NCBI GenBank assembly: GCA_046538485.1
Contig: JBKHIT010000009.1
Coordinates: 42,790 to 106,789 of the forward strand
Origin: Candidatus Brocadiia bacterium
Lineage (GTDB): Bacteria > Planctomycetota > Brocadiia > SM23-32
Reading direction: 5' to 3'
DNA length: 64,000 nucleotides
Under the pieces are notes generated by a model, which was given only the letters and a program-made list of their open reading frames with translations, made no database searches and was not told the origin of the DNA. The translations under genes and the position numbers were made by a program. Shown here piece after piece: positions 1-64,000 of this stretch; position 1 is the first letter of the stretch; each line of letters begins with the position of its first letter.

Positions 1-739
1 TCTGAGCGTTCGTGGCGTTATTCATGATATCAGTTTCGACGTGAAAAAGGGCGAAATTCTGGGTATAGCAGGATTGGTCGGAGCCGGACGTACGGAACTG
101 GCGGAAGCTATTGTAGGACTTCGCAAGAAATCTGCAGGCGAGATTTATATCGACGGTGAGCGGTGTCGAATAAAAAAACTTGCCGACGCTGTTCGGCACG
201 GGCTGGCTTATCTGTCGGAGGACCGTCAGGGGAAAGGCATACTTCGTGGATTCGCGTTGCCAGCCAACATTTCGTTGATTTCGCTGGCGCAGTACTCTCG
301 ATGGGGATTTGTGGATAAAACCTCTGAAAAGGCCAGTGCTCAAGAGCATGTCGAAAAATTTAACATAAGGGCTCCATCTCTTGGCGCCAAACTCCGGTAT
401 CTGAGCGGTGGTAACCAGCAAAAGGCCTATCTGGCAAAATGGATGGATACCGAACCGCGCATCATGATTCTGGATGAACCGACCCGGGGGATCGACGTTC
501 AGGCGAAACGAGAGATATATCGGTTTATCCACAATCTTACCAATTCGGGAATTGGCTGCGTCGTGATTTCGTCCGAGCTTGAAGAAATAATCGGTATGTG
601 CAACCGGGTTCTTGTGATGCGTGAGGGGAAGGCTGCCGGCATACTTGATTCCGACAAAATTTCGGAAGAACAAATCATGTATCTTGCAACAGGTGTTGAA
701 GGTGCAACGGTGAGCGGCGGATCATACAACGTCGATTGA
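1..739 (+). CDS. Sugar ABC transporter ATP-binding protein (RbsA/MglA-like), 5'-truncated by window edge
   Basis: Second ABC domain of CUT2 ATPases: GIAGLVGAGRTE, EDR, LSGGNQQK, ILDEPTRGIDV, ISSELEE; frame open from position 2. Confidence 0.93.
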   Translation, partial: LSVRGVIHDISFDVKKGEILGIAGLVGAGRTELAEAIVGLRKKSAGEIYIDGERCRIKKLADAVRHGLAYLSEDRQGKGILRGFALPANISLISLAQYSRWGFVDKTSEKASAQEHVEKFNIRAPSLGAKLRYLSGGNQQKAYLAKWMDTEPRIMILDEPTRGIDVQAKREIYRFIHNLTNSGIGCVVISSELEEIIGMCNRVLVMREGKAAGILDSDKISEEQIMYLATGVEGATVSGGSYNVD

Positions 740-750
740 GGTATTCGTCA

Positions 751-1704
751 ATGGAATTGCAGAAAGCACGTGACTTTGATTATACGAAGATCGCACCTTT
801 TGTGGCTCTTGCGGTTCTGATTGCTGTTTCTGCGACCATGAGCGAGCATTTCTTGAAACCTCAGAATCTCCTCAATGTACTTCGCCAGGTGTCGTTCACT
901 GGCGTGATAGCGCTGGGGATGACCTTTGTCATTATAGGGGGAGGTATCGATCTGTCCGTGGGATCGGCTGTTGCCTTCGCGGGGGCGATTGGCCTGATGG
1001 CGATGAATTCCGTTGGAGACGGCGTAGTGGCGGTCCTGGCAGGCATTGGGGCCGCCGTTGGAGTGGGAAGCGCCTGTGGTGCGTTCAACGGAATACTCGT
1101 GGCGAAAGGTAGAGTTGCTCCGTTCATTGCTACGCTCGGGACGATGTCCATTTTCCGCTCCCTGACGCTTCATATCTGTCAAGCTGGGGAGGTGCGCGCG
1201 AATAACGCTTTGTTCCAGAAACTTGGCGCGGGAACTTTCCTCTGGGTTCCGGTCCCCGCGTGGGCCTTCCTTATTCTGGCGGTCCTTTTTCACATCTTGC
1301 TTACGAAAACGCGTTTTGGACGTTATGTTTATGCGGTTGGAGCGAACGAAACTGTGGCACGGTACTCTGCTATCAAGGTCGGATGGATCAAAATGGGGAC
1401 CTACGCTCTGACCGGGCTTGCCGTTGCCATAAGTGCAATTTTGCTCTCTTCTCGTCTCAACTCGATAAGTTCCACGGGAAGTGGGCAGTTTTATGAGCTC
1501 GATGCAATCGCCGCAGTTGTCATAGGAGGAACGGTTATGTCAGGCGGTGAAGGTACAATTTACGGAACGGTTGTCGGGGCTATCGTTCTGGGTATTATCA
1601 GCAATATGCTGAACCTTATAGGTGTTTCTACCTACTTGCAGGGCACAGTGCGAGGATTAGTTATAATCGGTGCAGTCCTGCTTCAGTACAAAAAAGGCGA
1701 CTGA
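751..1704 (+). CDS. Sugar ABC transporter permease (RbsC family)
   Basis: GMTFVIIGGGIDLSVGS, PFIATLGTM, TRFGRYVYAVGAN, YELDAIAAVVIGG motifs; hydrophobic; ATG at 751 preferred over TTG at 736. Confidence 0.92.
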   Translation: MELQKARDFDYTKIAPFVALAVLIAVSATMSEHFLKPQNLLNVLRQVSFTGVIALGMTFVIIGGGIDLSVGSAVAFAGAIGLMAMNSVGDGVVAVLAGIGAAVGVGSACGAFNGILVAKGRVAPFIATLGTMSIFRSLTLHICQAGEVRANNALFQKLGAGTFLWVPVPAWAFLILAVLFHILLTKTRFGRYVYAVGANETVARYSAIKVGWIKMGTYALTGLAVAISAILLSSRLNSISSTGSGQFYELDAIAAVVIGGTVMSGGEGTIYGTVVGAIVLGIISNMLNLIGVSTYLQGTVRGLVIIGAVLLQYKKGD

Positions 1705-1814
1705 CACAAAACAGGGGATCGGAACATCCCTGGATCGACTTGACATACATGACTGTCCCAATCAATATTAACCATTCTGGGACCAATTTTAAACCCGCGA
1801 TTAAGGAGGATAAG

Positions 1815-2876
1815 ATGAGAGGAAAAGTATACACGGCAATTTTTGTGAGTGTGATCATTCTCCCCCTTTTAATGTTAGTTTCAGGGGGTTGTGAACGATC
1901 GGAAGAGTCTTCGAGTTCCGCCGACGCGAGCGTAAGAGGTTCTTCAGAAAATGGTGGCGTGCGCAATCCGGAAGCATCGAAACCTGTAACCATCGGAGTC
2001 TCCATACCGACGGCCGATCATGGCTGGACCGGTGGTGTGGTTTGGTGGACGAAAAACGCGATAAAAGATTGGAAGGACAAAGATCCTCACGTGACCTTTC
2101 ACCTGGCAACTGCTAATTCGCCCGACAGGCAGGTTAACGATGTCGAAGACCTGATGATTAAAGATATCGACGCCCTGGTAATCTTACCGCACGATTCGGC
2201 TCCGCTGACACCTGTGGTGGAGGAAGCTCACAAGAAAGGCATTTACGTGGTCGTGATCGATCGTGGTCTCACCAAGCCCGTCTCCGACGTCTACGTTGCG
2301 GGCGATAATCCGGGTCTGGGGCGCGTAAGTGCCCAATGGATGGCCGAGCGCCTGAATGGTAAAGGAAAACTGGTTGTCCTGGAAGGCATTCCTTGTGTGA
2401 TTAATAAAGAACGTGTCAATGCGTTTAATGAAGTTATGAAAGAATATCCTGACATTGAGATCATGGATTCGCAGCCAGCGTACTGGAGTACCCAAAAGGG
2501 ACTGGAAATAATGGAAAATTACGTCCAGAAATACGATCACATCGATGCCGTGTGGGCGCAGGATGACGATGTGTTGAAAGGCGTACTCCAGGCATATAAA
2601 GAGTCCGGCCGAGATGATATTAAATTTTTCCTCGGTGGGGCAGGATCAAAACACATGATCAAAAAAGTGATGGAAGGCAGCGAGCTTGTACCGGCGGACG
2701 TAACTTACCCGCCTTCGATGGCAGCAACCGCCGTTAGCCTGGCTGTCAAAGGATTAAGAAACCAGCCTCTGGATGGGTTTTACCAACAGAAAATTCCGTC
2801 GAAAATTATCCTTGCTGCGGAACTCGTAACGGAGGAGAATGCGGAGGATTATTATTTTCCTGACGCGATTTATTAA
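1815..2876 (+). CDS. Sugar ABC transporter substrate-binding lipoprotein (RbsB-like)
   Basis: AAGGAGG SD before ATG 1815; signal peptide with VSGGC lipobox; periplasmic binding protein motifs (IDALVILPHD, VVVIDR, VWAQDDD). Confidence 0.9.
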   Translation: MRGKVYTAIFVSVIILPLLMLVSGGCERSEESSSSADASVRGSSENGGVRNPEASKPVTIGVSIPTADHGWTGGVVWWTKNAIKDWKDKDPHVTFHLATANSPDRQVNDVEDLMIKDIDALVILPHDSAPLTPVVEEAHKKGIYVVVIDRGLTKPVSDVYVAGDNPGLGRVSAQWMAERLNGKGKLVVLEGIPCVINKERVNAFNEVMKEYPDIEIMDSQPAYWSTQKGLEIMENYVQKYDHIDAVWAQDDDVLKGVLQAYKESGRDDIKFFLGGAGSKHMIKKVMEGSELVPADVTYPPSMAATAVSLAVKGLRNQPLDGFYQQKIPSKIILAAELVTEENAEDYYFPDAIY

Positions 2877-3102
2877 TATTTTTACGGTTGTTTTCCGGCT
2901 CCTCTCCGATTTGCCGCTGTTTCTCGCTCCGGCACTGGTAGAAAGAAGAATTCAAAAACAGTGAATGGGCAGAAGCGATTTCGGTTAAGGCCGTCGTGCA
3001 GATTCCATACTGACAGCGTTATAATCGTGATCGTGAAATCAGTTAAAACCAGACCACTGCGAATGGTCTGGGGACATCATACGTGGGGTGGGATCGTCGA
3101 AC

Positions 3103-3182
3103 CACTTATTGTTGTTGTAAATTCTTACATCTAAACGGCATGCCCTGTTTTACATAGCCTGCATCCGTAAGGTGCACGTTAG
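3103..3182. repeat. 80-nt intergenic triple-hairpin (REP-like) repeat, copy 1
   Basis: Ungapped alignment to 11390-11469 with 68/80 identities by manual count. Confidence 0.85.
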
Positions 3183-3240
3183 AACGTGGTTTACTGAATA
3201 CTTACGAATGGATACGAGAGGGCAAATTAACGGGTATAGC

Positions 3241-3269
3241 TTGACAGGCCGGGGGTGGGCACATAGAAT
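3241..3269 (+). promoter_or_regulatory. Sigma70-type promoter of nusA-infB operon
   Basis: TTGACA-17 nt-TAGAAT, about 120 nt upstream of nusA. Confidence 0.8.
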
Positions 3270-3341
3270 AAAGTTAGTAGTTTGTTTCTGTTAAAAAACT
3301 CCGTTTGCTCGTGCGGGCGGAGACATAGTAGTTGTGTCTCG

Positions 3342-3373
3342 ATGGGTGGGGCCTTGTGCCCCGCATTTTTCTT
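3342..3373 (+). terminator. Leader attenuator-like hairpin upstream of nusA
   Basis: GTGGGGC-cttgt-GCCCCGC followed by ATTTTTCTT, between the promoter and the nusA start. Confidence 0.55.
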
Positions 3374-3388
3374 ATAGGGCGTCCTGAC

Positions 3389-4942
3389 ATGCGCGGAAAA
3401 GAAATACTCAGGCTCGTAGATGGCCTGCACAGAAATAAGGATATCGACGCCGAGATTATTTTCAAGGCCATCGAAAGCGCGCTCGAATCAGCGGCCAGGA
3501 AGCATTTTGGTTCCAGCGAAGATGTGTCGGTTGATATCGACCGGGAAACCGGCGAAGTCGAAGCCTATATTGAGGGAGAGCGGGTGGAGCCCGAAGAGCT
3601 CGGTCGGATCGCGGCCCAGACAGCGAAGCAAATCATCACTCAACGTATCCGTCAGGCCGAAAGCGAAATAATTTACGAAGAATACACTGAGAAAAAAGGG
3701 CAGCTTGTCACCGGAACCGTGCAGAGATTCGACGGTGGAGCAACTATTATTAATCTGGAGAAGACCGAAGCAGTATTGCCCCGTTCTGAACAGATTCCGG
3801 GCGAGCACTATCAGCCAGGAGAACGAATCCGCGGAATTGTTCTGGATGTGAGGAAATCTGGTGAACAGGCCAAAATTATCCTGTCCCGTACTCATCCGGA
3901 TCTCGTTAAACGGCTTTTCGACATAGAAGTTCCGGAAGTCGGTGAAGGAGTTGTTGTGGTGAGGCGTATCGCGCGAGAACCAGGGCAGCGGACGAAAATT
4001 GCCATGGAGAGCCTCGAGCCTCATGTCGATTGTATCGGTGCTTGTGTGGGAGTTAGAGGGACTCGAATTAAGAGCATTATTGATGAGTTGAGTGGGGAGA
4101 AAATTGACATTATACCGTGGCGAGAAGCTCCAGAAATTCTGATTGCCGATAGTTTGAAACCAGCGGAAATCCTCCAAATGACTCTGGAGGAGGGAGAAGG
4201 TACTAAGCATGCGACGGTTGTCGTACCGGAAGACCAGCTTGCGCTGGCGATCGGACGTAAAGGTCAGAATGTCAGACTGGCAGTAAAATTAACAGGTTGG
4301 GATATTGATATACAACCTCCAGGGGCTCTGGAGGAAGAAGAAACCGAGGGAAAAGAGGAGGAAGAAATGGAAGAGTTGCCTGAAGAACCGGAGGCCCCGG
4401 AAGAAAAGGAACCTGAGGAGCCTGAAACTGCTGAAGGAGAAGCGGCTCCCGTTGAAGATGAGGTGCTGGAAGAACCTGAGGTGGAAGAGGAACCTGTAAC
4501 CGAAGAAGAGGTTCCCCCCGAGCAGGAAATGCAGCCTCAAGAAGAAGTTGAGGAAGACGACGCCGATGGTATCATCCCGGACTTGGAAGAACCATCCGCC
4601 GGTGAGGATCTGTCGGCTGTGGCCGAAGAAAACAATGTGCCTGAAATCCCTGTTTCGGAACTCGAACCGGCGGAAGAAGCCCCGGCGGGGCTTGACGAAA
4701 CAGCGGATATAGACGAGGAGAATCTGCCGGAACTCTCAGAAGAAGCTTCGGAAGTAGAGGAAGAGATTCCGGAACTGCCTCAAGCGGAAAATCCTGAGGA
4801 GGAAACACTTGAGGCCCCCCCCCCTCAGGAAGCAGAAGAACCGACGGAACCAGAGGAAGATGTCGTTGCTGCAGAAGATGAAGAGCCAAACGGCAATGTA
4901 TCTGAACCGGTTGAAACTCCCGAAGAAGACGAAGAAGGTTAA
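3389..4942 (+). CDS. nusA: Transcription termination/antitermination factor NusA with ~200-aa acidic tail
   Basis: LGRIAAQTAKQ, S1 domain, AREPGQRTKIA, GACVGVRGTRI, LAIGRKGQNVRLA; ATG at 3389. Confidence 0.96.
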   Translation: MRGKEILRLVDGLHRNKDIDAEIIFKAIESALESAARKHFGSSEDVSVDIDRETGEVEAYIEGERVEPEELGRIAAQTAKQIITQRIRQAESEIIYEEYTEKKGQLVTGTVQRFDGGATIINLEKTEAVLPRSEQIPGEHYQPGERIRGIVLDVRKSGEQAKIILSRTHPDLVKRLFDIEVPEVGEGVVVVRRIAREPGQRTKIAMESLEPHVDCIGACVGVRGTRIKSIIDELSGEKIDIIPWREAPEILIADSLKPAEILQMTLEEGEGTKHATVVVPEDQLALAIGRKGQNVRLAVKLTGWDIDIQPPGALEEEETEGKEEEEMEELPEEPEAPEEKEPEEPETAEGEAAPVEDEVLEEPEVEEEPVTEEEVPPEQEMQPQEEVEEDDADGIIPDLEEPSAGEDLSAVAEENNVPEIPVSELEPAEEAPAGLDETADIDEENLPELSEEASEVEEEIPELPQAENPEEETLEAPPPQEAEEPTEPEEDVVAAEDEEPNGNVSEPVETPEEDEEG

Positions 4943-4998
4943 TCAGAGAGCAAACCTTTTCTGGAAAGTCGTAAGCTTAAGTAGATTCGGTGGATAAC

Positions 4999-7260
4999 AT
5001 GTCGGAAAACGTAAAAATTTACGAAATCGCGCGCAAGATTGGGATCTCCAGTTCTGAACTGGTGGATTTGTGCGAGCGAGCAGGGTTTGATGAAATAACG
5101 CATCACTCCAATGCCGTTTCACCGGAAAAAGCTGAGGAAATCCGGAAGGCGGCCATCAGACTTTACAAACCAAAGGAAGAACCGGATAAGACAAAGAAGA
5201 CAAAGAAGCCAAAAAAGACCAAAAAGAAAAAAAAGCCGGAGAAAAAAAGCAGGCCTATCCCGACCACCGAACATGTAAAACCTGTCGCTCCCCCTAAACC
5301 TAAAGGACGACACGCACCCAGGGAAAAAAAGGAAGAAGAAAAGGAATCGGGGGGACCGAAGCAAAAAGCTGCCGGCAGAGAAGAAAAGAAAAAGGAAGAA
5401 AGGGACACCGGCGAAAAAGAGGAAGAAAAAGGGGGCAAGACTACCAGAACGGTTATTTTTAAGCAGCGAGAAAAACCACCAGAGACCGAACGAGCGTCAG
5501 AAATCGAAGTGACGCTCCCTGTTACGCTGCGAGAACTTTCAGAAAAAATGGGGGTCAGCGCAAGCGAACTTATCAAAACGCTGATGTTGGAACATCAAAT
5601 TCGGGCCAACATTAACCAGACCCTGGAGCGTGAGGTCATCGAGTTGCTCGGTCTCGAGTACGACATCGAAATCAACTTTGAGGCTGCAAAAACCGCTGAA
5701 GATATCCTTGAAGAATATATTCCCGAAGACAATCCCGACAAGATGGAAACTCGACCGCCCGTGATCGCACTCTTGGGACATGTGGATCACGGGAAAACAT
5801 CTATCCTTGATTGCGTCCGCGATACGAGTGTTGCCGAACAGGAAGACGGTGGAATTACACAGGATATTGGCGCATGGCAGATGGAATATGAAGGGCAACG
5901 CGTTACTTTTGTCGATACGCCGGGGCATGAAGCTTTCACGGCAATGCGTGCGCGGGGAGCTCAGGTTACCGATGTCGTCATCCTGGTCGTTGCCGCTGAT
6001 GACGGCGTTATGGCCCAAACTGAGGAGGCGATTTCCCATGCACGGGCGGCTGAGGTCCCAATCGTAGTGGCGTTGAATAAAATTGATAAACCAGAAGCCA
6101 ACACAATGCAGGTGCTGCAACAACTTGCAAAGCACGAATTAAATGCAGAAGAATGGGGCGGCGAGACCGGATGCGTGGAAGTATGTGCCCTGACTGGTGA
6201 AGGGATCAACGAGTTGCTGGAGCGGACGCTCCTGGAAGCGGAAATCTTGGAATTGGAAGCCGATCCGACCAGACCAGCAGATGGTGCTGTTCTTGAGTCG
6301 CGAATGGAAGAAGGGCTCGGAGTGGTCGCTAACGTTATCGTGCGGGGTGGACATCTGGAACCGGGCGATATCATGGTATGTGGCCCAGCGCATGGGCGCG
6401 TTCGTTCGCTACTGGGCCAGCGAGGACAAGAAATTTCGTACGCCGGCCCGTCCACCCCCGTGGCCGTGAGCGGTTTGGACCGCGTTCCGGAGGCGGGTGA
6501 CCCGTTTGTGGTTGTCAAGGATCTGGATGTTGCCCGGGAGGTTGCTGAAGAGCGCATCGAAAAAATGGAGCAGGAAAGACGTCGGCCCAGATCCCATATC
6601 ACGCTGGAAAATCTCTACCAGAGCCTGGCGGCCGGTGAAGAAGAACAGCTCCGAGTCGTTGTCAAAGGTGACGTTAAAGGTTCTCTTGAGCCCCTCGTCA
6701 ACAGTCTTGAACAGTTAGGAACCGATGATGAAGTCAGCGTCAGAGTTCTCCACAGGGGGGTGGGCCCGGTTAATGTCAGTGATGTGTTGCTGGCGGATGC
6801 CTCAGATGCGGTCGTTATTGCTTTCCGCGTCGGTATGGAAGAACGAGCACGGGAGGAAGCCAGAGAAACGGGCGTTGATATCCGATATTTCCGCGTTATC
6901 TATGAGGCAATTCAGGAGGTTAAAGACGCCCTTGAGGGACTTCTGGAACCCGAGCGAAGAGAAGAACGCGTCGGTGTGGCTGAGGTGCGCCAGATATTCA
7001 GAATCAGTAGTGTGGGGAATATCGCCGGATGTTACGTACGGGATGGCGTTGTTAAACGCGGAAGCCGGGTGCGACTTGTCCGCGACGGGACAGTTGTGCA
7101 CGAAGGACGCATTGAGTCTTTACGCCGCGAGAAAAACGATGCGCGGGAAGTGGAAAGTGGCTACGAGTGTGGTATAAAACTCCAGAATTATAACGATATT
7201 GAAGTCGGCGATCTGATTGAGTGTTACACTGTTCGAGAAGTCAAACGCGCGCTGTCCTGA
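4999..7260 (+). CDS. infB: Translation initiation factor IF-2
   Basis: RPPV..LGHVDHGKTS, DTPGHEAFTAMRARGA, NKID; follows nusA. Confidence 0.97.
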   Translation: MSENVKIYEIARKIGISSSELVDLCERAGFDEITHHSNAVSPEKAEEIRKAAIRLYKPKEEPDKTKKTKKPKKTKKKKKPEKKSRPIPTTEHVKPVAPPKPKGRHAPREKKEEEKESGGPKQKAAGREEKKKEERDTGEKEEEKGGKTTRTVIFKQREKPPETERASEIEVTLPVTLRELSEKMGVSASELIKTLMLEHQIRANINQTLEREVIELLGLEYDIEINFEAAKTAEDILEEYIPEDNPDKMETRPPVIALLGHVDHGKTSILDCVRDTSVAEQEDGGITQDIGAWQMEYEGQRVTFVDTPGHEAFTAMRARGAQVTDVVILVVAADDGVMAQTEEAISHARAAEVPIVVALNKIDKPEANTMQVLQQLAKHELNAEEWGGETGCVEVCALTGEGINELLERTLLEAEILELEADPTRPADGAVLESRMEEGLGVVANVIVRGGHLEPGDIMVCGPAHGRVRSLLGQRGQEISYAGPSTPVAVSGLDRVPEAGDPFVVVKDLDVAREVAEERIEKMEQERRRPRSHITLENLYQSLAAGEEEQLRVVVKGDVKGSLEPLVNSLEQLGTDDEVSVRVLHRGVGPVNVSDVLLADASDAVVIAFRVGMEERAREEARETGVDIRYFRVIYEAIQEVKDALEGLLEPERREERVGVAEVRQIFRISSVGNIAGCYVRDGVVKRGSRVRLVRDGTVVHEGRIESLRREKNDAREVESGYECGIKLQNYNDIEVGDLIECYTVREVKRALS

Positions 7261-7299
7261 TTCCGGGCCATCAGGGGGCCTTGCAGGAGTGATCCGACC

Positions 7300-7587
7300 G
7301 TGGTTGTGGGAATACTTGATATCAAACTCGCCTTGCGCCAGTGCCGGTCCCTCAAGAACAAACGGCGCATTTTGAACAGTTTGAAAGACCGTTTGTGCAA
7401 TAAACATAATGTGAGTGTTTCGGAAGTAGATAAGCAGGATTTCTGCCAGACGGCGCATGTGGCGGTGGCTCAGGTCTCATCAGACGCTCGATATGTGCGG
7501 GGTTCGCTGGAAAAGGTGGTAAAAATGGTCCGCAAGTTTCGTGGCGCACAACTGACGGATTATAGTATCGAAGTTTTCCATCAGTAA
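7300..7587 (+). CDS. DUF503 (YlxP-like) protein
   Basis: SLKNKRRILNSLKDRL..HNVSVSEV motif; typical position between infB and rbfA. Confidence 0.85.
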   Translation: MVVGILDIKLALRQCRSLKNKRRILNSLKDRLCNKHNVSVSEVDKQDFCQTAHVAVAQVSSDARYVRGSLEKVVKMVRKFRGAQLTDYSIEVFHQ

Positions 7588-7604
7588 ACCTACCGAAGGA
7601 TTGC

Positions 7605-7985
7605 ATGATGGTTACAAGAAAACACAGAGAAAAAGAAGAACTTCTCCGCCGTGAAATCAGCAGTATCATTTTGCGAGAGCTCAATGATCCCCGGTTGGGA
7701 TTCGCAACGGTCACCCGAGTTACGGCGGACGGAGAATTCCGGACGGCCAAAGTGTACCTTATGTTGCGTGGTTCAGAAAAAGAATGTCAACAAACAATTA
7801 ACGTTCTCGCTCATGCTCGTGGCCGTATCCAGGGCCTTGTGGCGAGCCGTATCAAATTGCGTAATACACCGGTGCTGGAATTTGTTGAAGATGAGGAAAT
7901 GCTTGAGGCCCTCCGTGTGGACCGGCTGATTGACGAGGTTATGGAGGAGCAGCGGAAACGTAAGCAGAAGACGGATGATGAATAA
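7605..7985 (+). CDS. rbfA: Ribosome-binding factor A
   Basis: REISSII.RELNDPRLG, TVTRV, AKVY, LRNTPVLEF; synteny. Confidence 0.93.
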   Translation: MMVTRKHREKEELLRREISSIILRELNDPRLGFATVTRVTADGEFRTAKVYLMLRGSEKECQQTINVLAHARGRIQGLVASRIKLRNTPVLEFVEDEEMLEALRVDRLIDEVMEEQRKRKQKTDDE

Positions 7986-8024
7986 TAGAGTCGCAAGCGA
8001 GACGGCATAGCGAGGTAATAAAAA

Positions 8025-8693
8025 GTGGTGAGTGCCAAGAAAAAAAAGGAAATAGCCGAAGAAATCGCCGAATACGCCATTGACAAGTACGGAGATCCCA
8101 CAAGGCGAAAGGTGCGGCCACCGCTGGACCAGCTTATCCAAAGCGCTCTGTGGCGTTACACAAGTGTTCGCCGTGGAACCAGGGCTCTCAGACAATTGAA
8201 ACGAACTTTTGTGGACTGGAACGAAGTGAGAGTTAGCCCTCCCGTGGAAATTGCCTCGGCTATGGCCACAACCGATTGGGCAACAACTGCAGCGGAGCAT
8301 ATAAAGAAAATTCTGGAAAGCCTTTTCGACCTAAGAAACGTGGTGTCTCTGGGCTTTCTTGATGAGTTGACAACGGCCCAGGCGAGAACGTTCCTGCGCA
8401 GTTTGCAGGAAGTCCCGCGGGATCTTGCCGACGAAGTGTTGCTGTTCAGCATCGATGCTAAAACTTTTCCCATCAATATTCATACCGCCCGGATGGCTTA
8501 CCGCTTGGGTTTGGTTAAAAATCCTCGGGCTACTCAAACCAATCAAAGAAGCCTTATGAAACTCTGGGACAAAGACGATTATGTGGCAGTAGACCAATTG
8601 TTCGTTGATAATGCACGTGAGATTTGTTCTGAAAGCGAACCACGTCATAAAAAATGCCCGGTGGAGTCGATTTGCCCGAAAAAGGGACTTTGA
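8025..8693 (+). CDS. HhH-GPD/endonuclease III-like protein, probably catalytically degenerate
   Basis: PLDQLI, FVDWNEVRVS, VLLFS...FPINIHTARMAYRLG; C-terminal C-x6-H-x2-C-x5-C. Confidence 0.7.
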   Translation: MVSAKKKKEIAEEIAEYAIDKYGDPTRRKVRPPLDQLIQSALWRYTSVRRGTRALRQLKRTFVDWNEVRVSPPVEIASAMATTDWATTAAEHIKKILESLFDLRNVVSLGFLDELTTAQARTFLRSLQEVPRDLADEVLLFSIDAKTFPINIHTARMAYRLGLVKNPRATQTNQRSLMKLWDKDDYVAVDQLFVDNAREICSESEPRHKKCPVESICPKKGL

Positions 8694-8745
8694 ACCGTAA
8701 ACGAACTTTCAAAAACTTTCCGATGTTGCTCCAGGAGCATTACGA

Positions 8746-9618
8746 ATGAAGAAACTCAATTTAGGTATCCCCAAAGGAAGTCTGCAGTCTTCAACGATCG
8801 AGATGATGCAGAAAGCAGGCTACCAGGTTGAAGTGCGTCATCGATCCTATTTTCCCGCCATTGATGACGACGAACTTAATGTGCGTCTGTTTCGCCCTCA
8901 GGCTATGTCTCGCTTCGTCGAAAAAGGTGTTATTGACGCCGGACTGACCGGTGCGGACTGGATTGCTGAAAATGAGAGCGATGTCCACGAGGTCGCAAAA
9001 TTGGTATATGCCAAACAACAGCTTGTCCCCGTTCGATGGGTCGTGGCGGTGGCGGAGGGTAGCGATATCGAATCCGTGGAGGACCTTGAAGATAAGCGTA
9101 TAAGCACCGAGCTGGTCAATGTGACCCAAAAATTCCTGGATGAACGGGGAATCAACGCAACGATTGAATTCAGCCACGGGGCGACAGAAACAAAAGTTCC
9201 GGACCTGGTCGATGCTATTGTGGAATTAACTGAAACGGGGCGAAGCCTCCGGGAAGCCAATCTGCGCGTGGTGGAAACAGTGATGGAGAGCACTACGTGC
9301 CTGATAGCGTGTGAAGAATCATGGCGGGATGAATGGAAACGGAACAAGATTGAGAGTCTTGGCATGTTATTCAAAGGTGCTATGGTGGGGCAAAATAAGG
9401 TGGGGCTAAAGATGAACGTCGAAAAGGAAGCGCTCCAGAGGGTGTTGGACGTGCTACCAGCTTTGCGTAAACCGACTGTCAGTCCCCTGAGCGAAGAGTC
9501 GGGTTATGCCGTGGAGACGGTGCTGGAAGAGAAGATCGCTCGAGATCTTATCCCCGATCTAAAACGGGCCGGCGCCCAGGGTATAATCGAATACGCTTTG
9601 AACAAAGTCGTTTTATAG
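8746..9618 (+). CDS. hisG: ATP phosphoribosyltransferase (long form)
   Basis: LGIPKGSLQ, IDAGLTGADW, EFSHGATE, DAIVELTETGRSL; C-terminal regulatory domain. Confidence 0.95.
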   Translation: MKKLNLGIPKGSLQSSTIEMMQKAGYQVEVRHRSYFPAIDDDELNVRLFRPQAMSRFVEKGVIDAGLTGADWIAENESDVHEVAKLVYAKQQLVPVRWVVAVAEGSDIESVEDLEDKRISTELVNVTQKFLDERGINATIEFSHGATETKVPDLVDAIVELTETGRSLREANLRVVETVMESTTCLIACEESWRDEWKRNKIESLGMLFKGAMVGQNKVGLKMNVEKEALQRVLDVLPALRKPTVSPLSEESGYAVETVLEEKIARDLIPDLKRAGAQGIIEYALNKVVL

Positions 9619-9644
9619 AGCCTGAAGCACTCGGCAAAACAACA

Positions 9645-10979
9645 TTAGAGTTTTTCGGGGTTCTCAAGCAGATCTCGGAAAGTCGCGTAAAACTCTGCCG
9701 CTTGTGCACCATCCACAACACGGTGATCTGCACTGATAGTAACTTTCATCAGGGGTTCTATGCGGATAGCGCCGTCTTCTGCGATGACTTCTTCAGCTAT
9801 TTTCCCGACGCCGATGATGCAGCTCTCGGGAGGATTGATAATAGGGATAAAATAATCTACCCCGTATGTTCCCAAATTGCTGATAGTCAGGCTGCCCCCT
9901 TCGTACTGATCTGGTCGAAGCTTTCCTTCACGGGCCGTAGCTGCAAGCGACTTGAGGTCGGAAGATATTTCCTTCAAATTGCGCCGGTCGGCATTGTGAA
10001 TGACCGGCACAAAAAGACCATCCTCGACGGCGACTGCAACTCCGACGTTGGCCTTTGAGTTGAGAAGAATAGAATCACCATCGAAACGAGCATTAACGCG
10101 GGGATGGTCTTTCATTGCCAGTCCCGCTGCTTTCACCAGCAAATCCGTAAACGTTATATGCACGTCAGCGGACATATTGAGTTCCTGGCGATACTCCGCA
10201 GCCGCCCGCATGTTGATCTGTCCGACGAGATAAAAATGCGGCACGGACTGTTTGGACTCTGCCATGCGCTGAGCAATGGTCTGGCGCATTGCCGGCAATT
10301 CCACCCGGTTGCTACCGGAAACCGTCCCCGTGGCCGCACCCTCCTCTGCAGCGCGCTGAACATCTTCACGGGTAATTCGCGTCGCCCCTTCGGCCGGTTC
10401 AAGCCCTCGGAGATCGACCCCCTGTCGAATAGCCACTTCCCTGGCTGTTGGGGTGTAATTTATCTGGGATAGCTCATCGAGGTACGTTTCAATGTCTCTT
10501 TCAATAATCCGACCTTGAGGGCCCGATCCGCTCAGAGTGTTAACCGGTATTTGGTTTTCTTCCGCCAGTTTTCTGGCGCGGGGCGATATAAAAACGCGTG
10601 CGGCAGCGTCTGAACCCGGAGATATCCCAGAGGAAACCGTCTCTTGCTGAGCCGTTGCTTGATCTTCGGTACTTTCTGCCACCTCGACAGATTCTTTCGT
10701 CTCTTCACGTAGAGCACTCAGGTCCTCCGGAAGTTCATCGTCTTCCTCACCGATGATTGCCACCAGCTCATTTACGGGGACGGTTTTGCCTTCTTCAACG
10801 AGTATTTTTTTAAGCAAGCCGTCGGCAAAAGATTCGACCTCAAGAGTTGCTTTATCCGTGGTAAGTTCGAAAAGAACTTCCCCTTTTTTAACTTTATCAC
10901 CTTCTTTTTTGTGCCATTTCTCTATCGTTCCTTCTTCCATTGTCTGGCCGAGTTGTGGCAGCAGGACTTCTTGAAGCAT
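9645..10979 (-). CDS. Dihydrolipoamide acyltransferase (E2) of a 2-oxoacid/acetoin dehydrogenase complex
   Basis: Lipoyl domain (ELTTDKAT), two peripheral-subunit-binding repeats, catalytic ISNLG and DHRVVDG; ATG 10979 preceded by GGAG. Confidence 0.93.
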   Translation of the reverse strand: MLQEVLLPQLGQTMEEGTIEKWHKKEGDKVKKGEVLFELTTDKATLEVESFADGLLKKILVEEGKTVPVNELVAIIGEEDDELPEDLSALREETKESVEVAESTEDQATAQQETVSSGISPGSDAAARVFISPRARKLAEENQIPVNTLSGSGPQGRIIERDIETYLDELSQINYTPTAREVAIRQGVDLRGLEPAEGATRITREDVQRAAEEGAATGTVSGSNRVELPAMRQTIAQRMAESKQSVPHFYLVGQINMRAAAEYRQELNMSADVHITFTDLLVKAAGLAMKDHPRVNARFDGDSILLNSKANVGVAVAVEDGLFVPVIHNADRRNLKEISSDLKSLAATAREGKLRPDQYEGGSLTISNLGTYGVDYFIPIINPPESCIIGVGKIAEEVIAEDGAIRIEPLMKVTISADHRVVDGAQAAEFYATFRDLLENPEKL

Positions 10980-11389
10980 TTCCTTATCTCCAGATGTTAT
11001 GGGCAGGTTAAGGACTTGGGGAAAGAACAATTTTAATTTCCAGGCTTGAATCGTGCAAGCACCAAGCGGCTGGCCCGGATCTTTCAAGCGTCCTCAGTGC
11101 TGCAGATGCGCGGAAGCCAGAGGCGGGTGTATTCTCATGCCCCAGCTGCAGCCTGACAAAGCAGAGAGGCAGAACGGTGTTCCATAAAGATTCTACCCTG
11201 ATTGGGCAACAATAGCTCCCAATTATCCGTAAAATCCGGGCTAAAAAAACGGCGCATAAATCTGATAACTTAAAATCAGTGATCAGCAACGAGGCGAACG
11301 CTACGTTGAGAAACGATTGGCTTTAACTGCTTTTTCACAAGGAAGATACAGACATCTTGCTGCACAGTAACACTGGCCGGACACTGTGA

Positions 11390-11469
11390 CACTTCTTGTT
11401 TTCGTAAGTTCTTACTCCTAAACGGCATGCGCCGTTTTATATAGCCTGCATCCGTAAGATGCAGGCTAG
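11390..11469. repeat. 80-nt intergenic triple-hairpin (REP-like) repeat, copy 2 (perfect stems)
   Basis: Stems GTAAG/CTTAC, AAACGGC/GCCGTTT, TAGCCTGCATC/GATGCAGGCTA; 85% identical to 3103-3182. Confidence 0.85.
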
Positions 11470-11739
11470 TGGCCCCTGACACTTGATTTTACCGGTTCAG
11501 TCGGGCGCTGGTAGTGCATATGCAAGGCGCAGTGAGAAGTTCGACCCAAACGGGTCCACGCCGAACTGCAACACCGCATATGGGCTGCCAGCGCACGACC
11601 CGTAGGGAGCAATTCTGCCGGGCCATTTCTTCGTTGCGGCTTCGCAGGGACCCGGCTGGGTCACCTTTGGCGCCGCGCCTCGAGCTGACCTCGGCAGAAC
11701 TGCTCTGAACCGGTAAAAGCAAGTGTCAGGGACCACTAG
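11466..11739. mobile_element. Miniature inverted-repeat transposable element (MITE), non-autonomous
   Basis: 35-bp terminal inverted repeats including CTAG at each end (11466-11500 vs 11705-11739, 2 mismatches); two internal hairpin arms; no transposase. Confidence 0.85.
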
Positions 11740-12905
11740 ACGCCGGGGTGACTGGCGACTGTTTCGGCAAGGCTCTTGGATTCGGTGGGGCGATCAGAAA
11801 AAATAACGTCCCGCCGCATTGCGACGCTGGAAACAAGTCCAAACGCGGCAAAGGTGCTGATCATTGAAGATCCTCCGTAGCTCATCAGCGGGAGAGTCAG
11901 CCCGGTAATGGGGGCGAGGCGGAGAGAAATGGCGATGTGTAAAAGACACTGGAAACCAAAAACCGCCATGATGCCTCCTACCAGAAGCCGACCGAAAGTG
12001 TCAGGTGTTTGTGGTGCGATTCTGGCCAGCATGAGCAAAACCATCAGGTAGAAAACAACCACCGCACTCGTCTTCACAAATCCCCACTCTTCGGCGATGA
12101 CCGGGAATATGAAATCGGTGTGGCGTTCTGGAACTCTTTTCAGTTGATTCAGAACGCCGCGACCCCAGCCCTGGCCCTCAAAACCTCCGCCAGCAACCGC
12201 AATGGTGGCCTGCCGGGCGTTGTACGATGCCGGGGAATGGGGACTGATGCGCGGATCGATAAAACTTATCACCCGTTGTTTTTGATAGTCTTTTAATGCT
12301 CCGGGAGTGAACCACATTGTAGCGGCGAATAAAACCCCTCCCGTGATGAGAAAAACAAGGTTCCGTATGGGAACCAGGGCCAGAAATGCGACCGCCAGGA
12401 AAGTCGGAAGGAAGAGCAGTGATGTCCCGAGATCGGGTTGGCCGACAATCAGTATCATGGGGGCGAATGTGAGAGCCAACGGAATGATAAGGTCACGGAA
12501 GCGGCTCAATCGGTCAGTGTAGGTAAAGTAAGTGGCCAGAACAATGACTACTAAGTATTTCATTGCCTCCGACGGCTGAATGCTGATAGGGCCGATGCTG
12601 TACCATCGGCATGCGTGATTGCGTTCAACCCCCAGAAGGGGGAGCAGGGCAAGCGCAATCAGTCCGGCCGCATACAGGATAGGACAGAGGCTGGGTAAAT
12701 GCCGGTAGTCGATTAAGGAAAGAGAGAAGAAAACAAATACGCCCAAGCAAAGAAAAATAAGATGCTTCTGGGCGAAAGCGGCGGAAGCTGCGCTTCGGAC
12801 AAACAACGCCCCAAGAAGAGCCAATAAGATAGCCGAGAGAAGCAAAACCCACGGGACCTTTTTAATCTCGAAAGGTCCTGTAATATCTCTTAATATCTTC
12901 AGCAT
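11736..12905 (-). CDS. rodA: SEDS family peptidoglycan polymerase, RodA-like
   Basis: IQPSE, QPDLGT, YQKQRV..F.DP, PERHTDFIF..IAEEWG, PITGLTLPLMSYGGSS. Confidence 0.85.
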   Translation of the reverse strand: MLKILRDITGPFEIKKVPWVLLLSAILLALLGALFVRSAASAAFAQKHLIFLCLGVFVFFSLSLIDYRHLPSLCPILYAAGLIALALLPLLGVERNHACRWYSIGPISIQPSEAMKYLVVIVLATYFTYTDRLSRFRDLIIPLALTFAPMILIVGQPDLGTSLLFLPTFLAVAFLALVPIRNLVFLITGGVLFAATMWFTPGALKDYQKQRVISFIDPRISPHSPASYNARQATIAVAGGGFEGQGWGRGVLNQLKRVPERHTDFIFPVIAEEWGFVKTSAVVVFYLMVLLMLARIAPQTPDTFGRLLVGGIMAVFGFQCLLHIAISLRLAPITGLTLPLMSYGGSSMISTFAAFGLVSSVAMRRDVIFSDRPTESKSLAETVASHPGV

Positions 12906-12918
12906 TTATACCGTTCGT

Positions 12919-14130
12919 TCAGATCTTGATATTATGTAAACTTGCCCCATCGGCAGGCCGGCAGAAACTGATCTCGGCCTTGCCTTCCATATCAGGATGA
13001 GCCGAGAGATAACGTTTAAGAATATCAGGGCCGAGTCCGTCCACAGGATGTTGCTTCAGCAGTCCGATGCTGCAACCCCTGAACCCGGCGCCGCTGAAGC
13101 GTGCACCGATGACCCCTTCGGAGTCGCAAAGGACCTCATAGGCCGTCCGCAGATATCGATTGCCACACTCATAGTTTTTCACCGAACTGCGTCCTGATTC
13201 GGTAATGATCCGGCCGAAATCTTCCAGATCTCCCCCTTCCCACAATTCAACACCGCGTCGGACGCGCTGTTGTTCCGAAAAAAAGTGCGTCGCCCGCCGC
13301 CTCAGAGGTTCAGGCAGAATTCCCCGATAATTCAGGAAGATTTCTCGTGGCACACGGCGCAATTTCGGGCTGTGCTTGGATGCCATCCCCGCTTTTTGGA
13401 GAAGGATTCGAGCGGCCTCTTCACATTCTTCGACGCGTCGGTTGTAATCGGTGTTTGAAAGCTGACTTTCCAGACCACTGTAAAGAATCCCAACCCAAAT
13501 ATCACATTCGATTCCACATGAGTGAAGCGTAACTTCGTTTGTCTGACAATCCAGATGCATCAGTTTGTCCTTCTTACTCATGAGAATAGACGATTGATCA
13601 AGCAATCCGTTGTTGAGTCCGATAAAATCATTTTCGATTCGTCGATCGAGTTCAATATTTTGCCTTCGGGTTACATCGAGGCCATTGACTGTTTCCAGAG
13701 CCAGCAGATAAGCTACCCCAACTGCTGCCGAAGAGCTGAGCCCTCCGACATGTTCATAACCATCAACGAGCCCAAGGAACCCGTTTTGAATTTTATATTC
13801 CTGGCGCAAAGCAAAAATTGCTCCCCGCAGATAATCTCCCCAATTCCCCTCTGGCTCAGGGACTTCATCATCCAATGCAAACTCAATCGTGCCGGGGAAA
13901 TTGGTGCTTTCTACGCGGACTTCAGCCTTTTGGGTGGGGGCAAAGGCCAATAGAAGGGCTTTTTCCAGTGCCATCCCTGTGACCTCACCGAGCTGATGAT
14001 CTATATGGGCACCAATCGGACAGATGCGGTATGGACTTCGCACGATTCGGACCGCGCTTTTATCGACGCTGAATCTTTCATGAAGGGACTCGACCAGCTG
14101 CCGGATTCTCTCTATGTCTGTTTCAGGCAC
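12919..14130 (-). CDS. GHMP sugar-1-kinase, galacturonokinase (plant GalAK)-like
   Basis: SPYRICPIGAHIDHQ, GLSSSAAVGVAYLLALE, IENDFIGLNNGLLDQS, GARFSGAGFRGC; probable GTG start at 14130 (uncertain). Confidence 0.8.
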   Translation of the reverse strand: MPETDIERIRQLVESLHERFSVDKSAVRIVRSPYRICPIGAHIDHQLGEVTGMALEKALLLAFAPTQKAEVRVESTNFPGTIEFALDDEVPEPEGNWGDYLRGAIFALRQEYKIQNGFLGLVDGYEHVGGLSSSAAVGVAYLLALETVNGLDVTRRQNIELDRRIENDFIGLNNGLLDQSSILMSKKDKLMHLDCQTNEVTLHSCGIECDIWVGILYSGLESQLSNTDYNRRVEECEEAARILLQKAGMASKHSPKLRRVPREIFLNYRGILPEPLRRRATHFFSEQQRVRRGVELWEGGDLEDFGRIITESGRSSVKNYECGNRYLRTAYEVLCDSEGVIGARFSGAGFRGCSIGLLKQHPVDGLGPDILKRYLSAHPDMEGKAEISFCRPADGASLHNIKI

Positions 14131-14248
14131 GGAAGCTACCTTGGACAAAAAATTTAATGAATCACGCTTTTTACGGTAATCCGCAAGCAACGGCAAAGTC
14201 AAGCCGGACCGTAAAGTCGGGTCACCATTTAGCGGCGGCAAAACTGTT

Positions 14249-14278
14249 TTGACCGGCGCCGGTGCGTGACGATATAAT
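14249..14278 (+). promoter_or_regulatory. Putative sigma70 promoter for zinc-ribbon gene/trxA
   Basis: TTGACC-18 nt-TATAAT in the divergent intergenic region. Confidence 0.5.
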
Positions 14279-14320
14279 AAGGAAGCCTAAGAGGTTTCTC
14301 TCAGATGCGATGTGACTGAT

Positions 14321-14875
14321 ATGGGTACCGAAAAAGTTGTTTGCCCCAGCTGCGGTCAAGAAGTAGACCCTGAGGAAGGTGTATGTCCAAACTGCGGGGT
14401 AAACGTCCGCAGCGGTGAGACTTTCAAGACCCGGATGAAACGGGCGAGGGGCCGCAAAACCGAGCATACGGAGATAATGCGTAACCTTGGTTTCGCTATT
14501 GTCCTGGCCTTTGGCCTGATCATTCTTGCTGGTTTTATGTACCACAGGCGCGTGTTGAAGGTCATGAGTAAGAGACAGAATCGAAGAATGTTCAGTTATT
14601 ACACGCGGAAAATGGATTGGTTGCGAGGGTTGGTAAAAGCGGGGAAGGTCGCGCAGGCACGACGCGAGGGGAAGGCACTGGTGAAGGAACTTCAGCAAGA
14701 CGCGGACGCTATCGAAATAGAGCTGGCGCCGTCCACAGAGCAGAAAGAGCAAGAAAGGGAACCCAAATCGCATCGAGAAGCTAAAAAGGCCCTTCTAAAA
14801 AATATGAGCGAGAAAGTAGAACACTTACTTTCAAACTTGCCAGAAACAGGCAACAATTCTGCCGGAAGCCGATAA
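14321..14875 (+). CDS. Hypothetical membrane protein with N-terminal zinc ribbon
   Basis: CPSCG...CPNCG, one hydrophobic segment (LGFAIVLAFGLIILAGFMY), helical C-terminus. Confidence 0.7.
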   Translation: MGTEKVVCPSCGQEVDPEEGVCPNCGVNVRSGETFKTRMKRARGRKTEHTEIMRNLGFAIVLAFGLIILAGFMYHRRVLKVMSKRQNRRMFSYYTRKMDWLRGLVKAGKVAQARREGKALVKELQQDADAIEIELAPSTEQKEQEREPKSHREAKKALLKNMSEKVEHLLSNLPETGNNSAGSR

Positions 14876-14891
14876 GGAGAAAGTAACTGAT

Positions 14892-15227
14892 ATGGCTGAA
14901 GACGTGTTAGAAGTGACGGACGATAATTTTGAGGAGACTGTTCTTGGTTCAGATCAACCGGTTATCGTGGATTTCTGGGCTCCATGGTGCGGACCATGCC
15001 AAATGGTAACCCCGCTGTTGGAAGAGCTCAGTGAGGAATACTCCGATTCGGTAAGCGTTTGCAAGCTGAACGTGGATGATGCACCGGACATCGCTGCGCA
15101 ATATGGGATCACATCGATACCTTCTGTCCTGTTTTTTAAGGATGGCGAAGAGTTAACGAACAGCAGGTTGATCGGGGCACGTCCCAAGGATAGCTACGAG
15201 AAAGTGGTGAAGGATATGGTCAAGTAG
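14892..15227 (+). CDS. trxA: Thioredoxin
   Basis: VDFWAPWCGPC, KLNVD, SIP; AAGGAG SD. Confidence 0.96.
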   Translation: MAEDVLEVTDDNFEETVLGSDQPVIVDFWAPWCGPCQMVTPLLEELSEEYSDSVSVCKLNVDDAPDIAAQYGITSIPSVLFFKDGEELTNSRLIGARPKDSYEKVVKDMVK

Positions 15228-15263
15228 GCCGTTTTTAGAACCCGCGTAAGTGAGCATTGCCCA

Positions 15264-15296
15264 CTAAAAAAGCCCCATTAACGGGGCTTTTTTTAG
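15264..15296. terminator. Bidirectional intrinsic terminator between trxA and rplQ
   Basis: AAAAAA-GCCCC-attaac-GGGGC-TTTTTTT between convergent genes. Confidence 0.88.
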
Positions 15297-15327
15297 GCGC
15301 TATAGTGCCGATCTCACGAGCGCGGAC

Positions 15328-16101
15328 CTAATGTTCTTCTGCCTCTTCTGGCCCGTCCTGTTCGTCAGCGGAATCTTCCGGCGGAGTTTCGGTCTCCGTC
15401 TCTCCATCTGTTTCCATCCCACTCTCAGCTTCTGTTTCGGCTGAGGGTTGAGTTTCCTCTTCCTCTTCGCCAGCATTACTCTCTGGCGGCTCTTCCTCTT
15501 CAACGGCAGCGACTTTTGCGTCTTCTTCTTCGGACAAGCTGATTTCAGGCTCGACTTCTTCTTCCTCAGGTGAAGGTTTTTCTTTTTCTACGAGTTCGAA
15601 TATTACCTGTTCAGCGTTATCGCCAAGGCGGTTGCCGGTCAGTTTCAATGTTCGAGTTTTACCGTTGATTGTGTAAGTAAAGACGGGGATTTCGCCGATT
15701 GTTTGACCGACCGGTACTCCGAGTCGGCTGCCCTGCAAACGGATGATACGAGTTTGACCACTTGGCCTATCGGCGTATCGCTCGGCAAGCGATTCACTTT
15801 CTACCCATGGTCCTTCGCCGAAGAGTTTTTGGACCATTTTTTTATCCTGCAGTTTTTTCAAGGCTTGCCGATAATAATGAAGGTATTTTCCACGATCGTC
15901 GGGGTCACCGGTATCTTTGTATGGTTGGGCTTTCCGGGCAAGCGTGATCAGCCGTTCCACAAAAGGTTGGGCTTCTTTCGCTTTAGCGGGAGTTGTCACA
16001 ATCCGTTCGTGCTCAAGAAGGGCTTTGGCCAGATTCTGCCGCAAGGCCTTTCTGTGAGCGGGTGTTCTGTTGAGTTTGCGTCCTTTTTTTCCGTGTTTCA
16101 T
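15328..16101 (-). CDS. rplQ: 50S ribosomal protein L17 with insertions and acidic tail
   Basis: MKHGKKGRKLNRTPAHRKAL, ERIVTTPAKAKE, RYADRPSGQTRI, RLGDNA. Confidence 0.95.
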   Translation of the reverse strand: MKHGKKGRKLNRTPAHRKALRQNLAKALLEHERIVTTPAKAKEAQPFVERLITLARKAQPYKDTGDPDDRGKYLHYYRQALKKLQDKKMVQKLFGEGPWVESESLAERYADRPSGQTRIIRLQGSRLGVPVGQTIGEIPVFTYTINGKTRTLKLTGNRLGDNAEQVIFELVEKEKPSPEEEEVEPEISLSEEEDAKVAAVEEEEPPESNAGEEEEETQPSAETEAESGMETDGETETETPPEDSADEQDGPEEAEEH

Positions 16102-16142
16102 CGTCAGTCCGATGCCCGTGACTAATGAGAGTATGAATGGTG

Positions 16143-17144
16143 TTATTCTTCGGGAGCGAGCAGCCCGATTTCTAAACCTTCTTTTTCAAGCTGTTCATGC
16201 AATTCATCAAGTGTGACCTGTCCGAAATTTCTGATATTTAGAAGTTCATTTTTTGTTTTTTCCAGGAGTTCGCCGACTGTTTTGATCCCTTCGCCTTCGA
16301 GGCAATTCAGCGCACGAGCGTTGAGATCAAGGGCTTTGAGAGGCATGGAGAGAGTGGACTCTGTGACCTGGGGTTGTTCACTTTCTTCGACGGGAGCGAG
16401 GGGGTGAGGTTCTTCTTGTGGAAGCAGTTGGCCGATCTCAAAGTATTGAACGAAGGGATTCAGGTATTTCCGGAGTATTTTGGAACCTTCCACCAGGGCC
16501 ATTTCAGGCCCCACAGAGCCGTCCGTCCAAATTTGGATGGTGAGGCAGTCGTAATTGGTCCGCTGACCGACTCGCGTATTAGCGACATCATAGGCCACAC
16601 GCTGGACGGGACTGAAAAGGGCATCGATAGGGATCGTGCCGATGGTTTCTGGGAGGTTTTCATGTTCCTCTGCTGGAACGTAGCCTCTGCCCTTTCGGAT
16701 TGTCAGTTCAGCTGAGAACTTTACGTCATCGGTCAGGGTGGCGATCAACTGGTCAGGGTTAGCGGCTTCCAGGTCCGCGGTGTCCTCTATATCACCGGCA
16801 GTCACCGGGCCTTCGCCTTCTTTTTCCACTTTGACGGTGCGCTCTTCGTCAGGATGGAGAGTCAGCACCAATTCTTTGATATTCAAGATGATTTCAGCGA
16901 CATCTTCTCGAACACCTTCCATTGCAGTAAATTCCTGCTGGACACCATCTATTCGAACGGCCACCACGGCTGCACCTTCAAGGGATGACAGCAAGACACG
17001 CCGCAGGCTGTTGCCAATGGTGTGGCCGAAACCACGTTCAAATGGTTCAACAACAAATTCACCGTACGTGTCCGAAAGGCTTTCCTCATTTGTTTCTACC
17101 TGGACGGGGAGTTCAAGCCCGCGCCATCTCACTCGTACCGGCAT
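16143..17144 (-). CDS. rpoA: RNA polymerase alpha subunit
   Basis: EPFERGFGHTIGNSLRRVLLSS, IDALFSPV, alpha-CTD IRNFG. Confidence 0.98.
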   Translation of the reverse strand: MPVRVRWRGLELPVQVETNEESLSDTYGEFVVEPFERGFGHTIGNSLRRVLLSSLEGAAVVAVRIDGVQQEFTAMEGVREDVAEIILNIKELVLTLHPDEERTVKVEKEGEGPVTAGDIEDTADLEAANPDQLIATLTDDVKFSAELTIRKGRGYVPAEEHENLPETIGTIPIDALFSPVQRVAYDVANTRVGQRTNYDCLTIQIWTDGSVGPEMALVEGSKILRKYLNPFVQYFEIGQLLPQEEPHPLAPVEESEQPQVTESTLSMPLKALDLNARALNCLEGEGIKTVGELLEKTKNELLNIRNFGQVTLDELHEQLEKEGLEIGLLAPEE

Positions 17145-17204
17145 CTATGTGCCTCCAAATATTTTTGCGAAAATGTTTTCCGTACCTGTGGTCGCTCCGA
17201 TGGA

Positions 17205-17828
17205 TTAACGAGAACAGAATTCCACCACAAGGCCTTCGTCGATTTCGACACTAATATCTTCACGCACGGGAAGTCGAGCAATACGGACTGTCAGGTCCGA
17301 ATCGTTGATTTCCAGCCATGCAGGTTCTGGGTGGCCCAGCTCCTCACGATTCTGTCGAATCATATCGAGTATATTATCCTCTGGTTTCGGGCGGATAACA
17401 TCACCCTTTTTCACGAGCGCACTGGGGACATCAGTTTTTGTACCGTTGAGATCGACATGACCATGTCGCACCAGCTGCCGGGCCTGAGCTCGAGATGCTG
17501 CAAATCCGGCCACTTTCACCACGTTATCAAGGCGCTGTTCAAGAAGCGACAGAACATTTTCTCCGGTGTTGCCTTTTTGTTTATTGGCGTGCTCAAAGAA
17601 GCGTCGGAACTGTCGTTCGTAGAGGCCGTAAAAACGTTTGAGTTTTTGTTTCTCCCGTAAACGGATTGCGTACGGAGAGGGTCTCCCGCGCTGCCATCCA
17701 TGCATTCCAGGAGGACGGCTGCGTTTTTCAATCGGGCACTTTGCGCTGTAGCACCGGGCACCCTTCAAAAACAGTTTGGCGCCCTCGCGTCTGCAGCGTT
17801 TACATTTTGGACCAGTGTCTCTTGCCAT
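17205..17828 (-). CDS. rpsD: 30S ribosomal protein S4 (Zn-motif type)
   Basis: MARDTGPKCKRCRREG, LREKQK, RLDNVV, ARQLVRHGH. Confidence 0.97.
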   Translation of the reverse strand: MARDTGPKCKRCRREGAKLFLKGARCYSAKCPIEKRSRPPGMHGWQRGRPSPYAIRLREKQKLKRFYGLYERQFRRFFEHANKQKGNTGENVLSLLEQRLDNVVKVAGFAASRAQARQLVRHGHVDLNGTKTDVPSALVKKGDVIRPKPEDNILDMIRQNREELGHPEPAWLEINDSDLTVRIARLPVREDISVEIDEGLVVEFCSR

Positions 17829-17881
17829 ATCGTTGCGTCTGCTCCTGAGGCCAATTTGTTGGAATTTCTCTCGTGATTTAT

Positions 17882-18259
17882 TTACACGCGCCGACGTTTG
17901 CGGGCACGACATCCGTTGTGGGGCAGGGGGGTTACATCCTCAATACTGTGAACAATCAATCCGGCCCCTTCAAGGGCTGCCACGGCCGATTCACGGCCTG
18001 CGCCGGGCCCTTTGACTTTAACATCCACTTCGCGTACACCCATTTTCTTGGCGTTCTGAGCGGCCTGCTCACTGGCTCTCTGAGCCGCAAAGGGCGTGCT
18101 TTTCCGCGCGCCACTGAAACCGCACGTTCCCGCGCTCTCCCAGCACAAAACTTCGCCTTTGAGATCGGTTATTGTAATTTTTGTGTTGTTAAATGTGGCA
18201 TGCACGTGGGCAACGGCGCGCGCACCCACTCGTTTGGTTCGTCCTTTTTTCTTTGCCAT
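17882..18259 (-). CDS. rpsK: 30S ribosomal protein S11
   Basis: [35 protein letters not shown]. Confidence 0.98.
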
Positions 18260-18301
18260 TCTTAAATCGGCTCCTCAAACAACGTATTCAGCGAAAATCT
18301 T

Positions 18302-19129
18302 TCATTCAAAATCGTCGATAATTTCCGGTAGCAGCTTTTCGATCGCTGGTTTTACATCAAACATATCGCGGAGCTGACGGTACTCCCGGTCTCGGGGGGT
18401 CCGACTCCGTCTTTTAACCTTCCGGCCGCAAATACATAAATTTTTCGGGGTAAGTTTCGGCGAACTGATTTCGTCAAGTTCTACATGATACCCTGCGCTT
18501 CGCAAAAACTGGGCCCGTAGCGTATCGGTCAAAAGATTCGCTAATCGATAACGAACCGGCCCGAAATCAGTCATCGCGGTCAGGGGATGTCCGGATTTTA
18601 TCTGACCCCGGATCTGATTCTGACAACAAGGGACGGTCAGTATCAGCTGACAACCAAGCTGAATTCCTTTGGCAATGGCTTCATCCGTGGCTGTATCGCA
18701 GGCATGCAGGGCTATGACCAGGTCAAAAGACCTGTCGGGGTCGAATTGCACAGTTCGACTGCTCACAAAATGAACATCTGTTAATGCGAGCTGCTCAGAC
18801 AGATCACGGCACCGTGTTATCAAATCCGGATTGGAATCTACACCCCAGAGTTCGACCCGCGTATTTTCAAAATGATCCAACAACTCGGCGAGTGCGAAAC
18901 CGAGATAACTTTTGCCACACGAGCACTCCAGGACACTGATCTTTTCCTTGCCACCGAGCCACTTCCGAACGTACCGGAGAATGACTTCGCTGAACCCGGC
19001 GACTTCGCGCAATTTAGAGGACCCACGTTCATCGACTTGGCCTTCAGGCCCGAGGATGTCCATATCTTTAAGCATCTCGGGTTGTTCACGAAGGTGAGCT
19101 AATATTGTTTTTCTGTTAGGTTCAGGCAC
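18302..19129 (-). CDS. Class I SAM-dependent methyltransferase (Methyltransf_32-like)
   Basis: VLECSCGKSYLGF motif I, GVD, LHACDTATD, PCC, TPKN. Confidence 0.82.
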   Translation of the reverse strand: MPEPNRKTILAHLREQPEMLKDMDILGPEGQVDERGSSKLREVAGFSEVILRYVRKWLGGKEKISVLECSCGKSYLGFALAELLDHFENTRVELWGVDSNPDLITRCRDLSEQLALTDVHFVSSRTVQFDPDRSFDLVIALHACDTATDEAIAKGIQLGCQLILTVPCCQNQIRGQIKSGHPLTAMTDFGPVRYRLANLLTDTLRAQFLRSAGYHVELDEISSPKLTPKNLCICGRKVKRRSRTPRDREYRQLRDMFDVKPAIEKLLPEIIDDFE

Positions 19130-19176
19130 GGAACAGATAAATTGTACAACTGGGAAAATCGACTGTCGGCATGGCG

Positions 19177-19563
19177 TCAGTGCTGAATATCCTTAACACC
19201 TTTTTTACCAGCGACGGTACGGCGTTTTCCTTTACGTGTGCGGGCATTTGTCCGGGTTCTTTGTCCTCGGACGGGCAGCCCCCGGCGGTGCCGGACTCCG
19301 CGGTAGCAATTAATTTTGCGCAGCCGAGCAATATTGGCGGCCTCCAGGCGCTTCAGTTCGCCTTCGATTATAAAGTTCTTATCGATATATGCGCCTATGC
19401 GGCTCAATTCGTCCTCGGTCAAATCCTGGGCGTGTCTTTGCTCTTCGATGTTCAGCACATCACATATGTGCTCCGCAGTTGTCTCTCCAACTCCGTAAAT
19501 GTATGTCAGAGCAATTTCTGTGTGCTTATCTCCAGGAATATCAACTCCAGCCACACGTGGCAT
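19177..19563 (-). CDS. rpsM: 30S ribosomal protein S13
   Basis: MPRVAGVDIP, IALTYIYGVG, YRGVRHRRGLPVRGQRTRTNARTRKG. Confidence 0.98.
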   Translation of the reverse strand: MPRVAGVDIPGDKHTEIALTYIYGVGETTAEHICDVLNIEEQRHAQDLTEDELSRIGAYIDKNFIIEGELKRLEAANIARLRKINCYRGVRHRRGLPVRGQRTRTNARTRKGKRRTVAGKKGVKDIQH

Positions 19564-19604
19564 GTTCGTTAAACCTCCCAGTTATTATTCAAATTCAAGC
19601 TATA

Positions 19605-19718
19605 TCAACCTTGACGTTGTTTATGGCGCGGGTCGGTGCAGATTACCCGTACAACACCCTTACGCCGGACAATTTTGCAATTTTCACAAATCTTCTTTAC
19701 TGATGATTTTACTTTCAT
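19605..19718 (-). CDS. rpmJ: 50S ribosomal protein L36 (not in ORF track)
   Basis: Manual translation [46 protein letters not shown]. Confidence 0.97.
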
Positions 19719-19921
19719 TTTTTACCTCCTGGACCGGCTTTTTTATGACCGCCCAAAAGTACCGCTGCGTCAGAACTTTTTATGGGGCATATGTGCGACT
19801 ATCCGAAGCCGCTGCCTTTGTCGGCCGCGCAAGTTATTCCGGCATGCGAACAGACCGATCGACCCTGTGAACTCTCACGGTACTGACAAAATTTCTTGCC
19901 GGAGAGTCGAAGATCGGAGAA

Positions 19922-20137
19922 CTATTCACGATAGACAATTCGACCTTTTTCAAGATCGTAAGGTGAAATCTCCACCGTAACCTTATCTCCTTGTAGAATA
20001 CGGATAAAATTCATCCGCATTTTACCCGAGACATGAGCAAGGATCTCATGCCCGTCTTCAAGCTCTACCTTGAATCGCGCGTTCGGCAGAGTTTCTTTCA
20101 CTATACCTTCAACTTGTATCGGCTCTTCTTTTGGCAT
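19922..20137 (-). CDS. infA: Translation initiation factor IF-1
   Basis: [37 protein letters not shown]. Confidence 0.97.
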
Positions 20138-20185
20138 GGGACACACCAGACCAAATTATACCAAGGTTTGGACGTAACAGCAAGT

Positions 20186-20974
20186 CTACTCGATCGTCAT
20201 TATCACAGCCCGCTCTTTTTCCACGGCGATCGTGTTTTCAAAATGCACAGCCAGACAGCGTTCTTTCGTCACAACTGTCCATCCATTATCAAGTTCTTCA
20301 ACTTTTCCCGAACCGGCAGTTAACATCGGCTCGATAGCAACTGTTGCTCCCTCTGGAAGTTTCGGTCCGCTTGAGAGGGGCCAGGAGCTTACAAAATTGG
20401 GGATTTGCGGGAATTCATGCATTTTTTTCCCAATTCCATGTCCGGTGTACTTGCGCACGACACCGTAGCCCGCGTCCTCGGCGGTCTGCTGAATCGCATG
20501 GCCAATCTCCGCTATTTTGACTCCAGCTCGTATAACCTCGAGAGCCGCTTGCAAAGCCTCTCGACATGTTTTGGTAATGCTTTGAGCTTCCTCGCTGCAT
20601 TCGCCAATGAGAACCGTCCGCGCGGCGTCTCCCGCATAACCGTCCAGAAAAACTCCCGCATCGATGCTCAATACGTCACCTTCTTTGATTGTACGGGCCC
20701 CCGGAATTCCATGCACAACCTCTTCATTCAAACTTGTGCAAAGAGTTGCCGGATAACCGCGGTAGCCTTTGAAGGCCGGGATCGCATCATGACTGCGGAT
20801 ATATTCTTCAGCAAGCCGATCCAATTTGCCTGTTGTTACTCCCGGTTCTGCTGCTTCTACAGCCAGCTGGAGTGTTTCGGCGACCAACCTGCCGGCTTTT
20901 CGCATCTTTGCCAGTTCCGGGGGTTTTTTGCGGTTGACCTGTGCCATAACGAATCCAGTCTTCTGCGTGGCCAC
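20186..20974 (-). CDS. map: Methionine aminopeptidase type I
   Basis: SLNEEVVHGIP, GHGIG..MHE, AIEPM, HFENTI; alternative start 20947. Confidence 0.95.
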   Translation of the reverse strand: MATQKTGFVMAQVNRKKPPELAKMRKAGRLVAETLQLAVEAAEPGVTTGKLDRLAEEYIRSHDAIPAFKGYRGYPATLCTSLNEEVVHGIPGARTIKEGDVLSIDAGVFLDGYAGDAARTVLIGECSEEAQSITKTCREALQAALEVIRAGVKIAEIGHAIQQTAEDAGYGVVRKYTGHGIGKKMHEFPQIPNFVSSWPLSSGPKLPEGATVAIEPMLTAGSGKVEELDNGWTVVTKERCLAVHFENTIAVEKERAVIMTIE

Positions 20975-20984
20975 AACAGCTATT

Positions 20985-21629
20985 TTACTCCAAAGCGGTC
21001 AGTATCTCTTGTGTTTGTTCGCTCACCTCTTCGGGGCTTGGGGAGGCGTCAACACGGTAGAGAAGTCCTTTCTCTTTGTAGTAAGGCACCAGAGGACGTG
21101 TTTTATGCTCGTATTCCTCGAGCCTTTTGCGTACGACATCTTCGGTGCTATCGCTCCGAACAGTTAATTCGCCGCCGCATTCGTCACAAATCATATCTTT
21201 TTGCGGGGGCATAAACTTTTTATGGTAGTTTTTACCGCATTTGCTGCAAACAACGCGACCAGTTAAACGCTCAACCGCGGACTCAGAATCAAGTTCAAAA
21301 TACAGCACGCCATCAAGTTTTTCCTTCCGCTCCCGCAAAATGCCGTCCAGAAGTTCAGCCTGAGGTACTGTGCGAGGAAAACCATCCAGGATATACTCAT
21401 CTTCCCGTTGAAGCACCATTTCGCGCACAACTCGTGCTGTAAGCTCATCAGGCACAAGCTTGCCCTCGTCCAGATAACTATTGACGGTTTGGCCAAGCTC
21501 CGACCCTTCAGCTACGGCCTCTCGGAAAATATCTCCGGTGCTGGCGTGTTGCAGATCAAACTGTTCTGCCATAATCGACGCTTGTGTTCCTTTGCCGGCG
21601 CCGGGGGGACCGAGAAAAACGAGTTTCAA
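20985..21629 (-). CDS. adk: Adenylate kinase (Zn-lid type)
   Basis: LGPPGAGKGTQA, ILDGFPRT, CSKC...CDEC lid. Confidence 0.97.
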   Translation of the reverse strand: MKLVFLGPPGAGKGTQASIMAEQFDLQHASTGDIFREAVAEGSELGQTVNSYLDEGKLVPDELTARVVREMVLQREDEYILDGFPRTVPQAELLDGILRERKEKLDGVLYFELDSESAVERLTGRVVCSKCGKNYHKKFMPPQKDMICDECGGELTVRSDSTEDVVRKRLEEYEHKTRPLVPYYKEKGLLYRVDASPSPEEVSEQTQEILTALE

Positions 21630-21672
21630 CTTTGAATCCTTTCCAAATTTCTATGGATCATGTTCGGGTCAT

Positions 21673-23049
21673 TCAACGGCGCCGACGTGACTTGCGGCGT
21701 CCTTCTGCGCCCGCCGCAAAGCCACTGTAGCGTCTCATTTCCAGATGCTGGTTGATTCGGTTCATTAAATCCAGCGCCACACCAACGACAATCAGGATGC
21801 TGGTTCCACCGTATAATCTTGCCGTTCCCAGGGGGATCTTCAGGGCATGAGCGACAAGCATTGGCATCAACGCAACCATAAGCAAGAAGAAACTACCGGC
21901 CATCGTTACACGATTCATTATGCCCTCAAGATAATCCGCTGTACGTTTGCCGGGACGTATCCCGGGGATGAAGCTCCCATAGTCTTTAAGATTATCACTC
22001 ATTTCCTGTGGGTTAAAGACAAGAGCGGTCCAAAAATACGAGAAGAAGAATATCATGAGTCCGTAAAGCAGAACGTAGGTTACAGTGAGATTGTTGGGAT
22101 TTACACCATTTTGGATAAAAGCAAAAAATCCATGCCATAAACTATCCTGGTCAAGGGTTTGGACGGCTGATCCGGCGATCATTGCAGGGAACTGCAACAG
22201 GGCTGATGCGAAAATCAGCGGCATAACCCCTGCGTGATTGACCTTCAGGGGCAAATAGTGTTTTTGCCCACCGTACACCTTGGGGCCGCGCACATGTTTG
22301 GCTTGTTGAACGGGTATTCTTCTTTCGCCACGTGTTATATATACGATCACCACGATCACACCTACAAAGAGCGCAAGCAGGACGAGAATTTTTAAAACGC
22401 TGTTTTGTTGACTTTCCTGTCTTTGAATTGTTTCGGCCAGCGCAATGACCTGGCCGGGGAGCCGGGAGAGGATATTGATCATGATGATAAGGCTGATACC
22501 GTTGCCAATGCCATGCTCATCAATCTGTTCCCCGATCCACATCAAGAACATCGTTCCGCACATGAGAATGAAACCGTTACTCATCGAGAACCAAACCGAA
22601 CTTAAAAAGGACCTGCTGACGGATTCCGGTACGAGCCCCTGATAAAGAGCTCTGACCAAAACCGCTCCCTGGAAAAGGCAGATGAAAACAGTGGCAATTC
22701 GGGTATATTGATTGAGTTTTTTGCGGCCGGCTTCACCTTCTTTGCGCAGGCGCTCGAATCGCGGGATAACGTTTGCCAAAAGCTGGAATATAATCGAAGC
22801 GCTGATATAGGGCATGATTCCCAGGGCAAAAATGGCACCTTTCTGCAGTGCACCGCCTGCGAACACGTTGATAAGCCCAAAAACGCCCCCGAGCCCTTTT
22901 TCCAGTTCTTGGAGCCCTTCAGCTCTGATACCGGGAAGGGGTATATAGGCCCCGATGCGGCAGACAGCGATCAAAGCAACGGTGATCAACACCCTGCGCC
23001 GCAGGTCCCGGATACGCCAAATATTTTTGATTTGTTCTAGAAAGGCCAT
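21673..23049 (-). CDS. secY: Preprotein translocase subunit SecY
   Basis: FALGIMPYISASII, GIGNGISL, GSFIPGIRPG, GGTSILIVVGV. Confidence 0.98.
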   Translation of the reverse strand: MAFLEQIKNIWRIRDLRRRVLITVALIAVCRIGAYIPLPGIRAEGLQELEKGLGGVFGLINVFAGGALQKGAIFALGIMPYISASIIFQLLANVIPRFERLRKEGEAGRKKLNQYTRIATVFICLFQGAVLVRALYQGLVPESVSRSFLSSVWFSMSNGFILMCGTMFLMWIGEQIDEHGIGNGISLIIMINILSRLPGQVIALAETIQRQESQQNSVLKILVLLALFVGVIVVIVYITRGERRIPVQQAKHVRGPKVYGGQKHYLPLKVNHAGVMPLIFASALLQFPAMIAGSAVQTLDQDSLWHGFFAFIQNGVNPNNLTVTYVLLYGLMIFFFSYFWTALVFNPQEMSDNLKDYGSFIPGIRPGKRTADYLEGIMNRVTMAGSFFLLMVALMPMLVAHALKIPLGTARLYGGTSILIVVGVALDLMNRINQHLEMRRYSGFAAGAEGRRKSRRRR

Positions 23050-23100
23050 AGCTGAATGCGCATTCCAAGGACAGCAGGGTATTGGAAGCAGTGCAGTACT

Positions 23101-23610
23101 TTAGAGCTCGACTTCTTCCCGTTCTTCGGGCTGCTTCATCTTATTTCGGACCGGTTTTTTCGGTTCGGGAATCACTTCCACCGTCCCGCCGGCGTTTTCG
23201 ATTTTCTCCCGAGCAGTTTTGCTGAAAGCGTTGGCACGGACAGTTAACGGCTTTTCGAGGTTCCCATCGCCAAGCACTTTGATGCCGGATTGTTGAGGTT
23301 GTTTCACAATGCCGCGTTCTTGCAATAACGCGGGTGTGACATGAGTTTCCGGTTCGAATTGGGCCAGTTGCCCCACATTTACCGGCGTATAAATCTTTTT
23401 GAACGGGGCATTCGAAAAACCAACTTTTGGCAATCGGCGCCAGAGCGGGATATTACCGCCGGTCATATTTCGCACGCTCCAGCCACTTCGAGAGCGCGCT
23501 CCGTTCATCCCGCGGCCGGCTGTCTTGCCGCTTCCGCTCCCATGTCCCCGGCCCAGACGTTTGCATTTCTTGCGTGGTGAAGTGAGAGCTTTGACTTCTG
23601 AAATATCCAT
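23101..23610 (-). CDS. rplO: 50S ribosomal protein L15
   Basis: RLGRGHGSGSGKTAGRG, RRLPKVGF, KVLGDG. Confidence 0.96.
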   Translation of the reverse strand: MDISEVKALTSPRKKCKRLGRGHGSGSGKTAGRGMNGARSRSGWSVRNMTGGNIPLWRRLPKVGFSNAPFKKIYTPVNVGQLAQFEPETHVTPALLQERGIVKQPQQSGIKVLGDGNLEKPLTVRANAFSKTAREKIENAGGTVEVIPEPKKPVRNKMKQPEEREEVEL

Positions 23611-23666
23611 TTATTGTCACCTGGTTGCTATTTTGAGATCTGAGTTCTGGAATGGTTACAGAGACT

Positions 23667-24440
23667 TTACGTCGACTGTTTTTCTTCGTCAGATTCAGTT
23701 GTCTGTTTGGTATCGGTATCTGTTTTCTCTTTCGATGCCTCTTCTTCCTCGCCGATGTCCGATTCCATCTCCGATTCCTCGTCGAGGGCCTCCGTCTCTT
23801 CGGGCTGCTGGGAATCTGGTGTTTGCTCGCTCTCTTCGGTATCCGAGGTTTCCTGGGGGCTTTCTGCTTTTTCTGCAGAGGTTTCCTGGGGCTTTTCTTC
23901 GTCTTCTTGCTCAGAAGATTCTTCCGGCGAAGCTCGATCGAGCTGGGGATGCCTGAGAGAGATTTCTCGTTGGCGCAGTCTCTCCACTTCTTTTTTCGAT
24001 CGCAGGGATTCGAGGGCGTTCATGGTTGCCTTAGCGAGATTCAGCGGGTTATTACGGCCCAGCGATTTTGTGAGCACATTGTGCACGCCCAGGACTTGCA
24101 TAATGGAGCGGACAGTTCCGCCGGCTTTAACGCCGGTTCCGGGCGCTGCGGGCTTAATAATGACCTCTGAAGATTTGTGCTCTCCAATTTGTTCATGGCA
24201 GACAGTATCGCCAATGAGGGGGATCTTGGTGATCTTGTCCCGAGCGTCTTTAGTAGCCTTGTCGATGGCCATAGGCACTCCAGGGGCTTTACCGTAGCCC
24301 AGACCCACTTTTCCGTTACCGTTGCCGACGGCGACAAGAGCAGCGAAACTCAGGTTTCGTCCGCCTTTCGTCACCTTGGTGTGCATACGGATCGTGAGAA
24401 CCTCGTCCATAAGTCCGGTTTTTTCGTCCCGATCCGGCAT
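23667..24440 (-). CDS. rpsE: 30S ribosomal protein S5 with ~85-aa acidic tail
   Basis: KVTKGGR..SFAALV.VG.G.GKVGLG.GKA, PAAPGTG. Confidence 0.96.
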   Translation of the reverse strand: MPDRDEKTGLMDEVLTIRMHTKVTKGGRNLSFAALVAVGNGNGKVGLGYGKAPGVPMAIDKATKDARDKITKIPLIGDTVCHEQIGEHKSSEVIIKPAAPGTGVKAGGTVRSIMQVLGVHNVLTKSLGRNNPLNLAKATMNALESLRSKKEVERLRQREISLRHPQLDRASPEESSEQEDEEKPQETSAEKAESPQETSDTEESEQTPDSQQPEETEALDEESEMESDIGEEEEASKEKTDTDTKQTTESDEEKQST

Positions 24441-24491
24441 GTAGCCTCCAGCTCTTTGTTAAACTTCTGTAGTTTTATTTGGTATGAAGGT

Positions 24492-24875
24492 TCAAAACCC
24501 TTCAGCGCCGGCTTCTTCGAAACATTTCCTTGCTGCTTCGGCAAGGGCTTTGACGCGACCGTGGTATTTATACCCACCACGATCAAAGACCACTTTGGTG
24601 ATATCGTTGTCCAGGCACTTTTTGCCGATGAGGGTTCCAACTTTAGCTGCAGCGTCAATGGTATTTGTTTTTTCGAGTTCTTCTCGCAACTCGGGGCTAT
24701 CGGTGGAAACGCTGAGCAGCGTATTTCCCTTCCAATCGTCGATGACCTGCACCTGGATATGTCTGTTGCTTCGAAAAACGCACATTCGCGGTCTTTCGGG
24801 AGTTCCCTCGACGATTCTACGAACGTGGTGGTGTCGTTTTTGACGCAACTTTGTTTTTCGTTTCGTGGGGTCCAT
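24492..24875 (-). CDS. rplR: 50S ribosomal protein L18
   Basis: [37 protein letters not shown]. Confidence 0.97.
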
Positions 24876-24916
24876 TTATCCTCAACCCTATTGGTCGTCA
24901 AATAAATTAGTGCGCA

Positions 24917-25486
24917 TTATTCAAGTCCGGCAAAAGCTTTTCCTTCTTTACGTCGGACATGTTCATCAGCGTACCGAATCCCCTTACCTTTGTAGGGTTC
25001 AGGGGGGCGTACGTCACGGACAGTGGCCGCAAACTGGCCCACTTTCTGTTTGTCGATTCCTTTGATTGTAAATCTGGCCGGATTGTCCGGTTGGGCGTTG
25101 TTCTGTTCGATTTCGATGTCCATCTGCTCGGGAATTTCGAATTTGACATTATGGCAGAAACCAATTTTGAGCACGAGGTTTTTGCCTTTGATATCGGCCC
25201 CGTAGCCGGTTCCATGGATTTCCAGATCTTTCTTGAACCCTTTTGTGACGCCTTCCAGCATATTGCTAATCAATGAATGATGTAGCCCGTGCAACGATCT
25301 GACATCCTGGTTTTCATCGTTGCCTTTGACAAAAAGTTCATCGTTTTCTTGATCGTAATCCAGTTCCAGACAGTCCGGAATCCTGTGTTGCAATTCCCCC
25401 AGCGGACCACTGACCTTTATGTCATTCGTCTCGACTTCGAGACTGACTTTATCGGAAATTTCGATGGGGCTTAGCATATTCGACAT
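24917..25486 (-). CDS. rplF: 50S ribosomal protein L6
   Basis: GIDKQKVGQFAA, RPPEPYKGKGIRY. Confidence 0.97.
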   Translation of the reverse strand: MSNMLSPIEISDKVSLEVETNDIKVSGPLGELQHRIPDCLELDYDQENDELFVKGNDENQDVRSLHGLHHSLISNMLEGVTKGFKKDLEIHGTGYGADIKGKNLVLKIGFCHNVKFEIPEQMDIEIEQNNAQPDNPARFTIKGIDKQKVGQFAATVRDVRPPEPYKGKGIRYADEHVRRKEGKAFAGLE

Positions 25487-25538
25487 CTGCTGGTACCTCT
25501 TTCAGGCTTCGCTATTGAGAAGCGTGCTTTTCTTCGGA

Positions 25539-25940
25539 TTAAACGACTGTGCAGAGAACCTCTCCGCCAGCCTTTTGTTGTCTGCATTCCCGGTCGCTCA
25601 GAATTCCTTTACTTGTGGAAACGATAGCTATTCCGACACCATTAGCAACCATCGGCAGTTCACCGACTCCACGGTAAACACGGCGCCCGGGTTTGGAGAT
25701 TCGTTTAAGCTTGCGGATTACTTCTTCTCCCAGAGGGCCGTAACGAAGGTATATTTTCAGGAGGCTATGAGCCCCTTCCTCGGCCACACGGAAATCTTCG
25801 ATAAACCCTTCTCGTTTCAGGACGAGGGCAATACCTTCACGGAGCTTCGACGATGGCATTTCGACCGTTCCTTTTTCCGTCGCGAGAGCATTCCGTATCC
25901 GGGTTAGCATGTCCGCAATGGGGTCCGTCATCATGTTCAT
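25539..25940 (-). CDS. rpsH: 30S ribosomal protein S8
   Basis: TDPIADMLTRIRNA, ISKPGRRVY, STSKG. Confidence 0.98.
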   Translation of the reverse strand: MNMMTDPIADMLTRIRNALATEKGTVEMPSSKLREGIALVLKREGFIEDFRVAEEGAHSLLKIYLRYGPLGEEVIRKLKRISKPGRRVYRGVGELPMVANGVGIAIVSTSKGILSDRECRQQKAGGEVLCTVV

Positions 25941-25983
25941 TTACCTCTTGGCATCTTAGCCATAGAAATCGGCAGCACGGGAA

Positions 25984-26169
25984 TTACCAGCTGGCTTTTC
26001 GAACGCCAGGGATTTTTCCCTGGCTGGCCAGCTCTCTGAAGCAGATGCGGCAGACTTTGAATTTGCGCATGTAAGCGCGCACTCGGCCACAGAGTTTACA
26101 CCGATTGTTATGGCGTGTCGAGAACTTCGGTTCTTTTTCGGCTTTGACAACTTTTGATTTTCGCGCCAT
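25984..26169 (-). CDS. rpsN: 30S ribosomal protein S14 type Z (Zn-binding)
   Basis: 61 aa; RCKLCGR...[15 protein letters not shown]. Confidence 0.97.
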
Positions 26170-26225
26170 GTTTTTTTATGTCACCTCGATTTTCTGTCGG
26201 TTCGACAGAGAAATCTGTCAGCGAG

Positions 26226-26831
26226 TTAACTTTCTTGAAAAGGCACCCCAAGCAATGAAAGCAGTTCAAATGCTTCGGGATCTGCGTCTGCGGTTGTGCA
26301 GATCGTAATATCCATTCCAAAGACGTTATCGAGAGCGTCAGGGTCAATTTCAGGAAACGCAAAGTGCTCGTCGATACCGAGAGTATAATTCCCGGTTCCA
26401 TCGAACGAATTGGCAGATAAACCGCGGAAATCCCGCACACGAGGCAGGACAATGCTGATAAGACGATCGAGAAATTCATACATACGTCGATGTCTGAGCG
26501 TTACTTTGCATCCAATGGGATCGCCCGATCTGATTCCGAACCCTGCTACGCTCTTACGGGCCTGTGTGATAACAGGAGCTTGTCCTGAAACCGACCGCAG
26601 GACGCTTTGGGCTTCTTTCAAAAGATTTTCGTCCTCCCGGGCGTTTCCGACGCCAATATTAAGGACAACCTTGTCCAATTTCGGGACGGCATGTTTGTTT
26701 TCCACACCCAGAAGTTCCATCAGTTCCGGCAGAATTTCTTCCTGGAACCGGGCCATCAGGCGGGGAGTTGGGACAGGCTGAGCTCCCTGTTTTTCTTCAA
26801 CTTCCTGGGTTTGTTGTCCTTCTTCGCTCAT
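26226..26831 (-). CDS. rplE: 50S ribosomal protein L5
   Basis: PKLDKVVLNIGVG, LPRVRDFRG, FDGTGNYTLG, FPEI. Confidence 0.97.
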   Translation of the reverse strand: MSEEGQQTQEVEEKQGAQPVPTPRLMARFQEEILPELMELLGVENKHAVPKLDKVVLNIGVGNAREDENLLKEAQSVLRSVSGQAPVITQARKSVAGFGIRSGDPIGCKVTLRHRRMYEFLDRLISIVLPRVRDFRGLSANSFDGTGNYTLGIDEHFAFPEIDPDALDNVFGMDITICTTADADPEAFELLSLLGVPFQES

Positions 26832-26876
26832 AATTTTTCTCATTTCGGACTGGCTGAGACATCCCGGTTATTTAAT

Positions 26877-27224
26877 CTATTCGGCCGATGCTATGGAGGC
26901 GCCGCACTTTGCGCATATGCGTTTTCTTACGCCATTTTCGTCACGGTCGTTTCTGATTCTCACGGGCTGATCGTAATGATCGCAGTCGCGGTTCTGACAA
27001 ATCAACATAACATTAGAGACATGGATGGGCGCCTCACGTTCCACACGACCGCCGCGGGGATTTTCTTGCGTTGGCTTCACGTGTTTCCAAATCAGGTTCA
27101 CACCTTCCACGACTACTTTTCCGTCGCGGGGCAGGGCGCGCAAAACCCGTCCGCGGGCACCTCTATAGTCTCCCGCGATAACTTCGACCATATCGTCCGT
27201 TCGCACATGGAGTTTAGTATTCAT
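26877..27224 (-). CDS. rplX: 50S ribosomal protein L24
   Basis: VEVIAG...[19 protein letters not shown]; extra Cys pairs at the C-terminus. Confidence 0.96.
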
Positions 27225-27250
27225 TTTAGAACTCATCATTTCCAATGGAC

Positions 27251-27619
27251 TCACACGACTTCCGCCGCAAGACTGACAATACGCATAAAATTCTTCTCTC
27301 GCAGTTCACGAGGGATTGCACCAAAAATTCTTGTTCCGCGCGGGTTGCCATCAGGTCCCAAGAGCACGAGAGCATTTCTGTCGAATCGAACGTAACTCCC
27401 GTCATTACGCCGGAGTGGCGATTTGGTTCGAACGACAACGCCTCGTACAACTTCACCGCGTTGAACTTCACTGCCGGGGAGCACTTTCTGGACGCTTCCT
27501 ACCACGACATCGCCTACGCCCGCGTATCGTCGTCCCGTGCCGCCAAGAACCTTGAAACATCGGACGGTTCTGGCACCGGAGTTGTCCGCCACATCCAAAA
27601 CTGTTTGTTCCATTATCAT
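27251..27619 (-). CDS. rplN: 50S ribosomal protein L14
   Basis: [14 protein letters not shown]...RELR, SLAAEV. Confidence 0.98.
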
Positions 27620-27654
27620 GGGTGTTGTCCGCGCTCAATCCAGAGATATCTCAG

Positions 27655-27939
27655 TCAGGCTTCCATTCCACTCATTTCTTCCGGCAGGGCTTCGGTCTCA
27701 GCGCTACGACGGATAATGCGCAGAAGACGCCAGGATTTGTTCTTTGATAGGGGCCTTGTTTCTTCAATTTCTACCAGGTCGCCTTCATTGGCCTCGTTGT
27801 GCGCGTCATGCGCTGTGAGCGTGCTACGTTTCCGCAGATATTTCTTATAACGAGGGTGCTGGCGCAGATTTTCCACCCGGACTGTTATGGTTTTGTCCGG
27901 TTTGTTACTTTGAACAATTCCGCGCGCTCTTCTTTTCAT
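27655..27939 (-). CDS. rpsQ: 30S ribosomal protein S17
   Basis: DKTITV, HPRYKK, AHD, ETRPLSK.K.W. Confidence 0.97.
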   Translation of the reverse strand: MKRRARGIVQSNKPDKTITVRVENLRQHPRYKKYLRKRSTLTAHDAHNEANEGDLVEIEETRPLSKNKSWRLLRIIRRSAETEALPEEMSGMEA

Positions 27940-27968
27940 TTTTTACACTCCGCTCTGAACGATCAGGT

Positions 27969-28184
27969 TTACTGCCCGGTTTCGGCGCCCTCGGGCTGCA
28001 TTTCCGTCTCCCGAAGCACCGTTTTGATACGAGCAATATCACGTCTGAGTTTCTTTTTTGTCGAGGTATCGGGATTTTCCTCCGCCTGCCACTGGAAGCG
28101 GAGGTCAAAGAGCTCTTTTTGCAGGCGCCCCAATTCATTTTGGAGTTCTTCACGATCCATTCCTCGCAATTCGCTGGCTCTCAT
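27969..28184 (-). CDS. rpmC: 50S ribosomal protein L29
   Basis: ELFDLRFQ, RRDIARIKTV. Confidence 0.96.
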   Translation of the reverse strand: MRASELRGMDREELQNELGRLQKELFDLRFQWQAEENPDTSTKKKLRRDIARIKTVLRETEMQPEGAETGQ

Positions 28185-28600
28185 ACTTTGAATCTCCGTT
28201 CAACCATTTTTGTTCGAACCGGCATGCGATGAGCAGCGCGGGCAAAGGCTTCCCTGATCAATTCTTCGGGAATCCCGCCCAGTTCGTAAATAATGGTCCC
28301 GGGCTTAACCTCAGCAACCCAGTCAACAGGTTCTCCTTTTCCTGTTCCCATTCGCGTCTCAGCCGGCGTCGCCGTTACGCTTTTGTGCGGGAAAATGCGT
28401 ATTGTCAGTTTGCCTTCGTCTCTGAGGTAATGTCCCATAGCCACACGACCCGCTTCGATCTGATGAGAGCTTATTCTTCCTGCATCAAGGGCTTGTAGGC
28501 CGAAGTCGCCGAAATTAACACGGTTGCCACGGGTGGCTTTCCCTTTAGTTCGCCCGCGTTGAAACTTCCGGTACTTCACTCTTTTCGGCATTTTAGCCAT
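28181..28600 (-). CDS. rplP: 50S ribosomal protein L16
   Basis: [25 protein letters not shown]. Confidence 0.97.
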
Positions 28601-29255
28601 TTTCCTGCTCCTCCGGCATTTTTTGTCCGGGCGTCAGCCGGCCAGTATTGATCCAAACTTTTACTCCAATACTTCCATATTTAGTACTTGCTTCTGTGAA
28701 CCCGTAGTCTATTTTGGCAATGAGTGTGTGCAGAGGCAGACTACCGCGGATTTCGTGGACGCTCCGGGCTATTTCAGAACCGCCCAGACGCCCCGAAATT
28801 TCGATCCGGGCTCCTTCGGCGCCTGCTTCCATCGTAACATCGGCCGTTTGCTTCAGTGTGCGGCGGAACGAAGAACGCCGTTCAAGTTGTTGAGCAACCT
28901 CTTCGGCCACCAGCTGAGCATTTAGTTCAGGTTGAGAGACCTCCTGGACGCTGATTTCTACGGTCCCCGAAGTTAAATCCTGAAGGTCGCCTTTCAATCG
29001 CTCAACTTCGACTCCCTTACGACCGATAAGCAAACCCGGACGTGCACAGTGGACGATCAAATTAATTTCGTCCCGGGTTCTTTCGATTTCAATCTTCGAT
29101 ATACCGGCGTAATAATAATCCTTTTTGATTAACCGGCGAATTCTTTCGTCTTCCACCAGATAATCGCCAAATTTCTCCTTTTCAGCATACCAACGTGACT
29201 TCCAGTTCTCGGTGATACCAAGACGTAGACTGGTTGGTCGAAGTTTTTGCCCCAT
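28593..29255 (-). CDS. rpsC: 30S ribosomal protein S3
   Basis: MGQK..P..LRLG, RPGLLIGRKG, GRLGGSEIAR, PLHTL. Confidence 0.97.
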   Translation of the reverse strand: MGQKLRPTSLRLGITENWKSRWYAEKEKFGDYLVEDERIRRLIKKDYYYAGISKIEIERTRDEINLIVHCARPGLLIGRKGVEVERLKGDLQDLTSGTVEISVQEVSQPELNAQLVAEEVAQQLERRSSFRRTLKQTADVTMEAGAEGARIEISGRLGGSEIARSVHEIRGSLPLHTLIAKIDYGFTEASTKYGSIGVKVWINTGRLTPGQKMPEEQENG

Positions 29256-29266
29256 AATTCCTCCAA

Positions 29267-29602
29267 TTAAGTTCCGTCGTCAAGAACGATATTAATATGA
29301 CTTGTTCGATGCCGTTCCGGCGTTGCGCGGCCACGAGCGCGGGGGCGCCATCGGCGCTGGGTCGGCCCTTTATTGACGCGTGCTTCTTTTACAAAAAGGT
29401 TTTCCATCTCAGCTTCCAAACTTTCGTCTGCATTGGAAATAGCTGATCGAAGCACTTTATCAACCATGCTGGATGCTCGTTTGTTGGTGTTGCGCAGAAT
29501 GAGCAGGGCGTCATCGATATGTTTGCCGCGAATAAGGTCCACAACTTCCTGGACTTTTCGCGGTGCCATTTTTGCGTAACGGTATTTTGCTGTGAATTCC
29601 AT
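29267..29602 (-). CDS. rplV: 50S ribosomal protein L22
   Basis: APRK...VVDLIRGK, SAISNA, RPRARGRA, TSHI; true start at 29602. Confidence 0.97.
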   Translation of the reverse strand: MEFTAKYRYAKMAPRKVQEVVDLIRGKHIDDALLILRNTNKRASSMVDKVLRSAISNADESLEAEMENLFVKEARVNKGPTQRRWRPRARGRATPERHRTSHINIVLDDGT

Positions 29603-29633
29603 TTTTTTGCTCCGGCAAAGGGACGCTACAACG

Positions 29634-29945
29634 TCATCCAAACGTTGGGCCCTCAGTCTCTCCGGTCTCTTCTTCCTCTTCGCGAACCCGGGTGCCGTGT
29701 CCACGGAACCTCCGGGTCAGAGAAAACTCCCCCAACTTGTGGCCCACCATGTCTTCGGTGACCGAGACTTTTTTAAAATCGCGTCCATTATGCACCAAAA
29801 ACGTATGCCCGACGAAGTCAGGAATGATGGTGCACGAGCGAGCCCAGGTGCGAATGGGTTCGTGGCTCATTTCTTCTTTTTGCTTCATGACTTTTTTGAG
29901 CACGTTGTCGTCCACATACGGGCCTTTTTTGAGTGATCGGCTCAC
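29634..29945 (-). CDS. rpsS: 30S ribosomal protein S19
   Basis: [24 protein letters not shown]. Confidence 0.98.
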
Positions 29946-29951
29946 GGTATG

Positions 29952-30779
29952 TTATTTCCTCCTTTTGACAATTAAGCGATCACTGTGTTTTCGTGATTTT
30001 CTTGTTTTCCCGCCTTTAGCGAGAACACCGGTGGGGGAGCAGGGATGACGTCCTCCGTTACTCCTGCCTTCGCCACCTCCCAGAGGGTGGGCAACGGGGT
30101 TCATTGCTTTGCCCCGCACTTTTGGTCGGCGGCCGAGCCAACGACTGCGCCCGGCTTTGCCCAATTTTACGGCTTCGTGTTCGATGTTGCTGAGACGTCC
30201 GATGGTCGCTCGGCATTTGCCAAGTACGCGGCGAACTTCTCCACTGGGCAATATGAGATGTACGTAACGACCTTCCCGGGCGCTGACTTGTGCGGATGAT
30301 CCCGCACTGCGCACGATTTTGCCGCCGCCTCCAGGCAATAATTCGATATTGTGAACAGATAACCCAAGGGGGATGTTCTCGAGGTTCATGCAGTTACCAA
30401 CCCGCGGTTCCGTTCGCTCATCATTGAAAAGAGTTTGGCCGACTTTCAGTCCGGCGGGCGCGAGAATATAACGTCGTTCACCGTCTTCATATTCGATGAG
30501 GGCAATTCGTGCGCTTCGATTGGGGTCATACTGTATGGATAGGACTTCGGCACCCACACCATCTTTGTCCCGTCGGCGGAAATCGATTAGACGGTACCGA
30601 CGTTTATGGCCACCACCGCGTCTGCGCACTGTCATGCGCCCATTGCTGTTGCGACCGCCTGTCTTTTTTATCGGGCGAAGCAAAGATTTTTCGGGTTCAG
30701 TTTCCGTTATCTCCGAAAAATCGGCGCTTGTCATATTGCGGCGGCCGTTTGTTGTCGGTTTGTATGGTTTATTTGCCAT
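29952..30779 (-). CDS. rplB: 50S ribosomal protein L2
   Basis: [33 protein letters not shown]. Confidence 0.98.
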
Positions 30780-30808
30780 AATCGTGCTCCGTGGGTTTCA
30801 AAAATGTA

Positions 30809-31093
30809 TCAATAACCAATATCGATTGTGTCACCGGGTCGAATCTTGACAATAGCCTTTTTTCTGTCGGGTGTTTTTCCCCGCATCCACCCCCTGCGTC
30901 GGGATTTGCCGGGAATCTTGAGCGTATTTACTGAGACGACTTTGACATCAGGGAAAAGGTGTTCAACCGCCCGATGGATTTGTTTTTTGCTGGCTCTTTG
31001 ATCAACTTCAAAATGGTACTGATTGTTTGTACGGATGTCCTCTACACTTTTTTCTGTGTGAAGGGGGCCTTTGATGATTTCATGTATATCCAT
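30809..31093 (-). CDS. rplW: 50S ribosomal protein L23
   Basis: P..TEKS, Y.FEV, VNT, KKAIV. Confidence 0.95.
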   Translation of the reverse strand: MDIHEIIKGPLHTEKSVEDIRTNNQYHFEVDQRASKKQIHRAVEHLFPDVKVVSVNTLKIPGKSRRRGWMRGKTPDRKKAIVKIRPGDTIDIGY

Positions 31094-31096
31094 GGA

Positions 31097-31765
31097 TCAC
31101 TCCGTATCTGCAGCGGCGGTTTCTGAATCTTCCACACGGGTTTTTGCGAGGTTATCAATTGCTTCCCGCCAGGCTTCACGTGTGAAAATAACTTTTTGCG
31201 GCCGAATAACTTCGTAGGAATTGAGTTCTCGCGCGACGCGCATTGATGAGCCGGGAATATTCTTTGTGCATCGCCACAGGATTTCATTATGTTCGGAGAG
31301 AACGACAAGGAACGTCCTTTCAACCCCAAGATTTTCCAGAATGCTGGCCATTTCGCGTGTTTTGGGCTCGGGGAGTTCAAGTTGATCCACCACAATGATT
31401 TCATCGGAAAGGGCCTTACCCAATACGGCAGCGGCAAGAGCCTTACGCCGCATTTTTTTGTTCAGCTTTTTGGAGTAATCCCTTGGTTGCGGCCCAAAAG
31501 TGGTTGCGCCACCCACCCAGAGAGGACTCGAGCGAGTCCCTGCGCGGGCGCGCCCCGTGCCTTTCTGAGGCCAGGGTTTGCGATCTGAATGTGCGTCTTC
31601 TCCCCGGGTTTTTGTTTTGGCTGTTCCAACACGCTGATTGCTTTCATACGTCAGAACCGCCTGCCTGAGCAGATCCTGCCGTACTTTTCCTCCGAGGGCG
31701 GCTTCTTCTATTTGCAGCTCTTCCAGTATTTCACCGGCCGTATTTTTGACGGGAATGTTTATCAT
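31097..31765 (-). CDS. rplD: 50S ribosomal protein L4
   Basis: KPWPQKGTGRARAG, GG..TFGPQPRDY, KKMRR. Confidence 0.97.
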   Translation of the reverse strand: MINIPVKNTAGEILEELQIEEAALGGKVRQDLLRQAVLTYESNQRVGTAKTKTRGEDAHSDRKPWPQKGTGRARAGTRSSPLWVGGATTFGPQPRDYSKKLNKKMRRKALAAAVLGKALSDEIIVVDQLELPEPKTREMASILENLGVERTFLVVLSEHNEILWRCTKNIPGSSMRVARELNSYEVIRPQKVIFTREAWREAIDNLAKTRVEDSETAAADTE

Positions 31766-31802
31766 TATTTCATCCGCCTCGTGAGTTACAATTTCGAAAA
31801 AA

Positions 31803-32438
31803 TCAATCTTCCGTTTCTAAGACTTTGCTCACCATTACATAATTGCCTTTACTCCCGGGGACGCTTCCTTTAACGAGGAGCAGGTTTCGCTCGGGGTCTA
31901 TTTTGACTACTTCGAGATTGCGCATGGTTACCCGTTCGTTTCCCATTTGACCGGCCATGCGACGCCCTTTAATGACGCGTCCGGGATCCGTGCCGGGTCC
32001 GATAGAACCGGCGTGACGGACAGCTTTACCGCCGTGGGACCCGCGACCGCCACTGAATCCGTGTCGGCGCACGACACCGGCAAAACCGCGGCCTTTGCTC
32101 GTGCCCACGACATCGACCAGCTTGGTATCGCCAAAAATCTCGACAGTCAACTCTTGTCCGAGTTCTAATTCGATGTCGGCCTCAGTTTCGACGTCTCGCA
32201 AAACTTTTTTTGGACTCACTCCCGCTTTGTCGAAATGCCCGAGTAATGCGTTGGATGTGTTTTTCCTTTTTTTCTCGTCGAATCCGATTTGAATATCAGG
32301 TGGGAGTTCGTCGCCTTTTTTCTTAATTTGAACAATAGGGCAGGGACCGACCCGCAGAACGGTAACGGGCAACAGGGTTCCCTCCTCATCGAAAACCTGC
32401 GTCATACCGATTTTTTTGCCGATTAATGTTTTAACCAT
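31803..32438 (-). CDS. rplC: 50S ribosomal protein L3
   Basis: GKKIGMTQVF, SKGRGFAGVVRRH, MAGQMG, VKGSVPG. Confidence 0.97.
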   Translation of the reverse strand: MVKTLIGKKIGMTQVFDEEGTLLPVTVLRVGPCPIVQIKKKGDELPPDIQIGFDEKKRKNTSNALLGHFDKAGVSPKKVLRDVETEADIELELGQELTVEIFGDTKLVDVVGTSKGRGFAGVVRRHGFSGGRGSHGGKAVRHAGSIGPGTDPGRVIKGRRMAGQMGNERVTMRNLEVVKIDPERNLLLVKGSVPGSKGNYVMVSKVLETED

Positions 32439-32757
32439 TTCTTTTGAAACTCCGCTTCAAGTCCGGCAGATCGACACACCAAAACGTTTTTATCACGGGA
32501 TAATGCTCACCTCAACCGAACAAAATTGCTGGCAGGTGTTGCAAAACAGGCACATTGAATCATGTGCCCCGGAGGTGGTGTTAGAGACTGCCGTCTACTG
32601 CCGCTTAAGGCCCGGTAGCTGGGACATGCTTTTGACGGAAATAACTTCTCCAGTGACAACATCCCTAATTTTTATGCCGGGTGCGGCGCTTTGAAGAACG
32701 ACGTTCGATCTTTGTTCTTGATCGGGGACCCAAACGGCCCCCTTCGGGTCCCGCCGG

Positions 32758-33063
32758 CTAAACTTTGATCTTTATTTCAACGCCGGCCGGTATCTTCAAG
32801 TTATTCAAGGCATCCACAGTAGGGATCGTCGGTTCGATGATGTCAATCAACCGCTTGTGCGTACGTATTTCAAATTGTTCCCGCGAACGCTTGTCAACAT
32901 GGGGGCTGCGCAAAACAGTGTAGCGTTCAATATGAGTTGGCAAAGGCACCGGGCCACTGACTTTCGCTCCAGTCCGCGTTGCCGCGTCAATTATATCTTT
33001 TACCGACCGGTCCAGAATCCGGTGGTCGTAGGCTTCCATTCTGATACGAATGCGTTCTTGCAT
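32758..33063 (-). CDS. rpsJ: 30S ribosomal protein S10
   Basis: [36 protein letters not shown]. Confidence 0.98.
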
Positions 33064-33119
33064 TACTTAAAAAAGGATCAAAAAAAGGGTAGAAGGGCTG
33101 AATGGCGCACGAAAAAGCA

Positions 33120-33147
33120 ATTCTAACAGATTCCGCGAAGATGTCAA
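33120..33147 (-). promoter_or_regulatory. Sigma70 promoter of the S10 superoperon
   Basis: Minus strand TTGACA-16 nt-TAGAAT with extended -10 TG. Confidence 0.78.
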
Positions 33148-33195
33148 GCGGGATCCATGAAATTGAAACGGAAAAAACAAAAAAATTCCCAAATT

Positions 33196-33226
33196 TCCTC
33201 GGTCGCCCTCAATGGGCGACCGAGGA
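33196..33226 (-). terminator. Strong hairpin after the HEAT-repeat gene (probable terminator)
   Basis: Perfect 13-bp stem TCCTCGGTCGCCC/GGGCGACCGAGGA with U-rich sequence shortly downstream on the minus strand. Confidence 0.65.
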
Positions 33227-33264
33227 CCGGGCAAAATCAAAACGTTATCCGCAAAGACGCGAGA

Positions 33265-35613
33265 TTACTCGTCGTTCTCGGCAGTTTCAGCTTTACTCAA
33301 CGTGTTGCCAACGAGCAATCTTACTTCCTTGCCTTCCAAGCCGGAAATGCTGAGGGCTTCTGCGGCTCCTTCACGGACAGATTGTTGTTCCGCTTCCAGG
33401 GCTTTGCGCAGGACGTCCAAAACATCCTGTGGGGGGTGTTTTTGGGTTCTTTGAAGGATTTCGGCAATCGCGTAGCACGCAGCCGCGTTGATATTAACCG
33501 TATCCTTTCCTTCAGCCCGCCCGGATTCCCCTTTGGTTTCCTCAGATTCAGAGGTTTCTTCATCCCATTCGCGCTCGACCTGTTGAGCAAGCGGTTTTAG
33601 AGCACTGATGGAACCAAATCCCGCAAGATTTCTGATAGTCCGCAAAGTGATTTCTGGCTGTTTGCTTGTGAGCGCAGATACCAGAGCCGGTTCTGTCATG
33701 CTCAGACGATATCTGGTGTTATCGGGATCAACCTGTTCGAGGGCTTTGACGGCTCGCAAAACAATCTCAGCCCGTTCCTTTCCACTGAAGACCTCAGCTT
33801 CAGCAAGAGCGTTATCCAGCAGCTCGGCCACACTTTTTTCCCGAATCTTGGCAGGGGCGATAATTGCGTCAACCTTTTTATACGGTGCCAGGTCAGGCGA
33901 GTCCTTTTGGCTATCGACGATCAAAAAGAGGGGGACCGATTTTGTGCGTCCATCTTGCGTGATTTTTTGATACGCACCCTGGAACCGTCCCGGAGCAACA
34001 TTCGCGTGAACGAACACGGCATCCACAGCCGGCATCAGTTTCAGCGCGGCGTTGATCGAAACGCTATCGGTTTTTGCTCCTGCGGTAGCGACGTTTTGGT
34101 TTTCCAGGGCCTTGGCGAGCTTGTTTTTGATTTGATTATTGTCCGACACAATAAGAACGGTCCGCTGAGAGATTCGCTTTAGAGCCGCCGAGAGCACTTG
34201 CATGACCCTGTCAGCGTCGAGCAAAGTGCCTTCGGGGGAGCCCTTCACGGCTTCAACGGCTGCCTGATATCGGACGTTTTTATCCGAAAAGTGAAGCGCG
34301 CCTCGCAAGGCGCGGGTTGCATGGGCATTGGAAAGGCCCATTTTAGTCCCGAGCATCTTGACGAGGATGAGGCTTGCTGAGCCATCTCTCACGTGCATTG
34401 TATGTTCCAGCGCCCTGCCCACAGCGGCGGAACCATAAAGATGGCATACAACCGGCACGCGTTTCTTCAGGGCTTTCCGGTAACGCCTGGCTTCTTTTTT
34501 CATGTCTTCAGGGCCTTTTTCAATGTAGGTCCTGACCAGTCGGACCTGACGGCTCAAAAGAGCAACGAGCAAGCTTTGCAGTTCCAGATTATCGGGAGCG
34601 AGTTCCAGGCTTTTCAAAGCAATTTCTGTGCCCTGCCGTTGGAAATAAAGATAGTGAGGCACGAGTTCATAAACCAGCTTCCCCGGCTTGTCATCAGTGC
34701 TTTTCTGCCAGGACCAGACCGGTTTATGTCTTCCGAAGGTATTTCCGACCACACTGGTTTTTTCAGCAAGGTAGTATTTAAGAAGTTGCTGATATTTGTC
34801 CACGGCACTGCCGGCGCTTTTTGGGGTTTTCCCCGTAATGTTTCTCAATGCTTTAATGGCTGCTTCTTCCAGATGGCCAGGTGTACTCTTATTCTCCGTA
34901 ATAGCTAACAGAGCCGGGACTGCCCGTGAGTCAGCGATCTGTCCCAACGTCGCGGTTACGCGCGTTTTTACCAGATTGTTTTCTATCTGAAGAGCAGAGA
35001 CGAGCGGGAGAGTGGCGTTGGCGCCGATATCGGATAGTGTTGAGATCGCGCGCGCGACAACTCTCTCATTGTTTTCTTTCTTGTCACGCAGCAAATCCAA
35101 GAGGTGAGGCACTGACCATTCATCGTGAGCGAGGAATCGGGCACGCGCCTTGATATATGCTTTGACGTCTTTGCTTCGGAATCCGGCGATCAATTCCTCG
35201 GCGTTGTCGATTTTACGCTTGTTTGCCCGAACGGCTTCGTTCAGCATTTCCAGAACTTGTTCGGCAGCCTGAGAAAGCTCTTCATCTTTGGCGCCAACCA
35301 TTTTTGCAATGCTACCCAGTTCTGCTTGCTTGCGCAGCTCCAGTCCTACCTGAGAAGTTATATCCGCCTTAAGCAATTTATCAAAAGTTTTTTTTGCCTC
35401 TTCATACTCCTGCTTCTGATAATGGCGTACGCCTTTCTGCAGGAGCTTCGAAAGTTTATCTGTCTCTGCTTGTTTTTTGGCATCCTTCTGTTTGGCAGAT
35501 TTTTCTTTTTCACTCAGTTTTTTTTCGCCACCAAAGGCGGGCACCGAAATACCGAGTACCAAAACTGCCATCAACGCCGACCACAGCCCCAACCGCGACA
35601 ATCTCTTATGCAT
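33265..35613 (-). CDS. Exported HEAT/TPR-repeat protein
   Basis: Signal peptide (..ISVPAFG); TPR-like helix; HEAT-like repeats (LPLVSAL, TLGQIADSRAVPALL, VRYQAA, VREGAAEAL). Confidence 0.75.
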   Translation of the reverse strand: MHKRLSRLGLWSALMAVLVLGISVPAFGGEKKLSEKEKSAKQKDAKKQAETDKLSKLLQKGVRHYQKQEYEEAKKTFDKLLKADITSQVGLELRKQAELGSIAKMVGAKDEELSQAAEQVLEMLNEAVRANKRKIDNAEELIAGFRSKDVKAYIKARARFLAHDEWSVPHLLDLLRDKKENNERVVARAISTLSDIGANATLPLVSALQIENNLVKTRVTATLGQIADSRAVPALLAITENKSTPGHLEEAAIKALRNITGKTPKSAGSAVDKYQQLLKYYLAEKTSVVGNTFGRHKPVWSWQKSTDDKPGKLVYELVPHYLYFQRQGTEIALKSLELAPDNLELQSLLVALLSRQVRLVRTYIEKGPEDMKKEARRYRKALKKRVPVVCHLYGSAAVGRALEHTMHVRDGSASLILVKMLGTKMGLSNAHATRALRGALHFSDKNVRYQAAVEAVKGSPEGTLLDADRVMQVLSAALKRISQRTVLIVSDNNQIKNKLAKALENQNVATAGAKTDSVSINAALKLMPAVDAVFVHANVAPGRFQGAYQKITQDGRTKSVPLFLIVDSQKDSPDLAPYKKVDAIIAPAKIREKSVAELLDNALAEAEVFSGKERAEIVLRAVKALEQVDPDNTRYRLSMTEPALVSALTSKQPEITLRTIRNLAGFGSISALKPLAQQVEREWDEETSESEETKGESGRAEGKDTVNINAAACYAIAEILQRTQKHPPQDVLDVLRKALEAEQQSVREGAAEALSISGLEGKEVRLLVGNTLSKAETAENDE

Positions 35614-35719
35614 TGCACTCTCCTTCGCTTGATTGATCAGCTTTAACTACTACCCCCGTCTTACCCACATCTCCGTCAGCACCGCAAAAGCTTCAGCTTT
35701 TTTGGCGAAATGATACAAC

Positions 35720-37024
35720 TTATGTAACGGTTTTCTCTTTTTCGATCAAGTCTTCGTACGTTTCTCGTCGTCGGGCAAGTTGCGATTTACCTCCTGAAAC
35801 GATCACCTCGCATGCGCGCGGGCGGGAATTATAATTCGAACTCATCGAAAAACCGTAAGCGCCTGTATCGAAGATCGCCAGAATGGTTCCTTCCTTAACT
35901 TTTGGAAGAGGTCGATTTTTCGCAAAAAAATCGCCACTTTCACAAACCGGTCCGACAACGTCAACAATTTCCGTATCCAAAGCATCGTAAGATTTGTCAT
36001 CATTTTTTACGATTTCCGGCATTCCACCTTCGGCTCGTGCTGGCCAGAGCCGATGAAACGACCCATATAGAGTCGGCCGAAGCAGGTCATTCATGCCTGC
36101 ATCACAGATTAGAAACCGTTTTCCATGTCCGGTAACCTTGCGGTAAATCACCCGAGTCAACAGGATTCCACTCGGTCCGGAGACAAAACGACCGGGCTCT
36201 ATAATAACCTGAGAATCCAAATTTTCAAGAAAAGGTTGCAAATCGGCGGCATATTTTTCGGGTCCGAGAACTTTTTCGCCCGTGTATGAAATGCAATACC
36301 CCCCCCCAAGATTGATGGTGTCGATCTCACATCCAAGCTTGCTGAGTTTTTCTCGAAGGGCGGAAAGTTTCTCCAGGGCTTCGACATACGGGTCCGCTTT
36401 GTAAATCGGCGAACCCAGATGAACATGAAGTCCTCGAAGCCGAATTCCAGACATTGCAAGGGATCGAGATGCAAGATCAGTGGCAACTCTAATACTTATC
36501 CCGAATTTATTCTCTTTTTTGCCGGTGGTGGTTTTCTGGTGCGTCCCTGCGTCTACATCTGGATTTATTCGCAGGGCAATATCTGCCGTTTGACCCATTT
36601 TGTCGGCCACCCGTGCTATACTCTCCATTTCCGCAGAGGACTCGACATTGAACATCCGTACGCCTGATTCCAAAGCAAACTCGATTTCCGCCGTCGTTTT
36701 GCCCACACCGGCGTAAACGACTTTGCGGGGGTCTCCTCCCGCCTGGATGACCCGAAAAAGCTCTCCGCCGCTCACCACGTCAAAACCGCTTCCCTCCTGA
36801 TGCAACAGCGTGAGCACAGCAAGGTTAGGAAGAGATTTTACCGAAAAACACACGAGCGGGTCCCAGCGCCCAAATGCGTCCCTGATCATGCGGTAGCGTT
36901 TTTTGAGCAAATCGGAGCTGTAAACGTAGCACGGGGTTTCGAATTCATCAACGATCTGCTCGACCGGCGCACCATCACAATGGAGTTCATCGTTTTCGTA
37001 GTAAAACCCAGACCTTTTCTCCAA
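35720..37024 (-). CDS. lysA: Diaminopimelate decarboxylase
   Basis: TPCYVY, FSVKS, FDVVSGGE, HVHLGS, IEPGR, GPVCESGD, GAYGFSMSSNYN. Confidence 0.95.
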   Translation of the reverse strand: MEKRSGFYYENDELHCDGAPVEQIVDEFETPCYVYSSDLLKKRYRMIRDAFGRWDPLVCFSVKSLPNLAVLTLLHQEGSGFDVVSGGELFRVIQAGGDPRKVVYAGVGKTTAEIEFALESGVRMFNVESSAEMESIARVADKMGQTADIALRINPDVDAGTHQKTTTGKKENKFGISIRVATDLASRSLAMSGIRLRGLHVHLGSPIYKADPYVEALEKLSALREKLSKLGCEIDTINLGGGYCISYTGEKVLGPEKYAADLQPFLENLDSQVIIEPGRFVSGPSGILLTRVIYRKVTGHGKRFLICDAGMNDLLRPTLYGSFHRLWPARAEGGMPEIVKNDDKSYDALDTEIVDVVGPVCESGDFFAKNRPLPKVKEGTILAIFDTGAYGFSMSSNYNSRPRACEVIVSGGKSQLARRRETYEDLIEKEKTVT

Positions 37025-37160
37025 AACAAAACCCTTCTCAAATTTCAGCGGATTCTCTGTCCGAAGTTTAAAAAGGATACAGGGAAGTTTACGGTAAAGT
37101 CAATGACACCGGCTTCGGATATAACAAAGAAAGAAGTCTCTATAACCTCGTCGGAAGAAA

Positions 37161-38528
37161 CTACTCCTCAAGCATTCCGAGACCTTCACGCAGATGTCGA
37201 ACGGTTTTTATCCCTATATCAAGACCGGAAGGGACTTTTTTGTTTCCCGCGGGAACAATCGCTTTTTCAAAGCCGAGCTTCGCAGCTTCCGTCAGGCGCC
37301 TGTCCAGGTGACTCACCGCGCGAACCTCGCCCGAAAGCCCGACTTCGCCAATCGCCACGGCGTCCGCGGGAAATGGCACGTCCCGTTTGCTCGAGATAAT
37401 CGCGAGAGCCAGAGGTAAGTCCGCCGCCGGTTCGGCAACGCGCACACCTCCGGCCACATTGGCAAAAGCATCGCTGGGCCCAAGATTCAATCCCACACGT
37501 CTGTCCAGCACGGACAGAAGCATACCAAAACGTTTGTAATCAATCCCGCTTGCTTTGCGCTCGGGCGTGCCGTAAGAACTCGGTGTGACAAGTGCCTGAA
37601 TTTCTACCAGTAGGGCACGATTGCCTTCGATGGCTGCCGTGACCACCGATCCGCTCTCCTGAGCGTCGCGTTCAGAAAGAAACAGTTCGCTTGGATTCGT
37701 CACGTCACGAAGACCTGTTTCGCCCATCTGGAAAACACCAATTTCATTTACAGAGCCAAATCGATTTTTCGTAGCACGTAGAATGCGGAAAGACTGGGAT
37801 TGCTCGCTCTCAAAATAGAGAACCGTATCAACCATGTGCTCCAATGCTTTGGGCCCGGCAATCGAGCCACTTTTTGTCACGTGGCCGACCAAAAAAAGAC
37901 CGGACGCCAGACGTTTCGCCTGGCGGATGAGTTCGGACCCGCTGGTCTTCAGGTGGGTCAGGCTTCCAATCGGTGAATCCAGATCGTCCACGATCACCAT
38001 CTGGATGGAGTCAACAACTGTAACTTCAGGCTTTTCCTGTTCAAGAAGCGCAGCGATGGAGTCAAGAGATGTCTCAGCTGCCACCTGAAGCGGGCTTTCG
38101 CTTACCCCGAGCCGCTCCGCGCGGAGTTTTATCTGACTGAGCGATTCTTCGCAGCTTACGTAAATGCACGGGTGATCGCTCTGCGCGAGTTTACCCAGGG
38201 CCTGCAACAACACTGTCGATTTGCCGATGCCCGGTTCACCCCCGATCAAAACCGTCCCCCCGTGAAGAATACCTCCGCCGAGGACCCGATCGAATTCCGT
38301 TATGCCCGTCTGCAACCGCGCACGGGTCTCCTCGGGAATTTCAGGAAGAGTGTAGCTTTCAGCGGGGCGTGCTCCCTGGCCGGCACGGCGGAATCCGCTC
38401 GAATCACCTTCGGAAACCGTTTCCGCCAGCGAATCCCATTCGCCACAGTTCGGGCATCGACCGCTCCAGCGGGCAAAGGATGCTCCGCATTCGCTGCAGA
38501 CATATCGGGCGTGCTTTTTTTTGCTCAT
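37161..38528 (-). CDS. radA: DNA repair protein RadA/Sms
   Basis: CSECG..CPNC zinc finger, GGEPGIGKST, KNRFG, Lon-like C-terminus GEVGLSGEVR. Confidence 0.97.
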   Translation of the reverse strand: MSKKKHARYVCSECGASFARWSGRCPNCGEWDSLAETVSEGDSSGFRRAGQGARPAESYTLPEIPEETRARLQTGITEFDRVLGGGILHGGTVLIGGEPGIGKSTVLLQALGKLAQSDHPCIYVSCEESLSQIKLRAERLGVSESPLQVAAETSLDSIAALLEQEKPEVTVVDSIQMVIVDDLDSPIGSLTHLKTSGSELIRQAKRLASGLFLVGHVTKSGSIAGPKALEHMVDTVLYFESEQSQSFRILRATKNRFGSVNEIGVFQMGETGLRDVTNPSELFLSERDAQESGSVVTAAIEGNRALLVEIQALVTPSSYGTPERKASGIDYKRFGMLLSVLDRRVGLNLGPSDAFANVAGGVRVAEPAADLPLALAIISSKRDVPFPADAVAIGEVGLSGEVRAVSHLDRRLTEAAKLGFEKAIVPAGNKKVPSGLDIGIKTVRHLREGLGMLEE

Positions 38529-38537
38529 TTGCCTTCC

Positions 38538-39470
38538 TTATTTTTGGGGCGTTCGCTCCGGCGGATTCCCTTGAAGAAAACGCTCAAGCTCTTCCCTTGT
38601 TGGGATGCCGGCTCGGCCGCCAAGTTGCCGGCATTTCAGAGCGGAAGTCGCGGAAGCAAACCGAAGCGTCTCCTCCAGATCCCGGCCTCGGGCCAGACTC
38701 AGCGCGAATGCACCATGGTAAACGTCCCCGCACCCGGTGGTGTCAATTACCTCAACATCATAAGCCGGTTGCCGCGCCATTGCACTGCCGTCATAACACC
38801 ATGAGCCCCCGTCGCCATCGGTGATTACCGCCGCTTTTGCACCATTCGGTTCTATTTCCTCATAAAGAAGCTGGCAAAGCTGCTCCGGGTCCTGTTTGTC
38901 ATAACGATTCTCCGCAAACACCCGCGGGACAATGGCGTAGTCAACAACTTCCAAGAGACGGTCTGGGCTTTCACCACCGGGTTCCAGATCGACGGTGACC
39001 GGTCGGCCCAAATCCCGTGCGATACGCGCGGCCTTAAGAGCGGCCTCGGGCTGAAAATTGTCAATATGCAGAACTTTTGTATCACCGATAATCTCCGGTG
39101 TGATCTGCGAAGGCAATGTTTGAGGTTGCGTTTGGTCTGTCCACAGAATGCTCCGACAACCCGAGGAGGAATCGGCTATTACCGCTGCGGTGAGAACAGA
39201 TTGACCTTCCACGCGGCGCACGTGCGAACAATCCACGCCATCCTCTGATAACTGGCGGAGAGCAATCTCTCCGAGCGGTTCGGTACCCAGCGAACCAATC
39301 CATGCCGCACATCCCCCGAGGCGTGAAACTGCAACAAGCGCTGTAGCGACAAGACCGCCCCCTTGGAGACGGATCTGTTCCGCTTTCAACTTTTCATCAG
39401 GTGCCGGGAGCCGGTGAGCTTCCAGGACAATATCCAGCGCACAGCAACCTATACCGATAACATCGTACAT
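38538..39470 (-). CDS. PfkB/ribokinase-family carbohydrate kinase
   Basis: GGGLVATALVAVSRLG, DTTGCGDVYHGAF. Confidence 0.9.
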   Translation of the reverse strand: MYDVIGIGCCALDIVLEAHRLPAPDEKLKAEQIRLQGGGLVATALVAVSRLGGCAAWIGSLGTEPLGEIALRQLSEDGVDCSHVRRVEGQSVLTAAVIADSSSGCRSILWTDQTQPQTLPSQITPEIIGDTKVLHIDNFQPEAALKAARIARDLGRPVTVDLEPGGESPDRLLEVVDYAIVPRVFAENRYDKQDPEQLCQLLYEEIEPNGAKAAVITDGDGGSWCYDGSAMARQPAYDVEVIDTTGCGDVYHGAFALSLARGRDLEETLRFASATSALKCRQLGGRAGIPTREELERFLQGNPPERTPQK

Positions 39471-39488
39471 CACCCCTCCCATCCCGTT

Positions 39489-41453
39489 TTAAATCTCGCC
39501 GAATTCAATGATGACCATTTCGTGACCTGTGAAAGAAGACAGTTCCGGGACGGTGTAGCCGCCCTCGTATGTGAAATCCAGTTTTTCTCTTTCCGGCGCT
39601 GTATAGACCCGTTTGGGAGCCCGTCCGGTTCGGATCCTGACTTTTGGGGCGAGCACAGTCTGAGCCTCCTCGATCACATCGAGGTCCGTGCGCCTTTCCG
39701 GCACGTAGTTCAAGATATGCAGAACCAACCGGTCCTGTTTTTCCTGTCGAAGAAGACCAACCCGAGCGGTACTGGGCAAATTTTCGCGAAGATATTTTTC
39801 TGGTCGCAGCAATGTAAGTGCGTTAGCCATGAGTTGCCTGTAAAGCCGGGCTCCTTGGTCCGCATAGAGCTGAAACAGAGGGTGAGCAAAATAAACCACG
39901 TTCTCGTTGCGCACGATGGCAGGATAATCGCTGACGCGGTCAAAGGGAGTCGGTCCATGCGAACAGAATTTTTTCCAGCTTCGATTAAAATAGGGTACCC
40001 CTACCCGGGCCAGGACGTTCGCGTCCCCAGTGGTTTTTATGCAGCAACCGCCATCGTACATCATATATTTGAACGATCCGATTTCTTGAGCCATTTCAGG
40101 ATCGAGCTGGCAGATGAAGTTCGGGTCATACTTATGAGGCCCAATGTATTCAACACCGAGTTCTGGCAGAACGAAACGATCTTCCTCGGTTGCCATCCCA
40201 CTTTTTCCGCTGGCTATCAGTTTCCCGCCATCACGCAGGAAGGACTGGATTTTCTCGACAAGAGAAGGCCCCATTCTCACTCCGTCGGGTAGGATTAGAA
40301 CCTGATAGCAGCCAAAGTCACTTTCATTGTCGACCACATCGAACAGTTCATGCGTTTCCAGCAGCCCACGCACCGCTCCACCAATGCTGTCTTCGATTGC
40401 TTCGTCGTAAAAAACGGCAACGTCACTCACTGGTTGTGCGTCGACACACCACGGTTCTTTGTCCTGGACAGATTCGTAGACGTTTCCGATGAGATCGTAC
40501 ACGGCGGGGTCGAGCTTACCCCTGGGGTGGAGCTGATCACCGACACTGCAATGTGCGCCGCCGGCCAGCATCGAGAAACATTCAAATTCCAGGGCGGCCT
40601 GATTTTTCAACCCGCCAAAGTCGCCCCACGTTCGGTGGAAACGTGCTGTCATCCCCAGGGTGGGTTTATCGAAATTGCGGAAATAGCGCTGGAAAAGCGG
40701 AAAATGTGCGTAACTCCAGCCACCGGTCGGAAGCGATTCAATCTCGATGTGTGTGAAATGCTCGAGCCAGTCGGACTTGCCCTGTCGCAGGCAGCTATTG
40801 AAGAAAACGGATGCGTCGGGTCGAACCTGTTGGGCGAGTTTGCGTACCCGGGCCATTAACGCGCTCCTCTTATCTTCGTTCCAGGTACGGACGCTTTTAT
40901 CATCATCGATATCGATGTCGTCGACCTGCATTTTTTCCAGGCAACTCCAGCAAAAACATGCCGGACTGGGGCCGGACCAGATATCCATGAAAAGCCCATC
41001 GATCTCGTAGTTTTCCAGCACCTCTTCCGTTATATCGAGCAGGTAACTCTGATAATCTTCGTTCAGCAGGCAGATTCCGTGCCAGGCCGCTTCGGTAGGG
41101 CCCGCCAGCCACATGCTTCCGTCGCGATTGACCGCCGCCCATTCCGGGTGGTTGTGTGCAGCCCATTCATCCCAGGCAACGGTGATGTAGGCTGGCACGC
41201 GAATATCTCGGTCGTGACAGGCTTCGATCATCTCCCCGAGCAGATCGATTTCCAGGGAGGGATGTTTGGGACCAATTTGAGTGTCGTAGTAGCACATTCC
41301 ATGGTGACCGCGGGCGAAAACCGTCACGCTGTCGACATGAGCTGCCTGCAAAGTGTCCGCAAAACGTTGTGGGTCAAAAGCCGATCCGACGTCTGGGATG
41401 TCGGGTGACGTGTGGAAATCCAGGTGGATTTGTCTAAACGGTAAATCTTGCAT
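39489..41453 (-). CDS. Putative glycoside hydrolase (GHL6-like TIM barrel plus GH42 trimerisation-like domain)
   Basis: FRQIHLDFHTS, HHGMCYY, DGLFMD, EIESLPTGGW, RFHRTWGDFGG, YQVLILPD; GGAGGAG SD before 41453. Confidence 0.75.
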   Translation of the reverse strand: MQDLPFRQIHLDFHTSPDIPDVGSAFDPQRFADTLQAAHVDSVTVFARGHHGMCYYDTQIGPKHPSLEIDLLGEMIEACHDRDIRVPAYITVAWDEWAAHNHPEWAAVNRDGSMWLAGPTEAAWHGICLLNEDYQSYLLDITEEVLENYEIDGLFMDIWSGPSPACFCWSCLEKMQVDDIDIDDDKSVRTWNEDKRSALMARVRKLAQQVRPDASVFFNSCLRQGKSDWLEHFTHIEIESLPTGGWSYAHFPLFQRYFRNFDKPTLGMTARFHRTWGDFGGLKNQAALEFECFSMLAGGAHCSVGDQLHPRGKLDPAVYDLIGNVYESVQDKEPWCVDAQPVSDVAVFYDEAIEDSIGGAVRGLLETHELFDVVDNESDFGCYQVLILPDGVRMGPSLVEKIQSFLRDGGKLIASGKSGMATEEDRFVLPELGVEYIGPHKYDPNFICQLDPEMAQEIGSFKYMMYDGGCCIKTTGDANVLARVGVPYFNRSWKKFCSHGPTPFDRVSDYPAIVRNENVVYFAHPLFQLYADQGARLYRQLMANALTLLRPEKYLRENLPSTARVGLLRQEKQDRLVLHILNYVPERRTDLDVIEEAQTVLAPKVRIRTGRAPKRVYTAPEREKLDFTYEGGYTVPELSSFTGHEMVIIEFGEI

Positions 41454-41472
41454 CGAACGGTTCTCCTCCAAT

Positions 41473-42762
41473 TTAAATTCGCGTACCGTCGGGTATGATG
41501 GTGTTTTTGGGGACGACGATGACTCCATCCCGTACGGAAAAGAGCTCTTTGTCCACATCTTGTAGCCCTTTTTTGCCCGTGATGTGGACGTCCCGACCAA
41601 TCCTGGGGTTTTTGTCGATGATGCAGTTCTCGATCACACATCCGGGGCCGATCCCCACCGGTGGTAAATCAGACAAATCGTCTTGATGTTTGGGCGTTTC
41701 GTAGAAATCTGCGCCCATGATAATCGCCCGGTCAATGCGGGTCCGATCTCCAATCGGCGACCGCAGTCCGATAACGGAGTCGGTGATAGATTCAGCCGCA
41801 ATCTCCGAACCTGCGCCGATGATACTATCGTGTATATGACATTCGTTGATCTTGGGAGGGGGGAGGAATCGCGAGCGGGTATAGACGGGGGCGTGAGAGG
41901 TGTAAAGATCGAAAACAGGCTGGCGGCTTGCCACTTCCAGATTGGCCTGATAAAAACTTTTGATCGTCCCGATATCCTTCCAGTATCCGTCGAAGGTGTG
42001 GGCGTTCACATCGAAGCTGTCCAGACATCGAGGGATAATTTCAGCCCCGAAATCATCGCAATCCGGGTTGTCGTGAAGCACTTTTTCAAGCACCTCGGCT
42101 TTGAAAAGATAAATTCCCATTGATGCCATGAACATGCGTTGATTATTGGCATTCTCCGACACGGCAAATTCGGGGTCGATGGTCTCGGCGGAGGGTTTTT
42201 CAATAAAAGCATCAACAGAACCCTCTTCGGACAGACTGACGATTCCGAACTCTGAAACTTCAGAATCGAGCACGGGTGTGCAGCAGATCGTGGCGTCGGC
42301 GTTGCTCTCTTTATGTTCCTTTACCATTCGGCTCAGGTCCATGCGATAGAGCTGATCCCCGCTCAGGATAAGCGTGAGAGGGGGGTTGTAATCGGAGACA
42401 AATCGAAGGTTCTGCCGCACGGCATCCGCTGTGCCCTGGTACCATTGACCGTCGGTAAGCGTCTGCTGGGCAGGAAGAATTTCCACCCATCCTTTGCTGA
42501 ACGCGTCAAATTTGTATGTGTTCGCAATGTGTCGGAGCAGTGAGACACTGTTAAATTGTGTCAGGACGTAAACGCGGTTGACTCCGCTGTTCAGGCAGTT
42601 GGAAATCGGGATGTCGATCAGACGGTACTGGCCAAGGAGCGGGACCGCCGGTTTGGCCCGGTCGCGCGTGAGCGGATAGAGGCGAGCCCCACGTCCTCCC
42701 CCGAGGATGAGGGCGAGGACATTAAGGACCGGTTTCGGCTTCTGTTGGTGACTACCACGCAT
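41473..42762 (-). CDS. glgC: Glucose-1-phosphate adenylyltransferase (cyanobacterial/plant-like type)
   Basis: ILGGG.G.RLYPLT..RAKPAVP, LTQFNS, WYQGTADAVRQ, LSGDQLYRMD, EKP, YWKDIGT, beta-helix C-terminus. Confidence 0.9.
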   Translation of the reverse strand: MRGSHQQKPKPVLNVLALILGGGRGARLYPLTRDRAKPAVPLLGQYRLIDIPISNCLNSGVNRVYVLTQFNSVSLLRHIANTYKFDAFSKGWVEILPAQQTLTDGQWYQGTADAVRQNLRFVSDYNPPLTLILSGDQLYRMDLSRMVKEHKESNADATICCTPVLDSEVSEFGIVSLSEEGSVDAFIEKPSAETIDPEFAVSENANNQRMFMASMGIYLFKAEVLEKVLHDNPDCDDFGAEIIPRCLDSFDVNAHTFDGYWKDIGTIKSFYQANLEVASRQPVFDLYTSHAPVYTRSRFLPPPKINECHIHDSIIGAGSEIAAESITDSVIGLRSPIGDRTRIDRAIIMGADFYETPKHQDDLSDLPPVGIGPGCVIENCIIDKNPRIGRDVHITGKKGLQDVDKELFSVRDGVIVVPKNTIIPDGTRI

Positions 42763-42765
42763 CTG

Positions 42766-43374
42766 TTAAGAATTGTCCTTTTTTGCTTTTTTGCTCTGTT
42801 TTTGGGCGATTTTGTCGGCTTCTTTGTTTTCTTCACGGGGCACATGTTCGGCCGACCAATTATCAAACTCCACGAGCAGCTTGTGAGCTGCTTTGTGAAG
42901 TTTGGCCAGAGTCCGATTCTTCACGCGATACTGTCCGGTGAGCTGGCGCACAAGAAGCTGGCTATCGGAGCGAATCGTAATATTTCTGCATTTCAGCTTC
43001 AGAGCTCTCTTCAGGCCGGCAAGCAGGGCTTTATATTCGGCAACATTATTTGTGGCTTTCCCGATCGGGGATCCCCAGCTCTGTAGTTCCTTGCCGCCAG
43101 GCGCTTTCAGAACCATACCAATCCCCGCGGAGCCGGGATTGCCCCGGGAAGAACCGTCGCAGTTCAAAATCATGTCGTCCGGCGTTTCTTCTGTTTCCTG
43201 TTTTCTGTCGGATTTCTCAGGAACCGAAAGCTCGATTTCCCTCTGTTCGATCGAGTTTCGCAGGGAGCGGAAGAATTCATCAATCTGTTCACGGGATATA
43301 TCAGGCTTGAGTTCGTAAAGTTTATCCCAGGCAATCGCTCGATAAATAGCCTGGAGGATTTCCAACTCTCGCAT
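42766..43374 (-). CDS. Ribonuclease HI-like protein with N-terminal extension
   Basis: DGSSRGNPG, TNNVAEY, SDSQL, PREENKEAD (DEDD residues present); alternative TTG start 43392. Confidence 0.88.
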   Translation of the reverse strand: MRELEILQAIYRAIAWDKLYELKPDISREQIDEFFRSLRNSIEQREIELSVPEKSDRKQETEETPDDMILNCDGSSRGNPGSAGIGMVLKAPGGKELQSWGSPIGKATNNVAEYKALLAGLKRALKLKCRNITIRSDSQLLVRQLTGQYRVKNRTLAKLHKAAHKLLVEFDNWSAEHVPREENKEADKIAQKQSKKAKKDNS

Positions 43375-43388
43375 ATTTCCGCGATTCC

Positions 43389-44825
43389 TCAAGATTTGAG
43401 ATGGTATTTTCTCGGCCCGAAAGCACAGGCTCCCGGACTCGTACCGTCAAATATGTTTGGGGCCATCCCCGTTTCCGCGCCGTATTGAGCGGCGACATCT
43501 CTGATATCCTGTTCCGCGCTGACATCGGCCAGAACTGCGACTGTGCCGCCGGAACCTCCACCCGTTATCTTGGCGCCGTAAATCCCGGTTTCAGGACCTT
43601 GCTCGCGGAGCAGTTTAACCAACAGATCGGTTTCAGGACACCCGAGCCCGCAGTTCCAGCTGTACGAACAGTGGCTGGCATACATCAATCCACCGGCTTC
43701 CACCAGAGCCGTTTTGTCGCCCGCCCGTGCACGTTTCAGGCATTCTATGAACGATTCGACCCGATAATTTTCGTAAACAGGATGCTCTGTTCCGGCGCGA
43801 ACGTAATAGATTCTTTCCGGATCGACTTTTGTGACGGAATCCGTTGTACCTCCGTAACTGTCAAGGAACAGTTCCCCTTTGATGCTTTCGGGCAGTAGAT
43901 GTCTGTATTGTTTCCGGTAGGAGGAAGGCCCTATGTTGCAGAGGTAGGGCTCATTGTCATCGCCTGAAAGAACCTTCGGCCCCACTTTGTCTATGATTAT
44001 CTTCAGCCCCATGAAGGCACTGATCCGGGCAGTCGCGTAGGCATCACCGGCCACGCTGTGTTCAACTCGACTGCTGATACCGAAGAGCTGAACCTCAGGT
44101 GGGAGTTTCTCGAGCCCGAGCACATCGGACGGCTGGCAACGCAGTGCAAGGAGTTTATCCCGTTCGCCCAGCGCAGCCGTAACCTGATCCATGATGCCGC
44201 ACGGGGCGCCTACAACTCTATTTTCAACCATCTGCGCCAGTGTCGCGAGATGTGCCCCGTCGATTTCCATTTCGTACGCCTGTTTGAGGGCATACATAGC
44301 TGCCACTTCGACGGCGGCACTACTGGCCACCCCGACACCAACCGGGATGTCGCTCCACAGCAGAAAATTCCCCCCGGTTTTCAGGTCCAAAAAATTTCTG
44401 CTTTCAAGAACGGGTATAGCACCAACGACATAAGCTGCCCATGCCATATTTCCGCTGGTAGTAAAAAGATCATGAATGCGCGCGTAGTCGTCGCTGTCTT
44501 TTCCAGACTTGAGTTGTTCCAGAGAAAAAATGGCTTCACAGGGACAATCCAGTTGTTCGAGCCACGTGCTCTTAACGCGGACTTCGGAATCGTCGCGGGG
44601 CTGATAACCAACAACCGCCCCGCGTCCGAGCGTGCTTTCGAAGACCGTCGATCCGCTGTAATCGGCAATTCCTCCCATTACATCGAGTCGAGCCGGTGCA
44701 CGCCCGGCTGTGATTATTTGATCGGGCTGGAAAAAATCGGGACCGTGCTCACGCAAGTATTGCTCAAAGGCCGTCAGATACACGCCCTCCGAGTCCGGGG
44801 CCGGATAATCTTTGACAAGGTCCAT
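43389..44825 (-). CDS. GHMP sugar-1-kinase, plant L-arabinokinase (ARA1) kinase-domain-like
   Basis: RAPARLDVMGGIADYSGS, GVASSAAVEVA, VEN.VVGAPCGIMDQ, EHPVYEN.RV, GAKITGGGSGG. Confidence 0.8.
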   Translation of the reverse strand: MDLVKDYPAPDSEGVYLTAFEQYLREHGPDFFQPDQIITAGRAPARLDVMGGIADYSGSTVFESTLGRGAVVGYQPRDDSEVRVKSTWLEQLDCPCEAIFSLEQLKSGKDSDDYARIHDLFTTSGNMAWAAYVVGAIPVLESRNFLDLKTGGNFLLWSDIPVGVGVASSAAVEVAAMYALKQAYEMEIDGAHLATLAQMVENRVVGAPCGIMDQVTAALGERDKLLALRCQPSDVLGLEKLPPEVQLFGISSRVEHSVAGDAYATARISAFMGLKIIIDKVGPKVLSGDDNEPYLCNIGPSSYRKQYRHLLPESIKGELFLDSYGGTTDSVTKVDPERIYYVRAGTEHPVYENYRVESFIECLKRARAGDKTALVEAGGLMYASHCSYSWNCGLGCPETDLLVKLLREQGPETGIYGAKITGGGSGGTVAVLADVSAEQDIRDVAAQYGAETGMAPNIFDGTSPGACAFGPRKYHLKS

Positions 44826-44852
44826 TTTGTCTCCTTTTAAAGGGCGCCTTTT

Positions 44853-45932
44853 TTACCCTTTAAGCTTTCCCTGTTCAGCGAAACTGTAGTACGTATCGTG
44901 TCCGACAACAACATGATCCAGGACTTTTATGCCGACAAGACTGCCGGCTTTCACGAGTCTGCGTGTCAGCTGCTTGTCCTGTGGGCTCGGTGTCGGGTCG
45001 CCGCTGGGGTGATTGTGGACGAACAGGACGGCGGCGGCGCTTTCGCTGATTGCATCTCGAAAAACTTCTCTTGGGTGAACGACACTTTCATTCAGGGAAC
45101 CGATGGCGATTTGCTCCTCGCGAATCACGTTGTGTTTGGTGTCCAGGAGCAGACACATGAAAGCTTCTTTCTTCAAATCTTTGCATTTATCGCGAAAATG
45201 TTCAAAAACCTGCTTGCTGCCTTTGACCGTCATTCCCGGCCGGATTGGTTCATCCGAAAAACGTTTCCCCAGTTCGAGAGCGGCTCGAATGCGTGCCAGA
45301 CGCGCCGAGCCGATTCCCTTGATCCCCATCACTTCGCTGTCTCCCGCGGACCAGAGATCCTTCAGCGTATCGAATCGTGAGACGATTTGCCGGGCCACCC
45401 CGAGGGCTGTTTCTTTATGGGATCCTGATCCGATCAGAATCGCCAGAAGTTCGGCGGTTGTGAGTGATTCGGCTCCGGCAGCGAGCAAGCGTTCGCGCGG
45501 ACGCTCATCGGGAGGCAGATCTTTTATGGTCGGACGCCGCGACGGGTAGTCACAATATTCACGGAGGGGACATTCCCCGCACCGGGGCGATTCGACGCAA
45601 ATGGCCGTCTCCCGTTCGGAATCGGTGAGTGCCTCCAGGTCACGGTAAACGTCTTCGACAGTCTTGCCAGAGCTTTGGGCCATCTCCTGGGCGGCGAGCA
45701 GAATGCGCAGAGAAGCTTTGGCCGGTGAGGCGGAAGTAGAGACCGTGCCCAGTCGTCGGAACAGGCGGACCAGACCGGGGTTTTCCCAGCGCAGGGGACC
45801 GCTTTCCTGGATCTGTACTTTGTCTCCCTCTCCAGATTGGTCCATTTGCAGGGTTTTGTGGATGGTTTGATAAATCTCCGGGTACGGTATGCCGTCGTGC
45901 GCGGAGAGCGTGCTTTTGCGGGGTTCTCTCAT
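44853..45932 (-). CDS. radC: RadC (JAB/MPN) family protein with an extra N-terminal Cys-cluster domain
   Basis: ERPRERL, ELLAILI, GIG HhH, VHPREVF, HNHPSGD, VLDHVVV; ATG overlaps the upstream stop (TAATG). Confidence 0.9.
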   Translation of the reverse strand: MREPRKSTLSAHDGIPYPEIYQTIHKTLQMDQSGEGDKVQIQESGPLRWENPGLVRLFRRLGTVSTSASPAKASLRILLAAQEMAQSSGKTVEDVYRDLEALTDSERETAICVESPRCGECPLREYCDYPSRRPTIKDLPPDERPRERLLAAGAESLTTAELLAILIGSGSHKETALGVARQIVSRFDTLKDLWSAGDSEVMGIKGIGSARLARIRAALELGKRFSDEPIRPGMTVKGSKQVFEHFRDKCKDLKKEAFMCLLLDTKHNVIREEQIAIGSLNESVVHPREVFRDAISESAAAVLFVHNHPSGDPTPSPQDKQLTRRLVKAGSLVGIKVLDHVVVGHDTYYSFAEQGKLKG

Positions 45933-46783
45933 TATTTGGTAAACGCTTCCACCCGGCTCAGTGGCTGGCGGTCGAGGTTGATATACCGCCAACCGGGTCG
46001 AGGTCGGGGCTCAAAAACTTTCGCTGTGAGGTGCTTATTGAATTTTGGATTTCCGAGTTTTAGCTGAAGCCGAATTCCTTGCTGGGGACGTTCGACGCGC
46101 AGACGACGCGGAAAATTGGCCCCCCGGGTTTCTTTCCAGCGGTCCATTGTTACTTTGGTCTGGAGATTCCCGAGGAGGTCGTAAACCAGAATCTGATGGA
46201 CGGCAACCTGTCTCCGGTCGATAAGCACTGTTCGGATGGGCATGCTTCGGATTTTCACATCAAAACGGTAATAGGCTCCATCCGCAGTCATAGTGGTAGA
46301 ATCCCAGGTCAGCCCCAGCCATTCCGGAGCACCGAACCACAACATGACTTCGCCTGGTTGCACGAGCTGCGGGAGTCGCTCATAAGCCATCGGTCCCCCA
46401 ATTATAACTTCGTGAGTATCCGGTATCTCTAACCAAAAGCTGTCGGCGCGAGCCCGCAGGCTGAATATTTTTTGACCGAGTTTCTCTGCACGCAACCAGA
46501 GACCGGGACGAAGGCTGTCGAACGCGATAATGCCGCCAAATGAGGGAAGTTTCTCCCATCCTTGGAGAGTCTTTTGTCGGATTTTCATGCTCAGGTTTGT
46601 ATCGACTATTGTGGAGACTTCGGCTGCGCGTTCTCGCAGTGTCTGCAGAACTTCTTCCCGCGACGCTTTTTGGGGGAGGGGGCCGGGCTGTGGGGTAAAT
46701 ATACGACATCCTCCGCAGAAACTTAGAGAGAGTCCCCAAATCAGAACGCAGAGGATCTGGTTTTGTCGCCAGGTTTCCCGCAT
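45932..46783 (-). CDS. Hypothetical lipoprotein (possible LolA/LolB/DUF4292-like fold)
   Basis: Signal peptide with CGGC lipobox; beta-rich mature region ending FPRRLRVERP...LQLKL. Confidence 0.6.
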   Translation of the reverse strand: MRETWRQNQILCVLIWGLSLSFCGGCRIFTPQPGPLPQKASREEVLQTLRERAAEVSTIVDTNLSMKIRQKTLQGWEKLPSFGGIIAFDSLRPGLWLRAEKLGQKIFSLRARADSFWLEIPDTHEVIIGGPMAYERLPQLVQPGEVMLWFGAPEWLGLTWDSTTMTADGAYYRFDVKIRSMPIRTVLIDRRQVAVHQILVYDLLGNLQTKVTMDRWKETRGANFPRRLRVERPQQGIRLQLKLGNPKFNKHLTAKVFEPRPRPGWRYINLDRQPLSRVEAFTK

Positions 46784-46859
46784 GACTGTCCCGGGTCTTT
46801 GGAATAGAGACGGCGGACCGCATGTCCGCAACGGAGGAAAACGATCGAAACCATGGGGA

Positions 46860-46888
46860 ATTATAAGCCGGAAGAGTGTACCGTGCAA
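46860..46888 (-). promoter_or_regulatory. Putative sigma70 promoter of the lipoprotein-radC operon
   Basis: Minus strand TTGCAC-17 nt-TATAAT. Confidence 0.6.
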
Positions 46889-47320
46889 AAGTGAACCGAT
46901 TCTAACATGCTGGGTCAGGGCGGAATCCGGGCATGAACTGCTGGGAACTATCGAGGATGCCGTCAGTGTGAAATCTCCCCATCACGGTTCCCTTTTGTGG
47001 CTCCTGAGCTGGAGGCCTGACAGGGGTTTTCTTGCTTCATCGGGTGGGGCGGGACATTAATCGGGAGAGAGTTATGGTTCAATGCGCCCCACCTTGGCGC
47101 CTAAAACGTATCGTGCGACGGGATCTCAGGAACCGATGGGCAATCGGTTGTGTCTCGCCGACCCCGGTATACTGCGGAAAGATCAAACGGGTGAGAAAAC
47201 AATATACTATTCTCGGATTTACGACAGGCTGCATCCGGGGAGTGGCAACAATATTGAACAAATTTGCACTTGCGAATCCCCGAAACGGTCCACAGTACAG
47301 GTCCTTGCTATTTGCAGTGC

Positions 47321-47348
47321 TTGAACAAATAAGGAAGACCATTATAAT
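47321..47348 (+). promoter_or_regulatory. Putative sigma70 promoter of the large TagF-like gene
   Basis: TTGAAC-16 nt-TATAAT in an AT-rich stretch. Confidence 0.45.
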
Positions 47349-47420
47349 ATATGTAGTTTTCGAAATAAGGTTTTGAAGGCCCAGAACGCCGGGATCCAAT
47401 GGTGCGGTGAAAGGGGAAAC

Positions 47421-50400
47421 GTGTTCGAAGAGCCCAATCCTTCCCATGATAGAATACAGATAGGGATGTTTGGCAAACATCCCGCTTGGGACGGTTTCTT
47501 CAGTGTCGGCCTGGAATCCGATATTCTCGCGCGGGTTCGGAGTGATTCCCTCGTTCAGGCGATGAGTGAAAGTGTTCTATCTGACGTATGGGACAGCGAA
47601 GATGAAAATGTTGTGCAGGACATGTCGGATCGATTTTTCATCTGGGATAGACTGGCGGAGACAGTGGTGGGACTGGGTTGGCCATCAGAGGATTCTGAGG
47701 GGCAGCCGTTCCCTGTCTTTGTCTGCGTTGAGATTTTCGGGCAGGATCGTATGTTTACCGTGCCTATTCTCCAGCCTCACCTGCTGAAACTGCAGAAACA
47801 AATTAAGGCAGCAGAATCTCTCGCTCAGGTAAAATCTGCGCGAGAGAACGTCCTCTCCGGAGTGCGGCAAGCCGTCAGGGATCGGAACATTTCGGATATG
47901 ACCGCAAAACTTTTCGGCGAGACGGAGGCGATCGTCCATGTAGCAAAAAGTCTGGGTGAAGAAACCTCCGAAGAGCTCGAACGGGTATTTTACAAGATAG
48001 GTGAAGTAGGAGGACATTTTCTACCGGATGTTTATGGGGAAGCCGTGGAGAAAGGGATTCCTCCGGCTCCGGTTTCCCTGCGGCTTCCTCGACCGACGAA
48101 GAAGCCCTTCAATGCTGCCCGTATCTGGATTCAGTTTTTCCGATCCCAGATCGGGCAGACAGCTCCCGTACTCCTTCTGGCCCCTGTCAAAAAGCATTGG
48201 GTCCATGCCGTTCTTGGGGAAGCTAACGAAGAAGAACTGTATTACCCAGTGTCCGCCCTGGAGGAGATTCCACTCGTCACAGAAGTGACTTACGAGATGG
48301 GGGAATCTTTCCGGGCAGAAGTTAGAAAGAGAGTCCGCTCGGCTGAAAGCGAGAGGGATTTGCCGCTTTCAATCTTTGATGAAATTGATACGGAGGAACC
48401 AAAGAAGGGGCGTATTGGCGACGAAAAGCAAGTGGAAGAAAAAAAAACCGGCGGCTTGCGTCGTCTGGGTATCTGGTATGCACTGGCGGTTTTGGCCATT
48501 GTAATAACAATAGGGGCGATATATATCCGTTCCAACTTTTTCAGCGAAGAGTCCGAGCCGGGTTCGTTTCCGGAATGGCGAAATTTGTGCGAAGCAGACT
48601 GCAATTGGTTTGGTCAGTTCAGAGAAGAAGCAGAGGCCAGACTGGAGAACTGGGACCGGGACCCCTGGCTTGCGGAGAATATAGTGGGCCGTTTGAGGTT
48701 GGCGACGGAAGCGGATACTCAGTTGCGACCAAGACGGATTATAGACCGGCCGCAGGGCGATTCATGCAAGTGGAAGGATCGGGAGCAGATCCCGGAGAAG
48801 GCACGGGATCGTGTTTCTGAAGTGCGATGGGCCTGGGAAAGTGTGAAAGCAATCGGGGAGACTATCGAGTCGGCTTCGGAAGAATGGCCCCGGTTAAAAA
48901 CGCTGTCGAATTTCAGAAGGCGATGCGAAAAGCTGGGGTTGGAAAATACTGCAGGGCGGCTTCAGACCTTATTGGAAGCGTTGAGGCCATGCCCGGAGGC
49001 AGTGGGGGCGTTGGATAATCTCCTTAATTTTCCGCTTCCTCCGAAGAATGCGCCGGTAGAGACGGCCTCTTTGCTTGAGAAGCGATATGGTTTTCTAACG
49101 GATGGAGTTTTGGTTGATCTGATTACTTTCGGAGCGCGTGCCGCAGATAAAAAAGGGCCCCGGCAACTGGTTGAGTTTTTAAAGTCAGAGAGGGATGACC
49201 TGGCCGATGTCGAGACGCGAGCCATAGCAATGAAGGAGCGCATGGCTGAATTGAAACGGGAAAGCGGGGCGGAAGTAATGGCCCTCGTTGAGAAAGAGGT
49301 GGTCAAGGTTGATGAGGTCGCCAGACTGACCGAAGCGTTGAAGGAAATAGAAAGCAAACTGGGGACGATTCAGAACCGTTGGAAAGACGCTGTGAATCTG
49401 GCGGATAAAATGCCGATACCCCGGCCCGACCAGTGTTTGAAGGATGAACTCGGCCAGCCGAAAACCCTTTCGCAATTCGAGCAAAAAGTGGAAGGCTTGC
49501 TGGCGGTTTTAAACGAACTGAAGAAAAATCTGGAAGAATTGGGTAAGATTAGTAAAAAACTAAAAGAACGAAAGGAAGCTTCGGACATCGTCGATAAGTT
49601 TGCCAATTATTTTGAGGGACAGATGAAAGCACGGCCGGAGGAGGGGTTGGAGCGTTTCAGGGACAGAATACAGGAGACGATCCATCTCGGAGAGGAATTG
49701 GTAGGCTTCTTGGAAGGTGAGTGGCGCAATCCCGGGTTTGCTGGGGTGCTGTTCCTGAAAAGCGAAGATGTGTCTGTGGGGCCTGAGGGGCTCAATGCGT
49801 ATACCATCGAAGCGTGGTTGAAGCGAAAGAATGGCTATTACTGGTTGGAGGGGTTTCCGGCTACGAGACAACAATGGGAGAAGGATCTGGAAAAAACAGG
49901 CGATATGCTGAAAAAGGTGGCAAAGAATTTCGAATCCGGCGACAAGGAACTGAAGCAAAAATACGAACAGGTAAAAGAAGAATATGAAGGCTTGAGTAAG
50001 AAAATCACCCGGTTACCCCATGGCATTCGTGCAAACCGCAAGGATATTATGCCACTTGTGAAGCCCCTTAAAACCGACCTTGCGAAGATGCGTGAAAAGG
50101 TTCGGGGGCTGATGTGGTTGGAGCTTCAGAGAAGAGACGAAATCGTAGAGCGAAAGCCTTATGTTAATGAACAATGGAAGAGCCGGCGAAACGCTATCCT
50201 GGAAGAGTTTAAAACCAGTAAACCGATTAAACAGGAACAGTATAAACGTGTAAAAGAGCGAATTGAAAAACTAAAAACGCGCCTGAAACATGTGGCCGAT
50301 CAACTTCCTGCTCGCCGCCGCATGGAGTCAAAAGAGGACTGGCAGAAGAAGCTTGCTGGGATTTTGTTGGAATACCGGAAGAACCGCGTGGAAAGTTTTT

Positions 50401-51692
50401 TTAATAAGCATGTGCATTGGCAGGGGAATGTTCCGGGACCGGTTGAAAAGTATGAAGCTAAACTGATTGAGCTATCAAAAGGTTTGAAAAATGCGGCAGA
50501 TTCCATCGTTATTGTTGTTGGACTGGAGGAGAAACTTCAGGTGCCGGAGGCGAAGGGAGAAGCTACGTGGCGAAAGCAGCTGGCCAGTGCGGTCCAGCAG
50601 AGGAAACGAACCCTCGTGCAGGAATTAGTAGAGTTTGTTACGGAGAAGGTGAAACGGGGCCAGGAATTTTCACCGCAACAAACCAGAGAACGTGTATCAG
50701 CGCTGGCAGATGAATTTGAGAAGTGGCAGAAGGCGTTGGGGGCAAAGCTGAAAGCGGCACCGAAGACAGGCCCACACACAGTCGAGTGGGCCAACTGGGA
50801 ACAGGACCTGAGCAATTTTCCCAAACGTCTGCGCTACGTGTGGCGTGATGGGCAGGGTGAAGTAAGGCACGAACTGGCTTTCGAGCGGGTGGAGCCGAAG
50901 GAGGGGAAACCGGCCTACCTGTGTACCACGGAGGTCTCAGTGGGGTTGTTTGTGGATGTGATAGAGCAGGCCAAACAATGGGAAAACTTCCACGATCATC
51001 TACATAAAAATGATATCTGGATGGGCCCGAAGCCCTGGCGTTGGGCTGGAGAAAGCAAGAAGAAAATCCGGCCAGCTACGGGAAAGGAAAAAGAGGGGTG
51101 GCTCCCAATGGATATCGTGACGGTTCCGGCGAGCTGGAATCCCTACCCTGAGGCAGTGAAAATCGTACCCCCCGGTAAGGAGAGTCCGATCAACTACATT
51201 TCGGCGCAAGGTGCCCAGAACTTCGCCAGTTTGCTGGGATGTGATTTGCCGAAACCTTCCTGGTGGAAAGTGGCTTATGAGAGGGGAAAGACCGGGAAAA
51301 AAAACGTAGCCAGGAGATGGAATCTGCGGGATCAAACCTGTGATGAAATGAGAAAACACATCATTAGTGAACCTCCCTCTGTTCCCGAGATGCAGAAGTC
51401 CCTGCGTATATTCGAGCAAATGAGCCCGAAAAAGATATACCAATGGAATGACGGGACACTGTGGTTCGATCCGGTGGAATCCAGAGAGATTGCCCCTGTT
51501 TACCATCTTCGGGGAAACGTGGCCGAATTGGTAAAATCGGGAAGCGTATACTACGTGATGGGTGAGTCGGCGCTATCTCCCAGGTCTGGAAAACCAGAAA
51601 AGAAATATCAGGTGAAGGAAAACGCCGCCTATATGGATGTCGGATTCCGTCTCGGCTTGCCTGCTGGAGGCGATTCGGCGACGCAGCGATGA
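47421..51692 (+). CDS. Large membrane protein: TagF-like N-domain, one TM helix, long helical/coiled-coil region, C-terminal FGE-sulfatase-like domain
   Basis: GMFGKHPAWDGF and WPSEDSEGQPFP (TagF-like); TM IWYALAVLAIVITIGAIYI; TEVS, PINYIS..GA..FA..LG.DLP...W, HLRGNVAE, DVGFRL (FGE-like); GTG start after AAGGGG. Confidence 0.72.
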   Translation: MFEEPNPSHDRIQIGMFGKHPAWDGFFSVGLESDILARVRSDSLVQAMSESVLSDVWDSEDENVVQDMSDRFFIWDRLAETVVGLGWPSEDSEGQPFPVFVCVEIFGQDRMFTVPILQPHLLKLQKQIKAAESLAQVKSARENVLSGVRQAVRDRNISDMTAKLFGETEAIVHVAKSLGEETSEELERVFYKIGEVGGHFLPDVYGEAVEKGIPPAPVSLRLPRPTKKPFNAARIWIQFFRSQIGQTAPVLLLAPVKKHWVHAVLGEANEEELYYPVSALEEIPLVTEVTYEMGESFRAEVRKRVRSAESERDLPLSIFDEIDTEEPKKGRIGDEKQVEEKKTGGLRRLGIWYALAVLAIVITIGAIYIRSNFFSEESEPGSFPEWRNLCEADCNWFGQFREEAEARLENWDRDPWLAENIVGRLRLATEADTQLRPRRIIDRPQGDSCKWKDREQIPEKARDRVSEVRWAWESVKAIGETIESASEEWPRLKTLSNFRRRCEKLGLENTAGRLQTLLEALRPCPEAVGALDNLLNFPLPPKNAPVETASLLEKRYGFLTDGVLVDLITFGARAADKKGPRQLVEFLKSERDDLADVETRAIAMKERMAELKRESGAEVMALVEKEVVKVDEVARLTEALKEIESKLGTIQNRWKDAVNLADKMPIPRPDQCLKDELGQPKTLSQFEQKVEGLLAVLNELKKNLEELGKISKKLKERKEASDIVDKFANYFEGQMKARPEEGLERFRDRIQETIHLGEELVGFLEGEWRNPGFAGVLFLKSEDVSVGPEGLNAYTIEAWLKRKNGYYWLEGFPATRQQWEKDLEKTGDMLKKVAKNFESGDKELKQKYEQVKEEYEGLSKKITRLPHGIRANRKDIMPLVKPLKTDLAKMREKVRGLMWLELQRRDEIVERKPYVNEQWKSRRNAILEEFKTSKPIKQEQYKRVKERIEKLKTRLKHVADQLPARRRMESKEDWQKKLAGILLEYRKNRVESFFNKHVHWQGNVPGPVEKYEAKLIELSKGLKNAADSIVIVVGLEEKLQVPEAKGEATWRKQLASAVQQRKRTLVQELVEFVTEKVKRGQEFSPQQTRERVSALADEFEKWQKALGAKLKAAPKTGPHTVEWANWEQDLSNFPKRLRYVWRDGQGEVRHELAFERVEPKEGKPAYLCTTEVSVGLFVDVIEQAKQWENFHDHLHKNDIWMGPKPWRWAGESKKKIRPATGKEKEGWLPMDIVTVPASWNPYPEAVKIVPPGKESPINYISAQGAQNFASLLGCDLPKPSWWKVAYERGKTGKKNVARRWNLRDQTCDEMRKHIISEPPSVPEMQKSLRIFEQMSPKKIYQWNDGTLWFDPVESREIAPVYHLRGNVAELVKSGSVYYVMGESALSPRSGKPEKKYQVKENAAYMDVGFRLGLPAGGDSATQR

Positions 51693-52031
51693 AGGGCATC
51701 GCGGGAAAGGTGAAGTGAACAGTGTCGCATTTTCGGTATCCGCCCGCCGACCATCGGAACAATTTACGCGGTTCAAAACAATCATCTGTGATGCTATCCC
51801 GCATTATTTCAAGCCCCCTCAGCGCCGGATAGGGGCGGAGGGCAAAGGCGGGTGAGCTATTTCCCGTGAGGTTACAGTTACGGCCCGGATGCCTTTTGCG
51901 ACCGCGCCGGAAATGTTAGTGAGTGATCTGTGAGGCGAAAAATACCGGTAGATCGAGGGGCTGAGCACGGTGGTGGGTTCCGTTGTGCGTTGCCAGCAGG
52001 AAGCAGGGGTGCTTCCTTAAATTCCCTGAGT

Positions 52032-52967
52032 TTAGTTATCAGAGGGCGCCACGGTGACCAGTTTGTTGAAGCGGAGATCGATGTATTTCAAGTTTTTCAG
52101 CTGCGGGTATTCGGCGAGTGTTTTCTTCAGCATGGCAATTTTCTGATCGTCGGGAGGATCTCTGTATTTCTCACTTTCCGGCAGGGCCAGGCCGTCGATC
52201 TGTTGATAGGCTTCAAGGGTTCCCCATTTTATGGGCGGACCGTTGAGGGTCTGTATGATGATGTCAGGTTCCGAATCGTATGTTCCCACGTCGGTCACGT
52301 CGATATGTTTCATCGGTATTTGCGCTACGATTGAATTTTTGCCCAGCAGTTGTGTCAGGCGAGCCCCAACCGCCAGCGCTGTGCCATTCCATGCTCGATC
52401 CGAAGGGGGATGTTGAGTGAGACCCTTGTGAATGATGACAGGCGGTGTGTGTTGTTTCCAGGCTTCAGGGGGGCGATAGAGACGTTTCGGCAACCAGTAC
52501 CCATCCGGATCGACCAGGTAACGTTTGTCATTAATTTCGACAATTCCAGCGGGTTTTCGGAATACGAGGTTGACACTGAGTCGGTTGGGCAAAACTCGCT
52601 GCACTCGTTTTACATCGACGACCCAGGGCGCTTCGCGCAGTTTTTGTTGGGCGCGGTAGCAGAGTTGTTTATCGAATATGGTAGATCCTTCGGTCACCGT
52701 GCGCAGTTTGTCCCGAAGTTCTTGAAGCATTTCGATTTTTCGCACGCATGGCGGACGTGACTGAAAAGTTATGGTCGATGGGCTGAGGACGAATTCAGGT
52801 CGTTTGTTGAGGGCACTGGCGGCCGACCGAATACCCAGACTTGTCCCCAGACCTATCAGTGTAACGATTCCGAGGGGCAGAACAATTCGGAGCAGACCGA
52901 ATCGTGCGGCGTGGAGGGCTGTGTCTTTTTTGCTACTGGATTTGCTGGATTTTTTCTTTTTTGCCAT
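52032..52967 (-). CDS. ftsQ: Cell division protein FtsQ/DivIB-like
   Basis: Basic N-terminus, one TM, PWVVDVKRVQRVLPNRL.V....RKP, C-terminal YIDLRF; directly after ddl. Confidence 0.75.
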   Translation of the reverse strand: MAKKKKSSKSSSKKDTALHAARFGLLRIVLPLGIVTLIGLGTSLGIRSAASALNKRPEFVLSPSTITFQSRPPCVRKIEMLQELRDKLRTVTEGSTIFDKQLCYRAQQKLREAPWVVDVKRVQRVLPNRLSVNLVFRKPAGIVEINDKRYLVDPDGYWLPKRLYRPPEAWKQHTPPVIIHKGLTQHPPSDRAWNGTALAVGARLTQLLGKNSIVAQIPMKHIDVTDVGTYDSEPDIIIQTLNGPPIKWGTLEAYQQIDGLALPESEKYRDPPDDQKIAMLKKTLAEYPQLKNLKYIDLRFNKLVTVAPSDN

Positions 52968-52982
52968 TTTTATTTGTTTTTA

Positions 52983-53972
52983 TCAAGCGGTTCGTTTTTT
53001 TCGTTTGACGTGTGTTTTCGGCTGATGCTGTGCGTCATGGAATGCCATTTCGGCAATTCGTTCGCAAAGATCGTTAAACTCATAACCGGCGTGGCTGGCG
53101 GCCATCGGCAGGAGGCTTCTTTCTGTAAATCCGGGAATTGTGTTGACTTCCAGAACGTACAGCCGGGCATCATAGCCATAAATTATGTCTGTACGGGCAA
53201 AATGCCGACATCCCAGGGCGTCCCAGGACCTTTTCGCGATATCGAGAGTTTTGCGGTAAATGCTTTCCAGTAGAGCGACAGGAAGGATATAGTGGGTGTT
53301 TTCATCCTTGTATTTAGCGTCGTAATCGAAGAACGACCGGTCGCTTCGGATCTCGATGGCCGGCAGTGGCTCTCCATCCAAAATGCCGACAGTGAGTTCG
53401 CGTCCATGGATGTGCTGTTCGAGAAGGATCGGGCCGGCCGGGTCGTGGTCTGAAGCTTCGCGGCTCGCGGCGATTGCTTCTGCGAGATCTTCTTCCGACC
53501 TGACGATACTGACTCCGATGCTGGAACCTCCGGTGGTGGGTTTACAAACCAGAGGGTAGCCGATGTTGACGGCCAGTTTTTCGGCTTCGTCTTGATCTAC
53601 CGGTGGCTGTAGGACGGTGTAGTCGGGTGTTGGGACGGCATTTCGGACGAACGCGCGTTTTGAAGCGAGTTTGTCCATGCCGATCCGGCTGGCTTCCGAA
53701 GCGCTGCCGGTGTACGGGATGCCGCGTTCTTCGAGCAGGGTCTGGATGCCTCCATCTTCCCCGAATTTGCCATGGAGGGCAATGAAAGCCAAATCGGGAT
53801 TGATGTTCTGGAGCCCGTTGAGTTTCCTATCCCTGACATCAAAAGGGATGACCTGGTGTCCACGTTGTTCAAGCGCTTTGGCAATAGCGCGACCGGATTT
53901 GAAGGAAACCGCTCGTTCGTTGCTGACACCGCCCATAAGAACTGCAATTTTTAGTTCTTTTTTCAATTTCAT
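52983..53972 (-). CDS. ddl: D-alanine--D-alanine ligase
   Basis: VLMGGVSNERAVS, LHGKFGEDG, GSSIG, DYDAKY, EVNTIPG; AAAGGAG SD. Confidence 0.96.
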   Translation of the reverse strand: MKLKKELKIAVLMGGVSNERAVSFKSGRAIAKALEQRGHQVIPFDVRDRKLNGLQNINPDLAFIALHGKFGEDGGIQTLLEERGIPYTGSASEASRIGMDKLASKRAFVRNAVPTPDYTVLQPPVDQDEAEKLAVNIGYPLVCKPTTGGSSIGVSIVRSEEDLAEAIAASREASDHDPAGPILLEQHIHGRELTVGILDGEPLPAIEIRSDRSFFDYDAKYKDENTHYILPVALLESIYRKTLDIAKRSWDALGCRHFARTDIIYGYDARLYVLEVNTIPGFTERSLLPMAASHAGYEFNDLCERIAEMAFHDAQHQPKTHVKRKKRTA

Positions 53973-53998
53973 ATCGTGTATGAGTTCTCCTTTATAGA

Positions 53999-54880
53999 TT
54001 AAGCGACTTTTGACTGACCGGGCCAATGTTTCAATTCCAATTCAAGCTCAACTCCAAAACTTTCGCGCACTATATTTTTTACAGTTTCGATAAGTTGGAT
54101 CACATCCCTGCTGCTTGCTTGTGCCATGTTGCAAATAAAATTTGCGTGAACCGGGGAAATTTCGGCTCCTCCCACGCGCGAGCCTTTCAGACCACAAAGA
54201 TCAATCAACTTTCCCGCTGAGCGTGTCGGCGGGTTCTTAAAAACACAACCTGCGCTCGGATTCCCCGTTGGGTGGCGTTTTCCTTTTTTCTGGGCGTTTT
54301 GGGCCACAGCACGCGCGATTAACTCGGGGCTCCGAGGCTCAAGTTCCAGTTCCGCTTCGGTGATAATAAAATCTCTGACGTCACAGGTTCGGTAGCCAAA
54401 ATTCATTTCTGAAGGTGAGAGTTCCTGGTATTCCCCATCGGGTGTCATAGTCCAGACTCTGGAAATACGCTCGGAAATATCGGATCCCCAGGCGCCGGCA
54501 TTGCCTGCGATTGCTCCTCCGAGTGTGCCGGGGATACCTGCAAGGAACTCCAGGCCCCCGAGTGAATCTTTCTGTGCGCTGCTCAGAAGTTTTCCGAGAC
54601 GGACGCCCGCGCCGACTCGCAGGGTGTTTTTTCCGCTTCTTTTAATCCAGGAGAAACCCGGTGAGCACATATGCAGAACAGCGAAGGGCAGGGGACCGTC
54701 ATCGATGAGAAGGTTTGAACCCCCACCGAGTACACGGAAGGAGATGGAACGGTCCCGGATAGCTTCCAGTGCCTGGCGCAGTTGCTGTTCGTCCGCGGGA
54801 CGTACGTAGAGACGGGGTTTCCCCCCGATGCGAAAAGTCGTATGTTTTTTAAGCGGTGGATTGTGGATTTTTTTTGCCAT
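53999..54880 (-). CDS. murB: UDP-N-acetylenolpyruvoylglucosamine reductase
   Basis: HTTFRIGG, LGGGSNLL, GIPGTLGGA..NAGA, SAGCVFKNP, HANFI. Confidence 0.96.
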   Translation of the reverse strand: MAKKIHNPPLKKHTTFRIGGKPRLYVRPADEQQLRQALEAIRDRSISFRVLGGGSNLLIDDGPLPFAVLHMCSPGFSWIKRSGKNTLRVGAGVRLGKLLSSAQKDSLGGLEFLAGIPGTLGGAIAGNAGAWGSDISERISRVWTMTPDGEYQELSPSEMNFGYRTCDVRDFIITEAELELEPRSPELIARAVAQNAQKKGKRHPTGNPSAGCVFKNPPTRSAGKLIDLCGLKGSRVGGAEISPVHANFICNMAQASSRDVIQLIETVKNIVRESFGVELELELKHWPGQSKVA

Positions 54881-54902
54881 ATGTTCTGTGTTGGTATGAC
54901 TG

Positions 54903-56333
54903 TTACGCGGCGACCTGACGGCGGCCTTTTTCTTCGATTCGCGGGACGATGTTCCGGGCGACTTGCCAGATATTTCCGGCGCCCATTACCAGCACGACGT
55001 CTTCTGGAACGACGTCACCCACGATGATTTCTTCAATATCTTCAAATTCCGGGACATAGTGAGCGCACATGCCTTTGTGGTTCATGAGTCTCACGAGATC
55101 CATTGCGCTTACCGAACGGCGGTCTTCTTCGGTATCGCGGGCTGCGTAGATATCTGTGATTAGCGTGACCCACGATTCGCGGAGTGCTTCGGAGAAATCG
55201 TCAAGCATCGCTCGGGTTCGGGAGTATTGATGGGGTTGGAAAATGCAGAAGACCCTTCGTTTGGGGAAACGTTGTTGGGCGGCAGCAAGACTGGCTTTTA
55301 TCTCACTGGGATGATGTGCATAGTCGCTAAGAACCGCCACATTCCAGGGCTCCCCGAGGAGCTGGAGTCGGCGAGCTGCGCCTTCGAAGGTGCTCACGTG
55401 CTCACGAATATCATCGAAATCCATGCCGGCCTGATGGCAGACTCCGATAGCAGCGAGCGCATTGTAGACATTGTGACTTCCGTACAGTTTAATTGAGAAG
55501 CGGCCCTGGTTTTCGCCCTTGAACATGAGATCGAAATTCGTGTGCTTTTTGGCACGCCAGATTCTTTCCGCGCGGTAATCTGTCCCCTCCGTATCGACCG
55601 AAAAACTGAGGACATTGCAATCGGCAGAATTTCCCAGACCGTCGCTGTTTTTATCGTCGGCATTGATCAATAAGAAACCATCGGGATGAATTTGCTCCGC
55701 GAAGTCAGAGAAAGCCTGTCGGATGTCCCAAAGATCGTAGTAGTAGTCGGTATGTTCGAGGTCAACGTTTGTAATCACGCCGATATGGGGTTCAAGATAG
55801 AGGAAGGATCGTCGATACTCACACGCCTCAGCGACGAAGTAATTTCCGATGCCGTAATGCGAACCGCCCCCCAGTTGGGGCACGTCTGCACCGATGAGGT
55901 ACGAAGGATCGAGCCCACCGTTCTGCATTGTATAAGCGACCATGGCAGAGGTGGTGCTTTTCCCGTGAGAGCCCGTGACGGCGAGGCCGGGTTTGGCATC
56001 CATCAGTTCTCCAAGCAATTCCGGGTACTTGACGACCTCAACACCGAGTCGATGAGCTTCGACGAGCTCGGGATTGTCTTCCTGTATCGCCTGGCTGACG
56101 ATGATGCGATTCGTGTTGGACTGGAAATGGGCCGTGTCCTGGTCCAGATCAATAGTGATACCTCTTCGTGTGAGGTCGTCAATCGCAGGCGATGCCTGGA
56201 CGTCTGAACCCGTTATCTGAATCCCTCTTTCTGATGCATAACGAGCGAGTGCCCGCATACCTGTACCAAGAATCCCGACGAAATGCCAGTGTTCCTGGGA
56301 AAAGTCAGCTTTACCATTTTGCGACGTCTGCAT
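54903..56333 (-). CDS. murC: UDP-N-acetylmuramate--L-alanine ligase
   Basis: HFVGI.G.GM, GSHGKSTT, EACEY, DYAHHPSE, FQPHQYSRT, MGAG; alternative start 56348. Confidence 0.95.
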   Translation of the reverse strand: MQTSQNGKADFSQEHWHFVGILGTGMRALARYASERGIQITGSDVQASPAIDDLTRRGITIDLDQDTAHFQSNTNRIIVSQAIQEDNPELVEAHRLGVEVVKYPELLGELMDAKPGLAVTGSHGKSTTSAMVAYTMQNGGLDPSYLIGADVPQLGGGSHYGIGNYFVAEACEYRRSFLYLEPHIGVITNVDLEHTDYYYDLWDIRQAFSDFAEQIHPDGFLLINADDKNSDGLGNSADCNVLSFSVDTEGTDYRAERIWRAKKHTNFDLMFKGENQGRFSIKLYGSHNVYNALAAIGVCHQAGMDFDDIREHVSTFEGAARRLQLLGEPWNVAVLSDYAHHPSEIKASLAAAQQRFPKRRVFCIFQPHQYSRTRAMLDDFSEALRESWVTLITDIYAARDTEEDRRSVSAMDLVRLMNHKGMCAHYVPEFEDIEEIIVGDVVPEDVVLVMGAGNIWQVARNIVPRIEEKGRRQVAA

Positions 56334-56344
56334 TTTCTCCCCTT

Positions 56345-57574
56345 TCATGCGGCTTTGGATACGGTAACTGTTTTTGCTGAGGTCAACGCGTGGATTTTCC
56401 TGACGGCAGTATGTGTTTCCTGTTCTTGGGATGTCACGTGGGACATCTCCACGATCCGCCCTGCAACCCGAAAAGCGGCCAGCGGCCGGGCTATCGCACG
56501 GGCAGACCGACTCATTTTCGCGAGAGTTTGCGGGCTATTTGTGAGCTCCGCTATCAATCCAGCCAGACTGTGTACAGTAAAGTTGCTCTGATCCCTGACC
56601 AAAGCTGCTCCAGCGTCGCGAACGGCCCCGGCGTTCGCGTGCTGATGATTTTCGGTGGCATGAGGGTAGGGAACCAGAATCGATGGGCGACCGGTGGCAA
56701 GAAGTTCAGCAATTGTTGAGGCACCGGCACGTGCCAGCACGAAGTCGGCTGCTGCATAGGCTTCCCCAATTCGATGCATGAATGCGACAGGGCAGTAGGT
56801 GATGCCTGTCGGGGGCATTGTTCTGAGCGCATCCTCGAAATTATTAGGTCCTGTCAGATGAAGTACCTGGAGATTCCCCGACGGGATCAGATCGGAATTT
56901 GCCAGCACTTCCAGCGCTCCTGCTATCAGAAGATTGAGGGCAAATGCGCCCTGTGATCCTCCCATTACCAGCAACGTGGTAAGGTTTGGGTGGAGTCCCA
57001 GACGATGACGGGCCTTTATTGGATTGGCCTCCAAAATCTCACGTCGAATGGGATTCCCGCTCAGTAGGATCGAGCGGGCATTCAGGCGATCAGCCGTTAC
57101 CTCCCATTGGACCTGAACACAATCTACGAGGGGCGCAAGAACTCGTACTACCCGTCCCGGTATAGCATTGCCCTCGAACAACATCGTTCGAATACCAAGC
57201 AGCCGGGCAAGGATAAGCGGTGCCACGCAGCTGTATCCCCCCAGCCCAACGACGACCTGAGGTCGAAAACTGCGAAATACGTCCAGCGCTTTCCCCATTG
57301 CACCGAGACCAGTCCAGGCGAAGCGCGGTTTGTTCAGCAAGCCCCGCCAGCGCGCCGCCGGCATTTCTATAGTGGTGAATCCGTCGATGGCTTTACTACA
57401 AGGGTGGTTGGTATCGCGATGTGTTATCATGAACTTGCACTGCGCTTCGGGGGACATCTCTTTGATGGCTTTTGCCACAGCGGCGCCAGGCATCAAGTGC
57501 CCGCCCGTGCCGCCGCCCGCAAAGAGCACCCGCAGGTTCTCTTCCGTGCCGAAGTATTCATCAAGATTGATCAA
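56345..57574 (-). CDS. murG: Lipid II GlcNAc transferase
   Basis: AGGGTGGH, GLGGY, GNPIR, GGSQGA, RAGAST..E, HQ..NA. Confidence 0.95.
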   Translation of the reverse strand: MINLDEYFGTEENLRVLFAGGGTGGHLMPGAAVAKAIKEMSPEAQCKFMITHRDTNHPCSKAIDGFTTIEMPAARWRGLLNKPRFAWTGLGAMGKALDVFRSFRPQVVVGLGGYSCVAPLILARLLGIRTMLFEGNAIPGRVVRVLAPLVDCVQVQWEVTADRLNARSILLSGNPIRREILEANPIKARHRLGLHPNLTTLLVMGGSQGAFALNLLIAGALEVLANSDLIPSGNLQVLHLTGPNNFEDALRTMPPTGITYCPVAFMHRIGEAYAAADFVLARAGASTIAELLATGRPSILVPYPHATENHQHANAGAVRDAGAALVRDQSNFTVHSLAGLIAELTNSPQTLAKMSRSARAIARPLAAFRVAGRIVEMSHVTSQEQETHTAVRKIHALTSAKTVTVSKAA

Positions 57575-57586
57575 TGCTTGTTCCTT

Positions 57587-58870
57587 TCACTTGCGAAATT
57601 TCTTGCTGACTGTCGTGGCTGTCTGCCGTAATGCCCCGGTTAATTTCGTTTCGTAATCGGGGAGATCCTGCTGCCAGGGACGAAGTTCGAATTCTTCTGG
57701 CGTCTCCTGCGAGCGTGCAATATTGACCAGAATGCCTGATGCCCAGAGTGTTACGAATAAGGAGGAGCCTCCGGCGCTCACGAAAGGGAGGCTCAATCCT
57801 TTTGTGGGAACACAGCCCGTCACGACAGCTATATGAATTATGGCTTGAAGGCCGATAAGAGCGGTGATGCCTGTCGCCAGAATGGTACCGAATACGGAAC
57901 GGCTATTGATTGCGACTGCAAAACCATCCCACATGAACCAGAGAAACGCGCCTATGATGGCTACCGCACCGAGAAAACCGAACTGTTCTGCGATTGTGCT
58001 GAAGATAAAATCGTTGCGTGCCGCCGGCAGAAAACCCATAGCTCCGGCTCCAAGACCCTTTCCAAATATCCCCCCGGATCCTGTGCCAATGAGTGATTGA
58101 ACCAGTTGGTAACCGGTGCCGCGGGCGTTTTCCCAGGGGTGCAGAAAACCTGTGATACGGCGCATTCGATATTCACTTCCCAGAACCAAATGTTGGATCA
58201 GAGGCAGGCATGATGCAGTAAGCAGGATAATATATATAACGCGCGTGCCGGAGAGCAGAAGAACGGTTAGGGTGAGCGCGCCAATAAGACATGCCGTGCC
58301 AAAATCCGGTTCGCCAAGGACGAGTGCGGCGGTTGTCCCGCCGACGACTATTGGCACGCAGAAACCGGGCACGAAAGCTTTTATTTGTGACGTTCCCGAT
58401 TTGCTGCTACGAATGGTTATTTGCCGTTCGCACCAGGCGGCCAGCCAGATGATAAGGGCGACCTTGGCGAATTCGGAAGGTTGAAACCCGAGTGAATGAC
58501 CGATTCGAATCCACCGGCGAGCCCCATTAATTTCTGATCCGATTCCCGGGATGAGAACGGCAACCAGCAGTGCCAGCGTCAGGCCGAACAGGGGAAGGCT
58601 GTGCCGGCGCCACCATTGGTAATTCATCGCGCAACCCAGCACGAAGGCGACAGATCCCACTGACAACCACGCGAGCCGGCGGAGGAGGACACTTGCGAAA
58701 TCGGCGTCGGGCGAAGTGTTGCCTTCGGAACTGGCCACCATGACAAGGCCAAGAAGGGCCAGTCCCGCAATCAGTGTGCCCAATCGATAGCTCGGACGGA
58801 ACCACGCACTGACGGCCTCGGTGGGCTTCGTGGCTCCACTATTTGCTTTTGTGAGCGTCGTCTCTGACAT
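57587..58870 (-). CDS. ftsW: SEDS family peptidoglycan polymerase FtsW
   Basis: NGARRWI, FQPSEFAK, EPDFGT, GYQL.QS, DFIF..IAE, PTKGLSLPFVS.GGSS; ATG 58870. Confidence 0.92.
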   Translation of the reverse strand: MSETTLTKANSGATKPTEAVSAWFRPSYRLGTLIAGLALLGLVMVASSEGNTSPDADFASVLLRRLAWLSVGSVAFVLGCAMNYQWWRRHSLPLFGLTLALLVAVLIPGIGSEINGARRWIRIGHSLGFQPSEFAKVALIIWLAAWCERQITIRSSKSGTSQIKAFVPGFCVPIVVGGTTAALVLGEPDFGTACLIGALTLTVLLLSGTRVIYIILLTASCLPLIQHLVLGSEYRMRRITGFLHPWENARGTGYQLVQSLIGTGSGGIFGKGLGAGAMGFLPAARNDFIFSTIAEQFGFLGAVAIIGAFLWFMWDGFAVAINSRSVFGTILATGITALIGLQAIIHIAVVTGCVPTKGLSLPFVSAGGSSLFVTLWASGILVNIARSQETPEEFELRPWQQDLPDYETKLTGALRQTATTVSKKFRK

Positions 58871-58881
58871 TTGCCAAACCG

Positions 58882-59928
58882 TCACAGGAGAATGGGAACA
58901 GCTGCGAGTAAACCGCCTACAAAACAAAAACGAAGCACGATTCTTTTTTCAGGCCAGCCTTTTTTTTGAAAGATGTGATGAAGCGGAGCGATCGGCAGAA
59001 TGCGCCGACCTGTTGCTTTGAACCAGAGTACCTGCAGGACTGAAGAGCTGAATTCCACGAGGAATAAGAAGGCGAAGAGAGGCAGTAATATTTCGGCATG
59101 CAAAAGCACGGCGGCCAGGCCAAAACTGCCTCCGATTGCGAGCGATCCGGTATCGCCCATGAAAACTTTCGCGGGGTGCCAGTTGAAGCACAGGAAACCG
59201 GCGACTCCTCCGGCCAGGGCCCCGCAAAAGATAATCGCTTCGGCACCGCTATCAGCGGGCGACACTGTCTGGCAAGCAAGCAGAATAAACGGCAGGAAAG
59301 CGGCGAGGGCCAATCCGCCGGCCAGTCCGTCCAATCCGTCGGTTACGTTGACCGCATTGCTCATTGTCGCGACTGCGAGGGCCACCCAAATTGCCGCGAG
59401 GATGGCGCCACCGGCTCCAATCAGCCACCCGAAAGTAGGCCAGGGGAGGCTGCTGGCAATATTTGGGTTTCCGAAGCGATACCAGATGTAACCAGCGACA
59501 GCTCCGATGAAGCCCTGCAGAATGAGCTTATGGCGGACTTTTAAGCCCCGCTCGCGGTGTGCGGTGGCTTGCATTTTCATCCAGTCGTCGATAAAACCCA
59601 TCGATCCGAGAGCGAGATAAACGCCAATCAGAAGCCAGAACGATAGGCTGCCGAAATTCCCCCAGACCAAACAGGTCAGCAGGGTAGCGATTGCGATGAT
59701 AATGCCGCCCATCGTGGGCGTGCCGCTTTTCGCAGCGATCTGGTTCCGGAGTTGTTCGTCTTCGATAGGAGTTTTCTCTGTTTGTTCACCGAATTCATTT
59801 TGTCGAAGCCAGCGTATCACAGGCACTGCAAGGACAAAGGCGATTGTGAAAGACGTGCAAAAAGCCAGGAGTGCCCTCATTTCCAGGCGAGCCAAGAGGT
59901 GGTTAAGCGGATCTATCCAAAGAAGCAT
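58882..59928 (-). CDS. mraY: Phospho-N-acetylmuramoyl-pentapeptide transferase
   Basis: GTPTMGG, GFIDD, NAVNVTDGLDG, VFMGDTGS, APLHH. Confidence 0.96.
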   Translation of the reverse strand: MLLWIDPLNHLLARLEMRALLAFCTSFTIAFVLAVPVIRWLRQNEFGEQTEKTPIEDEQLRNQIAAKSGTPTMGGIIIAIATLLTCLVWGNFGSLSFWLLIGVYLALGSMGFIDDWMKMQATAHRERGLKVRHKLILQGFIGAVAGYIWYRFGNPNIASSLPWPTFGWLIGAGGAILAAIWVALAVATMSNAVNVTDGLDGLAGGLALAAFLPFILLACQTVSPADSGAEAIIFCGALAGGVAGFLCFNWHPAKVFMGDTGSLAIGGSFGLAAVLLHAEILLPLFAFLFLVEFSSSVLQVLWFKATGRRILPIAPLHHIFQKKGWPEKRIVLRFCFVGGLLAAVPILL

Positions 59929-59929
59929 T

Positions 59930-61342
59930 TCAGGCTGCGGCCTCCTTTTTGCCGGAGCTCAAGAACTGTTCAATAGCATTCACAATTTTCTCAAGTTCGA
60001 GGGCGCGCGATCCTTTTACCAGGACCACGTCGCCGGGGGCGACGAGATGAGCCACGAAGAGCCATGCTTTTTCAGGGGCTTCAACGTGCAGAGCTTTCTG
60101 ATCCGTATCGGCGAGGTCGCGCCAGCCAGCCACAAGGTCCCTGGCGTAGGACCCCACGGCGACGAGGACATCAAGCCGGGTAAGTGCCAGAACGCGGCCG
60201 AGTCTGTGATGAAGCTCTTTGGATTTTTCGCCCAGTTCCAGCATATCTCCACAGACTACGATTCGTCTTCTGGGAGCGGGCCGCTGCAGGAAAGATTCCA
60301 GAGCGGCTTTCATGGCCGTTGGATTCGAGTTGTAGCAATCGAGAATGAACTGGATACCGGCCACTTCACGTTTTTCTGACCGCAGATCCGGCAACTGGAA
60401 TCCGGCCAGAGCCTGGATTGCGTCGGATGTCCCAGCACCTGCCCAGCGTGACAGGCAAATAGCCGCTGCCGCGTTCAGCACGTTATGCCGGCCGGGGACG
60501 TTGAGACGAAATTCGCTCCCGCGGGCTCGGAAGAATTGTTTCTCACCTTCTGATCGCACGTCGACCGGCTGCATGTCCGCGGTGCGATGCAGGCCGAAGG
60601 TCTTAACCTCCCCGCTGTAACGGCCTGCCAACGAGCGACATAATGGATCGTCCGCGTTGAGAACAAGACAACCGCCGGGTTTAATGTGTGGGATTAACTC
60701 GGCTTTGGCCTCTTGGACGCCTTGTTTGCTCCCGAGCCCTTCGAGATGGCTTTTTCCAATGCAGGTGATTAATCCGGCGTTGGGGCGAGCAATCGCCGCA
60801 AGTTCATCGATTTCGCCCGGGTGATTTGTGCCGAGTTCCAGAACGACGAAATCCGTTGTTTGGCTGGCGGCCAGCAGAGAAAGGGATACGCCAATACGAT
60901 TGTTGAAACTTTTTGGTGCTGCTGAGCATGACCCGGTTAAGGCGAGAATGGACGCGGTCATGTTTTTAACTGTCGATTTACCACAACTCCCGGTGACCGC
61001 AAGAATTTTGCCTTCGAGGCGGCTCCGGTGCCAGGACGCCAAATCCATCAAGGCTTGTTGTGAATTCGCGACAAGGATCAAAGCGGTGCCATGAGGAAAG
61101 TCCCAGCTTTTGTCGCGGCGTTCCGTGATGACAATTGATGCACCGGATTTGAGGGCGTCTTCCACAAAATCGTGTCCGTCATGATTGGAACCTTTCAATG
61201 CAAGGAAAGCTTCCACGGGGTTTATCGTTCGACTGTCAACGGATATTCCTGATGCAAATACCTCTGGGCGTCCTTTCATGATATGACCGCCGCATGCTTC
61301 ACAGATGTCTTCGGCGGTAAATTTCGCGGATTCGTAGATCAT
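59930..61342 (-). CDS. murF: UDP-MurNAc-tripeptide--D-Ala-D-Ala ligase
   Basis: DSR, VTGSCGKST, SFNN.IG, ELGTNHPGEI, D.YNSNP, GDMLELG, KGSR. Confidence 0.95.
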   Translation of the reverse strand: MIYESAKFTAEDICEACGGHIMKGRPEVFASGISVDSRTINPVEAFLALKGSNHDGHDFVEDALKSGASIVITERRDKSWDFPHGTALILVANSQQALMDLASWHRSRLEGKILAVTGSCGKSTVKNMTASILALTGSCSAAPKSFNNRIGVSLSLLAASQTTDFVVLELGTNHPGEIDELAAIARPNAGLITCIGKSHLEGLGSKQGVQEAKAELIPHIKPGGCLVLNADDPLCRSLAGRYSGEVKTFGLHRTADMQPVDVRSEGEKQFFRARGSEFRLNVPGRHNVLNAAAAICLSRWAGAGTSDAIQALAGFQLPDLRSEKREVAGIQFILDCYNSNPTAMKAALESFLQRPAPRRRIVVCGDMLELGEKSKELHHRLGRVLALTRLDVLVAVGSYARDLVAGWRDLADTDQKALHVEAPEKAWLFVAHLVAPGDVVLVKGSRALELEKIVNAIEQFLSSGKKEAAA

Positions 61343-61382
61343 TTCCTTCCCCTGTGAGTCAAAATAGATGGCATGCGGACGG

Positions 61383-62891
61383 TCACGCTGATTTTCTTTT
61401 CCTTCTCGTTTTTGCCTCGAGTATGTCTCTGGTCACGTCGCGATCATCGAACGGAATTTGACGGTTGCCGAGAATCTGATGTTGTTCACAACCGCGACCG
61501 CAGAGGGCAATAAGATCGTTGTTCCCGGCCATGTTGATCGCTTGTTGAATGGCTTTTCGGCGGTCGGGTTCGGCTGTATATTCTTCTGCGGAACTCTGCA
61601 CCCCGGTCAGAATGTCGTCAATAATATCTTCGGTCTTCTCACTCCGGCTGTTATCGGCGGTGACAATGGTGTAATCAGACAGTTTGGTGGCTATATTGCC
61701 CATGAGAGGCCGTTTTTGAGTTTCGCGATCGCCGCCGCACCCAAAAACGCAGATGAGTCGACCGTCGGTGAGGGGCCGGAGGGTTCGGAGCACTTTTCCC
61801 AGGGCATTGGGAGTATGTGCGTAGTCGACAACCACGACGGGTTCGCCTTCTGCCGCGATTTTTTCAAGGCGTCCCCCAACGCCCGGGAAGTTTGCAACCG
61901 CCATCTGGACCGCTTCAGCGGGGACGCCCAGGAGGAAACCGGCCGTCATGGCTGCGAGGATGTTTTCGCAGTTGTAATCTCCCACGAGTTTGGTCCCCAG
62001 TTTCAAAGCATTGAGCGGAGTGCGGACCAGCATGTTCATTCCGTTGACACTGGCTCTGGTATCAAGGAGCTGAAAATCGGCAAGAGTTTCTCGCCCGTAC
62101 GTCAATGCATTCCCATTTGTAGCCTTTTGATATCGTTCGGCGACGGGCGAATCGGCGTTTAGAACCGCCACTGATTCGGCCGGGAGCTGTTCGAAAAGAA
62201 TCTGCTTTGCCTGGATGTAGGCTTCTTTTGAACCATGGAAGTCGAGATGGTCTTCCGTGACGTTTGTGAGAACCGCCACACCAAAAGGAATATGCGCGGT
62301 TCTTTGGTGGACAAGAGCGTGGCTGCTGACTTCCATGACCATGTGAGTGACTCCGGCCGCTCTTGCCTCAGCAAGCATGGAATGAAGAGCAAGGGGATGG
62401 GGTGTGGTTTGGTCGGCCGGTAGCACTTTATCTCCGAGCCGATATTCGAGCGTCCCGAGCGTCCCGGTTTTGTGGCCGGATTGTTCGAGGATTGCTCTAA
62501 TCAAAGCCGTGGTAGTCGTTTTGCCGTCGGTCCCGGTGACACCAACCATATGGATTTTGTGGGCGGGGTTTCCGTAAAAGCGGCTGGCCAGCGCACTGAG
62601 GGCGAATCGAGTGTCGGGAACCTGTAAAATGGGAACTTCGGTGGGGTCAGCTGGAGGTTCTTCCACAACAAGGGCAGAGGCGCCCCGGCGCAGGGCGTCG
62701 GGAATATATTCGTGTCCGTCGGTCTGTTCGCCGTTGACGGCGACAAACAGGTTTCCAGGCTGTATTGTGCGTGAATCATCGGTGAGTCCGTCGATCACCA
62801 GGTTGTTCCAGGCGGCGCGCTGCTCAACGGCAAGATCAGCTGCGAGTTCCGCAAGCGAAATCTTATTTGGGTTTGTTTTGTGATTTTTCAT
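61383..62891 (-). CDS. murE: UDP-MurNAc-dipeptide--diamino acid ligase
   Basis: VTGTDGKTT, TTP, MEVSSH, DHLDFH, DYAHTP, FGCGGDR, DNSR. Confidence 0.95.
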   Translation of the reverse strand: MKNHKTNPNKISLAELAADLAVEQRAAWNNLVIDGLTDDSRTIQPGNLFVAVNGEQTDGHEYIPDALRRGASALVVEEPPADPTEVPILQVPDTRFALSALASRFYGNPAHKIHMVGVTGTDGKTTTTALIRAILEQSGHKTGTLGTLEYRLGDKVLPADQTTPHPLALHSMLAEARAAGVTHMVMEVSSHALVHQRTAHIPFGVAVLTNVTEDHLDFHGSKEAYIQAKQILFEQLPAESVAVLNADSPVAERYQKATNGNALTYGRETLADFQLLDTRASVNGMNMLVRTPLNALKLGTKLVGDYNCENILAAMTAGFLLGVPAEAVQMAVANFPGVGGRLEKIAAEGEPVVVVDYAHTPNALGKVLRTLRPLTDGRLICVFGCGGDRETQKRPLMGNIATKLSDYTIVTADNSRSEKTEDIIDDILTGVQSSAEEYTAEPDRRKAIQQAINMAGNNDLIALCGRGCEQHQILGNRQIPFDDRDVTRDILEAKTRRKRKSA

Positions 62892-64000
62892 TCAGATGCC
62901 TCCGCGATTGTAGAGCTGGGTTTAGGCGGGATCTCGAGATACCGGAGGGTTTGCCGAAGTATTTCCCGAACGGCTGGCCCGGCGACGGTACCTCCGTAAT
63001 GACTACCTTTTGAAGGGGCTTGCAGGGAGACGAGGACGACGAGTCTCGGGGATTTAGCGGGAGCGAGCCCGATAAAAGATGCAAGGTAACGGTCTTTGCT
63101 GTAGCCCCGTCCGTCTTTTCTGAGGAGTGAGGCAGTGCCAGTCTTACCGGCAACCTTATAGTCGTCGAGTTTGAGGCGACGGCCGGTACCTTCGGATACA
63201 ACGTGCTCCAGAACCTCAAGTACCTGCCAGGCGGCGCGTCGGCTAACCGCCTGCCGAATAACTTCCCTGTCCTGAAACTCGTACACGCACTGATTGTTGT
63301 CGGTTTTCACAATTTTACGGACAATATACGGACGAAGCAGCACCCCGTCGTTTGCAAGTGCAACATAGGCGCATGCTACCGAGAGAGGCGTGGCAGCCAT
63401 CTCCTGGCCGAAGGACACGCTGATGAGACTATGTTTGTTCCACCTTTTGACCGGGCGGATAATGCCGCTAACCTCACCGGGAAGGTGGATGCCGAGCGGA
63501 GAGTCGAAACCGAATCTCCTCAGACCTGTGTGAAACTTGCTGGAGCCGAGCTTAAGGCCGATTTGAGCGGCACCGATATTGCTCGAGTGAATTATGATCT
63601 GGCGAACCGTCAGGTTCTCGTAAGAGTGGACATCGTGCACGGTGCGGGATCCGACTCTCCAGCTCCCTCTATGGCAATCGAACTCGCTGCTGGGGGTGAT
63701 AATTTGTTTATCCAGAGCGATAGCTGCGGTGATCGGTTTCATGATAGAACCGAACTCGTAGGCATCGGTTATGATCCGATTGCGACGGGCAGCGGGGACC
63801 GTTTGAGCCGGGTTGCTGGGGTTGAATTCGGGCCAGTTCACCATGGCCAGAACGGCGGAGGTGCGGGCATCCAGCACGAGCGCCCATGCGGATTCGGGCT
63901 CATGCTTATTGACCTGATGAGCGAGAGCCTGCCGCGCGATATTCTGGATCCAGGAATCAATAGTGAGATAAATGTCATGTCCGTTCTTGGCTTTGCGGAG
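62888..64000 (-). CDS. ftsI: Class B penicillin-binding protein (FtsI/PBP3-like), 5' part outside window
   Basis: SxxK (GSIMKP), SxN (SSNIG), KTG (GKTGTA); directly upstream of murE. Confidence 0.9.
   Translation of the reverse strand, partial: LRKAKNGHDIYLTIDSWIQNIARQALAHQVNKHEPESAWALVLDARTSAVLAMVNWPEFNPSNPAQTVPAARRNRIITDAYEFGSIMKPITAAIALDKQIITPSSEFDCHRGSWRVGSRTVHDVHSYENLTVRQIIIHSSNIGAAQIGLKLGSSKFHTGLRRFGFDSPLGIHLPGEVSGIIRPVKRWNKHSLISVSFGQEMAATPLSVACAYVALANDGVLLRPYIVRKIVKTDNNQCVYEFQDREVIRQAVSRRAAWQVLEVLEHVVSEGTGRRLKLDDYKVAGKTGTASLLRKDGRGYSKDRYLASFIGLAPAKSPRLVVLVSLQAPSKGSHYGGTVAGPAVREILRQTLRYLEIPPKPSSTIAEASE

Follow-up and report, generated by a model that had tools for sequence, protein, structure and literature searches.

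A C-terminal motif shared by nine cytoplasmic peptidoglycan-precursor enzymes in one family of uncultured Planctomycetota

The nine cytoplasmic enzymes dedicated to making peptidoglycan precursor (MurA to MurG, Ddl and Alr) of a single planctomycete family, uncultured and from a class with Brocadia-like relatives, almost certainly share a short linear motif at the extreme C-terminus, which is carried on extensions, was acquired on nine separate genes at no fewer than four loci and is under selection at the protein level. The consensus is rich in Arg/Lys at positions -6 to -3, followed by A/S/T/V at -2 and Ala at -1. We attribute the selection to the protein level because the alanine codons vary and the motif is found on unlinked genes. 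Judging from its sequence, the motif may be a shared C-terminal degron that an AAA+ protease recognises, with ClpXP as the first candidate; we put this reading forward tentatively.

Six of the enzymes are encoded on the minus strand in the dcw locus of the window, i.e. the whole stretch of 64,000 nucleotides that was analysed. MurE (61383..62891) ends in ...TRRKRKSA, residues 495-502 (61386-61409), directly before a TGA stop, and the family model NF001126 spans residues 13-494 of 502. In MurF (59930..61342) the tail ...SSGKKEAAA occupies residues 457-470 (59933-59974), after a match to TIGR01143 over residues 35-456 of 470. MurG (56345..57574) has an extension of residues 372-409 (56348-56461) with the end ...TVSKAA, past the TIGR01133 match at residues 13-371 of 409. 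MurC (54903..56348; TIGR01082, residues 21-467 of 481) closes with ...EEKGRRQVAA in residues 468-481 (54906-54947), MurB (53999..54880; NF010480, residues 6-286 of 293) with ...PGQSKVA in residues 287-293 (54002-54022), and Ddl (52983..54026; NF002378, residues 22-329 of 347) with ...THVKRKKRTA in residues 330-347 (52986-53039). These six models are from NCBIfam. MurE, MurF, MurC, MurB and Ddl score above the family-model cut-offs, as do MurA, MurD and Alr; MurG is slightly under (234.6 bits, cut-off 250.25).

Four further proteins of the locus, also on the minus strand, are untagged and serve as controls. These are FtsI (62888..64000, cut by the window end; Pfam Transpeptidase domain), ending ...AEASE, MraY (58882..59928; TIGR00445), ending ...VPILL, FtsW (57587..58927; TIGR02614 at 329.9 bits, slightly below the 337.5 cut-off), ending ...KKFRK, and an ORF in the ftsQ position (52032..52967), ending ...APSDN, for which no family match was found in NCBIfam or Pfam. 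Among the 62 ORF-genes called over the window seven end in Ala, the six tagged enzymes and ribosomal protein S17 (27655-27939). An earlier sequence-only reading had listed the six tails, the four Ala-less ends and RpsQ as the sole other Ala end in the window; the tails are exact on the minus-strand ORFs, and the other two statements are correct as well.

To place these counts in the whole genome (88% complete, 54% G+C), we used our own crude ORF caller, with ORFs of at least 60 residues scored by codon usage; the C-terminus is independent of the choice of start. Only 181 of 3394 ORF-genes (5.3%) end in Ala and 20 of 3394 in Ala-Ala, and the commonest last residue is Glu, 14.6%. At p = 0.0533, six Ala ends out of six have a probability of 2.3e-8 for a set that was chosen post hoc, and with a terminal-Ala frequency this low the six are not unremarkable. 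The same reading had pointed to MurA, MurD and Alr elsewhere in the genome. Two unlinked genes follow the pattern, Alr with -QRREVA and MurD with -AECA; MurA does not in this genome, where it ends -KRAAS with Ser as the last residue, but 12 of the 19 MurA sequences from family relatives have -RR[SPT]A. The pattern is stronger than that reading had it, and all of its proposed checks that are open to computation support a real, selected feature. The alr and murA genes are at two loci of contig C134, and murD is on C127. In total eight of the nine enzymes of this genome end in Ala (binomial P = 5.6e-10). Chance is excluded because the pattern extends to unlinked genes and to relatives.

Conservation was assessed in 28 relatives from the same family, whose MraY proteins are 45-58% identical, with orthologues assigned on stop-to-stop ORFs. 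Ala ends are present in 172 of 193 orthologues of the nine enzymes, over about 20 genera, and in 4 of 95 FtsI, MraY, FtsW and ftsQ-position proteins. The tails are thus conserved in orthologues, a check proposed from the sequence, within this one family. All 26 MurE orthologues end in [KR][KR]x-A. MurF is Ala-ended in 26/26, with Ala-Ala in 19, and MurC has Ala-Ala in 21/21, chiefly as KGRRQIAA. For MurG the figure is 19/22 with Ala-Ala, all three exceptions coming from one genus, and for Alr 18/23 with Ala-Ala, this genome having a single Ala. MurB ends in Ala in 18/20 and Ddl in 15/19, typically as RRx[ST]A; the MurA of this genome's own subclade ends in Ser (-RAAS). Among the controls, Ala ends are found in 2/26 FtsI, 0/27 MraY, 2/25 FtsW and 0/17 ftsQ-position ORFs. 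In other families of the class 19 of 165 enzymes and 0 of 106 membrane or periplasmic-position proteins end in Ala, and a sample of 20 loci, representing 20 other families of the phylum, shows no coordinated pattern, e.g. MurC 0/11. The trait is confined to one family and is not general to FtsZ-less planctomycetes.

Within the 193 family tails the best-conserved position is the terminal Ala (172/193), followed by the small residue at -2, and positions -6 to -3 are most often occupied by Arg/Lys. An Ala end with at least one K/R at -6 to -2 is found in 156 of 193, including 26/26 MurE and 15/19 Ddl; in MurF, MurG and MurD the tail is often poor in basic residues or devoid of them. In this genome MurF, MurG and MurC have Ala-Ala ends, MurE, MurB, Ddl, MurD and Alr single-Ala ends, and MurA ends -AAS. 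The codon of the terminal Ala varies, all four GCN codons being used in seven of the nine enzymes; Alr uses only GCT and GCC.

The tails sit on extensions of 7-40 residues past the conserved catalytic folds or family models. In the AlphaFold2 model of Alr (mean pLDDT 89) residues 392-406 are below 50, and there is no predicted helix in the last 15 residues. According to the Alr alignment, a folded domain is followed by a variable acidic or Pro-rich linker and then by an invariant terminal peptide. The tails of the other eight enzymes are probably unstructured and accessible too, to judge from their position past the ends of the family models.

We compared this genome with 749 kb of a distant family member, which gave 339 reciprocal-best orthologue pairs. 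Ala ends both proteins in 10 pairs, with 2.8 expected by chance; these are MurB, MurC, MurE, MurG, Alr, ClpX and four without the basic motif. For 16 of the 17 non-peptidoglycan neighbour families in the fetched loci the fraction of Ala ends is at most 0.17, and for one it is 0.38. A broader tagged set in this genome was also considered and rejected, as Pfam annotation of 27 further proteins whose tails are basic or end in Ala-Ala yielded a mixed collection (ABC transporter, GH92, sulfatase, transposases, MoxR, LacI and others) in which only Alr and ClpX are noteworthy. DapF, UppS and a GlmM-like protein are without the tail, and no GlmU, GlmS or MurI scored above the cut-offs in the 88%-complete genome. 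The description of the whole lipid II pathway as tagged is therefore too broad; it holds for the nine enzymes named above, and not for the membrane steps, DapF, UppS and the GlmM-like protein.

The genome has a canonical clpP-clpX pair of adjoining genes and a second clpP. Both the zinc finger and the AAA domains are present in ClpX, and GYVG, RKH and IGF are recognisable when it is aligned to solved ClpX; since these look canonical, there is no sign of co-adaptation. No SspB adaptor was found in the 88%-complete genome. The organism's own tmRNA tag, a comparison that had been suggested from the sequence, is Ala-Ala-ended as well (-AYAMAA), and by the aragorn reading 11 of 13 tmRNA tags of the family end in -[ML]AA. 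ClpX itself ends in -RKRKGA or -HRKSA in 20 of 20 family sequences (G000 included), and across the class it has basic residues and Ala, or -ESAA, at its end. Among 68 diverse full-length ClpX representatives 26 are Ala-ended, and 6 have at least two K/R beside the Ala. We therefore rejected the idea that the ClpX tail is special to the class; it is a general ClpX trait with no special link to the family.

On the degron reading, the axial channel of ClpX would take up the free Ala or Ala-Ala carboxy-terminus as it does the ssrA tag. The basic cluster, which resembles the MuA-type C-motif 2 tag RRKKAI, may set the affinity or serve as a contact for an adaptor or for the ClpX N-domain. A single protease could then clear or titrate the entire soluble lipid II pathway together, e.g. 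at growth stop or between divisions, and the membrane steps MraY, FtsW and FtsI would be spared. ClpX, with the same kind of tail, might compete for binding or limit itself as a substrate. FtsH or ClpAP as putative reader of the tails is indistinguishable here from ClpXP. With lower confidence we propose a "regulon by proteolysis", where nine independent tail gains would have hard-wired the same degron on the nine soluble peptidoglycan-precursor enzymes, ClpXP could switch lipid II supply off and on as a unit and ClpX, through its own tail, would be a built-in competitor or self-limiting substrate. The coordinated turnover or cell-cycle switch via ClpX degrons put forward in the sequence-only reading is suggested by resemblance, and a docking or assembly tag fits the same data.

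The wider class consensus of C-motif 2 is a basic cluster in the last 6-7 residues by a small or hydrophobic C-terminal end. The definition used here is the MuA tag sequence as given in the available text of PMC12723719, where five ClpX degron classes are distinguished, with ssrA as C-motif 1 and the MuA tag ...RRKKAI as C-motif 2. According to the part of PMC10862746 at hand, a screen of C-terminal pentapeptides in E. coli found Ala-Ala at the end of 91% of the top 100 tags, a preference for a net charge of 0 to +2, and FKLVA as the best tag. From the same part of that source, Gly or Ser before Ala-Ala gives weak tags, which counts against Alr -RGAA as a degron, and Arg is depleted at the last two positions. 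Half of the tails have a single Ala after Ser, Thr or Val (cf. MurE -KSA, Ddl -RTA, MurD -ECA), and MurA of the organism's own subclade ends in Ser; both observations speak against a degron. Constitutive degrons on nine essential enzymes would also be costly unless masked or conditional, with no adaptor found. To our knowledge ClpX is universal, so a ClpX degron alone does not explain the restriction to one family. The tail of ClpX is compatible with a shared docking site too.

The main rival to the degron, which we consider less likely, is a docking or assembly tag, with the tail as the ligand of one hub or membrane-embedded partner. Ddl, Alr and the soluble Mur enzymes would thereby be brought together in a multi-enzyme complex where lipid II is made. 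Folded domain, linker and invariant terminal peptide, as seen in the Alr alignment and in the disordered Alr end of the model, is a layout typical of docking motifs, and the set of enzymes with the motif coincides with one pathway, as a metabolon would require. Complex formation by Mur enzymes has been proposed, according to the available text of PMC10214165. The one-family restriction is more easily reconciled with a lineage-specific receptor than with the universal ClpX, and such a tag could matter in an FtsZ-less cell (FtsZ was not found in this genome, 88% complete). However, no candidate receptor emerged: clustering of the neighbour families revealed no additional conserved gene, either within the dcw cluster or next to alr, murA or murD, for which a peptide-binding domain is evident. 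The class-wide occurrence of the same tail on ClpX and the likeness to the ssrA end are also unexplained by docking.

It is improbable that the polybasic tails act by electrostatic membrane association, keeping the soluble enzymes near the anionic inner membrane face where MraY and MurG act. The abundance of Arg/Lys at -6 to -3 would suit this, and MurG is a peripheral membrane enzyme. However, the best-conserved features, the terminal Ala and the small residue at -2, are not needed for lipid binding, and many MurF, MurG and MurD tails have few or no basic residues. Read by eye, the tails have no hydrophobic face such as amphipathic helices of the MinD/FtsA type possess, positions -6 to -1 being mostly R, K, Q, E, S, T and A. 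The early enzymes Alr, Ddl and MurA have no known need for a membrane position.

That the tails have no function of their own, and merely reflect operon packing (upstream gene ends that house ribosome-binding sites or stop contexts), G+C-driven composition or chance, is very hard to maintain. The MurF tail codons AAA AAG GAG GCC include AAGGAGG, which is Shine-Dalgarno-like and lies 10 nt before the start of mraY, so the basic part of MurF (KKE) may double as a ribosome-binding site, and the last codon is GCC in 25 of 26 family MurF genes. However, overlap with the ribosome-binding site of a downstream gene is limited to MurF; the tail of MurE is 40 nt upstream of murF, and the sites associated with murC, murB and ddl come after the stops. 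Translational coupling was thus rejected as the cause, save for a possible contribution at MurF. In favour of composition, one relative with 65% G+C has 10.1% Ala ends and many Arg ends, but the neighbouring non-peptidoglycan genes and the membrane dcw genes of the same genomes do not show the pattern (4/95), and these controls reject it. The P value obtained in a 54% G+C genome, the varying Ala codons and the motif on unlinked alr, murA and murD also argue against a by-product. Mimicry of the DAP-D-Ala-D-Ala stem-peptide end by [KR]-x-Ala-Ala was judged unlikely and dropped, since the tails consist of L-amino acids and a single Ala is frequent among them.

Known C-terminal degrons and docking peptides concern individual proteins. 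In the available text of the open-access literature searched, neither a C-terminal motif common to peptidoglycan-precursor enzymes nor a single short motif gained convergently throughout the soluble enzymes of a pathway is described. Should the motif be a degron, the supply of cell-wall precursor would be controlled post-translationally as a block, which would give a handle on the timing of wall synthesis in FtsZ-less planctomycetes. A docking tag would mean a physical Mur metabolon around a hub. On either reading the motif is a simple, testable peptide bait and a sequence marker of the lineage.

The tails resemble the ssrA (tmRNA) tag, C-motif 1, in the Ala-Ala with a free carboxylate at the extreme C-terminus (MurC, MurF and MurG here, Alr in most relatives) and in the unstructured end, seen here in the Alr model only. 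Unlike the ssrA tag, they are gene-encoded and not added in translation, Arg/Lys precede the Ala in place of Leu or Met, and half of the enzymes have a single Ala after Ser, Thr or Val. LpxC is turned over by FtsH via a non-polar C-terminal tail ending in Ala. It shares with our case a committed envelope-precursor enzyme with an Ala-ended C-terminal degradation signal, but concerns a single enzyme, a hydrophobic and not a basic tail, and a different protease. The C-terminal peptide of FtsZ, tethered by a disordered linker, docks onto FtsA and ZipA. Its order of folded domain, disordered linker and conserved peptide read by partners is similar; there one protein has many partners, whereas here many proteins presumably have one reader.

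Peptidoglycan-precursor enzymes are known as Clp substrates in other bacteria. In Bacillus and Listeria, MurA (MurAA) is a substrate of ClpCP under the control of ReoM and PrkA, and in S. aureus a ClpP trap caught MurE, MurC, FemA, FemB and PBP2, according to the available text of PMC7286690 and PMC9753991, respectively. The former differs from our case in being one gatekeeper enzyme with dedicated adaptors, the latter in being a set of proteomic hits without a common tag; a pathway-wide C-terminal motif is described in neither, in the text available. The MuA tag ...RRKKAI (C-motif 2, as given in the part of PMC12723719 used above) is alike in having a basic cluster and then Ala near a free C-terminus, and MurE -RRKRKSA and Ddl -KRKKRTA are very similar to it. 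In MuA an Ile follows the Ala, whereas the Ala is last here, and MuA is a single phage protein, whereas here the tail is spread over a pathway.

The 3' half of the window carries, on the minus strand, a dcw cluster with the order ftsI-murE-murF-mraY-ftsW-murG-murC-murB-ddl, followed by an ORF in the ftsQ position. MurE, MurF, MurC, MurB, Ddl and MraY score over the NCBIfam cut-offs, and MurG and FtsW slightly below them. The sequence-only reading had claimed that the six soluble peptidoglycan (PG)-precursor enzymes of this cluster end in basic, ClpX-degron-like tails with Ala as the last residue. The ORF ends match its list exactly, both for the six tails (MurE ...RRKRKSA, MurF ...GKKEAAA, MurG ...VSKAA, MurC ...GRRQVAA, MurB ...QSKVA, Ddl ...KRKKRTA) and for the four untagged proteins, used here as controls (FtsI ...ASE, MraY ...ILL, FtsW ...FRK, FtsQ-position ORF ...SDN).

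The murD gene is absent from its usual slot between mraY and ftsW (window 57587-59928) and lies on contig C127 instead; the mraY and ftsW frames, judged by the longest ORF, overlap by 46 nt. The FtsQ-position ORF (window 52032-52967, minus strand) matched no family in Pfam or NCBIfam. It is kept in 17 relatives of the same family of uncultured Planctomycetota; its N-terminus is rich in Lys, and a hydrophobic stretch comes next. The divergent neighbour of the cluster (window 47373-51692, plus strand) encodes a protein of 1439 residues with no NCBIfam match, and its Pfam match, FGE-sulfatase-like, is only sub-threshold (residues 1182-1312, E = 7e-4).

Terminal alanine is rare in the source genome, G000 (5.19 Mb, 143 contigs, 54% G+C, 88% complete). 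Genes were called by a simple codon-usage ORF picker, with C-termini set by stop codons alone; 181 of the 3394 ORF-genes (5.3%) end in Ala and 20 in Ala-Ala, while Glu is the most frequent last residue. In the window Ala is last in 7/62 ORF-genes; besides the six enzymes, only ribosomal protein S17 has it. At p = 0.0533 the chance of six Ala ends out of six is 2.3e-8. The low genome-wide frequency speaks for a real feature.

Three further cytoplasmic precursor enzymes are encoded outside the cluster. MurD (C127) ends in ...LGLADAECA, and Alr (contig C134) in ...TSQRREVA, on an extension of ~40 residues beyond the racemase domain. MurA, from a separate locus of C134, ends in ...LPFKRAAS: basic residues and Ala-Ala are there, with Ser as the last residue. 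The terminal Ala of the cluster enzymes is thus shared by the unlinked MurD and Alr, and in G000 it is last in eight of the nine enzymes (P = 5.6e-10). Other wall-related proteins have no tail: DapF ends in ...GEWPE, UppS in ...GNSGK and a GlmM-like protein in ...EIPPV. No match was obtained in G000 for MurI (TIGR00067), FtsZ (TIGR00065) or the adaptor SspB (PF04386), and for GlmU and GlmS the matches were weak, partial and below the cut-offs; as the genome is 88% complete, the absence of these five is not established. Another terminal peptide, PT[VL]RSL[VI]GAA, is found at the C-terminus of three ORFs outside the window (C101:13642-15054, C23:34090-34701, C132:16862-17344), one with DDE transposase domains and one without a Pfam match. 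These are probably copies or fragments of a single insertion-sequence family.

Conservation was examined in 30 family genomes, which add 19 genera, together with a single genome from the order and 29 from the class; dcw regions were compared from the 57 relatives with an MraY match. The closest named records to G000 are MAGs labelled Candidatus Brocadiaceae, with MraY ~55% identical. Orthologues were assigned by phmmer on stop-to-stop ORFs, and family counts exclude G000. Ala is last in 26/26 MurE, of the form ...[KR][KR]x-A, in 26/26 MurF and in 21/21 MurC, every one Ala-Ala and mostly KGRRQIAA. It is also last in 22/23 Alr (mostly ...[KR][KR]G[AV]A), 19/22 MurG (all three exceptions in one genus), 18/20 MurB, 15/19 Ddl, 13/17 MurD and 12/19 MurA, which ends in ...RR[SPT]A, or in ...AAS or ...TAS in the subclade of G000. 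Among the controls it is last in 2/26 FtsI, 0/27 MraY, 2/25 FtsW and 0/17 FtsQ-position ORFs. The tails are thus conserved within one family, 172/193 for the nine enzymes versus 4/95 for the controls, although these are not independent events because the genomes are related. The motif is retained across MraY identities of 45-58%, although the preceding residues vary.

In other families of the class the counts are 19/165 for the enzymes and 0/106 for the controls, and in the sole genome of the same order, which belongs to the sister family, only MurE, MurF and MurG are tailed. Ala ends are scattered, without coordination, across 20 more families of the phylum (MurE 3/13, MurF 6/18, MurG 4/17, MurC 0/11, MurB 1/10, Ddl 2/6, FtsW 6/19).

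The 193 family tails have Ala at -1 in 172 and A, S, T or V at -2 in 172, and R or K is most frequent at -6 to -3. All nine tails of G000 fall beyond the ends of the family models (model end/protein length: MurE 494/502, MurF 456/470, MurG 371/409, MurC 467/481, MurB 286/293, Ddl 329/347, Alr 366/406, MurD 462/497, MurA 409/438). In an alignment of 30 Alr sequences, family members have 406-417 residues versus 371-387 in the others. In the family-specific extension of Alr (encoded in G000 at C134:14142-15362, L104), a conserved first segment (residues ~367-391, consensus NG.VV.ETP.RS.VP) is joined to the invariant end by a linker that varies and is acidic or rich in Pro. In an AlphaFold2 model (mean pLDDT 89.2, residues 392-406 below 50), residues 371-375 form a strand and 384-389 a helix, packed with moderate confidence against the enzyme, so the extension is more than a linker.

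ClpX, the candidate reader of the tails, is canonical in G000: both zinc finger and AAA+ domains are there, and GYVG, RKH and IGF can be seen in alignments to solved ClpX. A clpP gene is directly upstream of clpX, the pair spanning C67:155474-157363, and the genome has another clpP. Its tmRNA tag reads GKPKHAERTPAYAMAA, and tags as read by aragorn end in -[ML]AA in 11/13 cases within the family and in 12/13 elsewhere in the class. The odd tags of two relatives, G001 and G015 (L311, L325), do not end in -MAA and probably reflect mis-set resume codons, not true differences. ClpX itself (C67:155474-156745, L095) ends in ...EKHRKSA. Of 19 family relatives, 18 have ...RKRKGA (most), ...HRKSA or ...KRKSA and one ...RKRA, and other families of the class have ...KYKKTA, ...KKRDIA, ...MRKSA or ...GESAA. 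The ClpX tail therefore spans the whole class, whereas the PG-enzyme tails it resembles are confined to the family. It is not peculiar to the class either: among 68 diverse near-full-length ClpX representatives, drawn from a library of 1.84 billion proteins, 26 end in Ala, six of these also with at least two K/R. This far exceeds any proteome background and suggests that ClpX carries a widespread, possibly self-recognising C-terminal tail.

The tails are a selected short linear motif that, in one family, the nine soluble enzymes of PG-precursor synthesis have in common; their function we infer. They could be a docking tag for a putative hub, which we regard as rather unlikely. Docking would account equally well for the family restriction and for the linker-plus-peptide architecture, but it leaves the ClpX tail and the likeness to ssrA unexplained. 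Electrostatic membrane association, which would draw on the basic residues, is improbable, as it does not account for the invariant terminal Ala.

That the tails are a by-product, without a function of their own, is hardly credible. GCC, GCG, GCT and GCA are all used as the terminal Ala codon in seven of the nine enzymes, and only GCT and GCC in Alr. In contrast to the other enzymes, MurF has GCC last in 25/26 family relatives. The final murF codons (window 59930-59950, AAA AAG GAG GCC GCA GCC TGA) contain a Shine-Dalgarno-like AAGGAGG for mraY, whose ATG begins one base past the murF stop. However, only MurF has such a site inside its tail; other ribosome-binding sites lie after the stops or 40 nt off. 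Neighbouring genes do not share the trait: of 17 non-PG families present in at least six family genomes at the fetched loci, 16 have an Ala-end fraction of at most 0.17 and one of 0.38. In G003, a distant family member (65% G+C, 749 kb used), 55/544 ORFs (10.1%) end in Ala. Both partners do so in 10 of 339 reciprocal-best pairs with G000, where 2.8 are expected by chance; these are MurB, MurC, MurE, MurG, Alr, ClpX and four without the basic motif. MurF, Ddl and MurD of G003 are also tailed, outside the reciprocal-best or coverage filter. From the neighbours and these pairs, the tag looks specific to the PG pathway plus ClpX.

In the literature outside subscription journals we found no account, for planctomycetes or any other group, of Mur enzymes with a C-terminal motif in common. 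C-terminal recognition peptides as such are already known; a pathway-wide, convergently acquired one appears new.

The tails may be degrons, the leading reading but one we hold with some reserve. Many have a single Ala preceded by Ser or Thr, and Gly in front of Ala-Ala gave weak tags in E. coli (PMC10862746). Constitutive degrons are also costly on essential enzymes, and ClpX is universal, yet the trait is confined to one family. The degron reading draws on the machinery present in G000 and on known systems. Strong C-terminal tags in E. coli end in Ala-Ala or -VA with a charge of 0 to +2 (PMC10862746), and Mur enzymes are under Clp control in Firmicutes (PMC9753991, PMC7286690). The tails resemble ssrA in their C-terminal end, and they are like the MuA tag RRKKAI (PMC12723719).
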